Notes under the pieces: generated by a model | What the model saw: the letters and a program-made list of their open reading frames with translations, nothing else | What the model was told of the DNA's origin: nothing | Databases searched by the model: none | Assembly (NCBI GenBank): GCA_003056145.1 | Contig: LSNL01000003.1 | Location: 4,345 to 68,344 of the forward strand | Reading direction: 5' to 3' | Length of the DNA: 64,000 nucleotides | Origin: Parcubacteria group bacterium M10-OD1-1 | GTDB lineage: Bacteria > Patescibacteriota > Minisyncoccia > Moranbacterales > UBA2206 | Translations under genes and position numbers: made by a program | In this document: in pieces, positions 1-64,000 of the stretch | Position numbering within the stretch: position 1 is the stretch's first letter | How the letters are laid out: every line of letters begins with the position of its first letter

Positions 1-181
1 TATTTCCAAAACTTAAAAAGAAGTCTCCTGAAAAATTATCTTGAATAAAATCTAGCGTTTCTACTTCTGCTAAATCTCCACAATGAATTATTTTTTCAAT
101 TTTATTTTTTCGACAATAATCTAAAACCTTTTTTAAGTTTGGAATATTATCGTGAGTATCAGAAATAATAGCTAGTTTCAT
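1..181 (-). CDS. metallophosphoesterase (YfcE/MJ0936-like phosphodiesterase), 5' portion; runs off window
   Basis: Reverse-complement translation from ATG at 179-181 gives MKLAIISDTHDNIPNLKKVLDYCRKNKIEKIIHCGDL, the D-x-H-D...GD metallophosphoesterase N-terminal motifs. The ORF continues past position 1. Confidence 0.5.
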   Translation of the reverse strand, partial: MKLAIISDTHDNIPNLKKVLDYCRKNKIEKIIHCGDLAEVETLDFIQDNFSGDFFLSFGN

Positions 182-223
182 AAATTTTTAGAAAAATTAA
201 TTTTAGTCAATAAAACTTTAGAC

Positions 224-1054
224 TTAGGAAGAATTTTTACGTAATTTTTTTAAAGTTAAAATATCTTCAGCTACTTGATCGGGTGAGGTTTCTAAGATTA
301 TATCAATATCTTTTTCTTTCGCTAAGGTTATAATTTTTTGAAAGGGTTCTAGCCCGATTAAGCCTTTTCCAATATGTGCGTGACGATCTTTTTTAGAATT
401 GTATTCAGTTAGAGAATCATTAGCATGAATAATTTTAATTTTTTCTAGTCCAATCTCGGCATCTATTTTTTTAAGAGTCTTTTTGAAATCACGCCAATCG
501 TAACCAGAAGCAAAAGAATGTTGAGTATCTAAGCAAATACCAGCGATAGAAGGATTATTTACTCCTTTAATAATTTGAGCTAATTCTTGAAAATCGCTAC
601 CAATAATTCCTCCTGCTCCAGCGCTATTTTCTAAAAGTAATTTGGTAGTTCCTTGATAATTAGCTAAAGTTTTTTTTAACATCTCAATCGTTTTTTGAAG
701 AGCTAACTCTTTACCTAAATCTTTAGTGGTTCCAAGGTGTGTAATAACAAATTGAGCTTTAAGTAGGGATCCAGTCTCTAATTCTTGACGAATAGCTGAG
801 ATAGATCCATAGCGAATACGATTATTTTTGGAAGCAAAATTTATATAATAAGGAGCGTGAATAACAAAATTTTTAAGTTTATTTTTTTTAATCTCAGTAG
901 AAAATTTCTCAATGATTTCAGAAGTAAGTTGAGTCGCTTTTCCTCCTTGAGGGGAGCGGGTAAATATTTGAAAGCATTCGGCGCCTAGCTCTGTTGCTCG
1001 TTGGGGAGCCTTAAAAATTCCTTCAGCGATAGAAATATGACAACCAATATTCAT
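224..1054 (-). CDS. nfo: endonuclease IV (AP endonuclease family 2)
   Basis: 276 aa. Motifs HAPYYINFAS, ITHLGT, LLLENSAG, CLDTQHSFASGYD, IIHANDS...DRHAHIG and ILET match Nfo metal-binding residues. Confidence 0.8.
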   Translation of the reverse strand: MNIGCHISIAEGIFKAPQRATELGAECFQIFTRSPQGGKATQLTSEIIEKFSTEIKKNKLKNFVIHAPYYINFASKNNRIRYGSISAIRQELETGSLLKAQFVITHLGTTKDLGKELALQKTIEMLKKTLANYQGTTKLLLENSAGAGGIIGSDFQELAQIIKGVNNPSIAGICLDTQHSFASGYDWRDFKKTLKKIDAEIGLEKIKIIHANDSLTEYNSKKDRHAHIGKGLIGLEPFQKIITLAKEKDIDIILETSPDQVAEDILTLKKLRKNSS

Positions 1055-1134
1055 TAAACTAAGTTAGGTGATTACTTATTCATTATAAAACAAAGCTAGT
1101 TAAAAACCAAAGATTAAAAGTAATAAATAATCTC

Positions 1135-2094
1135 TTAAATAATTTTCCAACCATCTTTAATCGGGGCAATTTTTCCTTGAATTTCAAAACCACTAGCTAG
1201 CTTGTGTCCACCTCCACCAAATTGAGCAGCAATTTTAGAAACATCTACTCCCTTATATTCTTCACTGCGAAGGCTACCTTTAATAATGCCATCTTTTCTT
1301 TCAGAAAGAATTAAAGAGAACTTTGTTCCTGGAACAGTATTAAGAATTCCAGCGACTTGAGCAATATCTTCGGTTCTAGCTTCGCATTCTTCTAAATCTT
1401 TTTCAGTTAATACAGAGATAATCATTCCGTTTTCTGGGTTGATTTTAGCTTTTTCAAAAGCTTTTCCCCAAAGTTTTAAGGTAGAAATATTTTTATTAGA
1501 AAAAGTGGTTTCTACTATTTTAGCTAAGGGAGCTCCCTTTTTCATTAAAATAGAAGCAATCTCCATTACTCTAGGGGTTGTATTGGAATGTTGGAACATT
1601 CCAGTGTCAGAGAGAATTCCTAATAGTAAAAATTTAGCTATAGTGTGGTTAATTTCAATATTATTGGTAGAGAAAAAATTATAAATAATTTCACAAACAG
1701 AAGAGTAAGAAGGATCAATGATGTTAATATCTCCTTGGATAGTGATGTCTGGATGGTGATCAATTAAAGCAATAACTTGTTTTTCATTGAAGTTATCTTT
1801 AATTTTCTGAAAACCTCTCTCGACACTATCACAAGCAATAATTAATTTATAGTCAGCAAAATTTATTTGTTCGGGCGATTTAAATTGAATGTTAGAAAGA
1901 GATTTTAAATAATTTGGGAAAGGATCAAAACAGACGATAGTAACAATTTTATTAAGTTTTTTGGCGTACTCATAAAGAGCTAAAACGGAGCCGACAGTAT
2001 CTCCGTCTGGGCGAGAGTGAGCGAAAAGAAGTAAGCTATCAGTTTCTTTGATAGCAAAATTTAAAGTATTAAATTCTTGGGTAAATTTTTCCAT
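1135..2094 (-). CDS. nrnA: DHH-family phosphoesterase, NrnA-like bifunctional oligoribonuclease/pAp phosphatase
   Basis: 319 aa. It has the DHH motif (IDHHPD), a C-terminal GGGH (DHHA1) motif, and an HSRPDGD N-terminal motif. Confidence 0.6.
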   Translation of the reverse strand: MEKFTQEFNTLNFAIKETDSLLLFAHSRPDGDTVGSVLALYEYAKKLNKIVTIVCFDPFPNYLKSLSNIQFKSPEQINFADYKLIIACDSVERGFQKIKDNFNEKQVIALIDHHPDITIQGDINIIDPSYSSVCEIIYNFFSTNNIEINHTIAKFLLLGILSDTGMFQHSNTTPRVMEIASILMKKGAPLAKIVETTFSNKNISTLKLWGKAFEKAKINPENGMIISVLTEKDLEECEARTEDIAQVAGILNTVPGTKFSLILSERKDGIIKGSLRSEEYKGVDVSKIAAQFGGGGHKLASGFEIQGKIAPIKDGWKII

Positions 2095-2149
2095 TTTTTT
2101 AAAACTAAAATAAAATCAGTTTTTCAAGAGCGATTTTTGTCGCTTAAAA

Positions 2150-2479
2150 TTATATTTCTTTTAAAAGTTTTTCAATCTTATCAGCTTCTATTTCAGTCAT
2201 ATCAATTTTAAATTCAACCTTTGGTAGTGGTTTCATATATAATTTTTTGTTTAGTTTTCCTTGAATTTTAGAAATTTCTTTTTGCAAGGTCTTAAGGACA
2301 TAATTAATGTCTGCTTCTGGAAAGACGCTAACAAATATACGAGTGTATCGTAAATCGGGAGTAGTGTCAACCTTAGCAATAGTTACAAAAACACCTTCTT
2401 TTAAAGAAAGGTCTTGAGTTAAAATATCATTAATGTTTTTTTTAATAACTTGATTGATCTTTTCAATTCGTTGAGACAT
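2150..2479 (-). CDS. rbfA: ribosome-binding factor A
   Basis: 109 aa basic protein immediately downstream of infB on the same strand, which is the conserved infB-rbfA arrangement. The sequence is RbfA-like. Confidence 0.65.
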   Translation of the reverse strand: MSQRIEKINQVIKKNINDILTQDLSLKEGVFVTIAKVDTTPDLRYTRIFVSVFPEADINYVLKTLQKEISKIQGKLNKKLYMKPLPKVEFKIDMTEIEADKIEKLLKEI

Positions 2480-2515
2480 CGTTAAGCAGTAGCTAATTAG
2501 TTAGTTGTTTAAATA

Positions 2516-4294
2516 TCACAAAATATTTTTTTTAACTTCTTCTTGATAACACAAGATAGTGTCACCAGTTTTAATTTTAGTTTTTCCAATAAAAGTTATG
2601 CCACATTCTTTTCCTGTTTGACATTCGTCAACATCAACTTTATTTTCTTGAAGATTTCCCATTTTGCCTTTGCCAATACTTTTGTCAGCGCGAAAAACTT
2701 CCAAAAGAGAATTATTAACTAACTTGCCAGAAACAATTTTTCCACCGACAATCATATCTTCTTTCCCATTTTTAAAAATGGCTAAAATTGTTAATTTACC
2801 AAAATCAGTTCGCTCAATCACTGGAGGTAATAAATCAGTTAATTTTTCTTTAATATTATCAATTAGTTCGTAAATAATAGAATAATTTTTAATTTCAACT
2901 TCAGCGGATTCTGCCATTCGTTTTGCCACCGAAGTAGCATCAACACTAAAACCATAAATAGTGGCATTAGAGCTACTAGCTAAGCGAACATCAGATTCAG
3001 TAATATTACCGACACCTACACTAATATATTCAATAGCTACTTCTTCAGATTTTATTTCAGCTAAAATTTGTTGGATAGCTTCTAGAGAACCTTGAACATC
3101 AGATTTTAAAATTATATTTAATTTCTTAATCTTTTCATCAGCGATAGTTTTCATAATTTTCTGAGCACTAAAAGATTCTTGCTCCAGAGAGTTTTTAAAT
3201 TTACTGGAATTCAATTTAGATTTTCCACCAGAACGCTCTACGACTGATTGTAAAATATCGTTAGAGTTAGGAGTGCTTTGAAGTCCGATTATATTGACTG
3301 GAGTTGAAGGTCCAGCTTCAGTAATTCTTTGACCTCTAAAATCTTCAATTCGCCTTACTCTTCCTATTGTAGAGCCAGCGATAATATCTTGACCTTCTTT
3401 TAAAGTTCCTGTTTTAACTAGAATGGTAGCTACTGGTCCTTTTTGAGGGTCTAAATTAGACTCTAAAACAATTCCAATGGGTTCTCGAGAATAATTAGCC
3501 TTATAATCTTCTACTTCTGCCGTTAAAAGAATATTTTCTAAAAGTCCATCAATACCAATATTTTGTTTAGCACTAATTTTAGAGCTTAAAACATCACCAC
3601 CCCATTCTTCTAAAAGAATTCCTTTATCTGCGAGTTCTTGTTTGACTTTTTGCACATTAACACCAACCTTATCTATTTTATTGATAGCTACGACAGTAGG
3701 GATTTTTTTTGCTAAAAGATATTCAATTACTTCACTTGTTTGAGGTCTAACTCCATCATCAGCAGCTACTACTAGAACAGCAATATCAGCCAAGCTAACA
3801 CCTCGTTCTCGCATAGCACTAAAAGCTTCGTGACCAGGCGTATCTACAAAAGTAATAAGCTTACCTTTTTTCTTAACTTGATAAGCGCTGATATGTTGAG
3901 TAATTCCTCCGGATTCTTTACCTGCCACGTTAGATTTTCTAATGGCATCTAAAAGAGTAGTCTTGCCATGATCAACATGTCCAAGAATAGTGACTACTGG
4001 AGGGCGACTTCTTAGATGGTCTCCTGAATCATGTTCTTTTTTTAATAACTCATTAAGTTTTTCTAAAGTCATTTCTCCACTAGCTTCTAAAATTTCTTCG
4101 GAAACTTCAAAACCTAAATCTTGAGCAATAATAGAAGCTGTTTCAAAATCAATTTTTTCATTAATACTAGCTAAAATGCCATTTTTCATTAACTCAGTGA
4201 TGACAATATTAATAGGCAAGCCTAAAAGTTCGCCAAATTTTTTAACGGTGACTGAAGAAGGTAAATTAATTTTTTTTGTGTTTTTTTCGGGCAT
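2516..4294 (-). CDS. infB: translation initiation factor IF-2
   Basis: 592 aa. GTPase motifs [17 protein letters not shown] and NKID, with a C-terminal IF-2 beta-barrel region. Confidence 0.9.
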   Translation of the reverse strand: MPEKNTKKINLPSSVTVKKFGELLGLPINIVITELMKNGILASINEKIDFETASIIAQDLGFEVSEEILEASGEMTLEKLNELLKKEHDSGDHLRSRPPVVTILGHVDHGKTTLLDAIRKSNVAGKESGGITQHISAYQVKKKGKLITFVDTPGHEAFSAMRERGVSLADIAVLVVAADDGVRPQTSEVIEYLLAKKIPTVVAINKIDKVGVNVQKVKQELADKGILLEEWGGDVLSSKISAKQNIGIDGLLENILLTAEVEDYKANYSREPIGIVLESNLDPQKGPVATILVKTGTLKEGQDIIAGSTIGRVRRIEDFRGQRITEAGPSTPVNIIGLQSTPNSNDILQSVVERSGGKSKLNSSKFKNSLEQESFSAQKIMKTIADEKIKKLNIILKSDVQGSLEAIQQILAEIKSEEVAIEYISVGVGNITESDVRLASSSNATIYGFSVDATSVAKRMAESAEVEIKNYSIIYELIDNIKEKLTDLLPPVIERTDFGKLTILAIFKNGKEDMIVGGKIVSGKLVNNSLLEVFRADKSIGKGKMGNLQENKVDVDECQTGKECGITFIGKTKIKTGDTILCYQEEVKKNIL

Positions 4295-4346
4295 AATTTT
4301 TTTAAATACTTAATAAATAATAAAGGAAGTGAGGAAAGAAAATTGT

Positions 4347-4859
4347 TTAGCTAGTTTTATTGGTAGCAATGGCTTTTTTAATGGCTTCTTTTTCTTCTTC
4401 TGTTAATGGATGTTTTTCTGATTGACCATTGATAATCTCCTTGGAATAAATTCTTGCTCCTTCTCTAGTGAAAAGAGAAGAAAGTGTTATTCCATCATTT
4501 TTGCCATTTAGTAGAGCGATTGAGAAGCTTTGGTTACCTCCTACATCCTTAAAAGGATTAAATCTTACTTGTCCAATTTTATGAAAACTTTTAAAAGCTA
4601 AATTATTGATTTGATTGGAAATATTATATAATTCTTGAATATCTTTATCTAATAATTGAAGAGACTTCGCTTGACTTAATAAAAGTTCTTCTAAGTTTTT
4701 AACTTTTTTTCCAGCAAATAAAATTGTCTTCTCTTTTTTAATAATTTGAAACTGAAGATAAAAAAATATATTCCAAGCTAAAAGTATTAAAAACAGAATT
4801 ATAAAAAAAACTAAAATTATTAGTAGATTATTTTGAATTAAGTTCTCCAAAGAAATCAT
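4347..4859 (-). CDS. hypothetical membrane-anchored protein (DUF4446-like)
   Basis: 170 aa. N-terminal transmembrane helix, coiled-coil middle and conserved C-terminal region. The family call is from memory and not verified. Confidence 0.4.
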   Translation of the reverse strand: MISLENLIQNNLLIILVFFIILFLILLAWNIFFYLQFQIIKKEKTILFAGKKVKNLEELLLSQAKSLQLLDKDIQELYNISNQINNLAFKSFHKIGQVRFNPFKDVGGNQSFSIALLNGKNDGITLSSLFTREGARIYSKEIINGQSEKHPLTEEEKEAIKKAIATNKTS

Positions 4860-5171
4860 AGTATTTACTAGCTTAATTTAGATATAAGACTAATTTTAGG
4901 CTAGCATTTATATTTCCTTATGTAAAGCTAAAAGAATTATAATTTGATTAATAATTAAATTTATAAATTCAGAATATTTAAACTACTATTTAAGGGTTGC
5001 ACTAATGCTTTATGCAAGTCAAATTCAAAAGAGTAAGCTATGTACAGAAGAATAGGGCATACAAATGATAAATAAAAGTCTGTCTTACGTTTAAGACGGG
5101 CTTTTATTATTGTGGGCGGTGTCGCCTGCTATCTACTTGACAGATATGAATAAATATGCTAGGATGTACTG

Positions 5172-5335
5172 AATAACAAATAAGTTATTTTTAAAACAAA
5201 CAAATAAATAAATTCTTTGAGGAGAGAGTTACAAACAACGAAAGCTTTATAGCGGTTGTTGTTTAAAGAAAACAGTTAAATGTTTTTCTCTCTTCAGGGA
5301 AGAAAGCATTTAACTGTTTTTTTTTATTTTAAAAA
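5172..5335 (+). ncRNA. candidate small RNA with sigma70-like promoter and intrinsic terminator
   Basis: TTGACA (5137-5142), 17 nt, TAGGAT (5160-5165). Perfect 12-bp terminator stem aacagttaaatg/catttaactgtt (5271-5282 / 5307-5318) followed by T-run 5319-5335. No ORF lies between them. Confidence 0.4.
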
Positions 5336-5439
5336 TATGAAAGACAGATTTTGTTGAAAGAATGATGCAGATGAAATGTGCTTGTTGACACAACTTAAAA
5401 TGATTAAAAGTTGTTAATCCAAGTTTTTATCTTCATCAT

Positions 5440-6640
5440 TCTCTCAATAAAGAGGAGAGAGAAGCTGTTCTTTATATCGAAATAAAATGCTGAAAATATA
5501 TACAAGACCTGCAAGCCTTGTCACTGTGTTGGATAGGTCGCCTTTCGACGGAAACCGATTGCCAATGGCACATTTTACAAATCGTTTTCGTAAGGAAATC
5601 GACTGGGAGTGAAGACTTGAACTATCTTCGCTTTCAGAAATTTCCTTATGAGCGCCTTGTTGTTTAACTCGCTGTGAGTACAACAAGACAATCTAGAGGA
5701 AAATGCTCTTTGAAAAAAAACAAAATCATCATAGGAAGCTATCACGATGGTTTTGTAAACAAAATTGGTACTTGGCAGATAGTCTGTTTGGTTACCGAAA
5801 AAATCAGGGCTAACAAATGCCCCCTTGCCGACATTTTCATGGATGTCGTGATAGCCGAGGTTTCCTAAGGAGGAAATATCATGAATCAAAGAAATACTGG
5901 GAAGGAAGTAGTGTCCTTCCTCTGGAAGGAAGAAGGACTTGATGCGATTTTTTCCGGTGTGTCGTTTAACGACACACCGGACGGCAACGTTTGCACCTTT
6001 CTTTTTAGAAAGCAAGGTGTGAACGACGTACCGATATATTATCGGTACGAAATATTTGAACGACGCGACAGGCGTCGTTCAAAAGGACTGATTTTGACAT
6101 TACTCTTTACGAGTAATGTCAGGTCTCGGGTTGAATGCGTTTCCTTTCTAAAATTTTTAGAAAGGAATGGCCTACTCATCAGAAGGGCTGATGGCCCTGC
6201 TGATGAGTACTATGCCGACCCAAGGTTTATCACCTGTCCGCGCTTTGTGCGGATAAGTGATAAAATGTCTTTGCATTCAGAATTGTTGACCCTGACAAAT
6301 GGGGAAACAATTCTAGTAGAAATCTGGGCTCACTACCCAGAATACGAAGATGAAAATGAAGGAGACTTCCGTATAAAAAACATATGCTGGTTCCCAAAGG
6401 GGCACCATAGTTTTGATACGGAGGAAAATCCTGTAATATTCGCAGGTTTCCTGCGAATATGCCAAAACGGTAATACCGTCTTTGTAGACGGTATTTATTT
6501 CAATAACCGTGGAGGGCGCCACGGTATAATCGAAGAAGCAATTGACACACCAACGGCTACCGAGTAACCCTCGGCTAGTCGACAAACGTCGAGAGGTCGA
6601 CACTAAACAAACCCCCGAGCGACGGTAAGACGCGTTCATG
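5440..6640 (+). ncRNA. hairpin-dense tract of unknown function, candidate large structured RNA or hairpin array. The strand is uncertain; plus is suggested by the downstream plus-strand terminator.
   Basis: At least 25 local inverted repeats, many perfect 9-13 bp with 3-7 nt loops. Examples are 5955-5981 (11 bp), 6027-6049 (10 bp), 6057-6081 (10 bp), 6095-6121 (11 bp), 6141-6167 (12-13 bp), 6436-6460 (11 bp), 5656-5690 (8 bp) and 5832-5851 (6 bp). GC is higher than the flanks. The chance expectation for perfect 9+ bp hairpins in about 1 kb is far below one. Confidence 0.45.
5881..6567 (+). CDS. doubtful ORF (228 aa) overlapping the hairpin-dense tract; probably not a real protein gene
   Basis: Long ORF with an apparent SD aaggagg, but that SD is itself the hairpin tttcct-aagg-aggaaa. 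The ORF is saturated with perfect hairpins, its composition is rich in F and R, and overlapping ORFs occur on both strands, consistent with stop-codon depletion in GC-richer DNA. Confidence 0.2.
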   Translation: MNQRNTGKEVVSFLWKEEGLDAIFSGVSFNDTPDGNVCTFLFRKQGVNDVPIYYRYEIFERRDRRRSKGLILTLLFTSNVRSRVECVSFLKFLERNGLLIRRADGPADEYYADPRFITCPRFVRISDKMSLHSELLTLTNGETILVEIWAHYPEYEDENEGDFRIKNICWFPKGHHSFDTEENPVIFAGFLRICQNGNTVFVDGIYFNNRGGRHGIIEEAIDTPTATE

Positions 6641-6694
6641 AAATAAAATTATCTTGGTGTGAGTCCACCTAAAAACTCACTGCAGAAAGTACTA

Positions 6695-6739
6695 GGGGAT
6701 GAGCTTTCTGTAAGTTCAAGTTCAATCATCCCCTTTTTT
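6695..6739 (+). terminator. intrinsic terminator-like hairpin
   Basis: Stem ggggatga (6695-6702) / tcatcccc (6726-6733) with a 23-nt loop, followed by tttttt (6734-6739). Confidence 0.4.
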
Positions 6740-6999
6740 CCGAAATCATCAGTTTGTTAAAAATTGGTGGTTTCAGAGAAAAGATGCTCTTTGAAAAAAA
6801 TCTACAATACCGCAAATTGGTTGTGAATATTTGAATGTGGGATTGTTTAATTGACAACTAATTTGCAGTATTGTAGAAAAAATCCAAAGCCGGCAGGGTG
6901 TCGGTGGAGGGTAAATATTAATTTGTCTGATGCAATAATGCTGAGGACAACGGCGATTTTTCGCCCCCTAACTCCGGGGCTCGGAGTGGAGGAAGTAAG

Positions 7000-7644
7000 A
7001 TGTCCAATCAAGTGATAACTTTTGATAAAGTTGTGTCTGAGGTGGTTGCCAGCAAGGCAATTAAAAGAAATAAATATAACATCTGCCGCACCTGGCATGG
7101 ATGGATATCGAAAGACGTCCTACATATTACTAGTAGCTCCGGGGCTCGGCGGCGGAAAATTTGGCATTTCCCTATTATAAGGAATGCTGGAAAGGAGATG
7201 TTTTTTAAAAACACGACGGTAACTGCTGATTGCTGGACAGTTATTCCGGCAAAACAAGAAAAAGATCCTTATGGGAGGATTTTGAGACAGTGTAAACAAT
7301 CAAAAAAATTTCTCCACAGACATCAGCCTGGAGAAGTTGTCTATCTCAAAGGGAGATGGGCATATCTTCACTGTCATGTCCCGGGAGAGTCATCGTTTTA
7401 TGTTTCGTTCGATTCGGATGAGACGATCTTCGAAGGGCCCCTGATAAATGTTCCTGGGGGGCATTTTCAATATCAGGATTGGGAAGTGACGCTGTCCAAG
7501 TCCACTTGGGCAGTTGTCAGAAAGGCGCATGCCGATTCAAACGGTCGCGTGCGTAACTTTATCGAGGCTCTCCATATTTGGGGAGAGCCGGATATAGAAG
7601 AGGTTGCCTCCGCTGTGAGGAGAGGAACATTTGGGAGGAGTTAA
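7000..7644 (+). CDS. hypothetical protein (214 aa), uncertain, within the GC-rich insert
   Basis: ATG preceded by ggaggaag SD at -7 and a hairpin actccg-gggct-cggagt. Fewer perfect hairpins than the upstream tract, and a terminator-like hairpin downstream. Composition is W/H-rich and random-like, and I recognise no family. Confidence 0.3.
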   Translation: MSNQVITFDKVVSEVVASKAIKRNKYNICRTWHGWISKDVLHITSSSGARRRKIWHFPIIRNAGKEMFFKNTTVTADCWTVIPAKQEKDPYGRILRQCKQSKKFLHRHQPGEVVYLKGRWAYLHCHVPGESSFYVSFDSDETIFEGPLINVPGGHFQYQDWEVTLSKSTWAVVRKAHADSNGRVRNFIEALHIWGEPDIEEVASAVRRGTFGRS

Positions 7645-7659
7645 AAAGCGGACTTTTGT

Positions 7660-7700
7660 GCAGGATTGATGATTAGTTCTCATTCAATCCTGCCTATTAT
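7660..7700 (+). terminator. terminator-like hairpin downstream of ORF 7000-7644
   Basis: Stem gcaggattga (7660-7669) / tcaatcctgc (7684-7693). The downstream U-tract is weak. Confidence 0.3.
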
Positions 7701-8227
7701 TGGGATTTTAATTTCTTAATTTAAATTGAAATTCCATAATGGGAAATTGTTTATATAAATATAAACAATACATACAAAATATCTCGGTAATGTGAGGTGT
7801 TTTGAGTGAAATGAGATTTGATTTGTAAAACTTTTCGTCTTTGTAATTTTACGAGGACAAGAAACTCTCTCCTCGAGATTTTATGGATTAAATTTCTTAC
7901 TAAACATTTACTCAAACATCTCATATTGTTGAGATAAAAACATCACCTTTAACACAATAGCTTTGGCTTAGTGGTAATGTAGTCTATCGTTGTTGAAGGT
8001 TTTTTTTGTTTCTATGGAATCGGGAATTATTACAGAAGCAGTGACTGCAAAAACAGTGCGCGCTTTATATATAAAGAAAGTTCAAATATCGTTCAAAAGG
8101 TATCGCTATCTTTGAATTTTTGCGTTTTTGGTAGAATTTTGAGTGGGGCTTTGCTCCGCGCAAAGTGCGACCGTGTCTCGTATACACAGGAAGAAATGAA
8201 AATCCCCCAAAACGCTGAAATTGTAAT

Positions 8228-8317
8228 TGGCGGAGGCGGGAGGATTCGAACCTCCGATACCGGTTAAGGTATAACGCTTTTCGAGAGCGCCCTATTCAAC
8301 CGCTCTAGCACGCCTCC
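8228..8317 (-). tRNA. tRNA-Ser (anticodon CGA), type II with long variable arm
   Basis: The reverse complement reads GGAGGCG...CTAG/D-loop...anticodon stem GCGCT/AGCGT with loop CTCGAAA (anticodon CGA)...long variable arm...GGAGG-TTCGAAT-CCTCC...CGCCTCC-G-CCA. The CCA is encoded. Confidence 0.8.
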
Positions 8318-8467
8318 TTTTCTCTCTTTTTAGTATCCTTGATTTTTATCTTTTTGGCAATAAGAAAAAGATGAAATCTAATTACAAATAAAAATAATTT
8401 TTAAGTTGTTGCTTTTAGAAATTTGTTGTAAAATATAAAAGTAAAATAAAAACAAATAAAAACAACG

Positions 8468-9049
8468 ATGTTAGAACAGGAGGAAAAATCAATTCATCAA
8501 TCTTTAGGAGTAGCTAACTCTTTTAAGTTTTTAAGTCCTCAAAAAATAGTTGATCAAATTGAGGTTAATCCAGGAATGAAAATAGCTCATTTTGGTTGCT
8601 CTACTGGTTACTTTACTTTTCTATTAGCTCAAAGAGTTGGAGGTAGTGGTCAGGTTTATGCTCTAGATATTATATCTTCTAAACTAGAAATTTTAAAGAG
8701 CCAGATTAAATTACAAGGAATTAGAAACATTGCAATAAAAAGAGTGAGTTTAGAAAATAAGAATGGTTCTGGCTTGGAGAATGAAAGTATGGATTGGGTA
8801 ATAATGGTTAATATGTTATATCAAAATAATCAAAAGAATAAAATCATCAAAGAAGCAGAGAGAGTCTTAAAACCTGGTGGAAAAATTCTTTTAATAGACT
8901 GGGAAACAGGAGACGATAGAATTGGACCAAAAAAACTTTCACGAATTTCTAAAGGAGATTTAATTAAAATAGTCAGAAGATACAGTTTAGGAATTAAAAA
9001 AGAAATTGAAGTTGGAAATTTTCATTTTGGACTAATACTAGCCAAATAA
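8468..9049 (+). CDS. class I SAM-dependent methyltransferase
   Basis: 193 aa. Motif I-like GCSTGYFT and VYALDI, and the post-I region KPGGKILLIDW, which is the methyltransferase type 11 fold. Confidence 0.65.
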   Translation: MLEQEEKSIHQSLGVANSFKFLSPQKIVDQIEVNPGMKIAHFGCSTGYFTFLLAQRVGGSGQVYALDIISSKLEILKSQIKLQGIRNIAIKRVSLENKNGSGLENESMDWVIMVNMLYQNNQKNKIIKEAERVLKPGGKILLIDWETGDDRIGPKKLSRISKGDLIKIVRRYSLGIKKEIEVGNFHFGLILAK

Positions 9050-9054
9050 AATAT

Positions 9055-10482
9055 ATGACATTAAAAACAAAAAAAAGTAAAATATTTTTCGCTACAGTTT
9101 TTATTTTTGGATTGATTATTTTATCTGGCTGTGGTTTCAAACAAAAAACAGATCATCAATATAATTTAAGTTTAGAAATCTGGGGTCCTTTTGATTACGG
9201 GGATGCTTTAAGAAAAGTTTTTAATAGTTATAAAAAAATAAATCCTAATATTTCTAGTCTTGAGTATAAAAGAATTCCAATTAATACTTATCAAAAAGAA
9301 TTAACAGAAGCTTTAGCAGCAGGACAGGGTCCAGATATTTTCTTTATTCGTAATGACTGGGTACCGAGTTTTGCAGATAAAATAGTTCCTGTTAAAGAAA
9401 TTCCAGGGGTTATTAGTGAGAAAAAGTTTAGAGCTAATTTTATAGATGTAGTGGCTAATGATTTTTTAGTTAAAGGAAATATCTATGCGATGCCTCTTTC
9501 GGTAAATACTTTGGGTTTATATTATAATAAAGATCTTTTTAATCAAGCTGGCATAGTGGCACCACCAAAAACTTGGGATGAATTTTCTGAGGATGTCAAA
9601 AAACTTACTAAAATTAATGCTTTTGGGGAAATAATTCAATCAGGAGCAGCTATGGGGACAGCTTATAATATCAATCGTTCTACGGACATATTAAATCTCT
9701 TGATGTTGCAAAATCAAACTAAAATGATTGATCCACGAGGACAAGTGCTTTTTCAAAAATCAATTTCTGAAAATGGAAAAAGTATTTTTCCTGGAGAAAA
9801 CGCGCTAGCTTTCTATACTCAATTCGCTAACACTAGTTCTCCAGAATATACTTGGAATTCTCAGCTGCATGATTCTATTGATGCTTTTTCTGAAGGAACA
9901 GTTGCGATGATGTTAAATTATCCTTGGAATGTTAAGGTTATAAAAGAGAAGGCACCGAAGCTTAATTTTGCCATTGCACCAGTTCCTCAAATAAAAGATA
10001 AGCCAAAAGTTAATTTTGCTAATTATTGGGGACTAGCGGTTTCTAAAAATAAGACTCCTCAAAGTAATCCATATGGACAATCTAAAAAAGCAGTGGTAAT
10101 TAGTAGTAATACTCGGTTAAAAGAAGCTTGGACTTTTTTAACATACTTAACTACTAAGCCAGATGGAACTTTTAATAATAAGGCTAGTACAAAAGTTGGG
10201 CAAGTTACAGAAGCTAATTTTGATCCTGCTAAAAGTTGTTTAACTCAAACCGGTGAACCAGCTGCTAGGCGTGATTTAATTAAAGAGCAAAAAGATAATC
10301 CGACTATTGGTGTTTTTGCAACAGATAATTTAATTGCTCAAAGCTGGATAGAGGTTGATCCTTCTTCTATTGAGTCAATTTTTGCTGAAATGATTGATCA
10401 AGTTAATAAAGGACAGGCAACAGTGGCTGGAGCTATTAAAACAGCCGCTCAAAGAGTTCAAATATTATCCAATAATAATTAA
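9055..10482 (+). CDS. ABC transporter extracellular solute-binding lipoprotein (family 1, sugar-type)
   Basis: 475 aa. Signal peptide plus lipobox LSGC and an SBP_bac_1-like sequence. No permease or ATPase is adjacent. Confidence 0.65.
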   Translation: MTLKTKKSKIFFATVFIFGLIILSGCGFKQKTDHQYNLSLEIWGPFDYGDALRKVFNSYKKINPNISSLEYKRIPINTYQKELTEALAAGQGPDIFFIRNDWVPSFADKIVPVKEIPGVISEKKFRANFIDVVANDFLVKGNIYAMPLSVNTLGLYYNKDLFNQAGIVAPPKTWDEFSEDVKKLTKINAFGEIIQSGAAMGTAYNINRSTDILNLLMLQNQTKMIDPRGQVLFQKSISENGKSIFPGENALAFYTQFANTSSPEYTWNSQLHDSIDAFSEGTVAMMLNYPWNVKVIKEKAPKLNFAIAPVPQIKDKPKVNFANYWGLAVSKNKTPQSNPYGQSKKAVVISSNTRLKEAWTFLTYLTTKPDGTFNNKASTKVGQVTEANFDPAKSCLTQTGEPAARRDLIKEQKDNPTIGVFATDNLIAQSWIEVDPSSIESIFAEMIDQVNKGQATVAGAIKTAAQRVQILSNNN

Positions 10483-10486
10483 AAAA

Positions 10487-11410
10487 ATGAAAAACCTTAT
10501 TAAAAAAGTTCCTCTAATCTTTAGCACATTATTAATCAGTAGCCTCTTTCTTTTTTTTGGAGTAGCTAACTCGCAAGCTTCTACTGCTGAATGTACTGCT
10601 CAAGGAGGTATCTGCGCTACAGTAGGAGGAAGTGGTTGTTTAAGTGGTAGCCCTATTGCAAATATAACTTGTTCTGGTGGGGTAACTTGTTGTACGAATG
10701 TAACTCCTAAGAGTTCTACTATTTGTTGTCAGGTCTCTGGACAAGGTTGCGGAGAAATTAACGGAAGCACTTGTCCAACAGGAATGAATTTTTTAGGTAC
10801 TGGTTCTTGCTCTAGCTTTTCTGCCTGCCAAATTAAGACTTCAACAGGGTCTTCTGCTAATACTAATAATGGGAATTCAATTACTTTTTCTAATCCGATT
10901 GGATTTACTACTTTTGCTGGCTTATTGAACTCCATTCTAAATCATATGATGGGTATTATTGCTACTATTGCAATAGTCTTTATGATTCTGGGAGGTATAA
11001 TGTATATGATGTCTGGTGGCAATGAAGGAATGGTAACTAAAGCTAAAAAAACTTGGACTGGAGCTATTATTGGTCTAGCGATTGCGTTGGCTTCGCCAAC
11101 TTTTTTAAAGGAAATTCAAAAAATTCTTAATGGAGGAGGAACAGGAGGGAGCGCTCAAGCTTGGGTAAGTAAAGCGTTAACACTTAAAGAAATTGCTATT
11201 AATGTTGCTAACCTATTGTTGTCAATTTTAGGTATTCTTGGTATAATTGCCTTAATAATTGGAGGTGGAATGTATTTAACTGCCTATGGTGATGAAAGAA
11301 AAATTGATACTGGAAAAAAGATAATCACCTTTGCGATTATCGGTATTGTCGTAGCTCTCTCAGCAGTTATTATCACCAAACAAGTTTCCGTTATTTTAGG
11401 AGCAAATTAA
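10487..11410 (+). CDS. secreted Cys-rich protein with duplicated TrbC/VirB2-like pilin-family C-terminal domain
   Basis: Start chosen at the internal ATG 10487 (MKNLIKKVPLIF..., signal peptide). About 20 Cys in the N-domain, then two copies of the motif hydrophobic helix-GG-MY(L/M)-G-(D/N)E-K-hydrophobic helix, as in the three downstream paralogs. Confidence 0.5.
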   Translation: MKNLIKKVPLIFSTLLISSLFLFFGVANSQASTAECTAQGGICATVGGSGCLSGSPIANITCSGGVTCCTNVTPKSSTICCQVSGQGCGEINGSTCPTGMNFLGTGSCSSFSACQIKTSTGSSANTNNGNSITFSNPIGFTTFAGLLNSILNHMMGIIATIAIVFMILGGIMYMMSGGNEGMVTKAKKTWTGAIIGLAIALASPTFLKEIQKILNGGGTGGSAQAWVSKALTLKEIAINVANLLLSILGILGIIALIIGGGMYLTAYGDERKIDTGKKIITFAIIGIVVALSAVIITKQVSVILGAN

Positions 11411-11478
11411 ATTAGAACAAAAGAAAGTTTAATAGGATAGTTAAAAAATAAATATACAAAATAGAAAGGAGGTGTTAT

Positions 11479-11832
11479 ATGAAAAATAAAATTAGAATAA
11501 TGATTTTCTCAGTAGCCTCAACTACCTTGACTTTTCCAGCTTTGGCTTTAGCTCAATTTAGCGCTCCTGCCGGAACTGGACTACCTGTTAATTCAGTTTA
11601 TGATATTATTTCAGGAATAATGTTTTGGTTGTTGGCAATAGTGGGGATAGTGGGTGTTATTGGTTTTGCTATTGCAGGAATCCTCTACTTAACAGCAGCG
11701 GGAGATGATTCTAGGATTCAACAGGCCAAAAGTGCAATGCTCTATTCTATTATTGGAGTAATTGTAGCTTTATCTGGTTTAGTAGCAATCCATTTTGCTA
11801 GCGGGTTATTAGGTGGTCAAAGGCAATTCTAA
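11479..11832 (+). CDS. TrbC/VirB2-like pilin-family small membrane protein
   Basis: 117 aa. Signal peptide and conserved core WLLAIVGIVGVIGFAIAGILYLTAAGDDSRIQQAKSAMLYSIIGVIVAL, which is two transmembrane helices around an AGD motif. An RBS aaaggagg lies upstream. Confidence 0.5.
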   Translation: MKNKIRIMIFSVASTTLTFPALALAQFSAPAGTGLPVNSVYDIISGIMFWLLAIVGIVGVIGFAIAGILYLTAAGDDSRIQQAKSAMLYSIIGVIVALSGLVAIHFASGLLGGQRQF

Positions 11833-11952
11833 TTAAAGAATTCTTTGAAATTTCAAAACAAAAACAGATTGTTTTAATAGTCTGTTTTTGTTTTTTGTTT
11901 TTTTATTGTATAATATAAGCGAGGTATTATTAAATAAATTTAAAATAAAAAA

Positions 11953-12348
11953 ATGAAATATTTGAAATTAGGAATTCAAAAAATAAAGCAAGGGAGATAT
12001 TTATTAGGTAGTTTTTTTGGACTTAATCTTAATTCTTCTAGTGGAGGTGGAGGGAACGGTAGTGGTTGGAATCCAGGGAGTCTTAGTCAATTCAATCTTC
12101 CTAATGCTTCTATTTATAGTATTATAGAAAATATTTTAAATTGGTTATTGGGTATTTTGGGAATTATTGGAGTAATAGGTTTTGTGATTGCTGGAATTTT
12201 TTATTTAACAGCAGCTGGAGATGAATCTCAAATTACTAAAGCTAAAAGTGCTTTGAAATATTCTATTACGGGTGTCATCGTGGGAATAGCTGGTCTAGTG
12301 ATTATTCAAGCAGTTAACGCAATGCTTAACGGAACTTCTCTTTTTTAA
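11953..12348 (+). CDS. TrbC/VirB2-like pilin-family small membrane protein
   Basis: 131 aa. Gly/Ser-rich N-region and the same conserved C-terminal core (NWLLGILGIIGVIGFVIAGIFYLTAAGDESQITKAKSALKYSITGVIVG). Confidence 0.5.
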   Translation: MKYLKLGIQKIKQGRYLLGSFFGLNLNSSSGGGGNGSGWNPGSLSQFNLPNASIYSIIENILNWLLGILGIIGVIGFVIAGIFYLTAAGDESQITKAKSALKYSITGVIVGIAGLVIIQAVNAMLNGTSLF

Positions 12349-12352
12349 ATTT

Positions 12353-13039
12353 ATGAAAAATCTTACTAAAAAAATTATAAAAAACTTAATTAACTATAAT
12401 AATAAAATATACAAAGTATTTTTTTTTAGTAGTTTTATTCTAGGAGTCAGTCTTTTTTTTGGAATAAATATTTCTCAAGCAGACTATATTTGTTTAAATC
12501 AGAGTAGCGCTTGTAGTGGTAATTGGGCTGATATTAACGCTTGTGGTGTAGGTGTTTGTAGTACAGGAGAAAAATGTTGTTCAATAGCGACAAAAACGAG
12601 CACGAATACAAGTACAAACACAAATTCTTCTACACCTAGCAAAGCAGGTAACACTTGGAAAAATCCAGATAATGCAACTTCCAATTCTAATGCAGTCCCT
12701 ATTTCTTTAGGTAATCAAAATAATAATACTTCAGCTAATAATGTTTCTGGAAGTGGACAACTTAATATTCCAACATTTAATCTTCCTAACCCACAAGGAG
12801 GAATTAAAGAAATTGCTCAAAATCTATTGAATTGGTTGTTGGGTATTTTGGGTATTATAGCGATAATCTCTTTTATTATAACTGGTTTACAATATTTTAT
12901 GGCAGCGGGAGATGAACAAATAGTTCAATCAGCTAAAAAGAACATGACTTATTCTATTTTAGGGATTATTGTGGCTCTCTCAGGCTTTATAATCATTCAA
13001 GCTATCGATGCAGCCTTACGAGCTACATCATTCTTTTAA
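12353..13039 (+). CDS. TrbC/VirB2-like pilin-family protein with Cys-rich and Thr/Asn-rich N-terminal region
   Basis: 228 aa. Signal peptide, Cys cluster (CLNQSSACSGNWADINACGVGVCSTGEKCCS), TSTNTSTNTNSS low-complexity linker, and the same C-terminal pilin-like core. Confidence 0.5.
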   Translation: MKNLTKKIIKNLINYNNKIYKVFFFSSFILGVSLFFGINISQADYICLNQSSACSGNWADINACGVGVCSTGEKCCSIATKTSTNTSTNTNSSTPSKAGNTWKNPDNATSNSNAVPISLGNQNNNTSANNVSGSGQLNIPTFNLPNPQGGIKEIAQNLLNWLLGILGIIAIISFIITGLQYFMAAGDEQIVQSAKKNMTYSILGIIVALSGFIIIQAIDAALRATSFF

Positions 13040-13049
13040 TCAGTTTTGT

Positions 13050-13078
13050 TTGACATTCTTCAAAAAAAATGCTAGAAT
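13050..13078 (+). promoter_or_regulatory. sigma70-like promoter upstream of nusA
   Basis: TTGACA (13050-13055), 17 nt, TAGAAT (13073-13078). A GAAA-tetraloop hairpin lies downstream at about 13100-13130 in the leader. Confidence 0.45.
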
Positions 13079-13164
13079 GAAAGTGTTAGTTAATGGAGAT
13101 AAAGGGTTCGCGAAAGCGAACTTTATTTGTTAAATAGACCTATTTTAATTTTTAATAAAATCTT

Positions 13165-14565
13165 ATGACAAGAAAAAAAGTAAGTTCTCAAAAAGAAGAA
13201 AAAAAAGATAAAGCTGAATTTGGGAGTGCTATTGCACAAATTTGTGAAGAAAAAGGAATTTCCAAGGAAAAAGTTGTTGAAACTATTGAAGCTGCTTTAG
13301 CAGCTGCTTATAAAAAAGACTATGGCAAGAGAGGTCAAAATATCCGTTCTGTTTTTAATGAAGTTTCTGGTTCAGCCAAATTTTTCTTAGTTAAAGAAGT
13401 AGTAGATGAATCTACGCGGGAGTTTCCTATTGAAACAGAAGAAGATGATGAAGAGCAATCTAAGGAAAGTAAAAAAATTTCTTTCAGAAAAGAAGTAAAA
13501 AATGAAAATGAGGAAGAAAAAATTGCTAGATTTAATCCAGAAAGAGATCTTCGCTTAGAAGAAGCCAAAAAAATCAAAAAAGATGCTCAGGTAGGAGATA
13601 TTATTGAAACAGAATTAGAACAGAAAGAAGACTATGGGAGAGTCGCTGCTCAAACAGCTAAGCAGGTTATTATTCAAAGGATTAGAGAAGCAGAAAGAGA
13701 TGCTATGTTTGAAGAATATAAAAATAAAGAAGGAGAAGTGGTCAATGGTGTAGTGCAGAGAATGGAAGGAAGAAATATTTTTGTAGATTTAGGTAAATCT
13801 ATTGGCGTTCTTTTTCCTAGCGAACAAATTGAGAGAGAAGATCATAGAATTGGTCAGCGAATTAAAGTTTATATTGCTAATGTAGATGCTGGCTCTAAAG
13901 GACCAGGGATTACCCTTAGTCGAGTTCATCCAGACATGGTAAAAGTTTTGTTTGAGTTGGAAGTTCCGGAAATTTTTTCTGGAGTAGTAGAAATAAAATC
14001 TATTGCTAGAGAAGCTGGGCAAAGAACTAAAATTGCCGTTTTTTCTCAGGAAGAAGGAGTAGATCCTATTGGCTCTTGTGTTGGTCAGAAAGGAACTAGA
14101 GTACAAGCGATTATTGATGAATTAAATGGAGAAAAAATTGATATCGTTCTTTGGAATGAAAATCCTGAGAAATTTATTTCAGCAGCTTTAAGTCCAGCTA
14201 AAGTTTTAAGAATAGATTTAGAGGAAGGGAGAAAGGAAGCCGTTGCTACTGTTCCAGAAGATCAGCTTTCTTTAGCGATTGGGAAAAGAGGTCAAAATGT
14301 TAGATTGGCAGCTAAATTAACGGATTGGAAAATTGATATTGTAGGAGTTAGTCCAGGAGGAGAAGAAATTAATCCAGAAGAAGTAGCTAAAAAAGAATCT
14401 GTAGAAAATATTGAAAAAACAGAAGATGATAAAGAGCTAAATGAAAAAAATAGTCAAAATAAAGTTGAGAGTACAGACGATTTAAAAGATGCAGAAAAAA
14501 TAAATAGTTCAGTAGAAACAGAAAAATCAGTGGACGATGAGTCAAAAGAAGAAACTTTAAAATAA
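13165..14565 (+). CDS. nusA: transcription termination/antitermination factor NusA with acidic N- and C-terminal extensions
   Basis: 466 aa. S1 domain and tandem KH domains (GSCVGQKGTRVQAI, GKRGQNVRLAAKLTDWKIDI). Confidence 0.85.
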   Translation: MTRKKVSSQKEEKKDKAEFGSAIAQICEEKGISKEKVVETIEAALAAAYKKDYGKRGQNIRSVFNEVSGSAKFFLVKEVVDESTREFPIETEEDDEEQSKESKKISFRKEVKNENEEEKIARFNPERDLRLEEAKKIKKDAQVGDIIETELEQKEDYGRVAAQTAKQVIIQRIREAERDAMFEEYKNKEGEVVNGVVQRMEGRNIFVDLGKSIGVLFPSEQIEREDHRIGQRIKVYIANVDAGSKGPGITLSRVHPDMVKVLFELEVPEIFSGVVEIKSIAREAGQRTKIAVFSQEEGVDPIGSCVGQKGTRVQAIIDELNGEKIDIVLWNENPEKFISAALSPAKVLRIDLEEGRKEAVATVPEDQLSLAIGKRGQNVRLAAKLTDWKIDIVGVSPGGEEINPEEVAKKESVENIEKTEDDKELNEKNSQNKVESTDDLKDAEKINSSVETEKSVDDESKEETLK

Positions 14566-14596
14566 ATAATGAAGGGGTAACTAAAGGTAAAAAATT

Positions 14597-15547
14597 ATGG
14601 AAAATAAAAAATCAAAATTAAATCGAGTGATTGTTATCGGACATAAAAATCCTGATACGGATTCTATTGTTTCTAGTATAGTAGCTCAAAAATTTTTTGA
14701 GAAAACTGAAAAAATCAAAACTAAGGCTTTTAGAGCTGGATCACTTAATAATGAAACTAGATTTATTTTGAATAAATTTAAAGTAAATAGCCCTGAACTA
14801 TTAAAAAAAATTAAACTAACTGATGAAATAATTCTGGTTGATCATAATGAAAAAACTCAGATAGCTGAAGCTATAAATTTTTCGCAAGTAATTAAAATTA
14901 TTGATCACCATAAAGTTTTTATTCAGACGGAAAAACCTTTGAGTATGAGAGTAGAACCTTTAGGTAGTACAGCCTCACTTTTGGCTAAGATGTATCAAGA
15001 AGCAAAAAAGAAATTATCTAAGCTAGAAGCTAGTTTGCTTCTATCTGGTATTATCTCTGATACTTTGAATTTGGTTTCTCCAACTACTACCACAGAAGAT
15101 AAAAAAATAGTTAGAGAACTTAATAAAATAGCTAAACTAAATTTAAAACAACTGGTCAAAGAAATGTTTTTAGCTAAATCTAGTTTACAAGGGTTATCAA
15201 TAGAGGATATTATTTCTCAAGATTATAAGCAATTCCAAATGGAGGGAAATAAAGTAGGTATCGGAGTTTGGGAAACGGCTAGCCCGAAACTAGTAGAAGA
15301 AAAACAGGCAGAAATTTTTAAGAAATTAAAAATTAAAAAACAAAAAGAAAAGTTAAGCTATCTATTTTTTTTCGTGGTTGACATTATTAAACAATTTAGT
15401 GTAGCTTATATTATTAGAGAAGAAGAAGCTCAAATAGTTCAAAAAGCTTTTGGCGGTAAAGTAAAAAATAATTTGTTAACTATTAAAAATGTTGTTTCTA
15501 GAAAGAAACAGATTGTTCCTCAAATCGAGGAAATTTTAAAAAAATAA
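14597..15547 (+). CDS. ppaC: manganese-dependent inorganic pyrophosphatase (family II, DHH-DHHA2)
   Basis: 316 aa. VIGHKNPDTDSI, LVDHNE and IIDHH are the characteristic family II PPase motifs. Confidence 0.65.
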   Translation: MENKKSKLNRVIVIGHKNPDTDSIVSSIVAQKFFEKTEKIKTKAFRAGSLNNETRFILNKFKVNSPELLKKIKLTDEIILVDHNEKTQIAEAINFSQVIKIIDHHKVFIQTEKPLSMRVEPLGSTASLLAKMYQEAKKKLSKLEASLLLSGIISDTLNLVSPTTTTEDKKIVRELNKIAKLNLKQLVKEMFLAKSSLQGLSIEDIISQDYKQFQMEGNKVGIGVWETASPKLVEEKQAEIFKKLKIKKQKEKLSYLFFFVVDIIKQFSVAYIIREEEAQIVQKAFGGKVKNNLLTIKNVVSRKKQIVPQIEEILKK

Positions 15548-15549
15548 TT

Positions 15550-16842
15550 ATGAATAAAGACATCAAAAAATTACCAAAATCTCAATTAGAATTAACCATT
15601 TCTGTTTCGTGGGATGTTTGGAAAAAATATCTAGCTACTGCAGTTAAAGAAGCTTCTAAGGAAATAAAAATTGCTGGCTTTAGACCAGGGAAAGCTCCAA
15701 AAAATTTAGTAGAGCAGAAAGTAGGGAAGGCAGTTCTCCTTAATAACTCAGCTGAAAAAGCTATTAAAAAAAGCTACGCAGACTATATTCTAAAAGAAAA
15801 GTTAGAAGTTATTGGTAGTCCAAAAATTGATTTAATAAGCAATGAAGAAGGAAAAGATTTGAAATATAAAGTCATTATCTCTGTAATGCCAGGAATTAAA
15901 ATAGAAAGTAGCTATCAAAAAGCTATGAAAAAGATTAATGAAGAATTTAATCAAAAAAGTTTCAAGATAGAAGATAAAGAATTAGATTTAGAATTAGAAA
16001 AATTAGCTAATAGCCGTGTTAAGCTAGTAACTGTTAATCGAGAGGCTAGAAAAAATGATAGCGTAGAGATAGATTTTAGTGTTCTAAGAGAGGGTGTCCC
16101 GATTGAAAATGGAACCAGTAAGAAACACCCACTTATTATTGGTAAAGGAGTTTTTATCCCTGGCTTTGAAGAGAAAATTATTGGAATGAAAGCTGGCGAA
16201 GAGAAAGAATTTAATTTGTCTTTTCCATCGGAATATCATCAAAAAGATTTAGCTGGAAAGCCAGCTACTTTTAAAGTAAAAATGGGACTAGTTCAAGAAA
16301 GACAAATTCCAGAAATTAATGATGATTTTGCTAAATCTTTAGGAAAATTTGAAAAAGTAGACGCCTTGAAAAAAAGTCTACGAGAGGGAATGGAACATGA
16401 GAATAAACGTAAAATTAAAGAAGAGAAAAGGAGTAAATATTTAGAAGAAATAGTTAATCATTGCCAAGTAGAGCTTCCTGAAATATTGGTAACAGAAGAA
16501 ATCGAAAAAATGATTGGAGAATTAGAATATCAAATTCAAGCTTCAGGAATGAATATTGATCAATACTTAGCTCAGATTAAAAAAACTAAAGAAGAATTAA
16601 AAAAAGAATGGGAACCACAAGCAAAAAAAAGAGTTATTAGTGCCTTAGCTCTATCAGAAATTGCCAAAGAGCAGGATATCAAAATTGAAAATTCAGAAGT
16701 GGAGGCAGAAATGAATAAAACGCTTAATCATTATAAGGGAGTGAAAGATATCAAAAAAAATATTGATATGAAGAGATTGTATAGCTATAGTAAATCTCTC
16801 TTGGAAAATGAAAAAGTTTTTGAGTGGTTAGAAAAATTATAA
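15550..16842 (+). CDS. tig: trigger factor
   Basis: 430 aa. N-terminal ribosome-binding signature GFRPGKAP, an FKBP-type middle domain, and a C-terminal chaperone domain. Confidence 0.85.
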   Translation: MNKDIKKLPKSQLELTISVSWDVWKKYLATAVKEASKEIKIAGFRPGKAPKNLVEQKVGKAVLLNNSAEKAIKKSYADYILKEKLEVIGSPKIDLISNEEGKDLKYKVIISVMPGIKIESSYQKAMKKINEEFNQKSFKIEDKELDLELEKLANSRVKLVTVNREARKNDSVEIDFSVLREGVPIENGTSKKHPLIIGKGVFIPGFEEKIIGMKAGEEKEFNLSFPSEYHQKDLAGKPATFKVKMGLVQERQIPEINDDFAKSLGKFEKVDALKKSLREGMEHENKRKIKEEKRSKYLEEIVNHCQVELPEILVTEEIEKMIGELEYQIQASGMNIDQYLAQIKKTKEELKKEWEPQAKKRVISALALSEIAKEQDIKIENSEVEAEMNKTLNHYKGVKDIKKNIDMKRLYSYSKSLLENEKVFEWLEKL

Positions 16843-16861
16843 AGCTTAAGAAATAGTTATT

Positions 16862-17446
16862 ATGAAAAATCAAATTCTTATTCCTACGGTCATTGAAAAA
16901 ACTAGCAATGGAGAAAGGGCTTATGATATTTATTCTCGTCTTCTAAAAGATAGAATTATTTTTTTAGGAGGACCAGTCGACGATTTAGTAGCTAACAATA
17001 TTATTGCACAACTTTTATTTTTAGCTTCTCAAGACTCTAAAGAGGATATTAAACTTTATATTAATTCTCCAGGCGGACAAGTAACTTCAGCCTTAGCTAT
17101 TTACGATACAATGCAATATATAAAACCAGATGTAGCAACTATTTGTGTTGGGACAGCTGCTTCAGCGGCCGCGCTTTTATTATCAGCAGGAGCTAAAAAC
17201 AAAAGAATGATTCTACCAAATGGGGAAGTAATGATCCACCAAGTAATGGGAGGTACTCAAGGACAAGCAACAGATATTAATATTCATGCTCAACATATTT
17301 TGAAAATTAAAAGAAGGCTTAATGAAATTTTAGCTCACCATACTAAACAATCAATTAGTAAAGTAGAAAAAGATGCCGAAAGAGATTATTTTATGAATGC
17401 TATGGAAGCCAAAAAATATGGCTTAGTGGATAAAATTATAAAATAA
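16862..17446 (+). CDS. clpP: ATP-dependent Clp protease proteolytic subunit
   Basis: 194 aa. The catalytic Ser motif is [14 protein letters not shown], and MIHQ is present. Confidence 0.9.
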
Positions 17447-17517
17447 AGTGAAACTTTCAAAAAGGTTTATTAAAAACAGTCAGCTAAAAGCTAACTGTTT
17501 TTAAGATTACAAGAAAT

Positions 17518-19104
17518 TTATTTTAATATTGAAATTAAACTTTCTCCAGTCATATCAGCTGGTTGTTTCAGAGATAAAATCTCTAGAATAGTAGGTGCAA
17601 TATCACTTAATAGCCCAGAAACTTGCAAAATTCTATTTTCTTTTGGTTGAGCATAATGATTATGCGCAGTTACATACCAAAGAGGAACAGGATTAGAAGA
17701 GTGTTCTGTGTCTTTTTCTCCTGTTCTAGTATTAATCATTTCTTCAGCGTTTCCATGATCGGCAGTTATAAGTAACTGACCATCGGTCAAAAGAACATTT
17801 TTTATAATTTGTTCTAGGCAATGATCAATAGTTTCTGTGGCTTTAATAGTGGCTTCCTCGTTACCTGTATGTCCAACAATATCAGCATTAGCAAAGTTAA
17901 TTAAAATAAAGTCATAGCTATCATTTTGAATACTTTCAACAACTTTATCGGTAATTTCTTGGGCACTCATTTCTGGTTTTTCGTCAAAAGTTGCAACATC
18001 TTTAGAAGGAATGATAATACGATCTTCTAATGGATATGGTTCTTCATTACCTCCATTAAAAAAATAGGTAACATGAGCAAATTTTTCGGTCTCAGCAATT
18101 CTTAATTGATTTAAATTATTTTCACTGAGAACCTTGCTAAGACAATCGGTAACCTCAATTGGTGGAAAAGCAATTTCTACTGGTAGGTCAGCTTCGTATT
18201 GAGTCATGGTAACAAAGAATAAATTTTTGAAATCTCGGACGGGGAATTTAGAAAAACTAGGAATAGAAAAAGCTTTAGTCATTTGCCTGGCTCTATCTTC
18301 GCGATAATTAAAAAAGATAATGGAGTCATTTTCAGCTATTTTTCCAACTGGTATATTATTTTCATAAACTACTGCTGGCTCAATATATTCATCAAAAATT
18401 TCTTTTTTATAAGAATCTTTTAAATATTGTTCTGGATCTTCAGTTTTATTTCCTTTATTATTAACAATAGCATCGTAAGATTTTTTAATTCGATCCCAAT
18501 TATTATTTCTATCCATTGCGAAGTACCTACCTGAAATAGTGGCAATTTTCCCCACCTTATAACGTTTTAATCTTTGTTGTAATTCTTTAATGATCTCAGT
18601 ACCAGAAGTAGGGGATGAATCCCTTCCATCAGTAAAAACATGAAGAAAAACTTTTTTAACCTTTTGTTTTTGCATTAATTCTAGTAAGGCAAAAAGATGG
18701 TCTAAATTGGAATGAACAGAACCCTTACTAATTAAACCCATTAAGTGAAGAGCTGAGTCATGAGTTTTAGTATTTTCAATAGCCTTTAAAAAAACTGGGT
18801 TTGTAAAAAAAACACCATCTTGAATAGCCATATTAATTCTAGGCATATTTTGATAAATAATTTTTCCTGAACCTAGTGTCATATGCCCTACTTCAGAATT
18901 TCCAGGTTCTCCCCACGGTAATCCTACTGAAATACCAGAAGCTTGGATAGCTAATTTGGGGTAGTAACTGTTAAGTTTTTGAATGGTTGGTAAGGTGGCT
19001 TTAGAAATAGCATCACCCTTTCCTTTAGAGCCAATACCCCAACCGTCCAGAATAATTAAGGTCATTGGTTTTGGTTTTGTGACTTGAGAAATATCTTCAA
19101 TCAT
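17518..19104 (-). CDS. gpmI: 2,3-bisphosphoglycerate-independent phosphoglycerate mutase
   Basis: 528 aa. LIILDGWG N-terminus, and iPGM phosphatase/transferase domain motifs (ADHGN, TDGRDS). Confidence 0.85.
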   Translation of the reverse strand: MIEDISQVTKPKPMTLIILDGWGIGSKGKGDAISKATLPTIQKLNSYYPKLAIQASGISVGLPWGEPGNSEVGHMTLGSGKIIYQNMPRINMAIQDGVFFTNPVFLKAIENTKTHDSALHLMGLISKGSVHSNLDHLFALLELMQKQKVKKVFLHVFTDGRDSSPTSGTEIIKELQQRLKRYKVGKIATISGRYFAMDRNNNWDRIKKSYDAIVNNKGNKTEDPEQYLKDSYKKEIFDEYIEPAVVYENNIPVGKIAENDSIIFFNYREDRARQMTKAFSIPSFSKFPVRDFKNLFFVTMTQYEADLPVEIAFPPIEVTDCLSKVLSENNLNQLRIAETEKFAHVTYFFNGGNEEPYPLEDRIIIPSKDVATFDEKPEMSAQEITDKVVESIQNDSYDFILINFANADIVGHTGNEEATIKATETIDHCLEQIIKNVLLTDGQLLITADHGNAEEMINTRTGEKDTEHSSNPVPLWYVTAHNHYAQPKENRILQVSGLLSDIAPTILEILSLKQPADMTGESLISILK

Positions 19105-19353
19105 AAATAATATCTTTAAAAAATAAATCAGCTGTTTATGATTATTATTATACCACTTTTTGACAAAAAATTGTAATTAGACTACTATTTAAAATAGGCA
19201 AAACATTATTAATTTATTAAAATAGACGAATTTCTTTTGATAAGTCGGTCTAATATACATTAAAGAATAAATATTTTTAGTATTAAGTAGCTTTAGTAAA
19301 AAAAGTAAACAAAAATATGATTATTATTTATCAATTGAATAGAATAAAATATT

Positions 19354-20886
19354 ATGGAAATAAGTTTGACAATTCTTCTAGCGGAAATTTTGAGTTTAGT
19401 CGTGGGTTCAATTTTAGGTTACTTTACTCGACAAACAATCGCTAAAAAACAATTAAATACAGCCGAGGGAAAAGCTATTAGAGCAGTTGAAGAAGCAGAA
19501 AAAAAATCACAAGAGATTTTAATTGAGGCTAAAGATAAGGCCGTTAATATTTTAGAAGAAGCTAAAAAAAGAGAGCAAGAAAGAGAAAATCAGATAATGC
19601 GTTTAGAACAAAGATTAGAAAGACGAGAAGAATCATTAGATAAAAAAAATGAAGCCGTTGAACAAAATAAAGAATTATTAATAAAAAAAGAAAGAGAAAT
19701 TGAAACCATCAAAGAGGAGGTTAATGCAACTAAAAAAAAGGAATTAAAACGTTTAGAAAAAATAGCTGGACTTTCCAAAGAAGACGCGAAGAAAATACTT
19801 ATTCAACTAACTGAAGAAGAAAATAGGGATTTTTTAGCGAAAAAAATTAAAGAATTAGAAAATCAAGGACAAGAAGAGTTAGAGAAAAAATCTAGAGATA
19901 TTATGAGCCAAGCTATTCAAAAATATGCTGGTTCACACGCTGCCGATACTACAACTAGTTTAGTCAATATTTCATCGGATGAAATAAAAGGAAGAATTAT
20001 CGGGCGAGAAGGAAGAAATATTAAAGCATTAGAAAGATTAACAGGAATTGAAATTATTGTTGATGATACACCTGAAGCAATTGTAATTTCTGGTTTTGAT
20101 CCAATACGCAGAGAAACTGCTCGGATTGCGTTAGAAAAACTTATTGCAGATGGGAGAATTCATCCAACTAAAATTGAAGAAGCTGTAGAATTTGCTAAGA
20201 AAGAAATTAACAATAAAATTAGAGAGGCAGGGGAAGCGGCCGCTTATGATGTCGGAGTTGCTGGTTTAGAACCAAAATTGATTCATATTCTAGGTCGACT
20301 TCGTTATAGAACTAGTTTTGGACAAAATGCTTTACTGCATTCTCTGGAAGTAGCTCATTTGTCGGGAGCTTTGGCAGCTGAATTAGGATTAGATGTTAGT
20401 TTGGCTAAAAAGGCTGGTTTGTTACATGATATTGGAAAAGCTGTTGATCACGAAGTTCAAGGGACCCATGTTGAAATTGGAATTAAAATTTTAGAAAAGT
20501 TTAAAATAGGAGAAGATATTATCAAGGCGATGCGTTCTCATCATGAAGATTATCCTTTTGAAACTCCAGAATCAATGATTATTGCAGCTGCCGATGCTAT
20601 TTCAGCTTCTCGCCCAGGGGCTAGAAAAGATACTTTAGAAAATTATTTAAAACGATTAGAGGATCTTGAGGGAGTAGCTACTTCTTTTCCGGAAGTTGAA
20701 AAAAGTTATGCTATTCAAGCTGGAAGAGAAATTAGAGTTTTTGTTAAACCAGACAAAATTGATGATTTGGGAGCAATTAAACTTTCAAGAAGTATTGCAG
20801 ATAAAATTGAAGAAGAATTAAAATATCCAGGTGAAATTAAAGTGAATGTTATTAGAGAAGTGAGAGTTACCGAATATGCTCGTTAG
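19354..20886 (+). CDS. rny: ribonuclease Y
   Basis: 510 aa. N-terminal transmembrane helix, coiled coil, KH domain (GRIIGREGRNIKALE), and HD domain (LLHDIGK). Confidence 0.85.
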   Translation: MEISLTILLAEILSLVVGSILGYFTRQTIAKKQLNTAEGKAIRAVEEAEKKSQEILIEAKDKAVNILEEAKKREQERENQIMRLEQRLERREESLDKKNEAVEQNKELLIKKEREIETIKEEVNATKKKELKRLEKIAGLSKEDAKKILIQLTEEENRDFLAKKIKELENQGQEELEKKSRDIMSQAIQKYAGSHAADTTTSLVNISSDEIKGRIIGREGRNIKALERLTGIEIIVDDTPEAIVISGFDPIRRETARIALEKLIADGRIHPTKIEEAVEFAKKEINNKIREAGEAAAYDVGVAGLEPKLIHILGRLRYRTSFGQNALLHSLEVAHLSGALAAELGLDVSLAKKAGLLHDIGKAVDHEVQGTHVEIGIKILEKFKIGEDIIKAMRSHHEDYPFETPESMIIAAADAISASRPGARKDTLENYLKRLEDLEGVATSFPEVEKSYAIQAGREIRVFVKPDKIDDLGAIKLSRSIADKIEEELKYPGEIKVNVIREVRVTEYAR

Positions 20887-21050
20887 AAAGAGTTAACTGA
20901 TAGTAACAAGGCAGTTGCTTTATATAAGGGAAAAGTTGTAGAATATAAATAAGACAGGAAGGTTGGTAACAATATTAATTAACGAAATATTTTTTTCTTG
21001 TTACCGTTTATTAGTTAACATTAAATAAAGCTAGAAAGGCAGGTGATATT

Positions 21051-21335
21051 ATGGCTAATCATATGAATAAGGACGCTTTGGTTTCGGCTATTGCTGAGAG
21101 AACTGAGATTTCAAAAAAGGATACTGAATTGGTTATTGACACAATGATGGAGGTTATTACTAAAACTTTAAGAGAAGGAGAAAAAGTAGCTTTGACTGGT
21201 TTTGGAATTTTTAGAGCTTCTAAGAGAGCAGCAAGAGTAGGGATTAATCCTCAAACTAAAGAAAAAATTGAAATTCCAGCGATGACTGTTCCTAAATTTA
21301 CTGCCGGGAAAGCTTTAAAAGAAGCTATTAGATAA
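21051..21335 (+). CDS. hup: HU-family DNA-binding protein
   Basis: 94 aa. MNKDALVSAIAE..., GFGIF and the arm motif RVGINPQTKEKIEIPA. Confidence 0.85.
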   Translation: MANHMNKDALVSAIAERTEISKKDTELVIDTMMEVITKTLREGEKVALTGFGIFRASKRAARVGINPQTKEKIEIPAMTVPKFTAGKALKEAIR

Positions 21336-21375
21336 ATTTGTATTACGAATTTTAATAAAAGATAGAAACAAAATC

Positions 21376-21410
21376 CTGTTTGAACGGGATTTTGTTATGG
21401 AACCAGAAGA
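21376..21410 (+). terminator. intrinsic terminator-like hairpin after hup
   Basis: Stem caaaatcc/ggattttg (8 bp) with loop tgtttgaac, followed by ttgtt. Confidence 0.4.
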
Positions 21411-21629
21411 GTTAAACAATTGACTAAATAGAAAGAATTTTTTTAGATAATTTTTATTAAAAGTAGCTAAGTGGCTATTTTTAATAAGAGAAAATAATTT
21501 AGATTATTTAAAAACTTAAAAATATTAAATATAATTAATTTATTAAAACTTTAGGAATAAAAATAGATATTGACTGGAATCAAATTTAAAGATAGTATTA
21601 AATAGTGATTTAAAATAAAAATAAATTAA

Positions 21630-21700
21630 CGGAGTGTCGTATACCGGTAGTACGCATGTTTTGGGAACATGTTGACTGGGTTCGATTCCCAGCACTCCGA
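21630..21700 (+). tRNA. tRNA-Pro (anticodon UGG)
   Basis: Acceptor CGGAGTG/CACTCCG (C1-G72 as in bacterial tRNA-Pro). Anticodon stem CATGT/ACATG with loop TTTGGGA (U33, anticodon TGG, G37). T-arm CTGGG-TTCGATT-CCCAG, discriminator A, and CCA not encoded. The D-arm is somewhat atypical. Confidence 0.75.
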
Positions 21701-21920
21701 CTAAAAAAGTTGATTTATGATTGAATTTCAGGTAGGATAAGTTTTAGAATGAAAATTTCCGAAATACAGAAAAATAAGATAAATATCTAAATAGTTTTTC
21801 TGGACGAGGTTAATTTGCAGAAAGGAATGTTTTGATTGTAAAGATAACTATGAACGGGAAAAATATTTAAGTTTTAGATATAAAAAATAATTTTTCTGAA
21901 GTTTAATTAAAAAATAAATT

Positions 21921-21992
21921 GCGGGTGTCGTATAGTGGCTATTATATCAGCCTTCCAAGCTGAGGAGGGGGGTTCGATTCCCCCTACCCGCT
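21921..21992 (+). tRNA. tRNA-Gly (anticodon UCC)
   Basis: Acceptor GCGGGTG/TACCCGC. Anticodon stem TCAGC/GCTGA with loop CTTCCAA (anticodon TCC). T-arm GGGGG-TTCGATT-CCCCC and discriminator T. An AU-rich hairpin plus T-run follows at about 21995-22035. Confidence 0.75.
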
Positions 21993-22498
21993 CAAAAATA
22001 AAAAAACTCTGGACTGGCTCTGGAGTTTTTTTCTTTCTGTTAGTAGAATGGAGGATTGAATAGATAAATACAAACTAGAAAAGATACAAAAGAATTTTTA
22101 TAGAGAACGCTGATAAATTTGAGTAAGTGGGAATTTGGCATTAGCTAGAACAATGAGATTGAATTTATTGAGGCGAGATGAAACTTTCTTGACACTTAAA
22201 AGGTTGTTTAAGCTTTTGTTATTTTAGAGTAAAAATAATATTTGAAATAAATTATTGTACGAAAAGTAGTAATGGTATTTTATTAAGGGAGATGATGTTA
22301 TAATCTGTATTTAGAATAAAGTTTTAGCTAGAATAAGGTGTAAATATTAAGCTATTCTTTGGGTGAGGTGATAAAAGCTTGACAAGATTTTGTTTATCTG
22401 CTAGGGTGAACTTTAAAGGTATAAAAAAGAAAGTTATTTAACAATCATTGCCTAGGAAGGAGTTTCCTGGGTTAAAAAACTAAAAAAGGAGAGCGGTT

Positions 22499-23347
22499 AT
22501 GAAAAAAGAATTGTTACTGGTGTGTCTGGTGTGTTGTCTAATGGTTTTTCCAAGTCAAAGTTTTGCTGATTCGTCAGGCGTTGGAATCGCTGGCGCTCAG
22601 GCTGTTATTAACGGAGGGGATGTCCAGGTGAATCCTGGGCAAGTTGTGTCTCCAAGTGCGAATGCGAATCTGAGTATCGATTCGCATTCGAAAGTGAGCA
22701 ATCGTAATTTTTTGCAGACGGGATATCCAGCGGCCCCAGCGCCGATGACTTACTTTGGCCCCTGGAAAAAGGGACTACCGTATAATGTAATCCAACTTGC
22801 AGTTGGATCGGTATGGAAGTGGGCAGGAATGAGGAAGGTATCTTCCAGTAGTGCTAAAGCACTGTTAGAAGATATCCAACATCCATTTCCGCCGACGGCA
22901 GAAATAAAAGTTGTCTCCCCTGAGAAAGGGGAGGGAACCTTTGTCGGCAATATTGTTGTCCTAGTTGACAGCAATCAAGCGAGCTTTAACGCTCGCAACA
23001 TAGCTCTAAAAGTAGCCATGAAGGCTGGTGCCGACCAGCTGGAAATCTATTCCAACAATTACATTCAGAAGCCAACTAGCTCTGGTTGGCATTTCGGTTT
23101 TGGCGGTGGTGCCTCGGGCATCATCGGCAATGATAGCACATCAATTGCAGGCTCAGGAGGAACCGGATTTGGATCCTCCAGCCTTCATTTGGCGAGCCTT
23201 CCATTTATTAAGGCCCGTCTTTGGAGGTCAGCTACTGCAGTTGATTTGGCCAGCGTCAGCGAAGACGAAAGCTATGCACCGGCGGTCAAAGCCAAATCTT
23301 CTAATGAGGATTGGCATATAAAAGACTTAAGTAATTTTGACAATTAA
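22499..23347 (+). CDS. secreted protein of unknown function (GC-rich, likely horizontally acquired)
   Basis: 282 aa. Signal peptide MKKELLLVCLVCCLMVFPSQSFA, SD ggagag upstream, and a Gly-rich C-region. Composition contrasts strongly with the flanking AT-rich genes. No family recognised. Confidence 0.5.
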   Translation: MKKELLLVCLVCCLMVFPSQSFADSSGVGIAGAQAVINGGDVQVNPGQVVSPSANANLSIDSHSKVSNRNFLQTGYPAAPAPMTYFGPWKKGLPYNVIQLAVGSVWKWAGMRKVSSSSAKALLEDIQHPFPPTAEIKVVSPEKGEGTFVGNIVVLVDSNQASFNARNIALKVAMKAGADQLEIYSNNYIQKPTSSGWHFGFGGGASGIIGNDSTSIAGSGGTGFGSSSLHLASLPFIKARLWRSATAVDLASVSEDESYAPAVKAKSSNEDWHIKDLSNFDN

Positions 23348-23472
23348 CAAAAAAGGAGGTGATTTTCAGAATTTTCAGTAAGTAACACGAGTAACATAAC
23401 ATTCTCCATTCCTAGTTGGGATGGAGGTAATTATGGGACATTCCCGTGTCCCGAACAAAAAAGGAGAAAGTC

Positions 23473-23901
23473 ATGAAAAAGATGTTATCAAAAATGGCAG
23501 TATCGATGTCAATTATTGCCCTGATTATGGTTGCCATCCCGGCTCTTGCCCAATCAGGAGGAAGTGTGGAGGGAGGTAATTCGTCCTGGCTGTCAGGCTT
23601 TGATAATGGCATTACCCACATCTCGGCCAATCAACGATCCTGGCAACAGACAGTTATCCAGGTACCCGGTCAAACATTTAACGCCGTTTCAAACAGCAAC
23701 ACCGGGTTCCAGCTGAATGCTGCCGATGGCGTAGCCGCCGCCGAAACAACTACAGATATAGGTTTTTACACTAATTCTAGTGGAAACCTGGGAGCCTTTT
23801 CTGATGCCAATGTGGCATCGATCGCTGCAGGTAACGCCATGAGCATTACCTGGGCAGCCTCAAATTCTTCCCTGAGCCAATATGGTGGCGGGGAGCGATA
23901 G
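23473..23901 (+). CDS. secreted protein of unknown function (GC-rich)
   Basis: Start set at ATG 23473 (MKKMLSKMAVSMSIIALIMVAIPALA signal peptide) with SD aaaggag 7 nt upstream. The listed ORF begins at an upstream GTG. A strong terminator follows. Confidence 0.45.
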   Translation: MKKMLSKMAVSMSIIALIMVAIPALAQSGGSVEGGNSSWLSGFDNGITHISANQRSWQQTVIQVPGQTFNAVSNSNTGFQLNAADGVAAAETTTDIGFYTNSSGNLGAFSDANVASIAAGNAMSITWAASNSSLSQYGGGER

Positions 23902-23919
23902 TCTAAAGGTTCTGCTGAT

Positions 23920-23960
23920 GCCACCAAGATATCTAATATCTTGGTGGCATTTTTTTTTAT
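23920..23960 (+). terminator. intrinsic terminator
   Basis: 12-13 bp perfect stem gccaccaagatat / atatcttggtggc with a short loop, followed by a run of 9 T. Confidence 0.7.
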
Positions 23961-24016
23961 TAAATTTTAAGAGTTTTAGAATGGAAGCTAAAGCTCCTTT
24001 ATGATACAATGACAAA

Positions 24017-24805
24017 ATGAGGAAAGAGATAAGTTTAAATAAAATATTACTGGTGTTTTTGGTAAGCGTTTTTTTTAGCGGATGCGGTTTTTCTTCAAAT
24101 GGACAAAAAACAGAGATTGATTTAAAGTTAGATCAAAAGAAATTTATTTCAACAAAAAAGAATGTAGATAATATTCAAAAAAAAACAGTAGAGAATCATA
24201 AATCTACTAGTAATAAGGCTAAAGTTCTTAAAAAGGAAACAGCTCCTGTGACAAAGATAGTAACTTCTAGACAGAAAACAAAAAAAACCAAGACAGTGGC
24301 AAAAACTGAGACAAAAAATTTATTTACTGCAGATAGAGGATTGAAAATTAAGAATGATTTGGTTTCTTGGGGGTATCAAAAATATAACGGAACACGAAAA
24401 ATTGACACAATTATTATCCATTCTACCTATAATCCACTAGGAGGAGGACAATATGATTTTTCTAAAATTTTAGCTATCTATAAAAAATATAAAGTTTCAC
24501 CACATTATCTCATAGAAAGAGATGGAGCAATTTATCGCTTGGTTAAAGAAAACAATATTGCTTATCATGCTGGAATTAGTAGGGTTCCAGATAATAGGAC
24601 TAATGTTAATAATTTTTCTATTGGAATTGAGATGATTGGGAATAAAATCGATGGATATACTAAGGCACAATATAATTCAGTCAAGAAACTGATTAACCAA
24701 ATTAAGAGTGAATATAAAATAAAATATATTTTGGGACATAAAGATATTGCTCCTGGACGAAAAACTGATCCATGGAATTTTGATTGGAAAAAAATAAAAA
24801 AATAA
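24017..24805 (+). CDS. N-acetylmuramoyl-L-alanine amidase (amidase_2/PGRP fold) lipoprotein
   Basis: 262 aa. Lipobox FFSGC, then a C-terminal domain with IIIHSTYNP...YHAG...GIEMIG...GHKDIAPGRKTDP, which is the AmpD/PGRP family signature. Confidence 0.65.
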   Translation: MRKEISLNKILLVFLVSVFFSGCGFSSNGQKTEIDLKLDQKKFISTKKNVDNIQKKTVENHKSTSNKAKVLKKETAPVTKIVTSRQKTKKTKTVAKTETKNLFTADRGLKIKNDLVSWGYQKYNGTRKIDTIIIHSTYNPLGGGQYDFSKILAIYKKYKVSPHYLIERDGAIYRLVKENNIAYHAGISRVPDNRTNVNNFSIGIEMIGNKIDGYTKAQYNSVKKLINQIKSEYKIKYILGHKDIAPGRKTDPWNFDWKKIKK

Positions 24806-25013
24806 ATAAAAGTCTTGCGAAAGTTAATCGTGAGGTAATTAGTGGAAATAGTTTTTAAGTGTAAACTAAAAAAGATAGAAACTCTAAGCCAACTAAATAA
24901 AAAGAAAAATTAGTTGTTGGCTATCTAGGAACTAAAAAATAAAAAACAAGGCAAGCTGACAAAAACTGAAAATTTTTTTTAGGGAGAGTAAGATTTAAAA
25001 AATAAAGATTAAT

Positions 25014-25535
25014 ATGATGGAAGAAAGAATAATTTTGGTAAATAAAAATAATCAGCCAATCGGAGCGGGAGAAAAATTAGCTGTTCACCAAAAGGGACAG
25101 TTGCACAGAGCTTTTTCGGTTTTAATTTTTAATTCTCAAGGGAAAATGCTTTTGCAAAAAAGAGCTAGTCATAAATATCACTCAGGCGGACTTTGGAGTA
25201 ATGCTTGTTGTAGCCATCCAAGAGTGGGAGAAGAATTAAAAGAAGCGGTGTCGTCAAGATTAATAGAAGAAATTGGGATTAAATGTAAGTTAAAAGAAAT
25301 ATTTAGTTTTACCTATAAAGTAAATTTTAAAAATGGACTAATTGAAAATGAATTTGATTATGTTTTTTTAGGAAAATTTGACGGAGAGCCAAAAATAAAT
25401 TTAGAAGAAGCAGAAGACTGCTGTTGGAAAAGTCTAGATGATATTAAAAAGGAAATTTTATTAACTCCTGAGAAATTTACTTTTTGGTTTAAAATAATTA
25501 TGAACAATAAGCTAGAAAGATATTTAAAAAAATGA
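25014..25535 (+). CDS. idi: isopentenyl-diphosphate delta-isomerase, type 1 (Nudix)
   Basis: 173 aa. HRAFSVLIFN...LLQKRASHKYHSGGLWSNACCSHP and the ENEFDYVF motif. Confidence 0.7.
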   Translation: MMEERIILVNKNNQPIGAGEKLAVHQKGQLHRAFSVLIFNSQGKMLLQKRASHKYHSGGLWSNACCSHPRVGEELKEAVSSRLIEEIGIKCKLKEIFSFTYKVNFKNGLIENEFDYVFLGKFDGEPKINLEEAEDCCWKSLDDIKKEILLTPEKFTFWFKIIMNNKLERYLKK

Positions 25536-25801
25536 AAATTATTATTGATATTAAAAATAGGAAAATAAAAATAGCTCTTTGGAGAAATCAGACAAAGATA
25601 GATTCTTTAAATATTGAAGAAGAACACACTCTTTCAGAACAATTATTGCCTCAAATTGATAAATTACTTCGTAATAATCAATTAGACTCACAAGCTATTG
25701 CGTCCGTAGAAGTGAAATCAGATCAAGGAGATAATTTTACTACTACAAGGATAGCTCGAGCAATGGCAGAAACTTGGAATTGGAATTTACAAAATTATTA
25801 A
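25532..25801 (+). CDS. hypothetical protein
   Basis: 89 aa ORF overlapping the idi stop by 4 nt. No recognisable family. Confidence 0.3.
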   Translation: MKIIIDIKNRKIKIALWRNQTKIDSLNIEEEHTLSEQLLPQIDKLLRNNQLDSQAIASVEVKSDQGDNFTTTRIARAMAETWNWNLQNY

Positions 25802-25835
25802 GATACCTAATTATTTTAAAAGTTATTAACTTAAT

Positions 25836-26429
25836 ATGGAAAATAAAATTAAGAAAATTTTAATTAGAATAGCCGAATTAGACGAAGCTTTAAGAAAAGA
25901 GTATTCTAAAATTTCTCAAAAATACGGATTTTCTATTAAACGAAAAAGAATTATATTTTTAGAAAAGATTAAAAGAAGAAACAGAAAATTTCGTATTCCT
26001 GCTTGGAAATATGCTTTGCCAAAAAATATTCGTCATCTTCTTTCTATTCCTTTCATTTATGCGATGATTATTCCTGTTATCTTGTTGGATTTTTTCGTTA
26101 CTATTTATCACTGGGTGGCTTTTCCTTTATATAAAATTCCAAAAGTACAACGAAGTGATTATATTATTTATGATAGGAGGTTTTTGGATTATTTAAATAT
26201 TATTCAAAAAATCAATTGTTTGTATTGTAGCTATGTTAATGGAATTTTTACTTATTCAGTTGAAATAGCTAAGCGTACTGAGAGATATTGGTGTCCAATT
26301 AAATCAGCTAGAAAACCAAAATTACCTTATAATTGGGATCAAGATTTTGCGGATTATGGTAATCCTCAAGAATGGAATCAAAAATTTAATCAAGTAGAGG
26401 GTTTTAAAAAAAAGCAGAAGACAAAATAA
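25836..26429 (+). CDS. hypothetical membrane protein
   Basis: 197 aa. Central hydrophobic segments and Cys-containing C-region (CLYCSY...YWCPIK). Unknown family. Confidence 0.4.
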   Translation: MENKIKKILIRIAELDEALRKEYSKISQKYGFSIKRKRIIFLEKIKRRNRKFRIPAWKYALPKNIRHLLSIPFIYAMIIPVILLDFFVTIYHWVAFPLYKIPKVQRSDYIIYDRRFLDYLNIIQKINCLYCSYVNGIFTYSVEIAKRTERYWCPIKSARKPKLPYNWDQDFADYGNPQEWNQKFNQVEGFKKKQKTK

Positions 26430-26687
26430 AATATAACAACATTAAAACAAGGAGAGGATAAAAAATAATAAGAAATAAATATTATTTTTGATTGTTTGAT
26501 TGGGAGGTTAAAGCTGCATAAATTATTAATTGTAAGAACCTTTATAAAAGATTTTAATTTTTTAAATTGACAAAGAATAGGAAAATAAGATAGAATAAAA
26601 AAGGACTAAAAAGAATTATAAACAACAAGAAGCTGAAAGAAGAAAGAAGAAAGAAAAATTAAAAGGGTGTTTGAAAATGCAAAAAAC

Positions 26688-26715
26688 TTGCAATTATTTT
26701 TTGTTCGTGTATAAT
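26688..26715 (+). promoter_or_regulatory. sigma70-like promoter in the rpoB leader
   Basis: TTGCAA (26688-26693), 16 nt, TATAAT (26710-26715). A second candidate is TTGACA 26569, 18 nt, TAGAAT. Confidence 0.45.
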
Positions 26716-26834
26716 GCTTAATATATTCTGGAACAGCTTTATTTTATATATATATTCTCTAAATTGACTTTAGAGATGTCACAATTCTGAATGCAAAAAA
26801 ATTAAATAATTTAAATACTTTATTATAGACTCAT

Positions 26835-29800
26835 TTGTATTGTTTCCGTTCCAAGAAATTTCTTAGAACGGGCAAAATGAGAGTTATTTTTATGGTCAAA
26901 GTTGAAAAAAAGCTCAAGGTGAAAGAATCCTTTGGGTCAGGCTCATCGCTATCAAAAAGAAAGTTTTTTAAACAAATATCAATGGTTTCTTTGCCAAATC
27001 TTATTGAATCTCAATTGGATTCTTACGATTGGTTTTTAGAAAAAGGACTAAGAGAACTATTAGACGAAGTTAGTCCAATTGATGATTTCACTGAGAAAGA
27101 TTTAGCGCTATCTTTTACTGATTACTATTTGGATGAACCAAAATATGATGAAGTTACCGCTAAGAATAAAAATATTTCTTACGAAGCTCCTTTAAGATGT
27201 AAAATTCAACTTACTATTAAATCAACTGGTGAAATAAAAGAGCAAGAAATTTATTTAGGTGATTTTCCGTTAATGACTGATAGAGGAACTTTTATAATTA
27301 ACGGAGTGGAGAGAGTAGTAGTTAGCCAAATTATCAGAAGTCCAGGAGTTTTCTTTACAATGCTTTATGTCAAAGGAAAGAAACTTTTTGGAGCTAAAAT
27401 TATTCCTAATAGAGGAGCTTGGTTAGAAATTGAAACTGATATTGATGGAGCTATTTTTGTAAAAATTGATAGAAAAAGAAAAATCGCTATTACTGCTCTA
27501 TTGCGAGCTTTTGGTTATTCTACGGATGAGGAAATACTAGCCTTATTTACTGATGTAGATAATGGAGAAATTAGATATATTGAGAAAACCATTGAAAAAG
27601 ATATTACTAAAAATCAAGGAGAAGGATATAAAGAAGTTTATAAGAGAATTAGACCGGGAGATTTAGCTACTGAGAGTAATGCTAAACAAGTTATTGATAC
27701 AATGTTTTTTAGTTTTGATAAATATGATTTTGGTGGCGTAGGTCGTTATCGACTTAATCAACGATTAGATATTAATGTTCCAGATGATGAAGAACACCGA
27801 GTATTAACTAGAGAGGATTTTAATTTAATTATTAAAGAGATTATTCGTCTTAATAACGATTCTCAGGCAGTCGCTGATGATATTGATCATCTAGGGAATA
27901 GAAGAGTGAGGTCAGTAGGAGAATTGGTACAAAATAAATTAAGAGTTGGATTAGCTAGAACTGCCAGAAATATTAAAGATAGAATGAGTACTTGCGATAT
28001 TGCTACTGTAGTACCAGGACAATTAGTTAATTCTAGACCAATTGCAGCTTCCATTAAAGAATTTTTTTCTAGTTCTCAACTTTCTCAGTTTATGGATCAA
28101 GTTAATCCTTTAGCCGAGTTGGAGCATAAAAGAAGAATTAGTGCGATGGGCCCTGGAGGTTTGGCTCGTGAAAGAGCTGGCTTTGAAGTGCGAGATGTTC
28201 ATCCTTCTCATTATGGAAGGATTTGCCCAGTAGAAACTCCAGAAGGACCAAATATTGGTTTAGTTGGTCATTTAGCTACTTATACTAAGATTAATAATTA
28301 TGGTTTCTTAGAAACTCCTTATCTTAAAATTTATCACGAAATAGAAAATAGCAAAGATAAATTAGTCGGGAAAATTTTAAAGGAAAAAGTTGGAGATTTT
28401 CCTGTTGGAACTAAAATAACTGAAGAAATAGCTAATAAAATTGCTAAAATTAAAGAGAAAAAAACTATTACTATTAAGCCTTGGGCTAGCAAAGAAATTG
28501 ACTATATTAATGCGACTAAAGAAGATAGAAAAACCATTGCTCACGCCGGAATTAATATGGATAAAGAAGGTAATATTTTAGATAATATGGTTGAAGCTAG
28601 AGTAAAAGGACAAGCAACGGAGATTGAAGCTATTAAATTAGATTATATTGATGTTTCTGCTAAACAGTGTATTTCAGTGGCCACTTCTTTGATACCTTTC
28701 TTAGAACACGATGATGCTAACCGAGCTTTAATGGGATCTAATATGCAACGACAAGCTGTTTCTTGTGTTAAACCAGAATCTCCAATTGTAGGAACTGGAA
28801 TTGAAGATAAGGCTGCGGCTGATTCAGGACAAGTAGTAATTGCTCGAGCAGGAGGAGAAGTAGTTGAAGTTGATGGAGATCATATTGTAGTGAAAGAAAA
28901 AACTCCAGCGGGAGCCAAAAAAAGTTATTTCAAACGAGAATATTATTTACAAACTTTTGTGAAATCTAATGCTTTTACTTCTATGAATCAGGTGCCAAGA
29001 GTCAAAAAAGGGCAAATAGTAGAGAAAGGACAACTTTTGGCCGATGGAGCTTCAACCGATCATGGAGAATTAGCTTTAGGTCAAAATATTACCGTTGCTT
29101 TTATTCCATGGGAAGGTTCTAATTATGAAGATGCTATTATTATTTCTGAAAAATTAGTTCAGGGTGATCGCTATAGTTCTATCCATATTGAAGATTTTTC
29201 TATTGATGTAAGAGATACCAAACTTGGTCCAGAGGTAGTAACTAGAGATATTCCAAATATCGGAGAAGAAAGACTAAAAAACTTAGACGAAACAGGAATT
29301 ATCAGAATAGGAGCAGAAGTAGCTTCTGGAGATATTTTAATTGGAAAAATTTCTCCTAAAGGAGAAGGAGATTTAACTTCTGAAGAGCGACTCTTAAGAG
29401 CTATTTTTGGAGAAAAATCTCGAGATGTGAAAGATAGTTCTCTTTATCTTCCTCATGGAGAATATGGCAAGGTAGTAGATATTAAAGTTTTTTCTAGGGA
29501 AAAAGGTGATAAGCTAGCTACTGGAGTTATTCAACAAATTCAAGTTTCAGTTGCACAATTAAAGAAAATATCGGTAGGTGATAAACTAGCTGGACGTCAT
29601 GGAAATAAGGGTGTTATTTCTAGAATTGCTCCAATAGAAGATATGCCTTATCTAGAGGACGGAACTCCAGTAGATATGATTTTAAATCCTTTGGGAGTAG
29701 CTAGTCGTATGAATATTGGTCAGATTCTAGAAACTCATTTAGGTTGGGCAGCTTTAAAACTAGGCTATAAAGTAGCAACTCCAGCACTTGAAGGAGTAAC

Positions 29801-30314
29801 AGAAAAACAAATTAAGGACGAATTAAAAAAAGCTGGTCTTCCAGAAGATGGAAAATCTCAACTAATTAATGGAAGAACAGGAGAATATTTTGATAATCGA
29901 TCAACGGTTGGAGTTATGTATGTTATGAAACTGCATCATTTAGTGGATGACAAAATCCATATGCGTTCTATTGGACCTTATTCTTTAATTACTCAACAAC
30001 CACTAGGAGGAAAAGCTCAATTTGGAGGTCAGCGATTTGGAGAAATGGAAGTGTGGGCTTTAGAAGGTTATGGGGCGGCCTATACTTTGCAAGAGATGTT
30101 AACTATCAAATCGGATGATGTAATGGGAAGATCTAAAGCGTACGAATCAATCATTAAAGGAGAACCAATTAAAAGTCCTAATATTCCAGCTTCTTTTCAT
30201 GTTTTAGTTAGTGAATTGAAAGGTTTGGGATTAAATGTAGAATTAACAGAAGCGAAAAGAGAAGGGGACTCAGATGAAGAATTAGGCGGGTCAATAAAAA
30301 AAGCGGAGAATTAA
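26835..30314 (+). CDS. rpoB: DNA-directed RNA polymerase subunit beta
   Basis: 1159 aa with conserved RpoB blocks throughout. The true start may be an internal Met (26871 or 26886). Confidence 0.9.
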   Translation: MYCFRSKKFLRTGKMRVIFMVKVEKKLKVKESFGSGSSLSKRKFFKQISMVSLPNLIESQLDSYDWFLEKGLRELLDEVSPIDDFTEKDLALSFTDYYLDEPKYDEVTAKNKNISYEAPLRCKIQLTIKSTGEIKEQEIYLGDFPLMTDRGTFIINGVERVVVSQIIRSPGVFFTMLYVKGKKLFGAKIIPNRGAWLEIETDIDGAIFVKIDRKRKIAITALLRAFGYSTDEEILALFTDVDNGEIRYIEKTIEKDITKNQGEGYKEVYKRIRPGDLATESNAKQVIDTMFFSFDKYDFGGVGRYRLNQRLDINVPDDEEHRVLTREDFNLIIKEIIRLNNDSQAVADDIDHLGNRRVRSVGELVQNKLRVGLARTARNIKDRMSTCDIATVVPGQLVNSRPIAASIKEFFSSSQLSQFMDQVNPLAELEHKRRISAMGPGGLARERAGFEVRDVHPSHYGRICPVETPEGPNIGLVGHLATYTKINNYGFLETPYLKIYHEIENSKDKLVGKILKEKVGDFPVGTKITEEIANKIAKIKEKKTITIKPWASKEIDYINATKEDRKTIAHAGINMDKEGNILDNMVEARVKGQATEIEAIKLDYIDVSAKQCISVATSLIPFLEHDDANRALMGSNMQRQAVSCVKPESPIVGTGIEDKAAADSGQVVIARAGGEVVEVDGDHIVVKEKTPAGAKKSYFKREYYLQTFVKSNAFTSMNQVPRVKKGQIVEKGQLLADGASTDHGELALGQNITVAFIPWEGSNYEDAIIISEKLVQGDRYSSIHIEDFSIDVRDTKLGPEVVTRDIPNIGEERLKNLDETGIIRIGAEVASGDILIGKISPKGEGDLTSEERLLRAIFGEKSRDVKDSSLYLPHGEYGKVVDIKVFSREKGDKLATGVIQQIQVSVAQLKKISVGDKLAGRHGNKGVISRIAPIEDMPYLEDGTPVDMILNPLGVASRMNIGQILETHLGWAALKLGYKVATPALEGVTEKQIKDELKKAGLPEDGKSQLINGRTGEYFDNRSTVGVMYVMKLHHLVDDKIHMRSIGPYSLITQQPLGGKAQFGGQRFGEMEVWALEGYGAAYTLQEMLTIKSDDVMGRSKAYESIIKGEPIKSPNIPASFHVLVSELKGLGLNVELTEAKREGDSDEELGGSIKKAEN

Positions 30315-30412
30315 AAAGAAAACTTTAGATTTTTTATCAATTATTAATGAGATTAATTTAAACTTAACTCTAATTATCACAAACTGAGTGTTAATTTAAG
30401 AGTAGAAACATT

Positions 30413-33400
30413 ATGGAACCAATAACCAATACTAAAATAAGTGATTTCAATAGCGTGCGTTTAAGTATCGCTAGCCCAGAAGATATTCTAGAGTGGTCTC
30501 ACGGAGAAGTAGTCAAACCAGAAACTATTAATTATAGAACTCAGCGTTATGAGCGAGAAGGTCTTTTTGATGAAAAAATATTTGGTCCTTCCAAGGATTG
30601 GGAATGCTATTGTGGAAAATACAAAAGAATTCGCTATAAAGGGATTGTTTGTGATAAGTGTGGAGTAGAAGTGACTAGGAGTATTGTTAGACGAGAAAGA
30701 ATGGGTCATATTAAATTAGCGGTTCCTGTTTCACATATTTGGTTTTTAAGAGGTGTGCCTTCTAAGATTGGTTTAGCTCTTGGTATCGGTGTACAAAGCT
30801 TAGAAAAAGTAGTTTATTTTTCTAGCTATATTATTTTAGAAGTTAATGAAGAAGAAAAAGAAAGAGCTTTAGCTCAAGTTGAACAAGAATTTAAACAAAA
30901 ACAAAAGGAAATTAAAAGAAATTTTGCTGGTGATAGTGAAAAAGAAAAAGAAAAAGAAAAGCAAGAGGAATTAAAAAATATTTATCGTTCTTCTAAGGAG
31001 GAATTAAAAAATCTTAAAAAATTACAAATTATTTCTGAAATTGAATATTTCAATTTATCTACTAAATATGCCCAAGTATTTTCGGCTGGTATTGGAGCTG
31101 AATCTATTAGATCTATTCTGGAAACTATGGATCCAAAAGAGGAGATTGAAAAATTAAAGAAAAGTTTAGCCAATGATGAAGTAACGGATCGTAAGAAAGC
31201 TCTAAAAAGAGTTAAGATGTTACAAGGATTTATCAATGCTAAAATGAAATTAGAATGGATGATGTTGACTGTTATTCCAATTATCCCACCAGACCTTCGT
31301 CCAATGGTAGCTTTAGATGGAGGAAGATATGCTACTTCTGATTTGAATGATTTATATCGTAGAATTATTAACCGAAATAATCGTTTGAAAAAATTGATTG
31401 GGTTAGGTGCTCCAGAAGTTATTACTAGAAATGAAAAAAGAATGTTGCAAGAAGCAGTGGATGCTTTATTTGATAATAGTGCTCGAAGAGGACAAGCCTC
31501 TGTAGCAGCTTCTACTGGACAAAGAAGAGCTTTAAGGTCTTTGGCCGACACCTTAAAAGGAAAACAAGGTCGTTTTAGACAGAATCTTTTAGGAAAAAGA
31601 GTTGATTATTCAGGACGAAGTGTAATCGTAGTAGGTCCAAAATTAAAACTCAATCAATGTGGTATTCCGAAAAAAATGGCTTTGGAATTATACAAACCTT
31701 TTATTATAAATAAACTCATTGAAAGAGAATTAGCCTATAATGTTAGGTCGGCTGGAAAAATGGTAGAAGGAGAAACTGAAGAAGCTTATGATATTTTAGA
31801 TGAAATTATTTCTCATCATTATGTTTTGTTAAATCGGGCTCCAACCTTACATCGTTTGTCTATTCAAGCTTTTCAACCAGTTCTAATTGAAGGAAAAGCT
31901 ATTCAAGTACATCCAATGGTTTGTAGTGCTTTTAATGCTGATTTTGATGGGGATCAAATGGCTGTTCATGTTCCTTTGACTGATAAGGCTCGTTGGGAAA
32001 GTGAAAATTTAATGCTTTCTTCTAGAAATCTTTTAAAGCCAGCTAATGGTGATCCAATTACAATCCCGACTTTAGATATGGTTTTAGGCTGTTACTATAT
32101 TTCTCATATTGTCAGTGGAGTTAAGGGAGAAGGAGCGATTTTCTCTGATTTTAATGAAGCAGTATTAGCTAATGAACTTGGTCAAGTAGATGTAAGAGCA
32201 AAAATAAAAGTAGCCTATGAAGGAAAAATAATTGAAACTTCTATTGGGAGAATAAAACTCAATCAAATTATTCCTGAGGGGATAGGTTTTATTAATCAGG
32301 AAATGACTAAGAAAGAGCTAAAGAGTTTAGTAGCTCAAGTTTTAGAAACTCTAGGAAAAGAAACGACAGCTCAATTTGTTGATAAAATTAAAGACTTAGG
32401 TTTTGATTCAGTTACTAAATCAGGAATTAGTTGGGGAATGGATGACTTAATTATTCCAGCTAATAAAAAAGAACTTATTGATAGTAGCGAAAAGGAAGTA
32501 GAAGCTATTAAAAACCAATATAGTGCAGGACTTTTAACTGACGAAGAGCGAAAAAATAAAGTTATTGAAGTTTGGAATGAAACTAAAAATAAAATTACAG
32601 ATGAAGTTCGTAATTCTATGGATAAGGAAGGTCCTGTTTATTCAATGGTTTATTCTAAAGCGAGAGGTTCTGAATCAGTAGTAGTCCAGATGTCAGGAAT
32701 GAAAGGTTTAATGGCAGGTCCAACTGGGGAAACAATAGAGTTACCAATTAAGAGTTGCTTTAAAGAAGGACTTAATGTTTTGGAGTATTTTATTTCTACT
32801 CATGGAGCTAGAAAAGGAATGGCTGACACCGCCTTGAGAACAGCGACTGCTGGTTATTTGACTAGAAGACTAGTTGATGTTTCTCAAGATATTATTGTCA
32901 GAGAAAACGACTGTAAAGATAAAGTAGGGGCTTACATTTATAAAGAAGATTCAGATCGGATTGGACAGGATTTTGTTTCTAGAATTGTTGGAAGATTTTT
33001 AATTGAAGATATCACTGATCCAGAAAATGGAAAAGTGCTGATAAAAAAAGGTAAACTAGTTACTAAGCAACAAGGAGAACTAATTGAAAATAAAAACATT
33101 GAAAAAGCTAAAATTAGAACAGTGGCTACTTGCAAAACTTCTAGAGGAGTATGTCAAAAGTGTTACGGTGCTGATTTAGGAAGAGGTGGTATTGTAGAAA
33201 CTGGACAAACTGTTGGAATTGTAGCTGCACAAGCTATTGGAGAGCCAGGAACTCAGTTAACGATGAGGACCTTCCATATTGGAGGTATTGCGGGATCTGA
33301 TATTACTCAGGGACTTCCTAGAGTAGAAGAAATTTTTGAAGCTCGTCCTCCAAAAGGAGAAGCTATTATTTCAGAAGTGGATGGTAGAATATTGTCGTTA

Positions 33401-34009
33401 GAAAATAATGGAAAAAATATTGTTGTTAAAGTTGAAATAGAGGATAAACAAAAAACGACTAAAGAATATCAAGTGCCAGCAGGGAGTACTTTAAAAATAG
33501 CTGAAGGAGATTTAATTACGAAGGGAACTCAGCTTTCTGAAGGGCATATTGACTTGAAAAAACTTTATAAAACTATGGGCTGGGAAGAAGTCTATCGTTA
33601 TATTGTGCGAGAAATTCAAGAAGTTTATGCTTCTCAAGGAGAAACAATTAATGATAAACACATTGAAGTAATTATTCGTCAAATGTTTAGTAGAGTTATT
33701 ATTTTAGATGAAAAAGATACTGATTTACTAGTTGGTGATATTGTAGAATTAGATGAATTTAATGAAGTTAATAAACGAGTTAAATTAGCCGGAAAAGAGG
33801 AAGCTAAAGGAGAAAAAATGTTATTAGGGATAACTAAAGTAGCTCTTTCTACGGACAGTTTTCTTTCAGCTGCTTCTTTTCAAGAAACAGCCCGAGTTTT
33901 AATTAACGCCGCTTCTCAGGGTAAAGAGGATAAATTACGAGGATTAAAAGAAAATGTTATCATCGGAAAACTTATCCCAGCTGGAACTGGCTATAAAGAA
34001 AAAAAATAA
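30413..34009 (+). CDS. rpoC: DNA-directed RNA polymerase subunit beta'
   Basis: 1198 aa. Zn finger CYCGKYKRIRYKGIVCDKCGVEV, the NADFDGD catalytic motif, and a C-terminal Zn site. Confidence 0.9.
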   Translation: MEPITNTKISDFNSVRLSIASPEDILEWSHGEVVKPETINYRTQRYEREGLFDEKIFGPSKDWECYCGKYKRIRYKGIVCDKCGVEVTRSIVRRERMGHIKLAVPVSHIWFLRGVPSKIGLALGIGVQSLEKVVYFSSYIILEVNEEEKERALAQVEQEFKQKQKEIKRNFAGDSEKEKEKEKQEELKNIYRSSKEELKNLKKLQIISEIEYFNLSTKYAQVFSAGIGAESIRSILETMDPKEEIEKLKKSLANDEVTDRKKALKRVKMLQGFINAKMKLEWMMLTVIPIIPPDLRPMVALDGGRYATSDLNDLYRRIINRNNRLKKLIGLGAPEVITRNEKRMLQEAVDALFDNSARRGQASVAASTGQRRALRSLADTLKGKQGRFRQNLLGKRVDYSGRSVIVVGPKLKLNQCGIPKKMALELYKPFIINKLIERELAYNVRSAGKMVEGETEEAYDILDEIISHHYVLLNRAPTLHRLSIQAFQPVLIEGKAIQVHPMVCSAFNADFDGDQMAVHVPLTDKARWESENLMLSSRNLLKPANGDPITIPTLDMVLGCYYISHIVSGVKGEGAIFSDFNEAVLANELGQVDVRAKIKVAYEGKIIETSIGRIKLNQIIPEGIGFINQEMTKKELKSLVAQVLETLGKETTAQFVDKIKDLGFDSVTKSGISWGMDDLIIPANKKELIDSSEKEVEAIKNQYSAGLLTDEERKNKVIEVWNETKNKITDEVRNSMDKEGPVYSMVYSKARGSESVVVQMSGMKGLMAGPTGETIELPIKSCFKEGLNVLEYFISTHGARKGMADTALRTATAGYLTRRLVDVSQDIIVRENDCKDKVGAYIYKEDSDRIGQDFVSRIVGRFLIEDITDPENGKVLIKKGKLVTKQQGELIENKNIEKAKIRTVATCKTSRGVCQKCYGADLGRGGIVETGQTVGIVAAQAIGEPGTQLTMRTFHIGGIAGSDITQGLPRVEEIFEARPPKGEAIISEVDGRILSLENNGKNIVVKVEIEDKQKTTKEYQVPAGSTLKIAEGDLITKGTQLSEGHIDLKKLYKTMGWEEVYRYIVREIQEVYASQGETINDKHIEVIIRQMFSRVIILDEKDTDLLVGDIVELDEFNEVNKRVKLAGKEEAKGEKMLLGITKVALSTDSFLSAASFQETARVLINAASQGKEDKLRGLKENVIIGKLIPAGTGYKEKK

Positions 34010-34030
34010 TTTTAGCCAATTTAGCTTGTT

Positions 34031-34078
34031 AAAAAACAAAGACAGTTTCCGACTAATTTAGGAGGCTGTTTTTGTTTT
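34031..34078 (+). terminator. terminator-like long hairpin after rpoC
   Basis: aaaacaaagacag / ctgtttttgtttt (13 bp with 1 mismatch) and a 20-nt loop. Confidence 0.4.
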
Positions 34079-34144
34079 CCGATATTTATGATAAAATAGA
34101 AAAGAAGTTAATTAAGGGGTTGATTATAAATTATAGATATTAAA

Positions 34145-36571
34145 ATGGGAAGAAATAATAAAGATAAAAAAGAGGAGGAAGAAGAAGGAGAAAAAAAAAT
34201 AAAAATAAATATTGCTAGTGATGCGAAAAGGAGCACAATAGCGATTATTTTATTTGCTTTGGCAGTTTTGTTTACTTTAGGATTTTTTGGCAGTGGTGGA
34301 GTGGTTGGAAAATCTCTCAATGAGATGGCTGGATTAACAATTGGCTGGGCAAAATTAATCTTTCCTTTGTTTTTAGTTATTGCAGGGATTATTTTATTAT
34401 TAAGAAAAGAAACTATTTTTTATGTGACTAAAATAATTGGATTAACTATTGTTTTGTTTAGTCTGACAGGAATTTTTCATTGGTTTTTTAATTTTCACGA
34501 TATTTTGGCTGTAGCTAAAGTTGGGAGAGGAGGAGGTTACGCTGGTTATATTATAGCCTATATTTTAGAAAAATATTTAGGTGGCGCAGGAAGTTTGGTT
34601 GTTTTGTTAGCTTTTTTATTTATTGGTTTTATAGTAGCGTTTGATTTTTCTATTATAAATTTCTTTGCTAAATTTAAAAAAGAAAAAGTTCAAGATGAAC
34701 TAACTGAAACTGAGGAATCTAAAAAGATAAATGAGGACGAAGAATTAGATGATGGGGATGATGACAAAGAGGAAGAATTAAATCAAGAAAAGCAACCAAA
34801 AAATAGTGAATTAAAAAAAACTGAACAAGATTCTCTTCAAGAAACTGAAAATTTAGAAAGCAATATTAAGAAAATTGAATTTGTAGAAGGCAATGATCAA
34901 TTTGTTGACCCATCACTAGAAGTTCATAATGAAATAAGTTCAAGAGAACTAGAAAATTATGAAGCAGATGAAATTGAAGATGCAATTGAAGATGAAAGGG
35001 AAGAGGATCAATTTATTAGAAAAAATAAAAAACAGAAATGGACTTTGCCTCCATTAGAACTTCTAGAGGAAAGTATGGGAGAAGCTAAAGGTGGTGATGT
35101 AGAGAGGAATTTTTCCATTATTGAAAAAACATTGAAAGATTTTGGTATTGAAGTAGAAAGAGGAGAAGCCCAAACTGGTCCAACTGTTACTCAATATAGC
35201 TTTCGCCCAGCCGTGGGAGTTAAAATTTCTAAAATTTTAGCTTTGCAAAATGATTTATCGTTAGCTTTAGCGGAACATCCAATTAGAATTGAAGCTCCAA
35301 TTCCTGGAAAATCTTTAATTGGAATTGAAGTGCCTAATAAAGTTTCCTCAGTAGTGAGATTAAAGAATATTTTAGCGGAAAAGAAATTTAAAAAAAGAAA
35401 GTCTAACCTTATCTTAGCCTTGGGGGAGGATGTTAGCGGGACGAGAATTTTTGATGATCTAGCTAAAATGCCTCATTTGATGATTGCTGGAGCGACTGGA
35501 ACTGGTAAATCTGTAGCAACCAATGTTATTATCACTACTCTTCTCTATCAAAATTCTCCTGAAGATTTAAAATTTATCATGGTAGATCCAAAAATGGTAG
35601 AACTTTCAGTTTATAATGGCATTCCTCATTTATTAACAGAAGTTATTGTAGAGAATAGTAAAGTTATCAATGCCTTGAAATGGGCAGTTAGGGAAATGGA
35701 AAAGCGTTATAAATTACTGCAAGAAACTGGTTCTCGAGATTTAGTTTCCTACGAAGAAAAAAGAAAAACCGGTTTTACTGTTAAACATACTAATTCAGAA
35801 ACAGGAGAGATAAGTGAAGAAAAGCTAAAAAAGATACCTTATATTATTATTGTAATTGATGAACTGGCTGATTTAATGATTAGCCATGGGAAAGAAGTGG
35901 AAGGTGCAATTGTTAGAATTGCTCAAATGGCAAGAGCCGTTGGAATACATTTAATAGTTTCTACTCAAAGACCGTCAGTGGAAGTGATTACTGGCTTGAT
36001 TAAAGCTAATATTCCAACTAGAATTGCTTTTAAGGTAGCCACTCAAATAGATTCAAGAACAATCATTGATATGGGAGGAGCTGATAAACTTTTAGGAAAT
36101 GGAGATTCATTGTTCCTTTCTTCTCATTCTCCTAAGCCAGCTAGAATTCAGGGTATTTTTGTAAGTGAAGTAGAGGTGAAAAGAGTTGTTGAATTCATTA
36201 AAAAACAGCAAGAAGCAAGAGAAGAAAAGAACGAGGATGATGAAGAGGAAAAGAAAGATATTACTGAAAATACACAAAAAGAAATTTTAGAATTTCAAGG
36301 GACAGAGCCAGGTAAAGATGATGAGTTGATTGAACAAGCTAAAAGAGAAATTATAAGAGCTAAAAAAGCTTCCGCCACTTTATTACAAACTAGGCTAAGT
36401 ATTGGTTATTCACGGGCTAGTAGAATAATTAATGTTCTGGAGGATCAGGGCTTTGTTGGACCGTCTAATGGTTCTAAGCCTCGAGAAATATACGGACTTA
36501 ATAGTGAAAGTAATGTAGAATATCAAGATGATATTAATGATCAAGTTAGAAGGGATAAATGGCAAATTTAA
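34145..36571 (+). CDS. ftsK: DNA translocase FtsK/SpoIIIE
   Basis: 808 aa. N-terminal transmembrane helices, acidic linker, Walker A GATGTGKSV, and a C-terminal winged-helix gamma domain. Confidence 0.8.
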   Translation: MGRNNKDKKEEEEEGEKKIKINIASDAKRSTIAIILFALAVLFTLGFFGSGGVVGKSLNEMAGLTIGWAKLIFPLFLVIAGIILLLRKETIFYVTKIIGLTIVLFSLTGIFHWFFNFHDILAVAKVGRGGGYAGYIIAYILEKYLGGAGSLVVLLAFLFIGFIVAFDFSIINFFAKFKKEKVQDELTETEESKKINEDEELDDGDDDKEEELNQEKQPKNSELKKTEQDSLQETENLESNIKKIEFVEGNDQFVDPSLEVHNEISSRELENYEADEIEDAIEDEREEDQFIRKNKKQKWTLPPLELLEESMGEAKGGDVERNFSIIEKTLKDFGIEVERGEAQTGPTVTQYSFRPAVGVKISKILALQNDLSLALAEHPIRIEAPIPGKSLIGIEVPNKVSSVVRLKNILAEKKFKKRKSNLILALGEDVSGTRIFDDLAKMPHLMIAGATGTGKSVATNVIITTLLYQNSPEDLKFIMVDPKMVELSVYNGIPHLLTEVIVENSKVINALKWAVREMEKRYKLLQETGSRDLVSYEEKRKTGFTVKHTNSETGEISEEKLKKIPYIIIVIDELADLMISHGKEVEGAIVRIAQMARAVGIHLIVSTQRPSVEVITGLIKANIPTRIAFKVATQIDSRTIIDMGGADKLLGNGDSLFLSSHSPKPARIQGIFVSEVEVKRVVEFIKKQQEAREEKNEDDEEEKKDITENTQKEILEFQGTEPGKDDELIEQAKREIIRAKKASATLLQTRLSIGYSRASRIINVLEDQGFVGPSNGSKPREIYGLNSESNVEYQDDINDQVRRDKWQI

Positions 36572-36601
36572 TTGAATAATTAAGAGATAGCTTTTTAAAT
36601 T

Positions 36602-37606
36602 ATGATGCGAAATGGATTTACTAAAAAAAATATTGGCACTCTGACACTTGGAGAAAAATTAAAAAAACTTCGAGAAGATAAAAGACTTTCTCTAAATGAA
36701 ATATCTAAGGCAACTAAAATTCAAGTAAAACATCTAGATTATTTAGAAAAGGGATTCTACGAGAAGTTACCAGCTGATGTTTACGTGAAAGGTTTTCTAA
36801 GAAGTTATGCAGATTTTTTTGGTTTAGATAAACAAATTTTTTTAAGATTGTATAATAAAGAAAAAGGAATTGAGTATAATTTAAAAAAGAAAAATAATAC
36901 AGATTTTAAAAAAATAAAACCGATTAATATTTCTGCTTTTATTTTTACTCCTAAAAAAATACTAATTTTAGTTATTAGCATTTTCATTTTAGTGGGGCTC
37001 TTCTTACTTTATCGGGAGATTGGTTCTTTCGCTAGTACACCAAGATTAGTGGTCTTAAGCCCTCTGAATAATTCGGAAATAACAAGTAATTCTATTTATG
37101 TAGAAGGAATAGTAGATAAAGATGCTTCTCTATTTATTAACAATCAACCGATTTTAGTTAATGATGAAGGAAAATTTAGAGAAAATGTTGCCTTGCAAAC
37201 AGGAGTAAACGTCATTAATATAAAAGCAGTTAATAAATTTAAGAAAATTGCCAATAAAGTTATCATTGTTCGTTCTGATTATCAAGTAGCGAAAAAAAAT
37301 AATAATTCTCAAAAAGAAGCTAGCCAAAAAAAAGCCATTATTAAAAATAAAGAAATAACAATAGAACTCAGCGTTAATCCTGGTCCAGTTTGGTTAAATG
37401 TAAAAGCGGACGGAGAGTTAGTTTTTAATGGAACAATGCTCAGTGGAGCCATTCAAATGTTTCACGCTAAAAAGAAAATAGTTATCAGTTCTGGAAGGGG
37501 TAAAGCAACTTTTGTTAAATTCAATGGTAATGATATTGGAGCTTTAAGTCCAAAAGATGGTATAGTGAAAGGAGTAACTTTTACTCATGATACTAAAGGT
37601 AAATAA
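36602..37606 (+). CDS. RodZ-like HTH (XRE-type) membrane protein
   Basis: 334 aa. N-terminal HTH (LGEKLKKLREDKRLSLNEISKATKIQVKHLDYLE), a single transmembrane helix, and an extracytoplasmic C-domain. Confidence 0.5.
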   Translation: MMRNGFTKKNIGTLTLGEKLKKLREDKRLSLNEISKATKIQVKHLDYLEKGFYEKLPADVYVKGFLRSYADFFGLDKQIFLRLYNKEKGIEYNLKKKNNTDFKKIKPINISAFIFTPKKILILVISIFILVGLFLLYREIGSFASTPRLVVLSPLNNSEITSNSIYVEGIVDKDASLFINNQPILVNDEGKFRENVALQTGVNVINIKAVNKFKKIANKVIIVRSDYQVAKKNNNSQKEASQKKAIIKNKEITIELSVNPGPVWLNVKADGELVFNGTMLSGAIQMFHAKKKIVISSGRGKATFVKFNGNDIGALSPKDGIVKGVTFTHDTKGK

Positions 37607-37683
37607 TTATTTAAAATAACAAACATACATAGAAAATATAAAATTTTTTTGAAGGGTATTTTCTATAAAATGTTTTTGAAAAA

Positions 37684-38727
37684 ATGAAAGAATCTAAAAA
37701 AGAGAAAAACATCAATGCGGTTATTGATGAAATTAAAGAAAGGTTTGGCGAGGGAGTAATTATGAAATTAGGTGACATCAAAAAAGTAGATGTTGCTTCA
37801 ATTCCGACTGGATCTATCTCTTTGGATATTGCCTTAGGAATTGGTGGTATTCCTCAAGGGAGAGTAGTAGAAGTTTATGGACCAGAATCCTCTGGGAAGA
37901 CTACGCTAACTCTCCATATTATTGCTAATGCTCAAAAAGCAGGAGGAGTAGCTGCTTTTATTGATGCAGAGCATGCGTTAGATCCAGAATATGCTAAAAA
38001 AATAGGAGTTAATATTGATAATCTTTTAATTTCTCAACCAGATAATGGTGAACAGGCTTTGGATATTGTAGAAACTTTAGTTAATTCAGGAGAAATAAGT
38101 GTTATCGTGATTGACTCAGTAGCCGCCTTAGTACCGAAGGCAGAGATTGAAGGAGATATGGGGGCTCATCATATGGGAACTCAAGCTCGATTAATGTCGC
38201 AAGCTTTAAGGAAATTGACAGCTATTATTGCTAAATCTAATTGTACAGTTATTTTTATCAATCAGATTAGAATGAAAATCGGTGTAGTCTTTGGTAATCC
38301 AGAAACAACAACTGGAGGAAATGCTCTAAAGTTTTATTCTTCGGTGCGAATTGAGGTTCGTCGTTCAGCCCAAATTAAAAAAGCTGATGATATTGTAGGC
38401 AATAGAACTAAAATTAAAATTGTTAAAAACAAAGTAGCTCCACCATTTAAAACAACAGAATTTGATATTATGTATAATGAGGGTATTTCAGCGTCAGGAG
38501 ATATTTTAGACACAGGAGTTAAATATGAGATTATCAACAAGAAAGGAAATTCTTATTCTTTTAACGAAATAAAATTAGGCGTAGGGAGAGAAAAAGCTAA
38601 ACAAACATTAAAAAGTAATTTAGAGATTATGCAAGAAATTTCTAAAAAAATCTATGTTAAATTAGATGAGATAGAAGCGGAAAAAGAAAAAGAAACAGAA
38701 ACAGAAAAAGAAAAAGAGCAAAAGTAG
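37684..38727 (+). CDS. recA: recombinase RecA
   Basis: 347 aa. Walker [10 protein letters not shown] and RecA L1/L2 loop regions. Confidence 0.9.
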
Positions 38728-38823
38728 TTTCTGATTAATCGGCTGTAAGATTTCTTTAAGGGCATAGTCATAATGGTTATGTCCTTTTGCTAGAGGCTAA
38801 ATTCACCTTTTTCTACAAATGGC

Positions 38824-38852
38824 TTGACAGGATTTTTATTATATGCTATACT
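38824..38852 (+). promoter_or_regulatory. near-consensus sigma70 promoter
   Basis: TTGACA (38824-38829), 17 nt, TATACT (38847-38852). It lies about 100 nt upstream of the lipoprotein gene. Confidence 0.55.
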
Positions 38853-38952
38853 AAACTTTAAACTTGAAGAAAACAGTAAAGTTCCTTTGATAAGAAAGTA
38901 GGAGTGCATTTCGCGCTAAATTCCACACAATATATAACACAGGAGGAGAGAA

Positions 38953-39447
38953 ATGAAGAAATTTACCATGATTTCAGCTATAGTTGTGATGAGTTGTTTT
39001 ATTGGTCTTATGGGTTGCAGGAGATTCACTCAACCAAAGGTCAGCAAGAAAATGGAAAGGGAGATGATCTCTAGCATATACATGGCTCCACCGTTAGTGT
39101 GGGTGGGATTACCTACTTCATGGATGGGGGGAATGGGAGGAGAATACTGTAAAATAGTTGAGCTCAATGCGTTCAGCTATGAAGTAGGGAAATCTCTAAA
39201 AGAAACTAACGGGGGCAAGCTCCCTGAGATGCTGGGCGCGCAATTCGAGAACGCATGGCCAGTAACTGCCCATGCGACTGGGATAGCGGGAGTCCAATGG
39301 CTCCCAAGAGGGGAAGGGAAGTTTAGTTATGTTGGAGGCAACAGTGGGAAACGATGGGTAAAAAAGAAGTTTAGTGGGGAGTGTCAGTTTATGCTGTATC
39401 ATGATATTTATGGCAAATGGAGGCTGGTACGCAACTGGCAGAATTAG
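38953..39447 (+). CDS. lipoprotein of unknown function (GC-rich insert)
   Basis: 164 aa. SD aggaggag, signal peptide plus lipobox LMGC, and GC-rich relative to recA and ndk. Confidence 0.5.
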   Translation: MKKFTMISAIVVMSCFIGLMGCRRFTQPKVSKKMEREMISSIYMAPPLVWVGLPTSWMGGMGGEYCKIVELNAFSYEVGKSLKETNGGKLPEMLGAQFENAWPVTAHATGIAGVQWLPRGEGKFSYVGGNSGKRWVKKKFSGECQFMLYHDIYGKWRLVRNWQN

Positions 39448-39704
39448 GAGCGCGACATATTGCGCTGATTGTTAAAGCCTTGATCATTATTTTTGGTTAA
39501 GGTTTTTTATTATGAAAATAATATAAGTTGTTTTCTAAAAGTCAGATTATGCAAGATTTTCACTTTTTCTTTTCGCATTTTCTTGCGGGAAATTGTCGGG
39601 TCTGTTAGAATAATTGTGACGTAAGATTATCTCCTAGGGTTTGATTGTCCAATTCATTGGAGCAATTGAAGCGGGAGTTTTTAATTAAATTAAATTTTAA
39701 AAAT

Positions 39705-40313
39705 ATGAAAAATCATCCATCAAAAGAAAGAACATTAGTAATTATAAAACCAGATGGAGTGCAAAGAACTTTGATTGGTGAAATTATTAAGAGATATGAA
39801 AGAGTAGGATTAAAATTAATAGGGATTAAAATGCTAGTAGCCCAAGAGGATTTTATTGAAAAACATTACACTCTTGATCCACAGTGGAGAAGGGTAACTG
39901 GAGAAAAAACTATCGAAGGCTATAAAAGTAAAGGGTTAACTCCTCCTTCCGAAGATCCTTTGGCAATTACGGAAAAGATTTTAGTTGGATTAAAAAAATA
40001 TATGACTAGTGGTCCAATCATTGCTATGGTTTGGCAAGGTGCTAATGCAGTCAAATTAATTCGTAAAATTACTGGAGGAACAGAGCCATTAACTTCTGAT
40101 GTTGGTTCTATTAGAGGAGATTTTGTAGTTGATTCATATAAAATTTGCGATGAAGATAATCGATCAGTTAGAAACTTAGTTCATGCTTCTGGCTCAGTAG
40201 AAGAAGCAGAAATGGAAATCAACCATTGGTTTAAAAAAGAAGAAATTATTGATTATCGTTTGGTACAAGAGCAAATTCTTTATGATGTCAATTTAGACGG
40301 TATTTTAGAATAG
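39705..40313 (+). CDS. ndk: nucleoside-diphosphate kinase with internal insertions
   Basis: Start set at the internal Met (MKNHPSKERTLVIIKPDGVQR). NDK motifs IKPDG, MTSGPIIAMVWQG, IRGDF and active-site NLVHASGS are present, with about 35-aa and about 10-aa insertions relative to canonical NDK. The listed ORF begins 60 nt upstream. Confidence 0.65.
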   Translation: MKNHPSKERTLVIIKPDGVQRTLIGEIIKRYERVGLKLIGIKMLVAQEDFIEKHYTLDPQWRRVTGEKTIEGYKSKGLTPPSEDPLAITEKILVGLKKYMTSGPIIAMVWQGANAVKLIRKITGGTEPLTSDVGSIRGDFVVDSYKICDEDNRSVRNLVHASGSVEEAEMEINHWFKKEEIIDYRLVQEQILYDVNLDGILE

Positions 40314-40337
40314 CTACCGTTAAAAATTCTGATCAAT

Positions 40338-40370
40338 AAAAAATCTCCTAAAATTTAGGAGATTTTTTAT
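40338..40370. terminator. bidirectional intrinsic terminator between ndk (+) and rpmB (-)
   Basis: Perfect stem aaaaatctcct / aggagattttt with loop aaaattt and A/T runs on both sides. Confidence 0.65.
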
Positions 40371-40412
40371 TTCTATTTAGCCACTTTCTATTTAGCCACT
40401 TTCTATTTAGCT
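40369..40412. repeat. 15-nt tandem direct repeat, about 2.5 copies (tatttagccactttc)
   Basis: The run ttctatttagccactttctatttagccactttctatttagc overlaps the rpmB stop codon. Confidence 0.6.
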
Positions 40413-40570
40413 AAAGTTTTTATACATTTAGTGCAAATGTTCTTTGTTTGTCCATTAATTTTTTTTGACTGAAGATTGATGCTAAATTTTCTTCTTGATT
40501 TCATTTGAGAATGGCTAACTTTATTTCCTACCTGCGAACCTCTTCCGCAAATATCACATACTCGACTCAT
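40403..40570 (-). CDS. rpmB: 50S ribosomal protein L28
   Basis: Not in the ORF track (55 aa). Minus-strand translation gives MSRVCDICGRGSQVGNKVSHSQMKSRRKFSINLQSKKINGQTKNICTKCIKTLAK, matching the L28 N-terminus MSRVCxxxGK...SH and RRF...NLQ. Confidence 0.65.
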   Translation of the reverse strand: MSRVCDICGRGSQVGNKVSHSQMKSRRKFSINLQSKKINGQTKNICTKCIKTLAK

Positions 40571-40668
40571 AGTTTTTGATTTGATTTATTACAAAATATA
40601 AGGTAACATAATATTACATTTATAGCAAGTTTTTTTTACTGTAAATAAATTTTTTAAAGAAAAAAGAT

Positions 40669-41364
40669 ATGATGAATGAAATTGTTTTAGTAGTATTTTA
40701 TATAATTATTTTATTATATTCAGTAATTATTCATGAAGTAGCACATGGTGTAGCTGCTTTATGGCTGGGTGATCCAACAGCTAAATATGCTGGACGGTTA
40801 ACAGCCAATCCACTTAAGCATATTGATCCTTGGTTAACTATTGGGATGCCAATCCTTCTTCTTTTGATGACCAATTTTCGTTTTGCTTTTGGAGGAGCGA
40901 AACCGGTTCCCTATAATCCTTACAATTTAAAGAATCAAAAATGGGGTCCTGCTCTAGTTGGCTTAGCTGGTCCAGCCTCTAATATTTTAATTGCTGTTTT
41001 GGCCGCTATTTTAGCAAAATTTATTACTATCTCAATGACGGTTAAAGCAGATATAATTTATAATTTTAATGATTGGGGAAAAATATCTCAGGTAATCTCA
41101 GGTTCTGTGGGTTCTATTTTTTTTGAAATTTTAGTAATTGTGATTTTTTGGAATGTTATTCTAGCTTTCTTTAATCTTATCCCGATTCCACCATTAGATG
41201 GTTCTAAACTTTTATTTTCTATTTTTCCAATTAAAATTGAAACAATGGCTATTTTAGAACAATACGGTTTTATTTTCCTTTTGTTTTTTATTATTTTCTT
41301 TTCAGCTCCCTTAGGTCAATTTCTTAATACAATGTTAAATTTATTTTTAGGTGTTACTATCTAG
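40669..41364 (+). CDS. site-2 protease family (peptidase M50) membrane metalloprotease
   Basis: 231 aa. HEVAHG zinc motif in transmembrane helix 1, the LDGS motif near the C-terminal transmembrane helix, and multiple transmembrane segments. Confidence 0.6.
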   Translation: MMNEIVLVVFYIIILLYSVIIHEVAHGVAALWLGDPTAKYAGRLTANPLKHIDPWLTIGMPILLLLMTNFRFAFGGAKPVPYNPYNLKNQKWGPALVGLAGPASNILIAVLAAILAKFITISMTVKADIIYNFNDWGKISQVISGSVGSIFFEILVIVIFWNVILAFFNLIPIPPLDGSKLLFSIFPIKIETMAILEQYGFIFLLFFIIFFSAPLGQFLNTMLNLFLGVTI

Positions 41365-41390
41365 CCTAGAAATAAAATAAGCAAAATAAA

Positions 41391-42317
41391 ATGAGCAAAA
41401 AAAAATATGATTTAATAATAATTGGGGCAGGACCAGCTGGAATGATGGCTTCTATTTATGCTTCTCGTTACGGCATTAAACATTTGGTCATCGGAGGTAT
41501 CCCAGGTGGTTTAGTGACTCAAACTCATAAAATTGGTAATTGGCTAGGAACAGAAAGTATTTCTGGAATGGAATTCGTGCAAAAAGCGGAACAACATGTT
41601 AAAAGTTATCAAACTGAAATATTAAATAATTTAGTAAAAAAAATTAAAAAAGATAAGTCATCAGGATTTGAAATTTTTTTAGAAAATCAAGAAAAAAAAG
41701 AAACTAAAGCTATTATTTTTGCTGTTGGAACGAAACATAGATGTTTAGAGGTGCCTGGCGAAAAGGAATTATTAGGGAAAGGTGTTTCGTATTGTGCTAC
41801 TTGTGATGGATTTTTCTATAGGAATAAAACAGTAGCAGTGATCGGTGGAAGTGATAGTGCTGTTTCGGCAGCTCTTTATTTGGCAGATATAGTTCAAGAA
41901 GTTTATTTAATTTATCGAAAAGAAAAATTAAGAGCGGAGAATTTTTGGGTTGAGGCAGCGGAAAAAAATCCAAAGATTAAAATTATTTATCAAACTAAGG
42001 TTAAAAAAATAATTGGAGAGAGTAAGGTAGAATCCTTGGAATTGGATAATCAATTTGAAAATTTAACCCAAATTAAAGTAGAAGGAGTTTTTATTGAGAT
42101 TGGAGCTGTACCAGCCGTTGAATTAGTTGAAGAAATAGGAGTAGAGTTAGACGACGAAGGTTATATTAAAATTAATTCTGATGGTTCAACTAACATTTCA
42201 GGTATTTGGTCAGCTGGGGATATTACAACAGGTTCTAATAAATTTAAACAGATTATCACGGCATCAGCAGAAGGAGCCGTTGCTGCTCAAAGTGTTCAAA
42301 AATTTTTAAAGAAATAA
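41391..42317 (+). CDS. trxB: thioredoxin-disulfide reductase
   Basis: 308 aa. FAD motif GAGPAG, redox-active CATCDG, and NAD(P)H motif GGSDSA. Confidence 0.8.
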   Translation: MSKKKYDLIIIGAGPAGMMASIYASRYGIKHLVIGGIPGGLVTQTHKIGNWLGTESISGMEFVQKAEQHVKSYQTEILNNLVKKIKKDKSSGFEIFLENQEKKETKAIIFAVGTKHRCLEVPGEKELLGKGVSYCATCDGFFYRNKTVAVIGGSDSAVSAALYLADIVQEVYLIYRKEKLRAENFWVEAAEKNPKIKIIYQTKVKKIIGESKVESLELDNQFENLTQIKVEGVFIEIGAVPAVELVEEIGVELDDEGYIKINSDGSTNISGIWSAGDITTGSNKFKQIITASAEGAVAAQSVQKFLKK

Positions 42318-42425
42318 AGAGTAGCGATTTAAAAAATAATATATCTTTTAAAATGCAATAAAAATTTATTAATAAAAAAAGCTCATCTTAATGGAGTGTT
42401 ATTTTAGATTATTTAATGCAAGCTA

Positions 42426-42454
42426 TTGACATAATTAGCTAATTCCTATATTAT
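42426..42454 (+). promoter_or_regulatory. sigma70-like promoter upstream of rpsL
   Basis: TTGACA (42426-42431), 17 nt, TATTAT (42449-42454). Confidence 0.5.
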
Positions 42455-42565
42455 TATTTTGCTGGGTAACTGGCGTTTTTAATTTAATAAATGATAACAA
42501 TTCACTAGTATTAAAACGATATTTATAATCAAGTTCGTTTTATAGTTTGTGATAAAATTAATTTT

Positions 42566-42985
42566 GTGCCTACTATCAATCAACTAAAAAGAAATCCACG
42601 AAAAACTGGAAAGAATAAATCTAAAACCCCAGCTTTTAAATATGTATTTAATACAATTAAAAATAAACCAATTGATACTGCTAGCCCGTTCAAGCGAGGA
42701 GTCTGCATTAAAGTCAGTACAACTACTCCCAAAAAACCTAATTCTGCTTTAAGAAAGATTGCTAGAGTGCGATTAACTAACGGTATGGAAGTTACTGCTT
42801 ACATTCCAGGTGTTGGTCATAATTTACAAGAACACTCCATTGTAGTTATCAGAGGCGGGAGAGTAAAAGATTTACCAGGAGTAAGGTACCATGTAGTAAG
42901 AGGAGTGTTAGATGCAGCTGGAGTTGTTGGAAGAAAACAAGGAAAAAGTAAATACGGAGCTAAACTAGAAAAAGCAAGTAAATAA
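42566..42985 (+). CDS. rpsL: 30S ribosomal protein S12 (GTG start)
   Basis: PTINQL...NSALRK and a VTAYIPG...[14 protein letters not shown] core, with a short N-terminal insertion. Confidence 0.9.
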
Positions 42986-43082
42986 TTAATCATTGAAAAA
43001 GATTTTAATTTAAATAAGTTAATAGAAAATAATTTGTGAATCGTGCGAGATAAATTTCGCTTTTTTACAAAATAAGAATTGC

Positions 43083-43550
43083 ATGCCAAGAAGAAAAAGA
43101 ATTTATAAAAAAAATACTAAACCAGACCCAAGATATGGTAATGTTTTGGTTGGTAAATTTGTGTCCAATATAATGAAAGAAGGTAAAAGAACTGTTGCTG
43201 AAAAAATAGTTTATGATGCTTTTGAAATTATTCACGAGAGAACTAAAAAAGGAGGTTTGAATATTTTTGAACAAGCGATAAAAAATGTTTCTCCTCTAAT
43301 TGAATTAAAATCTAGACGAGTAGGAGGAGCTAACTATCAAGTTCCTATTCCAGTAGCAGGAGAAAGAAGAGTTACTTTAGCTATTCGTTGGATAAAAGTA
43401 GCAGTAGTGGCTAAAAAAGGGAAAAAAATGGCTGAGAAATTAGCCGATGAATTAATTGAAGCTTCAGAGAAAGCTGGAACAGCTATGAAAAAAAGAGAAG
43501 ATGTTCATAGAATGGCAGAAGCTAATAAAGCGTTTGCGCACTTTGCTTAG
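43083..43550 (+). CDS. rpsG: 30S ribosomal protein S7
   Basis: 155 aa. The S7 sequence follows S12. Confidence 0.9.
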   Translation: MPRRKRIYKKNTKPDPRYGNVLVGKFVSNIMKEGKRTVAEKIVYDAFEIIHERTKKGGLNIFEQAIKNVSPLIELKSRRVGGANYQVPIPVAGERRVTLAIRWIKVAVVAKKGKKMAEKLADELIEASEKAGTAMKKREDVHRMAEANKAFAHFA

Positions 43551-43621
43551 TTTTAATAATAAATTTATTTATATATAATTCGTATAAATTATAAAATTAT
43601 ACGATTTTAGAATTTTATTTT

Positions 43622-45709
43622 ATGAGAAAATACGCTATTGAAAAATATAGAAATATCGGTATTATTGCTCACATTGATGCTGGAAAAACAACTACAACTG
43701 AAAGAATTTTGTTTTATACTGGTATAACTCATAAAATTGGAGAAGTCCATGAAGGCGAGGCAACTATGGATTGGATGGATCAAGAAAAAGAACGAGGGAT
43801 AACCATCACTTCAGCAGCTACTACTTGTTTTTGGAAAGATCATCAAATTAATATTATTGATACTCCTGGACATGTTGATTTTACAGTAGAAGTAGAAAGA
43901 TCATTACGTGTTTTGGATGGTGGAGTAGTGGTTTTTGATGGGAAAGAAGGAGTAGAGCCTCAATCAGAAACTGTTTGGCGACAAGCTGATAAATATGATG
44001 TACCGAGAATTTGTTTTATTAATAAAATAGATAAAGAAGGAGCAGATTTCTATTATGCTTTGGGTACCATTTGGAATCGTCTTACTCCTAATGCAGTAGC
44101 CGTACAGATTCCAATTGGCGAAAGAGGTGATTTTCAAGGAGTAGTAGATTTGATTAAAATGAAAGGATATACTTTTAAAGGTAAAATGGGTGAAGAAGTA
44201 ATTGAAACAGAAATACCAGCTGAATTATTAGATAAGGCAAAAGAGTGGCGAGAAAAGATGATTGAAAAAATTTCTGAAACGGACGATGCTTTGACTGAAA
44301 AGTATTTAGAAGGTCAAGAAATAACAGAAATAGAGCTAAAAACTGCTTTAAGAATAGCTGTTATTAAAAATAAACTTATTCCAGTCTTTACTGGAACAGC
44401 TTTACGAAATAAAGGAGTACAATTAGTCTTAGATGCAGTCGTGGATTATTTACCATCTCCAACGGATGTGGCTAATATTAAAGGTGCTGATGTTAATGAT
44501 TCTGAAAAAGAAGTAAAAATTAAATTTGATGATGAAGCTCCTTTTGCGGCGTTAGCTTTTAAAGTAGCAACTGATCCTTTTGTTGGGCAGCTAACTTTTT
44601 TTAGGATTTATTCTGGAACATTGAAAGCTGGCTCCTATGTTCTAAATGCAACTAAAAATAGTAAAGAGAGGATTGGAAGAATTTTGCGAATGCATTCTAA
44701 TCACAGAGAAGAAGTGGATGAAATGTATACTGGGGAAATTGGAGCTTTAATAGGAATGAAGACAACTACTACTGGAGATACTCTTTGTGATTTAGATCAT
44801 CCAGTTATTTTAGAAACAATTACTTTTCCAGAACCAGTTATTTCTATTGCCGTAGAACCAAAAACTAAAGCAGATCAAGAAAAAATGGGATTAGCTTTAA
44901 GAAAGTTAGCCGAAGAAGATCCAACTTTTAAAGTTAGGACCGATGAAGAAACTTCGCAAACAATTATTTCTGGAATGGGAGAATTACATTTGGATATTAT
45001 TATTGATAGAATGAAAAGAGAGTTCAAAGTAGACGCTAGTATCGGACAACCGCAAGTAGCTTATAGAGAAACTATTAAAAGTTCTGCTCAGGCAGAGGGA
45101 AAATTTATTCGGCAATCTGGAGGACGAGGACAGTATGGTCATTGTTGGATTAAAGTTGATCCTCAAGAGCCAGGAAAAGGATTTGAATTTGTTGATGAAA
45201 TTAAAGGAGGAGTTATTCCTCAAGAATATATTCAACCTATTCATAAAGGAATTAAAGACGCTATGGAAAATGGAGTTCTTTCGGGGCATCCGATGGTAGA
45301 TATTAAAGCGACGGTTTATGATGGATCTTTTCATGATGTTGATTCATCTGAATCAGCATTTCGGATTGCTGGTTCTATGGCATTTAAAGAAGCAACTAGA
45401 AGAGCTAACCCAATAATTCTTGAACCAATTATGAAAGTTAGTGTCGTTACTCCAGAGCAATTTATGGGGGATGTTGTGGGTGATATTAATTCAAAGAGAG
45501 GAATTATTAAAGAAATGAATGATCGAGGAGAAGGGATGTCAATGGTGAAAGAAATTGATGCAGAAGTTCCTCTTTCTTCAATGTTTGGATATGCTACTCA
45601 ACTTCGTTCTATGACTCAAGGACGAGCTAATTATTCAATGGAGTTTTCACATTATGCAGAAGTTCCAAAAAATGTTGCTGAAGAAATAGTTAGTGGGGAG
45701 AAAAAATAA
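43622..45709 (+). CDS. fusA: elongation factor G
   Basis: 695 aa. [17 protein letters not shown] and EF-G domains II-V. Confidence 0.9.
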
Positions 45710-45731
45710 TTTTCATTCATTCATTTTTTCT

Positions 45732-45767
45732 AAAAACTATCCTAGTAAAATAGGGTAGTTTTTTTTC
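45732..45767 (+). terminator. intrinsic terminator after fusA
   Basis: Stem aaaaactatcct / agggtagtt with loop agtaaaat, followed by T7. Confidence 0.55.
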
Positions 45768-46135
45768 TGGATTTTGGTGTATTTAAAAATGGATAATAGA
45801 ATAATAAAATAATAAATATTAAACTTCTCTATTGGCTGTATAGAATAAGTTTCATTATATTTAGTTGTTCTTGTCATGTATGCTATTATTGACTGTATTT
45901 TTTTAGTTAGTAATTAATTAGAAAAGGTAATATTATTTAAGCCATTAATTTTTTTGATGGAGTTATTAATAAAAGAGTAGATATAACAATGAGTAATTGA
46001 AATAGAATAAAAATGATTATAATAAAACCTCTAAAAATATTTTATTTTAATATACTTTTTTGAAAACATTGACACAAAAAGATAGATAGGGTAATATTTT
46101 TTTGTAGTAGTAAATAAATTATTACTCAAATAAAT

Positions 46136-46432
46136 ATGCTTAGCAAAAAATTAAAAGAAGTCTTGGGAATCTTAGGTGGGCAAGCTATTTTAGCGGAGGA
46201 TAATCAGTTGTATATTTTAACGACCATTGAAAAATTTAAAAAAAATAACCATCAAAGAATTGAAAGCTTGACAAAGCAAGAATTGATTGATAAGATTAAC
46301 AATGATATTGCAAGCTGGAAGGCGAAGCAAAAAGAAAAAGAAATAAAAGAAATTGATTTATCTAATTTTGAAAAAGAAGAAAATCGAAATCAAGATATTA
46401 GACAGGAAATTAGATATGAACAATTAGATTGA
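46136..46432 (+). CDS. hypothetical protein
   Basis: 98 aa, charged and coiled-coil-like. TTGACA, 17 nt, TAATAT lies upstream at about 46070-46098. Confidence 0.3.
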   Translation: MLSKKLKEVLGILGGQAILAEDNQLYILTTIEKFKKNNHQRIESLTKQELIDKINNDIASWKAKQKEKEIKEIDLSNFEKEENRNQDIRQEIRYEQLD

Positions 46433-46588
46433 GCAGGTAGCTAAAATTAGATGAAATTATTGAGATTTGATTTTTAGAAAATTATAAAAAAGTATATAAT
46501 TTAATAATAATAAAAATTCGCAAACTCTCGTCGAATCTGGTGTTATATTCCAGAAAAAATTCGTGTGGGTTGCGATAAAAATAAATTT

Positions 46589-47782
46589 ATGGCAGTAGAA
46601 AAATTTGAAAGAAATAAACTTCATGTTAATGTTGGCACCATTGGTCATGTTGATCATGGAAAAACTACTTTAACAGCAGCTATTTTACATGTACTTAGCT
46701 TTGTTGGAAAAGCTAAAGAAAAAGCAGTATCCGAAATTGATAAGGCCCCTGAAGAAAGAGATCGTGGAATTACAATCGCCACTGCTCATTGTGAGTACGA
46801 ATCAGATAAAAGACATTATGCTCATGTTGATTGTCCTGGTCATGCTGACTATATTAAAAATATGATTACTGGCGCTGCTCAGATGGATGGAGCTATCTTA
46901 GTTGTAGCTGCTACTGATGGTCCTATGCCACAAACTAGAGAGCATATTCTTTTAGCTAAACAAGTAGGAGTTCCTGAAATTGTAGTTTTCCTAAATAAAG
47001 TGGATATGGTTGATGATCCAGAATTAGTTGATCTTGTTGAAGCTGAAGTAAGAGAGCTTTTAACTAAATATGAATTTGATGGTGATAATGCTAAAATTAT
47101 TCGTGGCTCAGCTCTTAAAGCTCTTGAATCAAAATCAGCTGACGAAGAAGCAGCTAAGCCTGTTATGGATTTAATAGCTGCTCTTGATGAAAAAATTCCT
47201 GATCCAGTGAGAGAAATGGATAAAGATTATCTAATGCCAATTGAAGATATTTTTTCTATTGAAGGTCGTGGAACTGTAGTAACAGGGAGAATTGAAAGAG
47301 GAATTATTAATGTTAATGATGAAGTAGAGATTGTTGGACTTCGGGATACTCAGAAGACTACGGTTACTGGAATTGAAATGTTTAACAAGTCTTTAGATAG
47401 AGGTGAAGCTGGAGATAACGCCGGAGTGCTTCTTAGAGGAACAAAGAAAGAAGATGTTGAACGAGGACAAGTTTTAGCTAAACCAGGTTCAATTACTCCG
47501 CATACAGAATTTGAATGTGAAGTTTATATTTTAACTAAAGAAGAAGGTGGAAGACACACTCCATTCTTTAAAGGTTATCGTCCTCAATTCTATGTTAGAA
47601 CTACAGATGTAACAGGAGAAGTAATCCTTCCAGAAGGAACTGAAATGGTAATGCCGGGAGATACTATTAACTTTACTGTTAAATTAGGAGCTCCTGTAGC
47701 TATGGAAGAAGGAATGAAATTTGCAATTAGAGAAGGTGGTAGAACTGTTGGAGCTGGAGTAGTAACAAAGATTTTAAAATAG
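46589..47782 (+). CDS. tuf: elongation factor Tu
   Basis: Start set at [27 protein letters not shown]; the listed ORF begins at an upstream GTG at 46565. A terminator hairpin lies at 47795-47826. Confidence 0.9.
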
Positions 47783-47872
47783 TTTATTCTTTAAGTCTAT
47801 CTCGTCAAAAGAGGTAGACTTTATAGAATAAAATTAATTTATTCAAATAATTCAAATAGCTAGTTAGTATCA

Positions 47873-48196
47873 ATGAAAAAAGAAGAAGAGATAAAACCAA
47901 GAATTAGAATTAAAATTAGAGCTTATGATCATAAAATTATTGATCAATCAGCTAAGCTAATTGTAGAAACTGCCAAAAGATCTGGAGCTAAAATCTCAGG
48001 ACCAGTTCCTTTGCCAACAACTATTAAGAGATATACAGTTAATAAATCGACTTTTGTGCATAAAGATTCTAGAGATCAATATGAAATGAGAACTCACAAA
48101 AGATTAATTGATATAACGACACCAACTCCTAAAACGATTGATGACTTAACAAATCTCGATCTTCCAGCAGGGGTGGACATAGAAATAAAAATGTGA
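47873..48196 (+). CDS. rpsJ: 30S ribosomal protein S10
   Basis: 107 aa with an S10 sequence. Confidence 0.9.
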
Positions 48197-48402
48197 TAAA
48201 CTCTAGGAGCTATAAATTATAAGCTGATTAAATATTTTGGCTAATAATTTATAGTTCGTAGATTCTAGTTAAAGTCCTATGAATTTAGGATACTCAGCTA
48301 GCCAAGAAAGAAATTTCTTTGTTTGAAAAAACAAGTGGCTGGTTTAGTCCAGTTTTTTTTATTGAAGTGTGAATGTATTAAGATTAAATATAGTTTTAGA
48401 AT

Positions 48403-48957
48403 ATGAAGTTTATTATAGGAAAAAAAATAGGAATGACAACAATTTATAATGATGATGGTGCACAGAATGTAACTCTTGTTGAGTGTGAGTCAAAAGTTAG
48501 TATGATTAAAACAGAAAAAAAGGATGGGTATAATGCAGTTCAGCTAGTAATACCAAAAACTAAAAATAAAATATTTAAAAAAGAATTTAGAGTAGATGAA
48601 ATTAATTTAGAAGAAGGTGTAATTTTGGATGTGAGTATGTTTGAAATCGGAGAGATTGTTAAAGCTAGTGGGATAGCTAAAGCTAAAGGTTTCCAAGGTG
48701 TGGTAAAAAGACATGGCTTTAAGGGATCACCTAAAACGCATGGTCATAAACATGATTTAAGAGCTCCAGGAGCTATTGGCTCTGGATTCCCTGAACATGT
48801 TGTTAAAGGAAAGAGAATGGCTGGAAGAATGGGAGGAAAAAGAGCTTCTACAATGAATATTAAGGTTGTTTATATAGATAAAGAGAAAAAATTATTAGGG
48901 TTAAAAGGTGCAATTCCAGGTATTCCAGGTAATATTGTAGAAATTGTTTCTGCATAA
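48403..48957 (+). CDS. rplC: 50S ribosomal protein L3
   Basis: 184 aa with an L3 sequence. Confidence 0.85.
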   Translation: MKFIIGKKIGMTTIYNDDGAQNVTLVECESKVSMIKTEKKDGYNAVQLVIPKTKNKIFKKEFRVDEINLEEGVILDVSMFEIGEIVKASGIAKAKGFQGVVKRHGFKGSPKTHGHKHDLRAPGAIGSGFPEHVVKGKRMAGRMGGKRASTMNIKVVYIDKEKKLLGLKGAIPGIPGNIVEIVSA

Positions 48958-49038
48958 AGAAATAAAAATAATCAAGTCAAAAGCTGATAACTTAGAATAT
49001 TTTTAATAGTTTTCAGTAACAATAGATTTTTTAATAAA

Positions 49039-49692
49039 ATGGCAAAAGTTAAGATATACAATTTAGAAGGGAAAGAAGTAGAAGAATTAGAGCTCTCAGA
49101 TGTCGTTTTCGGTGTTAAAAGAAACGATGATTTAATTCATCAGGTTTTTGTTTCAATTTCAGCTAATCAAAGACAACCATGGGCCCATACTAAGACTCGA
49201 GGAGAAAGATCTGGGTCAGGAAGAAAACCGTGGAAGCAAAAGGGAACTGGACGAGCTAGAGTAGGATCCGTGCGAACACCGATTTGGAGAAAAGGAGGAA
49301 TTGTTTTTGGACCTAGAAAAGAAAGAAATTATGATAAAAAAATTAACCGAAAAATGAGAATAAAAGCTATTAAGATGGTTTTGAGTGGAAAATTACAAGA
49401 CGGTGAAATAAAAGTAGTTGATAAGTTAGAATTAGCTGAGAAAAAAACTAAAACTATGAATAGCATTTTGAAAAATTTAAATTTAAAGGGTCGGATTTTA
49501 TTATCCTTCTCTAATTCGGAAAAAGAGTTAAGAATGTATAGCAAAAATCTAGAAAAAGTAGAAAATATTTTAACAAATCAACTGAATGTATTAGATATGT
49601 TAAATAATAAATATCTAGTTATTTCTAAAGATTCAATAAAATCTTTAGAAGATAAATATCAAGAAGTTGTAGAAAATAAAGAATCCAAATAA
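49039..49692 (+). CDS. rplD: 50S ribosomal protein L4
   Basis: 217 aa with an L4 sequence. Confidence 0.85.
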   Translation: MAKVKIYNLEGKEVEELELSDVVFGVKRNDDLIHQVFVSISANQRQPWAHTKTRGERSGSGRKPWKQKGTGRARVGSVRTPIWRKGGIVFGPRKERNYDKKINRKMRIKAIKMVLSGKLQDGEIKVVDKLELAEKKTKTMNSILKNLNLKGRILLSFSNSEKELRMYSKNLEKVENILTNQLNVLDMLNNKYLVISKDSIKSLEDKYQEVVENKESK

Positions 49693-49706
49693 GTTTATAA
49701 AGAAAA

Positions 49707-50024
49707 ATGACTAAAGAAAATAAAACAATTAAAAATAGTGAGATAGCTTATAAAATTTTAGTTGAACCCTGGGTAACAGAAGCTACTACTGCGATGATGG
49801 AAATGAATAAATATGTTTTTAAGGTTACTAAAGAAGCTACAAAAACTCAAGTGAAGAAATCAGTTGAAGATTTATATAAAGTAACTATTTTATCAGTTAG
49901 GACTATTAATATGCCCAGAAAGAAAAAAATTCGAGGAAGAATAACAGGCTATAAGCCAAGTTTTAAAAAAGCGATAATTACGCTCAAAGAAGGGGATAGT
50001 ATTAATATTTACGAAGGAAAATAA
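49707..50024 (+). CDS. rplW: 50S ribosomal protein L23
   Basis: 105 aa in the conserved position between L4 and L2. Confidence 0.8.
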   Translation: MTKENKTIKNSEIAYKILVEPWVTEATTAMMEMNKYVFKVTKEATKTQVKKSVEDLYKVTILSVRTINMPRKKKIRGRITGYKPSFKKAIITLKEGDSINIYEGK

Positions 50025-50085
50025 TTCAATACTTCATAATTTTATTAGATTATAAAATTATGAAAGTAAAGTTTAAATAATAGAA

Positions 50086-50919
50086 ATGGCAATTAAAGTA
50101 TACAAAAGAAATACGGCAGGTCGGAGGAATATGTCTATTGTTAAATCCTCTATGATTACTGATAAGAAGCCAGAAAAAACTCTTTTAGCTAAATTAACTA
50201 AAAAAGCTGGAAGATCTGGGGGAAAAATATCAGTTAGACATCAAGGCGGTGGACACAAACAAAGATATAGGATTGTTGATTTTAAGCAAGATAAGTTTGG
50301 AATACCTGGGCGTATTGCAGCAATAGAGAGAGATCCAGTCAGAAGTGCTTTTATTGCTCTAATTTATTATGTAGACGGAGAGAAGAGATATATACTAGCT
50401 ACTGAAGGAATGAAAGTGGATCAAGTAATTGTTTCAGGTGAAGAAGCTCCAATTAAAACTGGAAATAGAACTAAATTAAAAAATATCCCAGTAGGAACGA
50501 TTATTTCTAACTTAGAATTATTTCCCGGCAAAGGTGGTCAAGTGGTTAGAAGCGCTGGCTCAGGAGCTACTTTAACTGCCGTTGATGAAAAAACAGCCCA
50601 AATTAAAATGCCATCTGGAGAAATTAGATTAGTTAGTAATGAATGTTATGCAACTATCGGTCAAACAAGTAATTTTGAACATAGCTCAATTAAAATAGGA
50701 AAAGCCGGAAGAAGAAGACATATGGGATGGCGTCCATCAGTTAGAGGATCAGCTATGAATCCAGTAGATCATCCACACGGAGGAGGAGAAGGTCGTCAGG
50801 GGATAGGACTTAAGCATCCGAAAACTCCTTGGGGAAAACCAGCCTTGGGCAAGAAAACTAGAAAAAAGAATCGATATAGTAATAAATATATAATTAAAAG
50901 AAGAAGTAAGAGAAAATAA
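50086..50919 (+). CDS. rplB: 50S ribosomal protein L2
   Basis: 277 aa with the signature GRRNMSI...HPHGGGEG. Confidence 0.9.
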
Positions 50920-50921
50920 TT

Positions 50922-51260
50922 ATGACACGAAGTCTAAAAAAAGGACCTTATATAGATGAAAGGCTCTTAAAGAAAATTAAAGATAAAAAAGCTGGAGATA
51001 GGACTCTGATTAAGACTTGGTCGCGATCTGCTACAATTACTCCTGAAATGATTGGTTTTACTTTCGGAGTACACAATGGGAAAGATTTTATTTCAGTAAT
51101 TGTTTCTGAAGAAATGGTTGGACACAAGTTGGGGGAATTTTCTCCTACCAGAAAGTTTGTAAGACACGGAGGTAAAATGCAGAAAGAAATGGAAATCGCT
51201 AGTAAACAAAGAGAACTAGATGCAGCTAGAGCTGCTAAAAATACAGGAGGATCAAAATAA
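50922..51260 (+). CDS. rpsS: 30S ribosomal protein S19
   Basis: 112 aa, with SLKKGPYID and GHKLGEF. Confidence 0.9.
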
Positions 51261-51280
51261 TAATAATATTTTAACGATTT

Positions 51281-51847
51281 ATGAAAGTTTCAGCAAAATT
51301 AAACAATTTAAGAGTAGCTCCAAGAAAAGTGAGAATAGTTGCTAAATTAGTTAAAGGAATGGCTATTAATGATGCCTTTGACCAGTTAGATATTCACATT
51401 AGAAAGACAGCTCCTTATATGAAAAAATTACTTGAAAGTGCTATTGCTAACGGAGAAAATAATTTTGGAATTGATAAGGATAATATGTTTATTTCAGATG
51501 TGGTTGTTGATGCCGGACCTACCTTAAAAAGATGGAGGGCTCGAGCTTTCGGAAGAGCAGGAAAAATTTTAAAGCGAACATCTAAGATAGAACTAGTTAT
51601 TTCTGAAAGAGTTGAAGGAAAAGGAAGGAAAACTAAGGAAGAAATAGAAAAAGAAAAACAAGCTAAGATCGAAGCTCAGAAAAAAGTTGTTAAAGAACGA
51701 GAAAAAGCTGATAAAAAAGCTACTGAAACAAATAAAGTTATTAAAGCAGATTCAACGAGAATAGTTAAAAAAGATACAGAAAAAGAAGGAAGAAAAGGAG
51801 ATGAAAAAAGTTGGAAAAATAAAATATTTAGAAGAAAATCAATGTAA
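51281..51847 (+). CDS. rplV: 50S ribosomal protein L22 with Lys-rich C-terminal extension
   Basis: 188 aa. L22 core plus a K/E-rich tail of about 70 aa. Confidence 0.85.
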   Translation: MKVSAKLNNLRVAPRKVRIVAKLVKGMAINDAFDQLDIHIRKTAPYMKKLLESAIANGENNFGIDKDNMFISDVVVDAGPTLKRWRARAFGRAGKILKRTSKIELVISERVEGKGRKTKEEIEKEKQAKIEAQKKVVKEREKADKKATETNKVIKADSTRIVKKDTEKEGRKGDEKSWKNKIFRRKSM

Positions 51848-51915
51848 ATAAGTTAGTAGTTTATAATTTAAGAATTTATAAAATCTAAATTATAAACCTT
51901 AATTTTTATTAAAAT

Positions 51916-52566
51916 ATGGGCAATAAAGTTAATCCAATCGGATTTCGCATAGGAATTACTCAAGGATGGAAATCAAAGTGGTTTAGTAAAAAAGAATATA
52001 AAGAAAATCTTCACCAAGATATAAATATCCGAGTGGCAGTAGCTAAAAAATGGCGGGCAGCTTCAATTTCCGATGTTGAGATTGAAAGGTCGGCGAAGAT
52101 GATTAAAATTGTTATTAAAACAGCTCGTCCAGGAGTGCTTATTGGACGGGGAGGTAGTGGAATTGAAGATGTGAAAAATTATATTCAAAATAACTTTTTT
52201 AGAAACAATAAAAATATTAATTTACGAGTAGAAGTTCAAGAAATTAAATATTTTGAAGAAAGTGCTTCTATTGTTGCTCAGAATATTGTTGACCAGCTGG
52301 AAAAGAGAATTCCTTTTCGAAGAGTGATGAAATCAATGTTGGATCAAGTAATGAAAAATAATAAAATTAAAGGAGTTAAAATAGAATTATCTGGAAGATT
52401 AGGAGGAGCCGAAATGAGTAGAAAGGAATGGGCAGCTAAAGGAACATTACCTTTGCATACCATTAGAGCTGATATTGATTTTACGAAAGAAACAGCTTTC
52501 ACTACTTATGGAACATTAGGTGTAAAGGTTTGGTTGTATAAAGGAGAGGTTTTTAAAGATAAATAA
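51916..52566 (+). CDS. rpsC: 30S ribosomal protein S3
   Basis: 216 aa. GNKVNPIGFRIG and a KH domain. Confidence 0.9.
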   Translation: MGNKVNPIGFRIGITQGWKSKWFSKKEYKENLHQDINIRVAVAKKWRAASISDVEIERSAKMIKIVIKTARPGVLIGRGGSGIEDVKNYIQNNFFRNNKNINLRVEVQEIKYFEESASIVAQNIVDQLEKRIPFRRVMKSMLDQVMKNNKIKGVKIELSGRLGGAEMSRKEWAAKGTLPLHTIRADIDFTKETAFTTYGTLGVKVWLYKGEVFKDK

Positions 52567-52630
52567 GGTTAATTTGGTGAGTTAATTATAATAATAGTTT
52601 TAATTATTTATTTCTCACTAACAAAATAGC

Positions 52631-53047
52631 ATGTTAATGCCGAAAAAAGTAAAACATAGAAAGATCCAACGAGGCGGTAAAATCCGTGGCGTGGCTCAAC
52701 GAGGAAACAAAGTTAGTTTTGGGAGTTTTGGTTTAAAATCAATGGTTCCTGGTCTTATTTCAGCTAGACAAATAGAATCTGCCAGACGAGCAATGACTAG
52801 ACATATTAAAAGAGGTGGAAAAATTTGGATTAGAATATTTCCTGATAAGCCAATGACTAAGAAAGGTGATGAAACCCCGATGGGTAAAGGAAAAGGAGCA
52901 GTTGATCATTTTGTAGCAGTGGTTAAGCCAGGAACGATGATATTTGAAATGGATGGAGTTTCGGAAGAGGTTGCAAGGCAAGCTATGAAATTAGCAGCAT
53001 ATAAGCTTAGTGGTAAAACTAAATTTGTAGTTAAAGATGAAAATTAA
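52631..53047 (+). CDS. rplP: 50S ribosomal protein L16
   Basis: 138 aa. [11 protein letters not shown]... Confidence 0.9.
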
Positions 53048-53243
53048 ATTTATGAAGACTAAAGAATTAAGAGAAAAAAATAAAATCGAGTTAATGAAAG
53101 TACTTAGCGAAAAGAGAGAATCTGTGAGAAAAATTAGATTTGATATTGCGACTAAGCAAGTAAAAAATACTCGGGAAATAAGAAAAGAAAAAAGAGATAT
53201 TGCTAGAATATTAACTATTATTAATGAAAAAAATGAAGACTAA
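53037..53243 (+). CDS. rpmC: 50S ribosomal protein L29
   Basis: 68 aa in the conserved position, with the coiled-coil L29 pattern. Confidence 0.8.
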
Positions 53244-53481
53244 AGAAGTAAAAAATAAAATAGTTATTAAGAAAAAGGGAATAGTAGTAAGTGATAAAAT
53301 GGACAAAACGGTTGTGGTAGCAGTGGACACTTATAAAACACACAAGAAATACAAGAAAAAGTTTAAATCTACAAAAAAATATAAAGCTAATGATGAAGAG
53401 AATAAATATAAAGTTGGAGATGTTGTGGAGATAACTAATTGTCGTCCAATCAGTAAAGATAAATCGTATAAAATTTTATAA
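53224..53481 (+). CDS. rpsQ: 30S ribosomal protein S17
   Basis: 85 aa. VVSDKMDKTVVV... Confidence 0.85.
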   Translation: MKKMKTKEVKNKIVIKKKGIVVSDKMDKTVVVAVDTYKTHKKYKKKFKSTKKYKANDEENKYKVGDVVEITNCRPISKDKSYKIL

Positions 53482-53551
53482 AGATAATAGAATTTACAAA
53501 TCTGTGTTAATAATTTGATAAAAATGGCACTGGTTTTGTAGAAAAAAAGAA

Positions 53552-53917
53552 ATGATACAAGCAGAATCAAAATTGAAGGTAGCTGATAATAGTGGCGCTA
53601 AAATAATTAAGTGTTTTAAGGTTTTAGGTGGATCTAAAAGAAGATTTGCTCAAATAGGAGATATTATTGTAGCTTCTGTTAAATCAGCTGAGCCAAGAGG
53701 AGCAGTTAAAAAAGGTGAGAAAGTAAGAGCAATCATTGTTAGACAGCGAAAAGAATATAGAAGAAAAGATGGTTCTTATATCAGATTTGATGAAAATGCG
53801 GCTGTTATTATAGACGGAAAAGATATGAAGGGAACAAGAATTTTTGGTCCCATTGCTAGAGAAATCAGAGATAAAGGTTACGCTAAAATAGTTTCTTTAG
53901 CTCCAGAAGTATTATAA
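53552..53917 (+). CDS. rplN: 50S ribosomal protein L14
   Basis: 121 aa. [17 protein letters not shown]... Confidence 0.9.
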
Positions 53918-53950
53918 AATAATATAATTGAAAAATAGTAGGATAAAAAT

Positions 53951-54256
53951 ATGAAATTGAAAAAAGGAGATATAGTCAAAATGTTAGCTGGTAAAGATCG
54001 TGGAAAGACGGGAAAGATTTTGCAATCCTTTCCAGAAGAAAAGAAAGTAATTGTAGAAGGTTTAAACATTGTCAAAAAGCATATTAAACCAAAGCGAGAA
54101 GGAGAAAAAGGTCAAAGAATTGAAGTACCAAGAAGAGTAGATGTCTCTATTGCTATGTTAGTTTGTCCTAAATGTGGAAAAAGTACTAGAATAGGTTATA
54201 AAATAGAAAAAGGTAATAAATATAGAATTTGTAAAAAATGTGGAGTAGAAATTTAA
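53951..54256 (+). CDS. rplX: 50S ribosomal protein L24 (KOW) with C-terminal C4 zinc-ribbon
   Basis: 101 aa. KOW motif KKGDIVKMLAGKDRGKTGKI, and C-terminal CPKCG...CKKCG. Confidence 0.8.
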   Translation: MKLKKGDIVKMLAGKDRGKTGKILQSFPEEKKVIVEGLNIVKKHIKPKREGEKGQRIEVPRRVDVSIAMLVCPKCGKSTRIGYKIEKGNKYRICKKCGVEI

Positions 54257-54294
54257 TTAATTTCTAGAATAGTGAATAATTTAAGATTGAAAAA

Positions 54295-54840
54295 ATGACA
54301 AGTATTAGAAAAAAATATAATAAAGAAGTGGTTGGTAAATTAAAACAACAATTTAAGTTGAAGAATGATTTAGCAGCACCAAGAATTAAGAAAGTAATTG
54401 TTAATGTTGGTATTGGTAAATTTCTCAATGATTCTGGAAAAGTAGACGATATTTTACAAGCAATCACTACTATTACTGGACAAAAACCGTTAATGACTCA
54501 GGCCAGAAAGTCAATAGCTGGATTTAAGATTAGAGAAGGGTTAAAAGTGGGAATGAAAGTGACTTTAAGGGGGAAAAGAATGTGGAATTTTATTGAAAGA
54601 CTAGTTGGAACAGCACTTCCTAGAATTAGAGATTTTCATGGAATTAAAGAATCTGCAGTTGATTCTCATGGTAATTTGAATATTGGAATAAAAGAACATA
54701 TGATTTTTCCTGAGATTTTAGCGGAAGAAGTAAGAAATATTTTTGGAATGGAAGTAACGATTGTAACTACTGCTAATAAGCAAGAAGAGGGAATGGTTTT
54801 ATTTAAAGCCTTGGGATTTCCAATAGAAATTAAAGAATAA
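54295..54840 (+). CDS. rplE: 50S ribosomal protein L5
   Basis: 181 aa with an L5 sequence. Confidence 0.9.
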   Translation: MTSIRKKYNKEVVGKLKQQFKLKNDLAAPRIKKVIVNVGIGKFLNDSGKVDDILQAITTITGQKPLMTQARKSIAGFKIREGLKVGMKVTLRGKRMWNFIERLVGTALPRIRDFHGIKESAVDSHGNLNIGIKEHMIFPEILAEEVRNIFGMEVTIVTTANKQEEGMVLFKALGFPIEIKE

Positions 54841-54917
54841 ATAAATTATATAAAATAAACACCTTTTTTATAACTAGTCTTTAAAAACTAATTATAAAAT
54901 AAGAGTAAATTTATAAA

Positions 54918-55103
54918 ATGGCAAAGAAATCAGTAGAAGCTAGGGCAAGAAAAAAAGTTAAGTTTTCAACAAGAGAAGTTAGGCGTTGTTGGAAATGCGG
55001 AAGAAAGCATGGTTATATGCGTCAGTTTGATATTTGCAGAATATGTTTTAGAGAATTAGCTAGTACAGGTCAACTTCCAGGAGTAAAAAAAGCTAGTTGG
55101 TAA
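54918..55103 (+). CDS. rpsZ: 30S ribosomal protein S14 type Z (zinc-binding)
   Basis: 61 aa with a CxxC...CxxC motif. Confidence 0.85.
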
Positions 55104-55165
55104 TTTAAATAATGATAATAATTCATCAATCAAAGAAAGAGACATCTAATTAAATTCAAAAATCT

Positions 55166-55570
55166 ATGGATAAAATTTCAGAAATGTTAACTAAAATAAG
55201 GAATGCTCAAATGGCGGAGCATAAAGAAGTTTTGATAAAGTTTTCAAAACTTAAGTTTGCTTTAGCTAATATTTTTGCTAAAGAAGGATTTATAAAATCC
55301 ATATCCAAAGATAAAGACAAAGATGATAGAGATTTAATTAAAATTGTTCTAAAATATTATCAGATTTCTAATACAGAAAAAGTTCCAGCTATTAAAGGGA
55401 TAAGAAGAATTAGTAAATTGGGACAAAGAATTTATATTAAGAATAAAGATATTAGAAGTGTTAAGAGTGAATTTGGTATAGCCGTAATTTCTACCTCTAG
55501 GGGAATTGTTACTGGAGAAGAAGCTAAGAAGTTAGGTTTAGGAGGAGAATATATTTGTGAAGTTTGGTAA
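55166..55570 (+). CDS. rpsH: 30S ribosomal protein S8
   Basis: 134 aa. ISEMLTKIRNAQMA... Confidence 0.9.
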   Translation: MDKISEMLTKIRNAQMAEHKEVLIKFSKLKFALANIFAKEGFIKSISKDKDKDDRDLIKIVLKYYQISNTEKVPAIKGIRRISKLGQRIYIKNKDIRSVKSEFGIAVISTSRGIVTGEEAKKLGLGGEYICEVW

Positions 55571-55617
55571 AAATAAATTTTTTTGATTGATAACATTTAA
55601 TATAATAGTAAACATTT

Positions 55618-56163
55618 ATGTCTAAGATAGGAAAAAAACCCATTGAAATACCTCAAGGAGTAGAAGTTAAATTAACAGAAGATACTCTAGAAGCTAAAGG
55701 TCCTAAAGGAACGCTTAGTTTAAAGGTGGATAAAGCTGTTAAAGTTGAAATTCAAGAAAAAGAGATTAAGATTGAAAAAAATAAAAGCTCTAAACAGGCT
55801 AACGCTGTTTGGGGGTTGACTAGAGCTTTAATTAATAATATTGTAGTGGGAGTAACCACTGGTTTTGAAAAGAAATTGGAGCTACAAGGCGTAGGTTTTA
55901 GGATGTCCATTCAAGGAAAGAAATTGGATTTAGCTTTAGGTTTTTCTCATCCTGTTAAAGTAGATATCCCAGATGATTTGACTGTTAAGTTGGAAGATAA
56001 CAATGTATTAGGAATTTGGGGAATAGATAAACAAAGAGTAGGACAATTTGCTGCTGAGATACGATCACTTAAAAAAGTAGAACCTTACAAAGGAAAAGGC
56101 TTTCGTTATCAAGGTGAAAATGTTAGAAGAAAAGTTGGTAAGAAAGCAGGGGCAGTTAAATAA
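55618..56163 (+). CDS. rplF: 50S ribosomal protein L6
   Basis: 181 aa. MSKIGKKPIEIPQGVEV... Confidence 0.9.
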   Translation: MSKIGKKPIEIPQGVEVKLTEDTLEAKGPKGTLSLKVDKAVKVEIQEKEIKIEKNKSSKQANAVWGLTRALINNIVVGVTTGFEKKLELQGVGFRMSIQGKKLDLALGFSHPVKVDIPDDLTVKLEDNNVLGIWGIDKQRVGQFAAEIRSLKKVEPYKGKGFRYQGENVRRKVGKKAGAVK

Positions 56164-56226
56164 ATTTAGTAATTGATAGCGAAATTATTAAAATAAATAA
56201 TTACAAAAGTTTAATTTTTAAATAAT

Positions 56227-56571
56227 ATGAAATTAAGTAGAAACAAACTAAGGTTGCGTAGAAAAAAAAGAATAAGTGCTAAAATCAAAGGAGCTGCTAA
56301 AAGACCTAGAATGGCTATTTTTAAGAGTCTTCGGAATTTATATGTTCAAGTTATTGATGATCAAAAGGGTAATACTTTAGCTTCTATTAACTCTCAAGAA
56401 ATAAAAGTCAAAAATGATATTCAAGGAGCTAAAGAAGTTGGAACTTTAATAGCGAAAAAATGTCAGGAAAAAAAGATAACTCAAGTTGTTTTTGATAGGT
56501 CTGGTTACAAATATCATGGTAAAGTTAAGGCTTTAGCTGAGAGTGCTAAAAAGAATGGGCTTAAAATTTAA
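56227..56571 (+). CDS. rplR: 50S ribosomal protein L18
   Basis: 114 aa in the conserved position. Confidence 0.85.
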   Translation: MKLSRNKLRLRRKKRISAKIKGAAKRPRMAIFKSLRNLYVQVIDDQKGNTLASINSQEIKVKNDIQGAKEVGTLIAKKCQEKKITQVVFDRSGYKYHGKVKALAESAKKNGLKI

Positions 56572-56642
56572 AGTAATAATTAAGAAGAGTCAATATTTTC
56601 AAATAAGTTAACTCATTAAAATATTTATTCAAAGTTGTCAAT

Positions 56643-57191
56643 ATGAATAACAAAGAAAAAAGATTTAGAGGAAAAAGAGAAAAACCTGAATACGATCAGA
56701 AGCTTTTAGACTTAGCTAGAGTTACAAGAGTAGTTAAAGGAGGAAGAAGGTTTAGATTTCGAGCTACTTTAGTAATCGGTAATAAAAAAGGAAAAGTAGG
56801 CGTAGGAGTAGGTAAAGGATCAGATGTTTCTGATTCAATTAAAAAAGCTTTTGATGACGCTAAAAAAAATTTAGTAGAAGTAGCTATTTATAAAAATACT
56901 ATTCCTCACGAGACTTATATTAAAAAAGGAAGTGCTAAAATTATTTTTAGACCAGCACCAAAAGGAAGAGGTATTGTGGCTGGAGGCGCTATCAGAGCTG
57001 TAGTTGATCACGCTGGAATTAAAGATATTGTTTCTAAATCATTAGGAACATCCAATAAATTAAATGTAGCTAGAGCAGCAGTTGAGGCGTTAAGTGAACT
57101 AAAAAAATCTAAAGTTAGGAATGTTAGATTAGGTAAGACTCAGGGAATTAAGAAAGAAGAGAATAAAAAAAATGAAAAAATTAAGAAATAA
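56643..57191 (+). CDS. rpsE: 30S ribosomal protein S5
   Basis: 182 aa. The dsRBD-like N-domain VTRVVKGGRRFRFRATLVIGN. Confidence 0.9.
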   Translation: MNNKEKRFRGKREKPEYDQKLLDLARVTRVVKGGRRFRFRATLVIGNKKGKVGVGVGKGSDVSDSIKKAFDDAKKNLVEVAIYKNTIPHETYIKKGSAKIIFRPAPKGRGIVAGGAIRAVVDHAGIKDIVSKSLGTSNKLNVARAAVEALSELKKSKVRNVRLGKTQGIKKEENKKNEKIKK

Positions 57192-57210
57192 TTGTTTTTA
57201 ATATATTGTT

Positions 57211-57663
57211 ATGCAGATAAATGATTTAAAATTAAATTCACCTCGTAAAAAAAGAAAAATTATTGGTAGAGGCGGAAAAAAAGGAACTTATTGTGGACGA
57301 GGAATGAATGGACAGAAGTCTAGAAGTGGAGCTAGTGTAGATCCTTTATTTGAAGGTGGAAGATCAACTTTAATTGATCATATGAAAAAGAAAAAAGGAT
57401 TTAAATCACGCACACCCAAAAAGAATATTATTAAGTTAGCTGATTTAGAGATAAAATTTCAAGATGGCGATGAAATTAATCAAAAAACTTTGGTTAAATC
57501 AGGTTTGATTAGTAAGATGAAGATAATTAAAGGAGTAAAAATCCTTGGAAGTGGGGAACTAACCAAAAAATTATCTATTGCTTCAGGAATTTTAGTAACG
57601 ATTTCTGCCAAGAAGGCTATTGAAAAAGCTGGTGGAAAAATTATTTTTAGTCAATCAGATTAA
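57211..57663 (+). CDS. rplO: 50S ribosomal protein L15
   Basis: 150 aa. It follows S5 directly with only a 19-nt gap, so no L30 gene is present. Confidence 0.85.
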   Translation: MQINDLKLNSPRKKRKIIGRGGKKGTYCGRGMNGQKSRSGASVDPLFEGGRSTLIDHMKKKKGFKSRTPKKNIIKLADLEIKFQDGDEINQKTLVKSGLISKMKIIKGVKILGSGELTKKLSIASGILVTISAKKAIEKAGGKIIFSQSD

Positions 57664-57699
57664 TAACTTAAAAAATTTTGAAAAACTAAAAGTCTATAT

Positions 57700-58971
57700 A
57701 TGTTGAATAAAATTATTCAAATATTTAAAGTCAAAGAATTGAGAAATAAAATATTTTTTATTCTAGTTCTTTTAGTAATTTTTAGATTAGCAGCCAATAT
57801 ACCATTACCAGGAATTGATCAAGAAAAACTAAAACTTTTTTTTCAAGGTAATCAATTTTTTGGACTTTTAAACTTATTTTCTGGAGGAGGAATGACTAGT
57901 ATTTCGATTGTAATGTTAGGGGTTGGACCTTATATTACTTCATCTATTGTGATGCAACTGTTAACAATGGTTAGTCCTCGGTTAGAGCAAGTTTACAAAG
58001 AAGAAGGAGAGGCTGGACGAGAGAAATTTAATCAATGGACAAGATGGTTAACAGTTCCTTTTGCTGCTTTGCAAACAATTGGAATGATTTCCTTACTCCG
58101 TTCTAAACAAATTATGGCCCCTGGCGATGCTTTAGAAATGGCAACGATTATAATTATGGCTGTAGCGGGAACGATTTTTTTAACTTGGTTAGGGGAGCTG
58201 ATTACAGAAAAAAATATTGGCAATGGAGTCTCTCTTATAATTTTTGCAGGGATTGTTTCTGGTCTTCCAGGAGCTATTTCTCGGATATCTGCTACTTGGG
58301 ATCCGTCACAATTTTTTACTTATCTTATATTTTTAATTATTGTTGTAGGTGCGATTGCTTCTATTGTTTATATTACTGAGGGTCAAAGAAATATGCCAGT
58401 TTCTTATGCTAAACAAGTGAGAGGTAATAAGATGTATGGAGGAACAACCTCTCATCTTCCTTTGCGAATTAATCAAGCTGGAGTAATGCCGATAATATTT
58501 GCGATGTCTATTATGCTATTTCCAGGGATGATTTCTAATTTTTTATCTCGAGCCTCCAATCCAACAGTAGCCAATATAGCCAGGGAAGTAGGAAATATTT
58601 TTCAAAACCAATGGTTTTATGGAACTTTTTATTTTATTTTAGTAGTAGCTTTTACTTATTTTTATACAGCTGTAGTTTTTGATCCTAAACAAATAGCTGA
58701 AAATCTTCAAAAACAGGGTGGTTATATTCCAGGTATTAGACCAGGACATAAAACATCTGAATATCTTTATAAAATAATGAACCGAGTTACTTTATCAGGG
58801 GCAATTTTCCTAGGATTAATCGCTGTTTTACCTTTTATTGTGCAAGGTTTTACTGACATTGGCTCGGTCTCAGTAGGTGGAACTGGTTTATTGATTGTGG
58901 TAGCAGTAGTTATTGAAACAGTTCAACAAATTGAAGGTCAGCTAGTGATGAGAGATTACGAAGGCTTTTAA
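57700..58971 (+). CDS. secY: preprotein translocase subunit SecY
   Basis: 423 aa with 10 predicted transmembrane segments and conserved SecY blocks. Confidence 0.9.
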   Translation: MLNKIIQIFKVKELRNKIFFILVLLVIFRLAANIPLPGIDQEKLKLFFQGNQFFGLLNLFSGGGMTSISIVMLGVGPYITSSIVMQLLTMVSPRLEQVYKEEGEAGREKFNQWTRWLTVPFAALQTIGMISLLRSKQIMAPGDALEMATIIIMAVAGTIFLTWLGELITEKNIGNGVSLIIFAGIVSGLPGAISRISATWDPSQFFTYLIFLIIVVGAIASIVYITEGQRNMPVSYAKQVRGNKMYGGTTSHLPLRINQAGVMPIIFAMSIMLFPGMISNFLSRASNPTVANIAREVGNIFQNQWFYGTFYFILVVAFTYFYTAVVFDPKQIAENLQKQGGYIPGIRPGHKTSEYLYKIMNRVTLSGAIFLGLIAVLPFIVQGFTDIGSVSVGGTGLLIVVAVVIETVQQIEGQLVMRDYEGF

Positions 58972-59026
58972 ACTTGATAAATTAACCAATAAAAAATTAA
59001 AAAATATAAAATTGGTTATCAATTAA

Positions 59027-59683
59027 ATGAATGTTGTTATTTTAGGTCCGCAAGGATCTGGTAAGGGGACACAAGCTCAGCTAATCGCTGAGAAATTTGA
59101 CTTAGAACATATTGATATGGGGAAATTTCTTAGAGAAGTAGCCTTATTAAATACTCCTTTAGGAAAAGAGATTAACGAAATTATCAATATCAAAAAGGAA
59201 TTAGTAGATGATAAAATATTAAAAAAAGTCTTGCATTTAAAAATACAAGACTTGCCTAGGGAAAAAGGTATTATATTTGATGGAGTACCAAGGAGAGAAG
59301 ATCAGCTAGCTTATTTTGAGGAAGCGATGATTAAATTTGGACGCCAGGTTGATAGAGTAATCCTGATTAAGCTATCAGAAAAAGAATCTTTTCAAAGAAT
59401 AGCCAAAAGAAGAATTTGTGAAAAATGCAAAAAAGTTTTTATTTTAGGCAAAGATATTCAGAGTGAAACAGAAAAGTGTCCAGTTTGTTCAGGAAAAATA
59501 ATTCAGCGAATAGATGACACAGAAGAAGGAGTGAAGAAAAGGTTAAAAATTTTTCAACAAGAAACAATGCCTGTAATTAAATATTATGAAGCACAAGATA
59601 ATATTATTGAGATCAATGGTGATCAAATAATTAAAAAAGTGTTTAAAGATATTTTGAAACAACTAAAAAAAATTTATGATTAG
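59027..59683 (+). CDS. adk: adenylate kinase (zinc-lid type)
   Basis: 218 aa. P-loop GPQGSGKGTQA, and lid CEKC...CPVC. Confidence 0.85.
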   Translation: MNVVILGPQGSGKGTQAQLIAEKFDLEHIDMGKFLREVALLNTPLGKEINEIINIKKELVDDKILKKVLHLKIQDLPREKGIIFDGVPRREDQLAYFEEAMIKFGRQVDRVILIKLSEKESFQRIAKRRICEKCKKVFILGKDIQSETEKCPVCSGKIIQRIDDTEEGVKKRLKIFQQETMPVIKYYEAQDNIIEINGDQIIKKVFKDILKQLKKIYD

Positions 59684-60437
59684 AAAAAAGACTTCAGCTG
59701 AAATTAAATTAATGAGAGAAGGAGGGCATCTTTTAGCGGATATTATAGCTAAAATTGGACAAGCAATTATTCCTGGAGAGAATACTGAAAAGCTAGATCA
59801 ATTAGCTGAAGAATTAATTCGTAAACAAGGAGGAGACCCAATTTTTAAAGGGCAAGGAGGACCAGAAAATCCATTTCCGGCCACCATTTGTGCTTCTATC
59901 AATGAAGAAATTGTTCATGGTATACCTCAAAAGAATAAAATTATTCAAACTGGTGATTTAGTAAAAATTGATATTGGAATGCGATATAAAGGGATGGTTA
60001 CTGATATGGCTAGAACTTTTCCGGTAGGAGAAATTTCTTTAGTAGCAAAAAAATTAATTAAAGCTACTCAAGAGGGATTAAATTTAGGTATCAAAACAAT
60101 TAAAGACGGAGCTAAACTAAATGATTATTCTAAAGCTGTGGAGAGCTATGTTAAATCACTGGGTTTTTCAGTAGTGAGAGATTTGGTTGGACATGGGGTA
60201 GGCTACGAGTTGCACGAAGATCCTCAAATTCCTAATTATCAAACTAAAACTAAAGAAATTATTTTCCAAGAAGGAATGACTGTTGCCTTAGAGCCAATGA
60301 TTAATGAGGGAACTTTTAAGATTGATTTTTTAAATGATGGTTGGACTATTGTTACTCAAGATGGAAAACTTTCAGCTCATTTTGAAGATACAGTAGTGGT
60401 TAAAAAAAGGGGAGTAGAAATTTTAACTAGAAATTAA
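59676..60437 (+). CDS. map: type I methionine aminopeptidase
   Basis: 253 aa with metal ligands in the D...D...H...E...E pattern (VHGIP, DIGMRYKGMVTDMARTF). Confidence 0.85.
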   Translation: MIRKKTSAEIKLMREGGHLLADIIAKIGQAIIPGENTEKLDQLAEELIRKQGGDPIFKGQGGPENPFPATICASINEEIVHGIPQKNKIIQTGDLVKIDIGMRYKGMVTDMARTFPVGEISLVAKKLIKATQEGLNLGIKTIKDGAKLNDYSKAVESYVKSLGFSVVRDLVGHGVGYELHEDPQIPNYQTKTKEIIFQEGMTVALEPMINEGTFKIDFLNDGWTIVTQDGKLSAHFEDTVVVKKRGVEILTRN

Positions 60438-60476
60438 AGGATAGAGTTATTTTTCAGTTATTTTTTAGTCAACTTT

Positions 60477-60875
60477 ATGGCAGAAGCTAATACTTATTTG
60501 GGAATAGATTATGGTTTATCTAAGGTAGGATTATCCTTAGCTGATGACGAAACTAGGATGGCTTTTTCTTATGGAATGATTTTAAATGATAAAAATTTTA
60601 TTCAAAATCTTTTAGCTATTATTAAAAAAGAAAAAGTCAAAAAAATTATTATTGGCATTCCTTATTATTTGAAAAAAAATATAATTTATGAGGGAGAAAA
60701 GCTTAAAAAAACATTAGAATTATTAATTGATGTAAGGATAGAATTTCAAGATGAAATGTTTACTACTAAAATTGCTCAAAGTAATCTTAAAGCTCAGGGC
60801 TTAAAAAAACTTAATCAAATAGATGATCAAGAATCTGCTAGAATTATTCTTCAGAGTTGGTTAGATAAAAAGTAA
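60477..60875 (+). CDS. ruvX: Holliday-junction resolvase-like RuvX/YqgF (putative pre-16S rRNA nuclease)
   Basis: 132 aa. N-terminal LGIDYGLSKVGLSLAD, which is the RNase H-like YqgF signature. Confidence 0.6.
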   Translation: MAEANTYLGIDYGLSKVGLSLADDETRMAFSYGMILNDKNFIQNLLAIIKKEKVKKIIIGIPYYLKKNIIYEGEKLKKTLELLIDVRIEFQDEMFTTKIAQSNLKAQGLKKLNQIDDQESARIILQSWLDKK

Positions 60876-60998
60876 AAATTAAAGGACTTTGGGCAATAAT
60901 TATTTTTGTGTTATAATTAAAACGCTTTATAATTAGCTTAAAATTAAATTAATTATAAATCAAAGCAACTGCTTAATTAATTTATTAAAACAAGAAAA

Positions 60999-61751
60999 AT
61001 GGAAAACATTCCTTATTTATCAGTTATTGTTCCTTCTTATAAAGAAGGTCAGCGAATTGGAGATAATCTTTTAGAAATAGAAAAATATTTAAATTCTCAG
61101 GATTATAGCTATGAAGTTTTAGTAGTCGTGGATGGTTCTCCTGATAATACAGCAGAAGTAGCTAGGAGTTTTCAGCATAAAGTAAAAAATTTAAGAGTAA
61201 TTGATAATCCAGAAAATCATGGTAAGGGTTATGTAGTTCGACAAGGTTTGTTAGCAGCAAAAGGTCAATACAGATTATTTTTAGACGCTGATGGCTCTAC
61301 CTCTATTAAACACCTAGATGTTTTTTTACCAGAGCTTAAAAAAGGTTTTGATGTAGTGATTGGTTCACGAGACATTCAAGGCGCTTATATTCAAGTTCAC
61401 CAACCAAAATATAGAGAAATTATGGGTAGTATGGGCAATTGGTTAATTAGAATTGTCTTAGGTCTTTGGACTTATCCTGATACTCAATGTGGTTTCAAAA
61501 TGCTTAATGCTAAGGCAGCTGAGGCTATTGCTAAACGAATGGTTGTTGACCGATTTGGTTTTGATTTTGAAATGATTATTTTAGCTAAAAAACTAGATTT
61601 TAAAATTAAACAAATGCCAGTTAGGTGGTTAAATGAAGAGGGCTCAACTGTTGGATTGACTGGACCAAATGGATTTATTCAAGTAATTATTGATTTATTT
61701 AAAACTAAAGGAAGATTATTATCAGAAAAATATCAAATAAAAGAAAAATAA
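60999..61751 (+). CDS. family 2 glycosyltransferase (polyprenyl-phosphate hexosyltransferase-like)
   Basis: 250 aa. N-terminal YLSVIVPSYKE, DxD region LDADGS, and the GT-A fold. Confidence 0.65.
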   Translation: MENIPYLSVIVPSYKEGQRIGDNLLEIEKYLNSQDYSYEVLVVVDGSPDNTAEVARSFQHKVKNLRVIDNPENHGKGYVVRQGLLAAKGQYRLFLDADGSTSIKHLDVFLPELKKGFDVVIGSRDIQGAYIQVHQPKYREIMGSMGNWLIRIVLGLWTYPDTQCGFKMLNAKAAEAIAKRMVVDRFGFDFEMIILAKKLDFKIKQMPVRWLNEEGSTVGLTGPNGFIQVIIDLFKTKGRLLSEKYQIKEK

Positions 61752-61835
61752 AATGTAGATTAGTTAGGAAAATATTAGTCTAAATAGTTTTCCAAAAACT
61801 TCTAAAAGAAGAAGTCAACGAAAAATAAATACAAA

Positions 61836-62900
61836 ATGAGCGAGCAAAAATCAAAAGAAAAAAAAATTAAAATCGAATCTAACGAAAAATCAAAACTGAA
61901 ATCAAAATTAACAGAGTTAAGACAAGATTTAGTAACTGGAGATTGGGTAGTTATTGCAACTAGTCGGGCTAAGCGTCCGGAAGATTTTGCTAGGCAAAAA
62001 AGAAAAGAAATAGAAGAAAGCACTGAACATCAATGTTATTTTTGTTATCCTGAAGAAACTGGGCAAGAAAAAGATGTTTTAATTTATCAAGATAGCTATA
62101 AAGAATGGACATTGAGAGTGTTCCCTAATAAATATCCAGCTTTCATCCGAGGCAAAAGAGTAAAACACTTTGAGGAGGGTCCTTATTTTGGAATGGATGG
62201 AGTGGGTTACCACGAAATAGTAGTTACTAGAGATCATCAAAAGCAGATTGCTAATTTAGAAGTTTTAGCGGTAATGGAAATAATTGATGCTTATCAAGAC
62301 CGTTATATTAGCTTGATGAATAGAAAAAGTGTTAATTATATTGAAATTTTTCATAATCACGGGCAAGAAGCGGGAGCTTCAATTAATCATCCACATTCTC
62401 AGATAATGGCTATCCCTGTTATTTCTCCTTATGTACAACTAGAGCTCAAGGGAGCAGAAAATTATCATAAAAATAACAAGTATTGCGTTTATTGTGCTAT
62501 AATTAAATGGGAGCAAGAGAGTAGACAAAGAATTATTTTTGAAAATGATGATTTCTTAGTTTTTTGTCCTTATGCTTCTAGAGCGGCTTTTGAAGTTTGG
62601 GTAATACCTAAGAAACATCAGCCTTATTTTGAAAGGATGGGAAAGAAGGAGAAGTTTCAATTAGCTGAAGCTCTACAAATAGCGATTAAAAAAATTTATA
62701 CAGCTTTAGGAGATCCAGCGTATAATTTTTATCTTCATACTGCTCCTTGTGATGGAAGAGATTATCCTCATTTCCATTGGCATATTGAGATTTTGCCTCG
62801 TACTTCAATTTGGGCAGGCTTTGAACTCTCTACTGGAATTGAAATTTCCACTATTGAACCAGAAGTAGCCGCTCAATATTTAAAAAATATAGAGGATTAG
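61836..62900 (+). CDS. galT: galactose-1-phosphate uridylyltransferase (GalT) family protein with K-rich N-extension
   Basis: 354 aa. Zn site CYFCYPEE and active-site HPHSQI (the HxHxQ motif). Confidence 0.55.
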   Translation: MSEQKSKEKKIKIESNEKSKLKSKLTELRQDLVTGDWVVIATSRAKRPEDFARQKRKEIEESTEHQCYFCYPEETGQEKDVLIYQDSYKEWTLRVFPNKYPAFIRGKRVKHFEEGPYFGMDGVGYHEIVVTRDHQKQIANLEVLAVMEIIDAYQDRYISLMNRKSVNYIEIFHNHGQEAGASINHPHSQIMAIPVISPYVQLELKGAENYHKNNKYCVYCAIIKWEQESRQRIIFENDDFLVFCPYASRAAFEVWVIPKKHQPYFERMGKKEKFQLAEALQIAIKKIYTALGDPAYNFYLHTAPCDGRDYPHFHWHIEILPRTSIWAGFELSTGIEISTIEPEVAAQYLKNIED

Positions 62901-62946
62901 AAATTGAAAAAGAAAGCAACCTTGTTTTTTATCAATATTTTTTTGA

Positions 62947-63462
62947 TTGAGTGGTTTAATTATTTTTTTTATGCAAAGTTTAATTATTTCCTATTTCTCT
63001 AATTTTCCCAAAGAGTGGGCAGTTTTTTTCTTGTCTATGATTCCTATCACAGAACTGCGGGCAACTATTCCTTTAGCAATTACCCAATTTGGAATGACCC
63101 CCTTAACAGTATTTTTTTATGCGGTAATGGGTAATACAATTATGGGAGCTTTAGTAATTTCAATAGTAGAACCGATTACTAAGTTAGCTATTAACAAAGT
63201 TAGCTTTTTACGTCGCTTTTGGGAGCACTATATTAATAGAATTGTTACTAATAATCAAAACAAGTTTGAAAAATGGGGAGCATTAGCTTTGATTACTTTT
63301 ATTGCTATCCCTTTACCAATGACAGGCGCTTTTACTGGAGCGGTCGCCGCTTCTATTTTTCGTGTTCCTTTTAAAAAGGCTGTACCAGTAATTTTTATCG
63401 GTTGTGCTATTGCTGGCATTATTGTAACGATGTTGACTTTATGGATTGGTAAAATGGCATAA
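62947..63462 (+). CDS. hypothetical integral membrane protein
   Basis: 171 aa with 4-5 predicted transmembrane helices. No family recognised. Confidence 0.4.
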   Translation: MSGLIIFFMQSLIISYFSNFPKEWAVFFLSMIPITELRATIPLAITQFGMTPLTVFFYAVMGNTIMGALVISIVEPITKLAINKVSFLRRFWEHYINRIVTNNQNKFEKWGALALITFIAIPLPMTGAFTGAVAASIFRVPFKKAVPVIFIGCAIAGIIVTMLTLWIGKMA

Positions 63463-63547
63463 TTTAAAAGATAAAAAAACAATAAATAACTAAAAGAAGA
63501 TAATTCTTAAGTTGAATAAATTTATTTTGATAAACTAATGAAAAATT

Positions 63548-64000
63548 ATGAATAAACTAATTGTAGGAAATTTAAAAATGAATTTATTGAGTATTGATGA
63601 GCGAGAACAATATCTCAATTTGTTTAAAAGAGAGTTAAAAGGTAAAAAATTGGAGAAAGTGGATTTATTATTAGCTCCTCCTTTTGTGCATTTAGAAGGA
63701 TTTAAAAAAGCTAAAATAAAAAATTTATCTCTCGGGGCTCAAAATATGTTTTGGGAGAAAAAAGGTTCTTTTACAGGAGAAATATCTCCGAGTATGCTAA
63801 AAAATCTAGGCAATGATTTTGTTATTTTAGGTCATAGCGAAAGAAGAAAATATTTTCAAGAAAATGATCAGACTATTAATTTAAAAGTTCAAATAGCCTT
63901 AAAAGAAGGATTACGTCCTATCCTTTGTGTCGGAGAAACTGGAGAAGAGAAAGAAGCTAATAAAACTTTAACTGTTATCAAAAGAGAAATTAAAAACGCT
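63548..64000 (+). CDS. tpiA: triosephosphate isomerase (N-terminal part; runs off window)
   Basis: Not in the ORF track because there is no stop in the window. Translation gives MNKLIVGNLKMN...LGAQNMFWEKKGSFTGEISPSMLKNLGNDFVILGHSERR...ILCVGE, with the TIM catalytic motifs. Confidence 0.8.
   Translation, partial: MNKLIVGNLKMNLLSIDEREQYLNLFKRELKGKKLEKVDLLLAPPFVHLEGFKKAKIKNLSLGAQNMFWEKKGSFTGEISPSMLKNLGNDFVILGHSERRKYFQENDQTINLKVQIALKEGLRPILCVGETGEEKEANKTLTVIKREIKNA

Follow-up and report, generated by a model that had tools for sequence, protein, structure and literature searches.

Rickettsia palindromic elements (RPEs) are selfish palindromes that have entered, in frame, genes for proteins in an AT-rich, reduced host genome, where a hairpin-forming palindrome inside an ORF is read through as protein, as in the ORF1 described here (PMC1779305; review PMC10969869). 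RPEs are, however, 100–150-bp repeated families scattered over the genome, whereas ORF1 has 14 unrelated, unique stem-loops of 20–60 nt. Each ORF1 stem sequence is unique within the 64-kb stretch of DNA that was analysed (the window), and since no stem recurs there an RPE-type element in ORF1 is unsupported. In documented cases, template switching has produced hairpins or made them perfect, also inside coding sequence (PMC8794818, PMC8604942). As in the present locus, such hairpins have perfect Watson–Crick stems with arbitrary spacers, and multi-nucleotide differences between homologues cluster in the stem arms. The cases on record are isolated ones, in rRNA, miRNA or single genes, whereas ORF1 is far denser (68% paired, z = −14 against synonymous permutations).

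Coding sequence also overlaps extensive secondary structure in RNA-phage and RNA-virus genomes and in the hok mRNA of type I toxin–antitoxin systems. A sequestered ribosome-binding site is common to hok, the RNA-virus coding RNAs and our locus, and a 5′–3′ closing helix predicted for ORF1 recalls the fold-back inhibition of hok. ORF1 differs from hok and from RNA replicons in being a chromosomal DNA gene for a soluble-looking protein of 228 aa rather than a small membrane toxin, and no antisense RNA partner was found for it. GOLLD, ROOL, OLE and raiA resemble the ORF1 region in having several hundred nucleotides of strong structure, in being GC-rich against an AT-rich genome and in lying next to a tRNA gene. 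They form complex multistem junctions, whereas ORF1 has simple perfect hairpins and its region contains a significant ORF led by a Shine–Dalgarno (SD) sequence; no covariance model of GOLLD, ROOL, OLE, HEARO, raiA, group I/II introns or riboswitches in Rfam matched it. Integron gene cassettes are likewise ~1-kb single-ORF modules in tandem, each opening with a shared short sequence beside an imperfect palindrome, and as here one module can be present or absent between strains. In our locus, however, there are no attC cores at the borders and no integrase nearby, and every module comes with a separate leader and SD.

ORF1 (5881–6567, 228 aa) and ORF2 (7000–7644, 214 aa) lie on the plus strand, as do all features below unless stated otherwise, in an accessory island between a DUF4446 gene and a tRNA-Ser gene. 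The GC content of the island is 40–45%, against ~30% for the surrounding AT-rich small genome, whose gene content suggests a Patescibacteria/CPR member. A preliminary description of this DNA had placed both ORFs, with SD sequences and ATG starts, at these coordinates, which we confirm, and had asked whether they are real proteins or artifacts of structured DNA. That choice fails for ORF1, where ORF and hairpins are each statistically real. We hold it about evenly balanced whether the following is correct: ORF1 and ORF2 are genuine orphan genes for proteins, each a cistron of its own, in a GC-enriched accessory island with dense stem-loops over the coding sequence, and the same bases carry a protein message and nucleic-acid structure. 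The antisense ORFs (146 aa and 108 aa) reported earlier across ORF1 are present, but were rejected as genes: the antisense frames carry 6–10 stops each and their substitution pattern is not coding-like. A tRNA-targeted integrative element was also rejected, since a repeat search found no copy of the tRNA-Ser 3′ end on the far side of the island and an integrase is absent nearby.

Both proteins are orphans, as the preliminary description, which recognized no homologues, had indicated. Sequence searches of Pfam, PHROG, NCBIfam, PADLOC and the PDB returned nothing significant for either, and a word-indexed search of 5.8 billion protein clusters yielded nothing beyond the gene itself, a strain variant and a single ORF2 homologue. 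A full HMMER scan of 1.8 billion representative proteins found no ORF1 homologue beyond the strain variant, which is 96% identical. The sole other ORF1 match, P0004 (a CIA30/CBM11-like repeat protein), is not counted as a homologue: it is weak (E = 5.8e-5, hhalign probability 47%), covers 45 residues and has a score summed across four repeats. Structure prediction of both translations, which had been proposed as a check, was run with AlphaFold2 on two-sequence alignments; the pLDDT values (31.6 for ORF1, 36.2 for ORF2) are below 40 and uninformative either way on folding. No related loci were found in GTDB representative genomes, only the contigs found before in JGI metagenomes and no relatives in IMG/VR. 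Searches of 50,697 phage records with blastn and tblastn were likewise without a match; on the last two results an integrated phage gene is unsupported. Only three tRNAs pass the Rfam gathering score in the window, and a permissive scan of 4900–8300 gave sub-threshold chance matches only (e.g. miRNA models). A literature search on the sample and assembly accessions found no paper.

The 'wall-to-wall' perfect hairpins noted earlier in ORF1 are real and far beyond chance. A perfect-stem search found seven hairpins with stems of at least 10 bp (5953–5981, 6027–6049, 6055–6083, 6095–6121, 6141–6167, 6436–6460 and 6472–6495; stems of 10–14 bp), against a mean of 0.007 in shuffles and only 15 in the whole window. 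Local stem-loops with ΔG ≤ −10 kcal/mol, these seven included, number 14 (5913–6525), or 20 per kb, compared with 2–3 per kb in host genes. The region 5840–6640 has a minimum free energy of −344 kcal/mol (z = −20 versus dinucleotide shuffles; −19 for the minus strand), and the 68% base pairing of the coding sequence is a prediction from folding. A further hairpin, TTTCCT-AAGG-AGGAAA (5861–5876, the same sequence in the more distant strain L006), contains most of the ORF1 SD. Repeat search and folding predict a 9-bp helix that would close the structure, with its 5′ arm TAGCCGAGG at 5852–5860 and its 3′ arm CCTCGGCTA just past the stop codon (6569–6577). This part of the ORF1 model is weak because changes in the long-range helices are uncompensated in L006 (5887/6273 and 5891/6269 all become A), and the closing helix shows no covariation. 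In the local stems, four of the six substitutions between window and L006 keep or improve pairing; no compensatory pairs were found in ORF1 in this comparison.

Permutation of synonymous codons gave z = −14.4 for ORF1, −4.5 for the C-terminal part of ORF2, −11.0 for the gene of the ORF2 homologue (P0002) and −6.9 for the 119-aa ORF adjacent to it. Host genes of the window mostly fall between −2.8 and +1.7, with one exception (−4.2 for the first 600 nt of recA), and the genes flanking the related island have values of −0.7 and +1.1. Excess structure is common to the related island and to other GC-rich orphan genes of the window. It is explained neither by amino-acid sequence nor by codon usage nor by base composition, and it is for this reason that we regard the same bases as carrying both a protein message and nucleic-acid structure.

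We infer that the function of the structure is mRNA stability or translation control, or that the structure is a mutational by-product. In the reading that we prefer, the structure would act on the mRNA. The structured transcript would be compact and poorly degraded by RNases whose target is single-stranded RNA, such as RNase Y, whose gene is encoded in a neighbouring contig of the genome (Pfam domains). Translation initiation would be throttled, as both SD sites are in hairpins, and a helix may join the 5′ leader of ORF1 to the region past its stop codon. Template switching between the arms of inverted repeats during replication is a plausible way in which the perfect Watson–Crick stems arose or stayed perfect.

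Template switching could, in principle, be the whole story. The hairpins would then be functionless by-products of short inverted duplications and quasipalindrome correction that built or homogenized ORF1, a young and weakly constrained orphan, possibly of de novo origin. The ORF1 stems may indeed have a DNA-level or purely mutational origin, because they are almost purely Watson–Crick (no G–U pair in the seven perfect stems), strand-symmetric (21 versus 18 G–U pairs between strands of ORF1) and in two cases palindromes with a 1-nt spacer, a single central base. The same view is favoured by the lack of ORF1 homologues, its odd composition and low AlphaFold confidence, its absence in a near-identical strain and the published precedents for hairpin formation cited above. 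In addition, at the homologous hairpin shared by ORF2 and P0002, differences are concentrated in the arms, for instance TT in one being CC in the other, which yields an 11-bp perfect stem versus a wobble-containing stem. We nevertheless consider a purely mutational account fairly unlikely. To place 14 stems in 687 nt, every one of them compatible with a single open frame, numerous independent events would be required, none of them removed by selection against disruption. The hairpin-dense core (5932–6251) is also the most conserved part between strains, with one substitution in 320 nt versus L006 against 14 in the remaining 367 nt of ORF1. Furthermore, excess structure is seen again in GC-rich orphan genes that are unrelated, as well as in the related island, but is mostly lacking from host genes, which share the replication machinery, and the consensus structure of the ORF2 family is stronger on the sense strand (see below). 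Were the by-product account correct, the locus would be a useful warning for gene finders and for non-coding RNA searches.

ORF1 is probably a protein-coding gene. Its frame contains no stops, compared with 16 and 18 in the other two sense frames, and none of 5000 shuffles that keep every predicted base pair reaches its open stretch of 232 codons (mean 87, maximum 208). The start codon, ATG at 5881, is preceded by a perfect SD, AAGGAGG (5867–5873), at a distance of seven bases. Composition by codon position is like that of a gene and similar to that of ORF2. In the L006 variant (P0003, the 96% identical protein) the frame is kept despite 6-nt and 3-nt indels, unlike in the leader upstream, where the indels are of 1 nt. 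Between the two strains, frame 0 has seven synonymous and eight non-synonymous changes, compared with three synonymous changes in each other sense frame; P(at least seven synonymous) is 0.08, a value that comes from one 96% variant with 15 changes and two indels in all. The amino-acid composition was earlier called random-like. ORF1 is indeed rich in R (8.8%) and F (7.9%), but this is no argument against translation, since such a composition is to be expected of a GC-enriched gene that consists of palindrome chains.

These data bear on the proposal that the ORF1 region (about 5720–6740) is a large structured non-coding or cis-acting RNA whose 228-codon ORF is not meaningfully translated, which we judge distinctly improbable. 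Its extreme folding (z = −20), its GC enrichment in an AT-rich genome and the predicted closing helix would suit such an RNA, as would the lack of protein homologues, the uninformative AlphaFold models and a nucleotide conservation of the core that extends to synonymous sites. However, neither gathering nor permissive thresholds gave an Rfam match, and the length of the open frame unmatched in 5000 structure-preserving shuffles, the ideal SD spacing, the gene-like codon positions and the in-frame indels all point to translation. Large functional RNAs typically show bulges, internal loops, G–U pairs and recurrent loop motifs, which the ORF1 stems lack.

ORF2 is, judged from its relative, a protein-coding gene, because it resembles P0002 and the differences between the two are concentrated at third codon positions. 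P0002, its one homologue, is 54% identical across the first 87 residues. Over 80 aligned N-terminal codons the differences at codon positions 1, 2 and 3 are 25, 18 and 41, and different codons are used at 18 of the 45 identical residues of this domain. The preliminary description held ORF2 to be the more plausible gene and named purifying selection in homologues as what would establish either ORF; ORF2 is the better supported of the two, with purifying selection in the N-terminal domain (~7000–7245) only. The reported 3.7% W and 4.7% H are also correct. The C-terminal part, which has excess structure, cannot be aligned with the homologue, and the comparison suggests a two-member family in which an 80-residue N-terminal domain was conserved and the C-terminal part replaced. 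An alignment of the N-terminal domain used as query found no further homologues.

The leader of ORF2 starts with a long imperfect hairpin (6801–6877) with 28-nt arms that are 89% complementary, detected by repeat search; folding of 6775–6924 gives z = −9.3. Downstream, a conserved leader segment with the hairpin CTCCGG-GGCTC-GGAG (6966–6992) is nearly identical in the sole homologous locus. Its outer CCT/GGA helix extends into the GGAGG SD, part of GGAGGAAGTAAGATG (6988–7002), and the nine pairs of helix 2 are all invariant. The consensus fold of ORF2 and P0002, with structure derived from the same two-sequence alignment on which it is scored, reaches, against column shuffles of leader plus N-domain, z = −5.4 for the sense strand compared with −3.9 for the antisense strand; the coding sequence alone gives −4.8 and −2.8, respectively. 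Three double-sided (compensatory) and 10 one-sided (wobble) changes accompany it. By this comparison the ORF2-family structure of leader plus N-domain is conserved, preferentially on the sense strand. The hairpin reported downstream of ORF2 is present as a terminator-like element, GCAGGATTGA...TCAATCCTGC (7660–7693), with a 10-bp stem (7660–7669/7684–7693).

ORF1 is contained in a cassette of 1081 bp (5720–6800) made up of a leader hairpin, the SD, ORF1, a terminator-like hairpin and the right copy of a perfect direct repeat. The leader hairpin, ACAAAATCATC...GATGGTTTTGT (5720–5756, ΔG −13.4 kcal/mol), directly follows the left repeat and reads on the minus strand as a hairpin followed by a T-run. 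The terminator-like hairpin downstream of ORF1, AGGGGATGA...TCATCCCCT (6694–6739, ΔG −16 kcal/mol), is followed by six T. The 17-nt repeat ATGCTCTTTGAAAAAAA has its left copy at 5703–5719, where the similarity runs ~10 nt further upstream, and its right copy at 6784–6800; it had been overlooked in the preliminary description and bounds a presence/absence cassette. Strain L016 (GCA_003056095.1), which is 99.6–99.8% identical, is without exactly this cassette: its positions 1–1768 match 3951–5719 of the window and its positions 1744–4612 match 6775–9645, so that the empty-site junction falls inside the direct repeat. ORF1 is dispensable, since a 99.7%-identical genome is without exactly its cassette. 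The near-identical strain most likely lost the cassette through deletion between the 17-bp repeats. Loss is more parsimonious because L006, although more distant, carries the cassette at the same site, with the same left junction.

That the cassette is instead an active mobile element, inserted at ATGCTCTTTGAAAAAAA and leaving a 17-bp duplication or attL/attR cores rather than a deletion remnant, is in our opinion very doubtful. The precise polymorphism bounded by a perfect 17-bp direct repeat would fit, and so would the greater divergence of the cassette between strains (96% identity, versus 99.7% for the flanks of the empty-site genome) and the contigs of several assemblies that repeatedly end near the cassette borders. 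However, terminal inverted repeats are absent (alignment score 14 versus a shuffle mean of 15), and neither the cassette nor the called genes around it, in a stretch that begins ~5.9 kb upstream of ORF1 and ends ~4.9 kb downstream of ORF2, include a recombinase or transposase. The integron cores RYYYAAC/GTTRRRY are missing from the cassette borders and occur only at 5662, 5964 and 6130; the called genes of L007 and L011 include no integrase. Beyond 17 nt the repeat similarity continues imperfectly, which suits an old pair derived from one site better than a recent duplication, and L006 argues for loss as explained above. The cassette has no further copy in the window and none among viral contigs, and on these grounds an integron, IS or MITE was rejected.

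We give least credence to the idea that ORF2 and its relative encode small toxins or effectors of the polymorphic type, in which a conserved N-terminal domain serves delivery and the variable C-terminal part is the toxin, and that the 119-aa ORF of the related locus is the immunity protein: the conserved N-terminus and unalignable C-terminus, the overlap of the 119-aa ORF with the end of the ORF2 homologue (L001–L005) and the location in an accessory island would agree with it, but the proteins and the 119-aa ORF match no toxin, immunity, defence or phage family, a signal peptide or known secretion-associated domain is not seen, ORF2 has no downstream partner ORF in the window and the 119-aa protein has no match there.

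If our preferred reading of ORF1 and ORF2 as structured coding genes is true, ORF1 is among the most extreme cellular coding sequences that also encode nucleic-acid structure (68% paired, z = −14), and 'ORF or structured RNA' is unsafe as an either/or when AT-rich genomes are annotated by GC content. Nature would also have supplied a compact test case, in which the filled site, the empty site and the 96% variant are three alleles to compare; it bears on the co-evolution of mRNA structure and protein sequence and on whether genes can be built by template switching. That excess structure also turns up in further GC-rich orphan genes of this genome hints at something broader, and unexplained, about the accessory genes of such organisms. 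We speculate that small AT-rich (CPR-like) genomes may harbour a class of accessory genes with chains of near-perfect stem-loops as coding regions, in which structure is at least as constrained as protein; this is a tentative generalization that probably does not hold. In such a class ORF1 would be extreme; milder members would be the ORF2 family and, at 22499–23347 and 38953–39447, GC-rich orphan genes of secreted proteins. The dual-coded mRNA structure might give extreme stability against RNase Y, regulated unfolding or partner recognition; alternatively, the stem-loop chains might mark a route that assembles new genes from template-switch palindromes.

The box CCGGGGCTCGG, earlier described as duplicated at 6973–6983 and 7139–7149, does occur twice, although its first copy had been placed one base off. 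An exact 11-mer repeat within 3.5 kb is, by our estimate, about the chance expectation. There is no support for a functional repeat: the second copy is merely codons of SSGARRR, for which the ORF2 homologue uses different bases. The first copy sits in the conserved ORF2 leader hairpin (6974–6984), and the match with the second (7139–7149) can be extended to 16 nt with one mismatch.

The insert holds two open reading frames on the plus strand, ORF1 (5881–6567, 228 aa) and ORF2 (7000–7644, 214 aa), each with a strong Shine–Dalgarno (SD) site and an ATG, as the preliminary description had it; the antisense ORFs it listed are also present, but they are interrupted. One of the two frames is conserved at the protein level, and the region has an exceptional structure that protein does not explain. 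Both lie in a GC-enriched island (∼ 5000 to 8200, 40–45% GC) of the AT-rich window (∼ 30% GC), bordered on the left by a DUF4446 gene (4347–4859, minus strand) and on the right by tRNA-Ser(CGA) (8228–8317, minus strand). Genes for IF-2, RbfA, a DHH phosphoesterase, T4SS-pilin-like paralogues and RNase Y are nearby, a set that would suit a genome of Patescibacteria/CPR type.

When ORF2 was searched against 5.8 billion protein clusters, the hits were its own gene, there annotated from a later start, and a single homologue, P0002 (212 aa); the P0002 locus is pieced together from five short overlapping contigs, 3.4 kb in length once merged. Over the first 87 residues the two proteins are 54% identical, with shared runs that include TW(H/Y)GW(I/V)SKD(V/I)LHITS and RRKIWHF. 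Since differences at codon positions 1, 2 and 3 of the N-terminal codons number 25, 18 and 41, and 18 of 45 identical residues are encoded by different codons, ORF2 is, judged by this comparison, a gene whose N-terminal codons are under purifying selection at the protein level. This agrees with the earlier preference for ORF2 as the more plausible gene. The C-terminal 130 residues could not be aligned with P0002. The 30 nt 5′ of the ATG (with a small hairpin and the SD site among them) are nearly identical at the two loci, and at the related locus a 119-aa ORF, which has no counterpart in the window, overlaps and follows the P0002 gene. The duplicated CCGGGGCTCGG box singled out previously does occur, at 6974–6984 and 7139–7149; nothing gives us cause to think it functional. 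The first copy lies inside the conserved leader hairpin and the second forms the codons for SSGARRR, which are spelled differently in the homologue.

ORF1 had been described as wall-to-wall hairpins, and it contains seven perfect ones with stems of 10–14 bp, versus 0.007 in shuffled sequences and 15 in the whole 64-kb window. Its 14 stem-loops of −10 kcal/mol or lower amount to 20 per kb (host genes, 2–3 per kb), and the segment 5840–6640 folds at −344 kcal/mol (z = −20), with the opposite strand nearly equal (z = −19). In 150-nt windows, structure exceeds that of shuffles throughout ∼ 4975 to 7900, and the flanking host DNA has no excess. Permuting codons among positions with the same amino acid, which keeps protein and codon usage, gave z-scores of −14.4 for the whole of ORF1 (N-terminal half −13.1, C-terminal half −5.9) and −5.1 for ORF2 (conserved N-domain −0.4, remainder −4.5). 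For the first 600 nt of host genes the scores mostly fall between −2.8 and +1.7; recA (37684–38283, −4.2; whole gene −2.2) is the sole ordinary host gene scanned below −3. The ORF1 structure is no side effect of protein or GC content. At the related locus the P0002 gene (GC3 58%) scores −11.0 and the 119-aa ORF −6.9, versus −0.7 and +1.1 for the flanking host genes, and three further GC-rich orphan ORFs of the window score −7.3 (22499–23347), −1.9 (23446–23901) and −4.1 (38953–39447). From these scores, excess structure is common to these GC-enriched accessory genes, with ORF1 as the extreme. The stems may themselves have produced the high GC of the accessory genes, which would then not mark foreign origin.

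In the ORF2 family the structure is conserved: across the leader and N-domain (∼ 71% identity between ORF2 and P0002) the consensus fold is far better than that of column-shuffled alignments, more so in the sense than in the antisense direction (z = −5.4 versus −3.9; coding sequence alone, −4.8 versus −2.8), and contains 3 double-sided and 10 wobble-type one-sided changes. We take this as moderate evidence for RNA-level constraint, given two sequences and a structure taken from their own alignment. The ORF1 stems are almost purely Watson–Crick and strand-symmetric (G–U pairs, 21 versus 18), and two of them are palindromes with one central base. Comparison with the only close ORF1 variant (P0003 on contig L006, 96% nucleotide identity across 5676–6616) revealed no compensatory pairs in the ORF1 stems; local-stem changes kept or improved pairing in 4 of 6 cases. 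The long-range predicted G–C pairs 5887/6273 and 5891/6269 are changed on both sides in L006, all four bases to A, giving A–A mismatches and no compensation; two such double hits among 15 substitutions are improbable by chance. The hairpin-dense core (5932–6251) carries 1 substitution in 320 nt versus 14 in the remaining 367 nt of ORF1, a contrast that suggests constraint at the nucleotide level or else an exchange in the very recent past. The perfect ORF1 stems may have a DNA-level or template-switch origin (PMC8794818, PMC8604942). That the stems are purely a mutational by-product would suit their strand symmetry and is harder to square with the conserved ORF2 fold; we consider it unlikely. 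Template switching, which could make stems, and selection, which could keep them, are mutually compatible.

ORF1 is probably a gene too. Its frame has no stops, versus 16 and 18 in the two other sense frames. In 5000 shuffles that keep the whole predicted structure (base pairs swapped among paired positions, unpaired bases among unpaired ones), the longest open stretch in any of the six frames had a mean of 87 codons and a maximum of 208; the observed stretch has 232. Its codon-position composition (position 1 G 32%; position 2 A+T 62%) is like that of ORF2 and other genes. Indels relative to L006 are of 6 and 3 nt only within ORF1 and of 1 nt each in the leader. Seven of the 15 substitutions are synonymous in the ORF1 frame versus 3 in each other sense frame, and none makes a stop; with a probability of 0.08 for at least seven, this is supportive, not decisive. 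The main evidence for ORF1 translation depends on one close variant. That the ORF1 region is instead a non-coding RNA we regard as improbable given the open frame, and the result that counts against coding is that HMMER, run in full over 1.8 billion representative proteins, found no more distant homologue. All that this search added was that 45 residues of the ORF1 C-terminus (…NGNTVFVDGIYF…) resemble the final strands of a CIA30/CBM11-like repeat, a possible relationship that we treat as a hint only (score summed over four repeats; hhalign probability 47%). AlphaFold2 models, a check proposed in the preliminary description, were obtained from two-sequence alignments and are uninformative (pLDDT 32 for ORF1, 36 for ORF2).

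Some strains carry the ORF1 cassette and others lack it. The 17-mer ATGCTCTTTGAAAAAAA has two copies (5703 and 6784), spaced by exactly 1081 nt, and each copy leads into a hairpin, then a leader, an SD site and an ORF. Contig L016 of a near-identical genome (GCA_003056095.1; flanks 99.6–99.8% identical, ORF2 identical) lacks exactly 5720–6800 and retains a single ATGCTCTTTGAAAAAAA copy at the junction; by this comparison ORF1, its leader and the terminator-like hairpin downstream (6694–6739) make up a distinct module that is dispensable. L006, from a more distant strain, has the cassette too, with an unchanged left junction, and the likeness of the two ATGCTCTTTGAAAAAAA copies continues imperfectly past 17 nt; for these reasons we find a deletion between two long-standing copies of a shared 5′ box likelier than a new insertion. 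An active mobile element, which would account for the precise presence and absence of the cassette, is a poor prospect: the borders have no terminal inverted repeats or integron core sites, and no recombinase is nearby. Contigs from several independent assemblies (Logan, NCBI) repeatedly start or end at ∼ 5608, 6616, 6757 and 7710, leaving ORF1 and ORF2 on separate ∼ 1-kb contigs. These ends do not fall on the 17-nt repeat and suggest either additional variation among strains or that hairpin-rich DNA is poorly covered. Just 3′ of the ORF1 stop, near several contig ends, GTCGAC occurs three times in 24 nt (6582–6605, GTCGACAAACGTCGAGAGGTCGAC).

Our working model, to which we give an even chance, has the stems working at the mRNA level. 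Each SD site is predicted to be partly paired, that of ORF1 in TTTCCT-AAGG-AGGAAA (5861–5876) and that of ORF2 in a conserved CCT/GGA helix around a CTCCGG…GGAG hairpin. A possible 9-bp helix would link 5852–5860 with 6569–6577, directly after the ORF1 stop codon. Such a compact transcript would be a poor substrate for single-strand-specific RNases, and would also be slowly translated; RNase Y is encoded in the genome. A toxin-like role for ORF2 seems very improbable. The closest parallels in working would be RNA-virus genomes and hok mRNA, likewise coding RNAs with overlapping structure, and the Rickettsia RPEs, palindromic elements likewise read through in frame. We see in ORF1 a probable orphan gene of the accessory kind, overlaid by structure to an unusual extreme. 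The family is tiny, but perfect stems packed so densely into an ORF that is statistically solid would surprise a specialist. Neither an Rfam family nor a known protein family was matched, and there was no similarity to phages; features of integrons, IS elements or MITEs were absent, as was, within the window, any repeated palindrome family.

The left end of the island (5060–5340) may be a small transcription unit, with a hairpin flanked by T-runs on both sides (5071–5108), a promoter-like site (5137–5165, TTGACA-17-TAGGAT preceded by TG) and a hairpin with 29-nt arms followed by nine T (5265–5324). The unit is a candidate small RNA or attenuator upstream of ORF1, and the empty-site genome also carries it. 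The related island (positions 1000–2010 of the 3370-nt merged contig) is GC-rich in an AT-rich context and is flanked by a 167-aa gene and a holA-like gene, close to a tRNA. Its ORFs hold perfect hairpins (e.g. an 11-bp stem at 1059–1085), and two strong hairpins lie past it (2052–2080 and 2146–2179). A second GC-rich island of the window (22400–24000, 43–51% GC), shortly past which contigs of three samples stop, lies downstream of tRNA-Pro and tRNA-Gly; its orphan ORFs 22499–23347 (282 aa, with a 12-bp perfect hairpin at 22659–22690) and 23446–23901 (151 aa) have signal-peptide-like N-termini and no family match. The third GC-rich orphan, 38953–39447 (164 aa, 46% GC), likewise lacks a family match; it has a lipoprotein-like N-terminus and a near-consensus promoter upstream (TTGACA-17-TATACT, ∼ 38824). 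The T4SS-pilin-like paralogues stand in a row at 10394–13039, where segments of ∼ 160 nt are repeated at 71–73% identity (11625–11783, 12141–12299 and 12819–12916).

Follow-up and report, generated by a model that had tools for sequence, protein, structure and literature searches.

A tandem array of four VirB2-like pilin-family proteins with a fused double core in a Moranbacteria genome

Introduction

Tandem arrays of VirB2-like pilins are an established feature of Patescibacteria, published in 2023 and 2025 (PMC10633639, PMC12102498). With PF18895 and PF04956 together serving as the models for cataloguing these pilins, Quiñonero-Coronel et al. (2025; PMC12102498) reported 383 Patescibacteria assemblies that carry them in arrays of 2-11 genes, an array being defined as at least two PF18895 or PF04956 genes placed in tandem or with one non-pilin gene between them. 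Ca. Southlakia epibionticum ML1 cannot do without its pilin array (Wang et al., 2023, PMC10633639; PMC12857230).

Two further groups of proteins invite comparison. Classical TrbC/VirB2 pilins, including A. tumefaciens VirB2, RP4 TrbC and F TraA, are small proteins in which a signal peptide precedes a pair of long hydrophobic helices joined by a short polar loop. The pilin-like proteins Mbov_0395 and MMCAP2_0565 of Mycoplasma ICEs, represented by NCBIfam model NF045849, are single-core and ICE-borne, and the system of which they form part, that of wall-less monoderms, is of the MPF-FATA type.

The locus described here lies in a 64,000-nucleotide window, the whole stretch of DNA analysed, from the genome of Parcubacteria group bacterium M10-OD1-1. 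It resembles the Patescibacteria arrays in its phylum, in PF18895 membership, in the tandem arrangement of divergent paralogues that combine a Sec-type signal with a two-helix core, and in its probable association with a relaxase-poor, MPF-FATA-like type IV secretion system (T4SS). It differs in belonging to Moranbacteria (Paceibacteria), whereas the published arrays are reported to be most abundant in Microgenomatia and Saccharimonadia, and in not adjoining virB4, unlike those arrays. It is further distinguished by a fused double core, by slots that are orthologous across species, and by expression signals of gene 2 that resemble those of a major subunit, none of which was found mentioned in the literature on Patescibacteria VirB2 arrays. 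The locus is a well-preserved example of an array type already described in Patescibacteria rather than a new system.

Organisation of the array

Four adjacent open reading frames occupy positions 10487-11410, 11479-11832, 11953-12348 and 12353-13039 of the plus strand, separated by gaps of 68, 120 and 4 nt and located between a solute-binding protein (SBP) gene and nusA, confirming the four consecutive genes that an earlier reading of the DNA from its letters alone (the sequence-only reading) had placed at 10487-13039. The C-terminal part of each protein is a hydrophobic core of two helices flanking an (A/G)G(D/N)E...AK loop, in keeping with the A-G-D/E motif described by that reading. All four pass the Pfam model PF18895 (T4SS_pilin), genes 1-4 scoring 64.4, 40.0, 46.4 and 42.8 bits against a whole-protein gathering threshold of 26.6 bits, with E-values from 1e-17 to 4e-10. 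The architecture of PF18895 proteins, namely an export signal, two hydrophobic helices and a short polar loop, recurs in genes 1-4. Signal peptides had been assumed throughout; this holds for genes 1, 2 and 4, while the signal of gene 3 is weak. The predicted Sec signal peptides have AxA-type cleavage motifs, with the endings SQA, ALA and SQA. As four adjacent PF18895 genes, the locus falls within the published definition of a Patescibacteria VirB2 array. The array was found in 171 species-level genomes and is therefore no chance pattern.

The cores of genes 2-4 are 40-58% identical to one another, so that the highly conserved core of the sequence-only reading stands for these three genes; it does not extend to gene 1, whose two cores share 28% identity mutually and 18-44% with the cores of genes 2-4. 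Paralogues in the published Patescibacteria arrays have a mean identity of 25% and a maximum of 54% (PMC12102498), compared with 18-58% among the present cores.

Type IV pilins (PilA-like, T4P) were considered and rejected. The array proteins carry ordinary Sec signal peptides rather than the class III prepilin leader, in which cleavage after G precedes F/M and xxxE, and their core is C-terminal and made of two helices instead of the single N-terminal hydrophobic helix of T4P.

Genomic context

Upstream of the array on the plus strand are a class I SAM methyltransferase gene (8468..9049; Pfam Methyltransf_31/25/11), mentioned for context only, and the gene of a lipoprotein SBP (9055..10482; SBP_bac_1, weakly MalE-like, 115 bits in Pfam, lipobox LSGC), for which NCBIfam yields only weak carbohydrate-SBP matches. 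The methyltransferase gene directly precedes the SBP gene in nearly all related loci. Between the SBP gene and gene 1 lie 4 nt, and the SBP gene is conserved as a neighbour in each of the three locus layouts; no ABC permease was found near it. Since the whole region from IF2 to NusA is syntenic among relatives, a functional coupling of the SBP to the array is speculation that is inseparable from inherited synteny. In about 8 loci, a LepA-like gene stands between the SBP gene and the array.

Homologs of VirB4, VirB6 and VirD4, which the sequence-only reading had suggested seeking elsewhere in the genome, are absent from the 64-kb window, and in most relatives no T4SS ATPase or channel genes occur within 10 kb of the array. 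Because the machinery genes are missing from these surroundings, T4SS coupling in M10-OD1-1 is putative. In relatives, one gene order comprises the methyltransferase, SBP, pilin, double-core pilin, PrgI, TrsD and VirB4 genes (L099-L101; 6 of 80 related species loci), followed after VirB4 by ComM ... LysM-CHAP and, further on, TrbL/VirB6. The pilin gene directly before PrgI/VirB3, TrsD and VirB4 in the intact clusters is of the double-core type, and the succession of pilin, VirB3-like and VirB4 genes in these Moranbacteria relatives is reminiscent of the virB operon. According to PMC12102498, such machinery genes are to be expected close to dnaA/ksgA. VirB4 is widespread across Moranbacteria at 75-92% identity, and the TrsD-like protein adjoining it in relatives also matches the NCBIfam model of the Mycoplasma ICE VirB4.

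Relationship to VirB2/TrbC and other families

When a diverse profile of the core was aligned by hhalign with seven genuine VirB2/TrbC proteins, a weak match with a probability of 54-58% and a pairwise E-value of 1e-4 was obtained, extending over 62 columns and both helices in register; the reversed control remained below 1%, and a narrower gene-2 profile reached 18-33%. None of the array proteins passes PF04956 (TrbC; gathering threshold 27.9 bits), the best being gene 2 with 17.1 bits (E 0.0065). Among gene-2 relatives, 28 of 112 match PF04956 at E<=0.01, compared with 46 of 112 for the spurious membrane family Cyt_bd_oxida_II, while PF18895 is passed by 112 of the 112 family members. Neither the core profile nor that of the gene-2 family retrieved a solved pilin from the PDB. 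The closest NCBIfam model is NF045849 (Mbov_0395 pilin-like), the best match there for all four genes, which covers 61-73 of its 80 positions and scores 30.5, 27.1, 36.7 and 36.3 bits, below the curated cutoff of 40 bits.

The proteins share with TrbC/VirB2 pilins their signal peptide, two long hydrophobic helices and short polar loop and, for mature gene 2, the small size, along with the weak in-register match across both helices. They differ from them in scoring below the PF04956 threshold, in having no detectable similarity to solved pilins, and in a loop of the acidic and basic type GDE...AK where VirB2 has a G-R-A-S type. Classical VirB2/TraA pilins are not known to have large N-terminal modules or a second core, unlike some members of the array. 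TrbC/VirB2 pilins belong to T4SSs of diderms, whereas the host of the array is thought to be monoderm (PMC12102498). The likeness to the Mycoplasma ICE proteins lies in the probable T4SS type; the array proteins differ from them in being chromosomal and multi-paralogue.

Could the proteins belong instead to an unrelated family of small membrane proteins, resembling pilins by hydrophobic composition only, for example as uptake partners of the SBP? The SBP gene is the constant upstream neighbour of gene 1 in all layouts and has no permease nearby, spurious membrane-family matches are as frequent as those to PF04956, and the automatic names of JGI label some relatives as transporter subunits. Yet the PF18895 scores lie far over threshold, the VirB2 profile match is stronger by two orders of magnitude than the reversed control, and in relatives PrgI, TrsD and VirB4 directly adjoin the array; moreover, the SBP adjacency may simply be inherited with the IF2 ... 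NusA synteny and is interrupted by the LepA-like gene in the loci noted above. Such an identity is accordingly judged very unlikely. Because of the PF18895 matches, the VirB2 profile match that outperforms its control, and the gene context of relatives, the assignment of the four proteins to the type IV secretion pilin family as VirB2-like members is supported. The TrbC/VirB2 call of the sequence-only reading is thereby upheld at the level of PF18895, which shows the anticipated Pfam similarity to a pilin family, and of the T4SS context in relatives, while the scores for PF04956, the TrbC model itself, stay below threshold.

Gene 1 and the fused double core

Gene 1 (10487..11410, plus strand) encodes a double-core pilin-like protein of 307 aa, whose 64.4 bits for PF18895 derive from two matched stretches. 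A predicted Sec signal peptide (10487-10579) is followed by a 12-Cys module (10580-10834), by a Ser/Thr/Asn linker that ends in an invariant FxNPI motif (10835-10894), and by core a (10895-11143, residues 137-219) and core b (11165-11407, residues 227-307). The core is indeed present twice, as had been proposed, but the module described as having 20 Cys contains 12, and that of gene 4 contains 6. AlphaFold2 predicts four long helices at residues 143-175, 180-214, 233-265 and 270-303 with pLDDT of about 90, whereas the N-domain stays below 55. A search with the 12-Cys module alone against 1.84 billion representative proteins returned only two low-complexity false positives, and no family was detected for it; Pfam is blank also for larger Cys-rich relatives.

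The double core is retained in more than 120 homologues of gene 1, and proteins of this type occur in 171 species-level genomes; within this analysis they turned up in Moranbacteria/Paceibacteria only. An identical copy of gene 1 lies on a contig of 273,852 bp. A gene 1 relative, L073, exceeds the PF04956 threshold with 32.8 versus 27.9 bits. The 'Rosetta stone' idea, according to which adjacent single genes in some genomes correspond to the two halves of the double core in unfused form, was rejected, as only a few bits set the class scores of those genes apart from the scores for other classes; the genes appear to make up a class of their own, marked by an LVPCG...C(T/S)LCH motif. A literature search on Moranbacteria pilins and on Cys-rich or fused VirB2 found no description, and neither the fused double pilin nor the fixed order of the slots seems to have been described.

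Gene 2 and its expression signals

The minimal pilin-like protein of 117 aa is encoded by gene 2 (11479..11832, plus strand; PF18895 40.0 bits). Its predicted signal peptide (11479-11553) would be cleaved between ALA and Q, leaving a mature protein of about 92 aa, and its core spans 11575-11829. AlphaFold2 models it as a hairpin of residues 39-72 and 77-113 with pLDDT of about 90. Homologues number 648, the best 120 of which are 58-99% identical, and the family alignment contains 22 invariant columns among 112 sequences. Between genomes, core identity is highest for this gene, at 69%.

A strong Shine-Dalgarno sequence, AAAGGAGGTG, precedes gene 2 at 11465..11474 on the plus strand, whereas genes 1, 3 and 4 have A-rich leaders with no strong Shine-Dalgarno, a contrast repeated in five of five genomes compared; across the 80 species loci, a strong Shine-Dalgarno accompanies 55% of class-2 genes versus 0-14% in the other classes. 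Directly 3' of the gene, at 11855..11905 on the plus strand, lies a hairpin with a T-run resembling an intrinsic terminator, with an 18 bp stem at 11855-11894, and an equivalent hairpin, AAACAAAAACAG...CTGTTTTTGTTT, stands behind the position-2 gene in four other genomes. It is followed, before genes 3-4, by an extended -10 promoter-like element, TGTATAAT (11907..11914, plus strand), recognised by consensus match only, the counterpart of which at the same place in L006-L009 reads TGTGGTATAAT or TGGTATAAT. A candidate promoter for gene 2 within gene 1 (11219-11247) was set aside, being found in only three of five genomes and overlapping conserved codons.

Gene 2 looks like a candidate major subunit because it is the smallest and most conserved of the four, alone has a strong Shine-Dalgarno, and precedes a conserved terminator and promoter. 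This division into putative major and minor subunits is drawn from expression signals and conservation. Chaperone-usher and type IV pilus operons offer a working analogy, in which the gene of a small, highly expressed subunit has a terminator or attenuator behind it and low-expression paralogues bear extra contact-making domains, although the folds of the proteins and the machines that assemble them are unrelated.

Genes 3 and 4

Gene 3 (11953..12348, plus strand; PF18895 46.4 bits) encodes a pilin-like protein of 131 aa, the N-region of which is rich in Gly/Ser (GGGGNGSGWNPGSLSQFNLP) and the core of which lies at 12091-12345. In the M10-OD1-1 genome its signal peptide is weak, with a short hydrophobic stretch, while that of its orthologues is normal, and a GGW.xG.L..F.LP motif is common to the gene 3 orthologues. 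Gene 4 (12353..13039, plus strand; PF18895 42.8 bits) encodes a pilin-like protein of 228 aa, composed of a long predicted signal peptide (12353-12481), a 6-Cys module of the pattern C-x7-C-x9-C-x4-C-x5-CC (12482-12583), a Thr/Asn/Ser-rich spacer (12584-12781) and the core (12782-13036). The Cys cluster is followed by TKTSTNTSTNTNSST; these repeats and the Gly/Ser-rich region of gene 3 had both been recognised correctly. Orthologues at position 4 contain 0-31 Cys and range from 117 to 459 aa. Beyond gene 4, consensus scanning alone marks a promoter-like site for nusA (13050-13078) upstream of a terminator-like hairpin (13103..13124, plus strand).

Orthologous slots and variation

A set of slots consisting of a double core, a protein of about 118 aa, a Gly-rich protein and one with a long N-domain is common to many of 80 related species loci. 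Identity between genomes is 51-69% at the same position, compared with 25-54% across positions, and in a neighbour-joining tree 1a, 1b, 2 and 4 cluster by position, with slot 3 paraphyletic to slot 2. The exact order 'SBP 1a+1b 2 3 4 (NusA)' occurs in 10 of the 80 loci and ranks as the commonest once loci truncated ahead of NusA are counted with it, most other loci being close variants; the copy number of slots 2-4 differs among species. On these comparisons, the array is an old, fixed set of orthologous slots.

Two strain variants with 99.1-99.65% nucleotide identity were compared, and four other contigs are 100% identical across the array. Because 24 of the 28 coding differences in the strain variants are synonymous (4 non-synonymous), the array appears to be under purifying selection; none of the changes falls in the Cys modules. 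The N-terminal modules are unlike between paralogues and between orthologues of different species, not between strains, so the hypervariability claimed by the sequence-only reading survives for the first two levels and fails for the third. Likewise, its 'diversified in tandem' does not hold in a recent sense, the positions being cross-species orthologue groups, and the strain comparison it had proposed revealed almost entirely synonymous change in place of paralogue diversity.

These data also bear on whether the paralogues are antigenic-variation or diversity cassettes, kept in tandem for rapid switching or recombination of surface variants. N-terminal modules that differ wholly among paralogues and species orthologues, the variable copy number of slots 2-4, and a published comparison with the VirB2 paralogue arrays of Bartonella and Anaplasma (PMC12102498) speak for such cassettes, but the orthology of the slots across species, the predominance of synonymous strain changes with none in the Cys modules, and the identity of the four further contigs speak against them, and with cores at most 58% identical and unrelated N-domains there is little substrate for gene conversion. 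The antigenic-variation reading is largely contradicted and very unlikely.

Fibre or membrane-bound proteins

The proteins may alternatively be linked to a T4SS and form no fibre, remaining in the cytoplasmic membrane as part of a channel or dock, or as two- or four-helix anchors for surface adhesin modules on a wall-poor, ultra-small cell. The nearest NCBIfam model describes a Mycoplasma ICE 'pilin-like' protein, matched at 27-37 bits, below the cutoff of 40. A conjugative pilus is not known from these wall-less bacteria. In some relatives the N- or C-terminal domains are very large, and with up to 683 aa and 49 Cys they would be hard to pack into a fibre. Gram-positive-type (MPF-FATA) systems normally lack a pilus (PMC12102498; PMC10633639), and a pilus of this kind has so far been visualised in no Patescibacterium (PMC12857230). 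Against a membrane-bound role, gene 2 is domain-free, highly conserved and highly translatable, and an anchor with nothing to hold is implausible; several paralogues in fixed stoichiometric slots also resemble sets of major and minor pilins. Furthermore, the helices, at about 34 residues, exceed a simple membrane span. Helices of this length are typical of filament-forming pilins such as VirB2/TraA. We consider a purely membrane-bound array rather unlikely.

Proposed role and significance

The reading that we favour, and hold to be probable, is that the locus encodes four VirB2-like (PF18895) pilin-family proteins of a Patescibacteria-type, Gram-positive-like T4SS, constituting an old, fixed four-slot set of Moranbacteria in which gene 2 supplies the major subunit and genes 1, 3 and 4 the accessory ones. 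On this reading, the proteins would form a pilus. The hairpins would insert into the membrane so that their two ends face outwards and the short GDE...AK loop faces inwards, like VirB2/TraA pilins, and a VirB4-driven machine encoded elsewhere in the genome would extract and stack them. The domain-free gene 2 protein would be the main building block, with the products of genes 1, 3 and 4 as low-copy accessory subunits whose N-terminal modules (12-Cys, Gly-rich, and 6-Cys with a Thr/Asn spacer) may be exposed on the exterior of the fibre or on the cell surface. A putative function of these modules in adhesion or surface display, suggested by the sequence-only reading, is a reasonable inference, and their differences between species would be consistent with contact with a partner or host.

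The fused double core may serve as a pilin dimer with a covalent link, perhaps in the role of a nucleating, tip or adaptor subunit. A bolder extension, which we regard as distinctly unlikely, holds that the gene 1 type is a covalent VirB2-like dimer forming the obligatory T4SS-proximal element of a Gram-positive-type, conjugative-like Moranbacteria pilus, where it would nucleate or cap the gene-2 fibre and show its species-specific disulfide-rich module to the host, with the SBP perhaps linking the apparatus to the uptake of molecules derived from the host.

The locus leaves the picture of what the Patescibacteria T4SS is unchanged. It provides a clean comparative case, with four fixed pilin slots that are conserved across Moranbacteria, and offers together a domain-free member with major-subunit-like signals, accessory members with disulfide-rich modules specific to the species, and a fused double pilin, from which testable predictions follow on subunit stoichiometry and on which subunit to label or model. 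Patescibacteria rely on other cells, and in the one tractable species epibiotic growth requires their unusual T4SS and the pilin array that goes with it.

The four pilin-like genes and their family

Four consecutive open reading frames, g1 (10487-11410, 307 aa), g2 (11479-11832, 117 aa), g3 (11953-12348, 131 aa) and g4 (12353-13039, 228 aa), lie on the + strand exactly where the sequence-only reading had placed them. Each protein begins with a Sec-type signal peptide, weak in g3, and ends in a core of two long hydrophobic helices flanking an (A/G)G(D/N)E...AK loop. As claimed, g1 carries the core twice (residues 137-219 and 227-307), g3 has a Gly/Ser-rich stretch, and g4 has a cluster of 6 cysteines followed by TKTSTNTSTNTNSST; the 20-Cys module attributed to g1 shrank to 12 cysteines. 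The core had been called highly conserved, which holds among g2-g4 (pairwise identity 58% for g2/g3, 51% for g3/g4 and 40% for g2/g4) but not for the g1 cores, each of which is just 18-44% identical to the rest. With these corrections, the observation stands.

The pilin-family assignment is supported. All four proteins exceed the gathering threshold of Pfam PF18895 'T4SS_pilin' (26.6 bits), scoring 64.4, 40.0, 46.4 and 42.8 bits from g1 to g4, with two matching stretches in g1. Membership of TrbC/VirB2 PF04956 did not survive the Pfam search, in which all four stayed below the threshold of 27.9 bits (best g2, 17.1 bits), and an NCBIfam search of g1-g4 returned only sub-threshold matches of 27-37 bits (cutoff 40) to NF045849, a Mycoplasma ICE 'pilin-like' family. 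Among 112 relatives of g2, 46 matched Cyt_bd_oxida_II and 28 matched PF04956 at E<=0.01. Because hydrophobic hairpins draw such spurious matches, the VirB2 link was tested separately, by setting a profile of 18 diverse cores against seven bona fide VirB2/TrbC genes, taken from MPF-T plasmids on which each lies between VirB1 and VirB3. The profile aligned over 62 columns covering both helices, with a probability of 54-58% and a pairwise E of 1e-4, compared with <1% and E ~0.09 for the reversed control profile; a narrower g2-family profile reached 18-33%. A g1 relative in the related locus L073 passes PF04956 at 32.8 bits, and no pilin appeared among the PDB matches in profile searches. On these Pfam, profile-alignment and PDB results, PF18895 membership is solid, and distant homology of the cores to VirB2 is plausible but weakly shown.

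Gene context and secretion machinery

The deciding evidence is gene context. IF2 and DUF4446, read in one direction, are followed in the other by a methyltransferase, a lipoprotein solute-binding protein (SBP), the pilin array and NusA. This neighbourhood recurs in four long contigs from divergent relatives and across most of a set of 80 species-level loci, which were drawn from the 171 species genomes encoding a g1 relative. No type IV secretion system (T4SS) ATPase or channel protein was found within the 64-kb window. In a minority layout (6/80 species loci and L099-L101), the methyltransferase/SBP slot runs on into T4SS genes: a single pilin, a double-core pilin, PrgI/VirB3-like, TrsD (TraC-like) and VirB4 (PF19044, AAA_10, DUF87), then a 178-218 aa protein, ComM, a G5/DPBB protein, KsgA and UvrD, and finally a Xer-like integrase, LysM-CHAP and TrbL/VirB6. 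This continuation from the same slot indicates that the window's array probably represents the pilin portion of a T4SS locus, parted from its machinery in this lineage.

The T4SS neighbourhood is intact in some Moranbacteria (L099 6672-21397, L101 7418-21833, L089 52-6449), with ComM present as a ComM-like Mg-chelatase; these stretches showed neither a relaxase nor a coupling protein. VirB4 is widespread across Moranbacteria (proteins P0241-P0360), with 75-92% amino-acid identity over 600 residues, versus only ~34-75% for the presumably served pilins of the same clade. The SBP of the window (9055-10482; SBP_bac_1, weakly MalE-like) is an orphan, lacking any ABC permease or ATPase gene in its vicinity. 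It invariably neighbours the array on the upstream side, and does so for the entire T4SS cluster where that is intact, a linkage that may be inherited synteny. Additionally, the titles 'uncultured Bdellovibrionales' or 'Pseudobdellovibrionaceae' look wrong for about twenty MAG records from binchicken and SRP co-assemblies (including L028, L029, L039, L041, L057 and L062), which carry the Moranbacteria-type IF2, DUF4446, methyltransferase, SBP, pilin and NusA synteny.

The window has a low GC content (~31%) and holds housekeeping genes (IF2, RbfA, NusA, trigger factor, ClpP, RNase Y, RpoB/C, FtsK, RecA, EF-G and a ribosomal-protein block); its proteins find their best matches in Candidatus Moranbacteria (CPR/Patescibacteria, class Paceibacteria). 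Two islands of ~41-42% GC (5400-7700 and 22400-23950), adjoining genes for tRNA-Ser (8228-8317, minus strand), tRNA-Pro (21630) and tRNA-Gly (21921), may be foreign insertions. They gave no Rfam match, and their four ORFs (5881-6567, 7000-7644, 22499-23347 and 23446-23901, the last two with signal peptides) matched no Pfam family. The nucleoside diphosphate kinase ORF (39645-40313) is long, at 222 aa, and matches the Pfam NDK domain as two stretches, which suggests an N-terminal extension or insertion.

Age of the array and diversity of its modules

Cores from five genomes cluster by position, with 51-69% identity within a slot against 25-54% between slots. In their neighbour-joining tree the two g1 cores and slots 2 and 4 separate, with slot 3 paraphyletic to slot 2. 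The order of SBP, double core, ~118-aa, Gly-rich and long-N-domain genes (then NusA) occurs in 10/80 loci and is the commonest exact one once loci truncated ahead of NusA are pooled; the other loci mostly contain duplications or follow an alternative layout that ends in the double core. Two strain variants, at 99.1% and 99.65% nucleotide identity, differ at 28 coding positions across g1-g3; 24 of these changes are synonymous, and the other four alter residues of the signal peptide and linker of g1. The array is identical in four further contigs. It is thus old and ordered rather than freshly diversified. The suggestion of tandem diversification for variable display stands only in part: the modules preceding the core are unalignable between species, but the slots are orthologous, and the strain comparison spoke against it.

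Orthologous N-terminal modules retain only scattered Cys, CC and CP motifs. Those of relatives contain 0-49 cysteines in up to 683 residues, some with repeated C-x5-7-C-x6-9-C-x4-12-C-x5-CC units. No Pfam family was found for the modules of the window or its relatives, and a search of 1.84 billion representative proteins with the g1 module alone brought up no real relative. One 518-aa double-core form without Cys modules passes the PF04956 threshold. Such variety suggests that outer domains are swapped modularly on a constant pilin scaffold.

Double-core proteins with very large N-terminal regions occur in L096 (6486-8537), L093, L097 and L073 (7145-8701), the largest having 683 aa, 49 Cys and repeated Ig-like-looking segments. 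An extra pilin-like class, absent from the window, is encoded at L008 9557-9985, L048 8475-9749, L061 7364-7831 and L071 8540-8992 and is marked by a conserved GLVPCG...C(T/S)(L/I)CH directly ahead of the core; the L048 member (424 aa, 40 Cys) continues past its core into a C-terminal domain built from about seven repeats with 6 Cys each.

Inferred division of labour among the subunits

The smallest protein, g2, lacks an extra domain and is the most conserved, with a mean identity of 69% between genomes and 22 invariant columns in 112 sequences. It alone is preceded by a strong Shine-Dalgarno sequence, AAAGGAGGTG (11465-11474), the leaders of g1, g3 and g4 being A-rich; this contrast recurs in 5/5 genomes compared, and over the 80 loci 55% of slot-2 genes have a strong Shine-Dalgarno, versus 0-14% in other slots. 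A terminator-like hairpin of 18 bp, ending in a T-run (11855-11905), lies 3' of g2, followed by a TGnTATAAT element (11907-11914), both kept in the four other genomes. Such a pattern would be expected if g2 were the major structural subunit and the genes behind it supplied accessory subunits at a low level.

Cleavage of the signal peptide would leave the hairpin with both ends outside and its loop inside. The ~25-residue linker between the two g1 cores, like the modules of g1, g3 and g4, is then predicted to be extracellular, which fits disulfide-rich domains. F and T pili offer a model for module position, and by analogy the modules would sit on the outer face of a fibre. A serious rival is that the g1-g4 proteins reside in the membrane without polymerising; their polymerisation and the presence of the machinery in this genome are the two main uncertainties.

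Relation to known arrays

Tandem VirB2-like arrays have been described in Patescibacteria using PF04956 and PF18895, with 441 arrays, each of 2-11 genes, across 383 assemblies, Moranbacteria included, and a mean identity of 25% (PMC12102498). The window shares their tandem PF18895 genes, its core identities of 18-58% comparing with a published maximum of 54% (PMC12102498). In Ca. Southlakia epibionticum the pilin series of a T4SS cluster is essential (PMC10633639), and a recent review still treats the pilus as merely hypothesised (PMC12857230). A metagenomic structure atlas lists PF18895 as the dominant freshwater-specific domain. In these papers and in further literature searches, nothing was found on a fused double core, slots orthologous across species, Cys-rich modules or an SBP neighbour. 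Because tandem arrays of this kind are already published, the window's array adds to a known type of system, of which a few details of this locus merit a specialist's note.

Follow-up and report, generated by a model that had tools for sequence, protein, structure and literature searches.

The A-B locus

Genes A and B are two neighbouring open reading frames in a 64,000-nt stretch of contig LSNL01000003.1 of Parcubacteria group bacterium M10-OD1-1, hereafter the window. In the ORF list they are the sole genes between tRNA-Gly and an amidase gene (Table 1). Each is preceded by an SD (GGAG 9-10 nt 5' of the ATG), and both products look Sec-exported, with predicted signal peptides recognised by inspection. 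Apart from small corrections, the coordinates and features of the two genes are as described in the initial annotation. Both are real genes, since dN/dS relative to the allele of a sister strain is 0.22-0.30 and homologues span the full length of A; they are co-transcribable, with a promoter region of their own at one end and a strong terminator at the other.

Table 1. Features of the A-B locus (positions in the window unless given as residues)
Feature	Position	Strand	Details
tRNA-Pro(tgg)	21630-21701	+	ARAGORN; Rfam RF00005, 56 bits; context, outside the cassette
tRNA-Gly(tcc)	21921-21993	+	ARAGORN and Rfam; context, outside the cassette
Terminator-like hairpin 3' of tRNA-Gly	22000-22032
Putative sigma-70-type promoter of the A-B operon	22379-22407	+	cTTGACAa, 17-nt spacer, TAGGGT; read from sequence
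Gene A	22499-23347	+	ORF, 282 aa
A, predicted signal peptide	residues 1-23		MKKELLLVCLVCCLMVFPSQSFA, followed by DS; by inspection
A, low-complexity linker	residues about 24-62
A, motif NRxF...YFGPW...YNV	residues 68-98
A, predicted dodecin/YbjQ/DUF1471/RcsF-like alpha/beta domain	residues about 100-195 and 229-243
A, predicted uncharged Gly-rich beta-hairpin	residues 196-226		GWHFGFGGGASGIIG-NDS-TSIAGSGGTGFG
A, variable tail	residues 250-282
Perfect 12-bp hairpin inside A	22659-22690	+	cgaatgcgaatc-TGAGTATC-gattcgcattcg
Allele-replacement block	23012-23842	+	99 of 153 differences from strain GCA_003056095.1 over 20.8 kb
Orphan SD	23351-23362	+	AAAGGAGGTGAT; complements 16S rRNA 3' tail; no start codon after it
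6-bp hairpin gggaca/tgtccc	23435-23452		Chance level, trivial
Gene B	23473-23901	+	ORF, 142 aa
B, predicted signal peptide	residues 1-26		MKKMLSKMAVSMSIIALIMVAIPALA, followed by QS; by inspection
Intrinsic terminator of the operon	23918-23958	+	15-bp perfect stem 23918-23932/23936-23950, 3-nt loop, 9 T (inverted repeat I8)

The putative promoter lies about 90 nt 5' of the A start codon. It was not flagged by a consensus scan, its -10 hexamer matching three of six positions. Elements resembling CTTGACAA-N17-TAnnnT are found upstream of the related cassettes of L089, L086, and L079, and on its sequence the element is taken to be the probable promoter of the operon. At the other end, the intrinsic terminator is as strong as first described and has the run of nine T, but its stem is longer than the 12-13 bp originally reported. 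The hairpin noted in the A-B spacer is likewise present, though trivial. The genes do lie downstream of the tRNA pair, but not immediately so: 505 nt, with the terminator-like hairpin among them, separate tRNA-Gly from A.

Rfam detects the tRNAs alone in this region, plus a sub-threshold match on the terminator. No integrase or transposase was found between tRNA-Gly and the amidase gene in the ORFs or by Pfam, NCBIfam, and PHROG searches, and a repeat search of 21300-24300 found no att-like copy of the 3' end of tRNA-Gly or tRNA-Pro. The repeats present in that interval are AT-rich, 15-22 nt long, and at chance level; the 15-nt repeats AGTTTTAGAATG(A/G)AA at 21740 and 23972 were rejected as chance level in AT-rich DNA. 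An ORF at 23433 with an SD and ATG (48 codons, out of the B frame) was also rejected, as it loses its stop and changes its residues in the sister allele.

Relatives with the same rny-hup-tRNA-Pro-tRNA-Gly ... amidase-rpoB frame (L008, L011, L014, and L021) have no A or B. The same site instead holds an FNR-like gene, FKBP, thrS, and a second tRNA-Gly. Thus the pair is absent from the hup-tRNA-amidase region of these relatives and its composition is also unlike that of the genome, both in line with the initial annotation.

The product of gene A

The product of gene A is a predicted exported protein of an unnamed family with no Pfam, NCBIfam, or PDB sequence match. The earlier statement that no family was recognisable holds for curated libraries, where Pfam, NCBIfam, and PHROGs return nothing above noise for A, B, or the other GC-rich ORFs of the window. 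It fails for profile searches: among cluster representatives, 153 sequences are related to A, and the pair is a conserved cassette rather than two orphan genes. The homologues are full-length and 22-38% identical with conserved motifs, and the closest relatives outside the species reach at most 38% identity. A word-indexed homologue search with A retrieved same-species copies and one distant match; repeated with the family alignment, it was dominated by low-complexity words and added P0154 alone.

Pfam gives no match to A at E up to 1, and on 56 family members it gives scattered single matches only. The models of DUF1471 (PF07338), YbjQ (PF01906), and RcsF match none of these 56 at E up to 0.01. 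A PDB sequence and profile search with A found nothing below E 0.07, with 2ma4 and 2noc at E 0.8.

An AlphaFold monomer built on a 56-sequence alignment confidently predicts a dodecin-like beta-alpha-beta fold, and the best structural matches of the model are small periplasmic or lipoprotein domains. This places the predicted fold beside the dodecin-like small envelope alpha/beta domains of DUF1471/YhcN proteins (BhsA, YdgH, SrfN, and YahO), YbjQ/UPF0145, the C-terminal domain of RcsF, and Francisella FvfA. Relative to these, A alone has a conserved N-terminal motif, NRQF...YFGPW...WNV, and its two C-terminal strands are predicted to extend into a Gly-rich hairpin of about 30 residues that they lack. 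Taxonomic distribution also differs: A occurs in CPR, these proteins in Enterobacteria or Francisella.

Conservation within the family peaks in the Gly-rich segment (G221 98%, G200 87%, and T222 75%). Across 54 members, residues 196-225 are essentially charge-free and flanked by charged positions; Gly is conserved at 200, 202, 221, and 223, aromatics at 197, 201, and 224, and the tip at 212-213 is charged. The hydrophobic face of the predicted hairpin is weak, running W/I/F then G/A/G with alternation fading beyond W197/I199/F201, so membrane insertion of A is not assured. At the tip, pLDDT falls to 78-85.

Long hairpins of this shape are known from oligomeric proteins. The beta-PFTs alpha-hemolysin, NetB, aerolysin, and lysenin and the L-ring protein FlgH combine a globular domain with a long, uncharged, Gly/Ser-rich amphipathic hairpin with a polar tip, an architecture that the predicted hairpin of A may share. 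In a Foldseek comparison with the PDB, the best shape matches for the hairpin were almost all beta-PFT pore forms and the FlgH L-ring, though they are weak and none is significant (E at least 0.017 throughout, TM about 0.1). The likeness is one of shape only, as the globular domain is unrelated, and neither Foldseek nor Pfam gives homology to the cap or rim domains of the leukocidin/hemolysin, aerolysin, or lysenin families. The hairpins of known beta-PFTs and FlgH are stable only within an oligomeric barrel; that of A is a monomer prediction. Literature searches on FvfA and on CPR pore-forming proteins returned nothing specific.

The product of gene B

The product of gene B is a small, predicted secreted protein whose mature form of 116 aa starts with QSGGSVEGG and consists of 69% G/S/A/N/T/Q/Y with 8% charged residues. 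It has no family match in Pfam, NCBIfam, or PHROGs. A word-indexed search found homologues in the same species only, and two B alleles occur in public data. An AF2 model from three near-identical rows reaches pLDDT 33 and is uninformative.

B resembles the secreted subunits of curli (CsgA with its CsgG lipoprotein channel) and Fap in being small, at about 115-130 aa, and in having few charged residues and much G/S/N/Q/A/Y; the likeness to CsgA is one of size and composition only. The gene layout is also curli-like, with B beside a candidate oligomeric beta-structure protein (A) and, in other genomes, a lipoprotein (C). However, no curlin repeats were seen, no Pfam curli family matches A or B, and most hosts probably lack an outer membrane.

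The cassette in other genomes

The A-B pair is this genome's version of an uncharacterised envelope cassette that occurs chiefly in Moranbacteria-like CPR genomes, with one copy in an anaerobe that does not look like CPR (L078). In eight independent loci, seven of them besides the window, an A-like gene adjoins one for a small, uncharged, G/S/A/N-rich secreted protein of the B kind, a fast-evolving component of the cassette. A filter on composition and architecture retains 15 of 3037 ORFs in about 1.2 Mb, all 15 adjoining an A-like gene; it was designed after the B-like proteins had been seen, and their relatedness is one of position, size, and composition. Neither phmmer nor jackhmmer detects similarity among the B-like proteins, and no internal repeats are detectable in them.

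A third gene, C, encodes a lipoprotein of 42-53 aa directly after A in six independent loci and is absent in the window. One lineage (L083/L089) carries A and C without B; thus B is not obligatory. The cassette occupies a different locus in each genome, beside dnaK, dnaJ, recA/thrS, rseP, manC, or cca, and only two of the cassettes elsewhere have a tRNA within 1.5 kb.

The orphan SD

The orphan SD begins 4 nt past the A stop, ends 111 nt before the B start codon, and has a flank that recurs beside the ribosome-binding site of B itself (repeat D1). It was correctly noticed in the initial annotation but is no oddity. Start-less copies of AAAGGAGGTGAT occur in five independent cassettes, those of the window, L074, L077, L079, and L086, and its presence in the leaders or spacers of four other cassettes makes it a recurrent cassette element.

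By analogy, the orphan SD may act like STAB-SD, the 5' mRNA stabiliser of Bacillus thuringiensis cryIIIA (Agaisse and Lereclus 1996, PMID 8736542, cited through PMC7509114). In the hbs mRNA of B. subtilis, ribosomes at a strong SD block RNase J1 (PMC5737220). The genome studied here encodes RNase Y. The likeness to STAB-SD lies in a perfect complement to the 16S 3' tail that has no start codon and sits in untranslated sequence, leader or spacer, alongside genes whose products are exported. In contrast to STAB-SD, the element in the window and in L074 occupies the A-B spacer instead of a position close to the 5' end of the mRNA. Alternatively, it may be left over from the ribosome-binding site of gene C, the small lipoprotein gene that other cassettes have at this position.

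Base composition and hairpin excess

A and B are GC-rich and strongly atypical in codon usage, as the initial annotation held. Their GC contents are 0.471 and 0.494 against 0.319 for the window, with sharp boundaries: the 505 nt upstream have 0.29 and the amidase gene downstream 0.28. GC3 is 0.43 in A and 0.475-0.49 in B, depending on the start used, against 0.14-0.27 in 55 of 60 long ORFs, and CTG makes up 37% of Leu codons in A/B compared with 2% in reference genes of the window. Amino acid composition alone would give GC of 0.38-0.40 and GC3 of 0.19-0.21, so the GC excess is synonymous.

The five GC3 outliers among the 60 long ORFs include A and B. Three other ORFs of the window, at 5881, 7000, and 38953, share the composition of A/B; two of these three adjoin tRNA-Ser. 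The stretch 5880-6640, of similar composition, is an array of perfect hairpins (z = -16). One hairpin of this 5.9-kb region had no exact match in viral contigs.

GC enrichment accompanies the cassette in all the low-GC hosts examined. Of ten independent cassettes, nine could be compared with their flanks (L081 has none), and eight of these are 9-17 GC points richer than their surroundings, including those of L074, L077, L079, L083/L089, L086, and L078. The exception, L003, has neither a GC3 nor a hairpin excess. Local-structure z ranges from -4.4 to -13.9 in A-like genes, compared with -2.8 to +1.6 in 27 ordinary genes of the window, and whole-gene folding z is -12.4 for A and -4.0 for B with its terminator. 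This hairpin excess exceeds what codon usage gives and is built from synonymous sites. Its clearest case is the perfect hairpin at 22659-22690, which spans the codons of ANANLSIDSHS. The excess is present on both strands, which makes an origin in DNA-level or mutational processes no less possible than selection on mRNA.

Since eight of nine cassettes are GC-rich with a hairpin excess drawn from synonymous sites, GC-richness is a poor sign of recent transfer, and that of A and B does not prove recent foreign origin.

Strain variation

The window and strain GCA_003056095.1 differ by an allele replacement that spans about 830 bp and takes in the final 112 codons of A together with the A-B spacer and most of B; the strains are otherwise 99.95% identical. 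A further 42 of the 153 differences sit in a T4SS-pilin-like surface gene. Codons 1-170 of A do not differ between the strains; beyond them, dS is 0.26 in A and 0.37 in B. The dN/dS values given above, of which that of B is 0.30, show A and B to be under purifying selection, and the cassette is a recombination hot spot in this species. DGR-type mutagenesis was considered and rejected, because the abrupt onset after 170 identical codons, the mostly synonymous changes, and the involvement of all four bases form a recombination pattern. Individual hairpins are not kept between alleles, and the stem at 23071-23090 is broken in L001.

Proposed function and alternatives

The best guess for the function of A and B is that they contribute to a variable assembly of the envelope or cell surface, where A would oligomerise through its hairpins. 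Together with a stable mRNA and horizontal exchange of the cassette within the group, this reading is given a tentative probability of about 0.4. A would oligomerise through its alpha/beta domain, and the aligned amphipathic hairpins would form a beta-barrel-like collar in or on a membrane or envelope layer. C, where present, would anchor the assembly, and B would be an exported low-complexity component passed through, nucleated, or held by A. In this way the two proteins might build a surface structure that varies and faces phages or hosts, for instance a fibre, a coat, or an attachment site. The concentration of strain differences in the replaced block and in the pilin-like surface gene points to such a role, and a surface protein is the most plausible of the options raised in the initial annotation. 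CPR cells are believed to have no outer membrane, so a barrel of A would have no obvious target.

At the RNA level, the hairpins, the SD decoy, and the 15-bp terminator would make an unusually stable, highly expressed mRNA. This stability, rather than recent import alone, would keep the genes GC-rich in AT-rich genomes. Because syntenic relatives lack the cassette, horizontal exchange within the group is the probable route by which this lineage gained its copy, or by which that copy moved. The initial interpretation as a whole is partly supported.

A possible but on balance doubtful alternative is a recent islet at a tRNA hotspot, imported from a donor of about 50% GC and carrying effector or toxin/immunity cargo, with a GC content that is unameliorated donor composition. 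A-B resembles tRNA-linked islands in that atypical accessory genes lie downstream of tRNAs, at a site where relatives do not have them. The atypical codon usage, the three ORFs of the same composition (two beside tRNA-Ser), and the low identity of A relatives outside the species (at most 38%) would fit such an origin. A donor pool exists, as most Moranbacteria genomes have 44-59% GC, and the allele replacement shows that the locus exchanges DNA. However, unlike typical islands, the element measures only 1.9 kb and has no integrase, transposase, or att-like tRNA 3' repeat, and GC is at host level in the upstream 505 nt and in the flanks. The cassette lacks a tRNA link in most other genomes, which leaves the hotspot claim weak, and eight separate imports from rich donors would be unparsimonious. 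Nothing supports toxin/immunity-like cargo; no toxin, immunity, or phage family matches.

A reading without a pore or collar is unlikely. Here A would be a soluble extracytoplasmic stress- or biofilm-type protein like DUF1471 proteins (BhsA, YdgH, and SrfN) or RcsF, B an unrelated wall-associated Gly/Ser-rich protein, and the hairpin a flexible Gly loop over-regularised by AlphaFold. The small periplasmic and lipoprotein domains among the best structural matches, the lowered pLDDT at the hairpin tip, its weak hydrophobicity, and the lineage with A but no B all agree with this. Yet a charge-free stretch of about 30 residues that is also the most conserved segment of the family would be an unusual feature in a floppy loop, linkage of A, C, and B recurs across many genomes, and the DUF1471, YbjQ, and RcsF models match no family member surveyed.

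Quite unlikely as a whole is a bolder form of the assembly reading. It would make A a ring with a hairpin beta-barrel pore or collar, tethered by a lipopeptide of 20-30 residues and exporting or nucleating a hypervariable curli-like protein for host attachment, and would add lineage-independent selection for hairpin-dense, GC-rich, SD-decoy-protected mRNAs. If true, it would mean an unrecognised CPR envelope machine and synonymous sites shaped by mRNA stability instead of genomic mutation bias.

CPR bacteria depend on hosts, and A might be a secreted beta-PFT that inserts its hairpin into a host or competitor membrane to obtain nutrients for an episymbiont, with B and C as accessory or protective proteins. 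This is improbable. The predicted globular domain with an uncharged amphipathic hairpin and charged tip, the non-significant shape matches to pore-state beta-PFTs, and the variation of the locus between strains would suit a toxin, but the Foldseek scores, the lack of PFT homology, and the absence of a Pfam toxin domain speak against it. The lipoprotein encoded right after A hints at attachment to the membrane of the producing cell itself, and the cassette also occurs in L078, whose genome is unlike that of a CPR epibiont.

Finally, the suggestion that the region is structured RNA or DNA of a mobile or viral element, GC-rich and hairpin-dense with incidental ORFs, draws on the folding z of A and of B with its terminator and on the hairpin array at 5880-6640, but is already largely refuted for A and B by the full-length A homologues with conserved motifs and a confident predicted fold, by dN/dS of 0.2-0.3 with mostly synonymous changes per site, and by the lack of Rfam families beyond tRNAs and of PHROG matches.

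Implications

CPR/Patescibacteria are believed to spend their lives attached to other cells, but hardly any of their surface components have been described, and their exported proteins mostly lack annotation. The cassette is compact, conserved, and strain-variable with an unusual, confidently predicted architecture, which makes it a candidate host- or phage-facing surface structure. The combination of GC3 excess, hairpin excess, and a start-less perfect SD across at least eight genomes is a caution against reading GC-rich genes of AT-rich genomes as recent imports, and it makes the cassette a natural system for the study of selection on mRNA structure at synonymous sites.

Gene content and composition

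Genes A and B, which encode two exported proteins downstream of a tRNA pair, very probably constitute a genuine and conserved cassette for secreted proteins that belongs to a family not previously described. They lie in a window of 32% GC whose gene content includes rny, hup, rpoBC, recA, a ribosomal-protein operon, and a T4SS-pilin-like gene. The tRNA pair and both genes stand where the initial annotation had placed them, and its description of GC-rich genes (about 50%) in an AT-rich genome, each with a signal peptide and a good Shine-Dalgarno (SD) sequence, is borne out. GC is 0.471 in A and 0.494 in B, against 0.29 in the 505 nt upstream and 0.28 in the amidase gene downstream; both N-termini are Sec-signal-peptide-like, and a GGAG motif precedes both start codons. 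Codon usage is atypical as well, with GC3 of 0.43 in A and 0.475-0.49 in B against 0.14-0.27 in all except five of the 60 long window ORFs (A and B are among the five). Amino-acid composition predicts GC of 0.38-0.40 and GC3 of about 0.2 for A and B; the observed values exceed these, and the anomaly therefore resides in synonymous codon choice, with CTG, GCC, GGC, ATC, and AGC over-used. The strong terminator proposed after B is present, including its run of nine T, although the perfect stem is 15 bp rather than 12-13 bp.

The A family and its partners

Searches of curated libraries with A and B gave no match, and a word-based homology search returned almost exclusively same-species copies. 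The earlier statement that no families are recognizable thus holds for curated libraries but not for an exhaustive profile search, which was seeded with A and its single distant relative and yields 153 cluster representatives related to A, 20 of them with E < 1e-10. Members share a signal peptide followed by a low-complexity linker of variable length, and the motifs NRQF...YFGPW...WNV, a GA(N/D) helix end, GWxIGFGGGASG ... GGTG(Y/F)G, and P(W/F). None of 56 members has a relevant Pfam match, the family has no PDB sequence match, and one cluster carries no annotation beyond 'hypothetical protein', from Moranbacteria of the Rifle aquifer.

The contigs of twelve independent family members were inspected, and in eight (the window group, L003, L074, L077, L078, L079, L081, and L086) the A-like gene adjoins a B-like ORF of 133-181 aa, whose placement varies among loci (upstream, downstream, or convergent). 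No sequence similarity is detectable among the B-like proteins. They share a signal peptide and a mature part of 64-70% G/S/A/N/T/Q/Y with 4-9% charged residues, which begins with GGS(F/V/Y) in five of the eight loci. A filter on this architecture and composition selects 15 of 3037 ORFs in about 1.2 Mb of loci, all 15 being neighbors of A-like genes, a specificity that is striking even for a filter devised after the fact. At six independent loci, a third gene, C, begins within a few bases of the A-like stop codon and encodes a 42-53-aa lipoprotein whose lipobox L-[ST]-[AG]-C is conserved and whose mature peptide is Pro-rich and 22-33 residues long. Mostly missed by gene callers, C is unannotated or barely annotated, and it is absent from the window.

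Features of the window and of loci with A-like genes (GC as a fraction)
Locus	Feature	Coordinates	Flank/contig GC	A-like GC	B-like GC	Remark
Window	T4SS-pilin-like gene (PF18895)	12353-13039				Second divergence hot spot versus sister strain
Window	tRNA-Pro	21630-21701
Window	tRNA-Gly	21921-21993
Window	Gene A	22499-23347				282 aa
Window	Orphan SD AAAGGAGGTGAT	23351-23362				Exact complement of 16S 3' tail; no start codon
Window	Gene B	23473-23901				142 aa
L074			0.385	0.51	0.54
L077	C	5972-6133	0.36	0.445	0.50
L078	C	6162-6293	0.45	0.54	0.55
L079	C	5879-6025	0.315	0.41	0.46
L081	C	1081-1215
L083	C	1306-1440				Same as C of L089
L086	C	5720-5848	0.30	0.46	0.475
L089	C	7912-8046	0.34	0.49		No B

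L089, from a sibling assembly of the same accession series, has the order recA, A, C, thrS and lacks B. In the window, the place after recA is occupied instead by a GC-rich ORF before ndk (38953-39447; GC 0.46, GC3 0.49) whose N-terminus (…CFIGLMGC) is lipoprotein-like and which has no family match; the post-recA slot therefore carries differing GC-rich exported cargo among related genomes. The cassette and amidase gene also occur on a 3-kb contig, CAZZIX010000326.1 (GCA_964654345.1), which is 96% identical to the window overall, encodes an identical amidase, and has been assigned to a MAG named 'uncultured Methylomarinum sp.', almost certainly through mis-binning of a CPR contig. Many relatives carry the label 'uncultured Bdellovibrionales', although their gene content and neighbors resemble Moranbacteria, a group within the Patescibacteria (CPR).

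Origin and exchange of the locus

The window is 99.3% identical to the sister strain GCA_003056095.1 (LSNQ01000011) across 20.8 kb, and 99 of the 153 differences fall in 23012-23842, with 42 in the T4SS-pilin-like gene and about 12 elsewhere. Codons 1-170 of A are identical to the sister allele, beyond which dS jumps to 0.26; dS is 0.37 in B, with dN/dS of 0.22-0.30. Hypermutation as the source of this block was rejected on the abrupt dS jump and the dN/dS values. The pattern is typical of homologous recombination that has brought in a diverged allele of a functional coding sequence; A and B are real genes, and the locus is a recombination hot spot. Public data hold two B alleles, whose proteins are 81% identical. 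Both variable spots encode exported or surface proteins. The differences in the T4SS-pilin-like gene sit within 12500-13000, and, in contrast to A and B, this gene shows ordinary GC (0.31) and no excess of structure (z = -2.2).

The initial annotation had proposed horizontal acquisition at a tRNA hotspot, and a plain transferred islet carrying effector or toxin cargo is a conceivable but rather unlikely reading. It draws on four higher-GC Moranbacteria loci (L008, L011, L014, and L021) that keep the frame rny-hup-tRNA-Pro-tRNA-Gly(tcc) ... amidase-rpoB and lack A and B, so that the cassette is lineage-specific at the tRNA-Gly/amidase site. In these relatives, other genes fill about 7 kb between the tRNAs and the amidase gene; they encode a 248-aa FNR-like protein, FKBP, thrS, a large (472-aa) secreted protein, and tRNA-Gly(ccc). 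The FNR-like gene sits between tRNA-Pro and tRNA-Gly and the remaining 6 kb or so between tRNA-Gly(tcc) and the amidase gene; from comparison with window intervals 21702-21920 and 21994-24016, the window lineage has lost or relocated this block. However, neither an integrase nor an att-like repeat was found at the window cassette, and the region upstream of A has host-like GC. Cassettes in other genomes follow dnaK, dnaJ, rseP, manC, cca, or recA, and just two of them have a tRNA no more than 1.5 kb away; this weakens the hotspot claim. Cassette GC also exceeds that of the flanks in every low-GC host, and GC3 fails to be raised in L003 only (contig GC 0.42); repeated recent import from richer donors into each of these genomes is unparsimonious. 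The GC excess is a poor indicator of recent import here. Exchange within a shared gene pool is possible and compatible with the allele replacement.

Folding and the orphan Shine-Dalgarno sequence

Gene A folds far better than its dinucleotide shuffles (z = -12.4). A stricter null used synonymous-codon shuffles that preserve the protein and codon set, in 120-nt windows; z is then -5.8 for A, -1.9 for B, -2.8 to +1.6 for 27 ordinary window genes, and -17.4, -3.8, and -2.7 for the other GC-rich window ORFs. A-like genes score -4.4 to -13.9 (the sister locus L001, L074, L077, L079, L086, L083, and L078) and -6.3 (L089), and their housekeeping neighbors mostly fall between -1.8 and +2.8, one exception being a BNR-repeat gene at -4.0. 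The A-like gene of L003, which lacks the GC3 excess, scores 0.0; GC3 excess and hairpin excess therefore go together. The stems are perfect 7-12-bp Watson-Crick inverted repeats over conserved peptide motifs (that at 22659-22690 spans the codons for ANANLSIDSHS), and one is broken in the sister allele. The excess is present on both strands. The composition is maintained either by selection for structured, stable mRNA or by a palindrome-generating mutational process.

A separate GC-rich stretch at 5400-7700 (GC 0.43-0.45; annotatable ORFs 5881-6567 and 7000-7644), next to a minus-strand tRNA-Ser (8228-8317), holds about 15 strong hairpins arranged in tandem, especially in 5880-6640, seven of them perfect 10-14-bp stems. 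Against dinucleotide and synonymous shuffles, its folding z reaches -16 and -17, respectively. The stretch has no Pfam, PHROG, or Rfam match, and its 'protein' recurs only as identical copies in metagenomes of the same organism (SRR6439370/72, VAPL/VAPM); rather than being a gene, the stretch may represent a palindrome array at the DNA level or one large structured RNA.

The orphan SD between A and B, an SD without a start codon, is present as originally reported. The motif AGGAGGTGA occurs 19 times in 1.25 Mb of non-redundant loci, and a usable start is missing at 14 of these occurrences. Among the start-less sites, five independent ones belong to cassette leaders or spacers (window, L074, L077, L079, and L086), with 83-114 nt separating them from the following A-like or B-like start, against about 0.2 expected from the cassettes' share of the sequence. 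By sequence, these sites correspond to the STAB-SD mRNA stabilizer as defined by Agaisse and Lereclus (1996; pmid 8736542, as cited in PMC7509114), and they are compatible with the block of RNase J1 by ribosomes bound at a strong SD (PMC5737220). Alternatively, the window site may be what is left of the ribosome-binding site belonging to the missing C gene, which begins at exactly that position in other cassettes. The surroundings of the orphan SD (AACAAAAAAGGAGGT, 23346-23360) form a direct repeat of the B ribosome-binding-site context (AACAAAAAAGGAGAA, 23454-23468), 108 nt downstream, and this repeat suggests a duplication or insertion between A and B. An ORF at 23433-23579, with a good SD (ggaggtaattATG) and overlapping the B start out of frame, is probably no gene; its stop is lost and several residues are changed in the sister allele.

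Predicted structure and proposed function

The AlphaFold2 model of A, built on a 56-sequence alignment, has a pLDDT of 75 (108 residues above 90) and contains three short strands, a helix (162-175), and two 30-residue strands (180-209 and 214-243) that form one long hairpin, the protruding portion of which is predicted to carry the Gly-rich family signature. In 54 members, charge is essentially absent from positions 196-225, with Gly dominant on one face (200, 202, 204, 221, 223, and 225) and W197, I/F199, F201, and Y/F224 on the other; 62-70% of members have a charged tip (212-213), and charged residues return at 226-228. Foldseek found nothing significant in the PDB, and its best-ranked, weak hits come almost entirely from beta-pore-forming toxins in the pore state and from the FlgH L-ring, the known proteins with such a hairpin. 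These likenesses hint that A may be oligomeric, its hairpins associating into a barrel or collar. Prediction for B gave a pLDDT of 33 and no usable model.

Taken together, the hairpins, orphan SD, and 15-bp terminator suggest that these transcripts are adapted to be stable, which would be expected if they encode an abundant exported structural protein. As a tentative model, at a probability of roughly 30-40%, A-(C)-B would be an envelope assembly in which A oligomerizes through a dodecin-like domain and its hairpins, C tethers A to the membrane, B supplies a variable low-complexity surface component, and the A-B mRNA is stabilized through structure and an SD decoy. That A is a soluble DUF1471-like stress protein forming no assembly is rather unlikely. 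A beta-pore-forming toxin directed at other cells is improbable, the Foldseek likeness being one of shape and not evidence of homology. Non-coding structured DNA or RNA is highly improbable beside the dN/dS values of both genes. With the envelope assembly as a candidate function only, the cassette is a real finding and a more interesting one than a generic islet.
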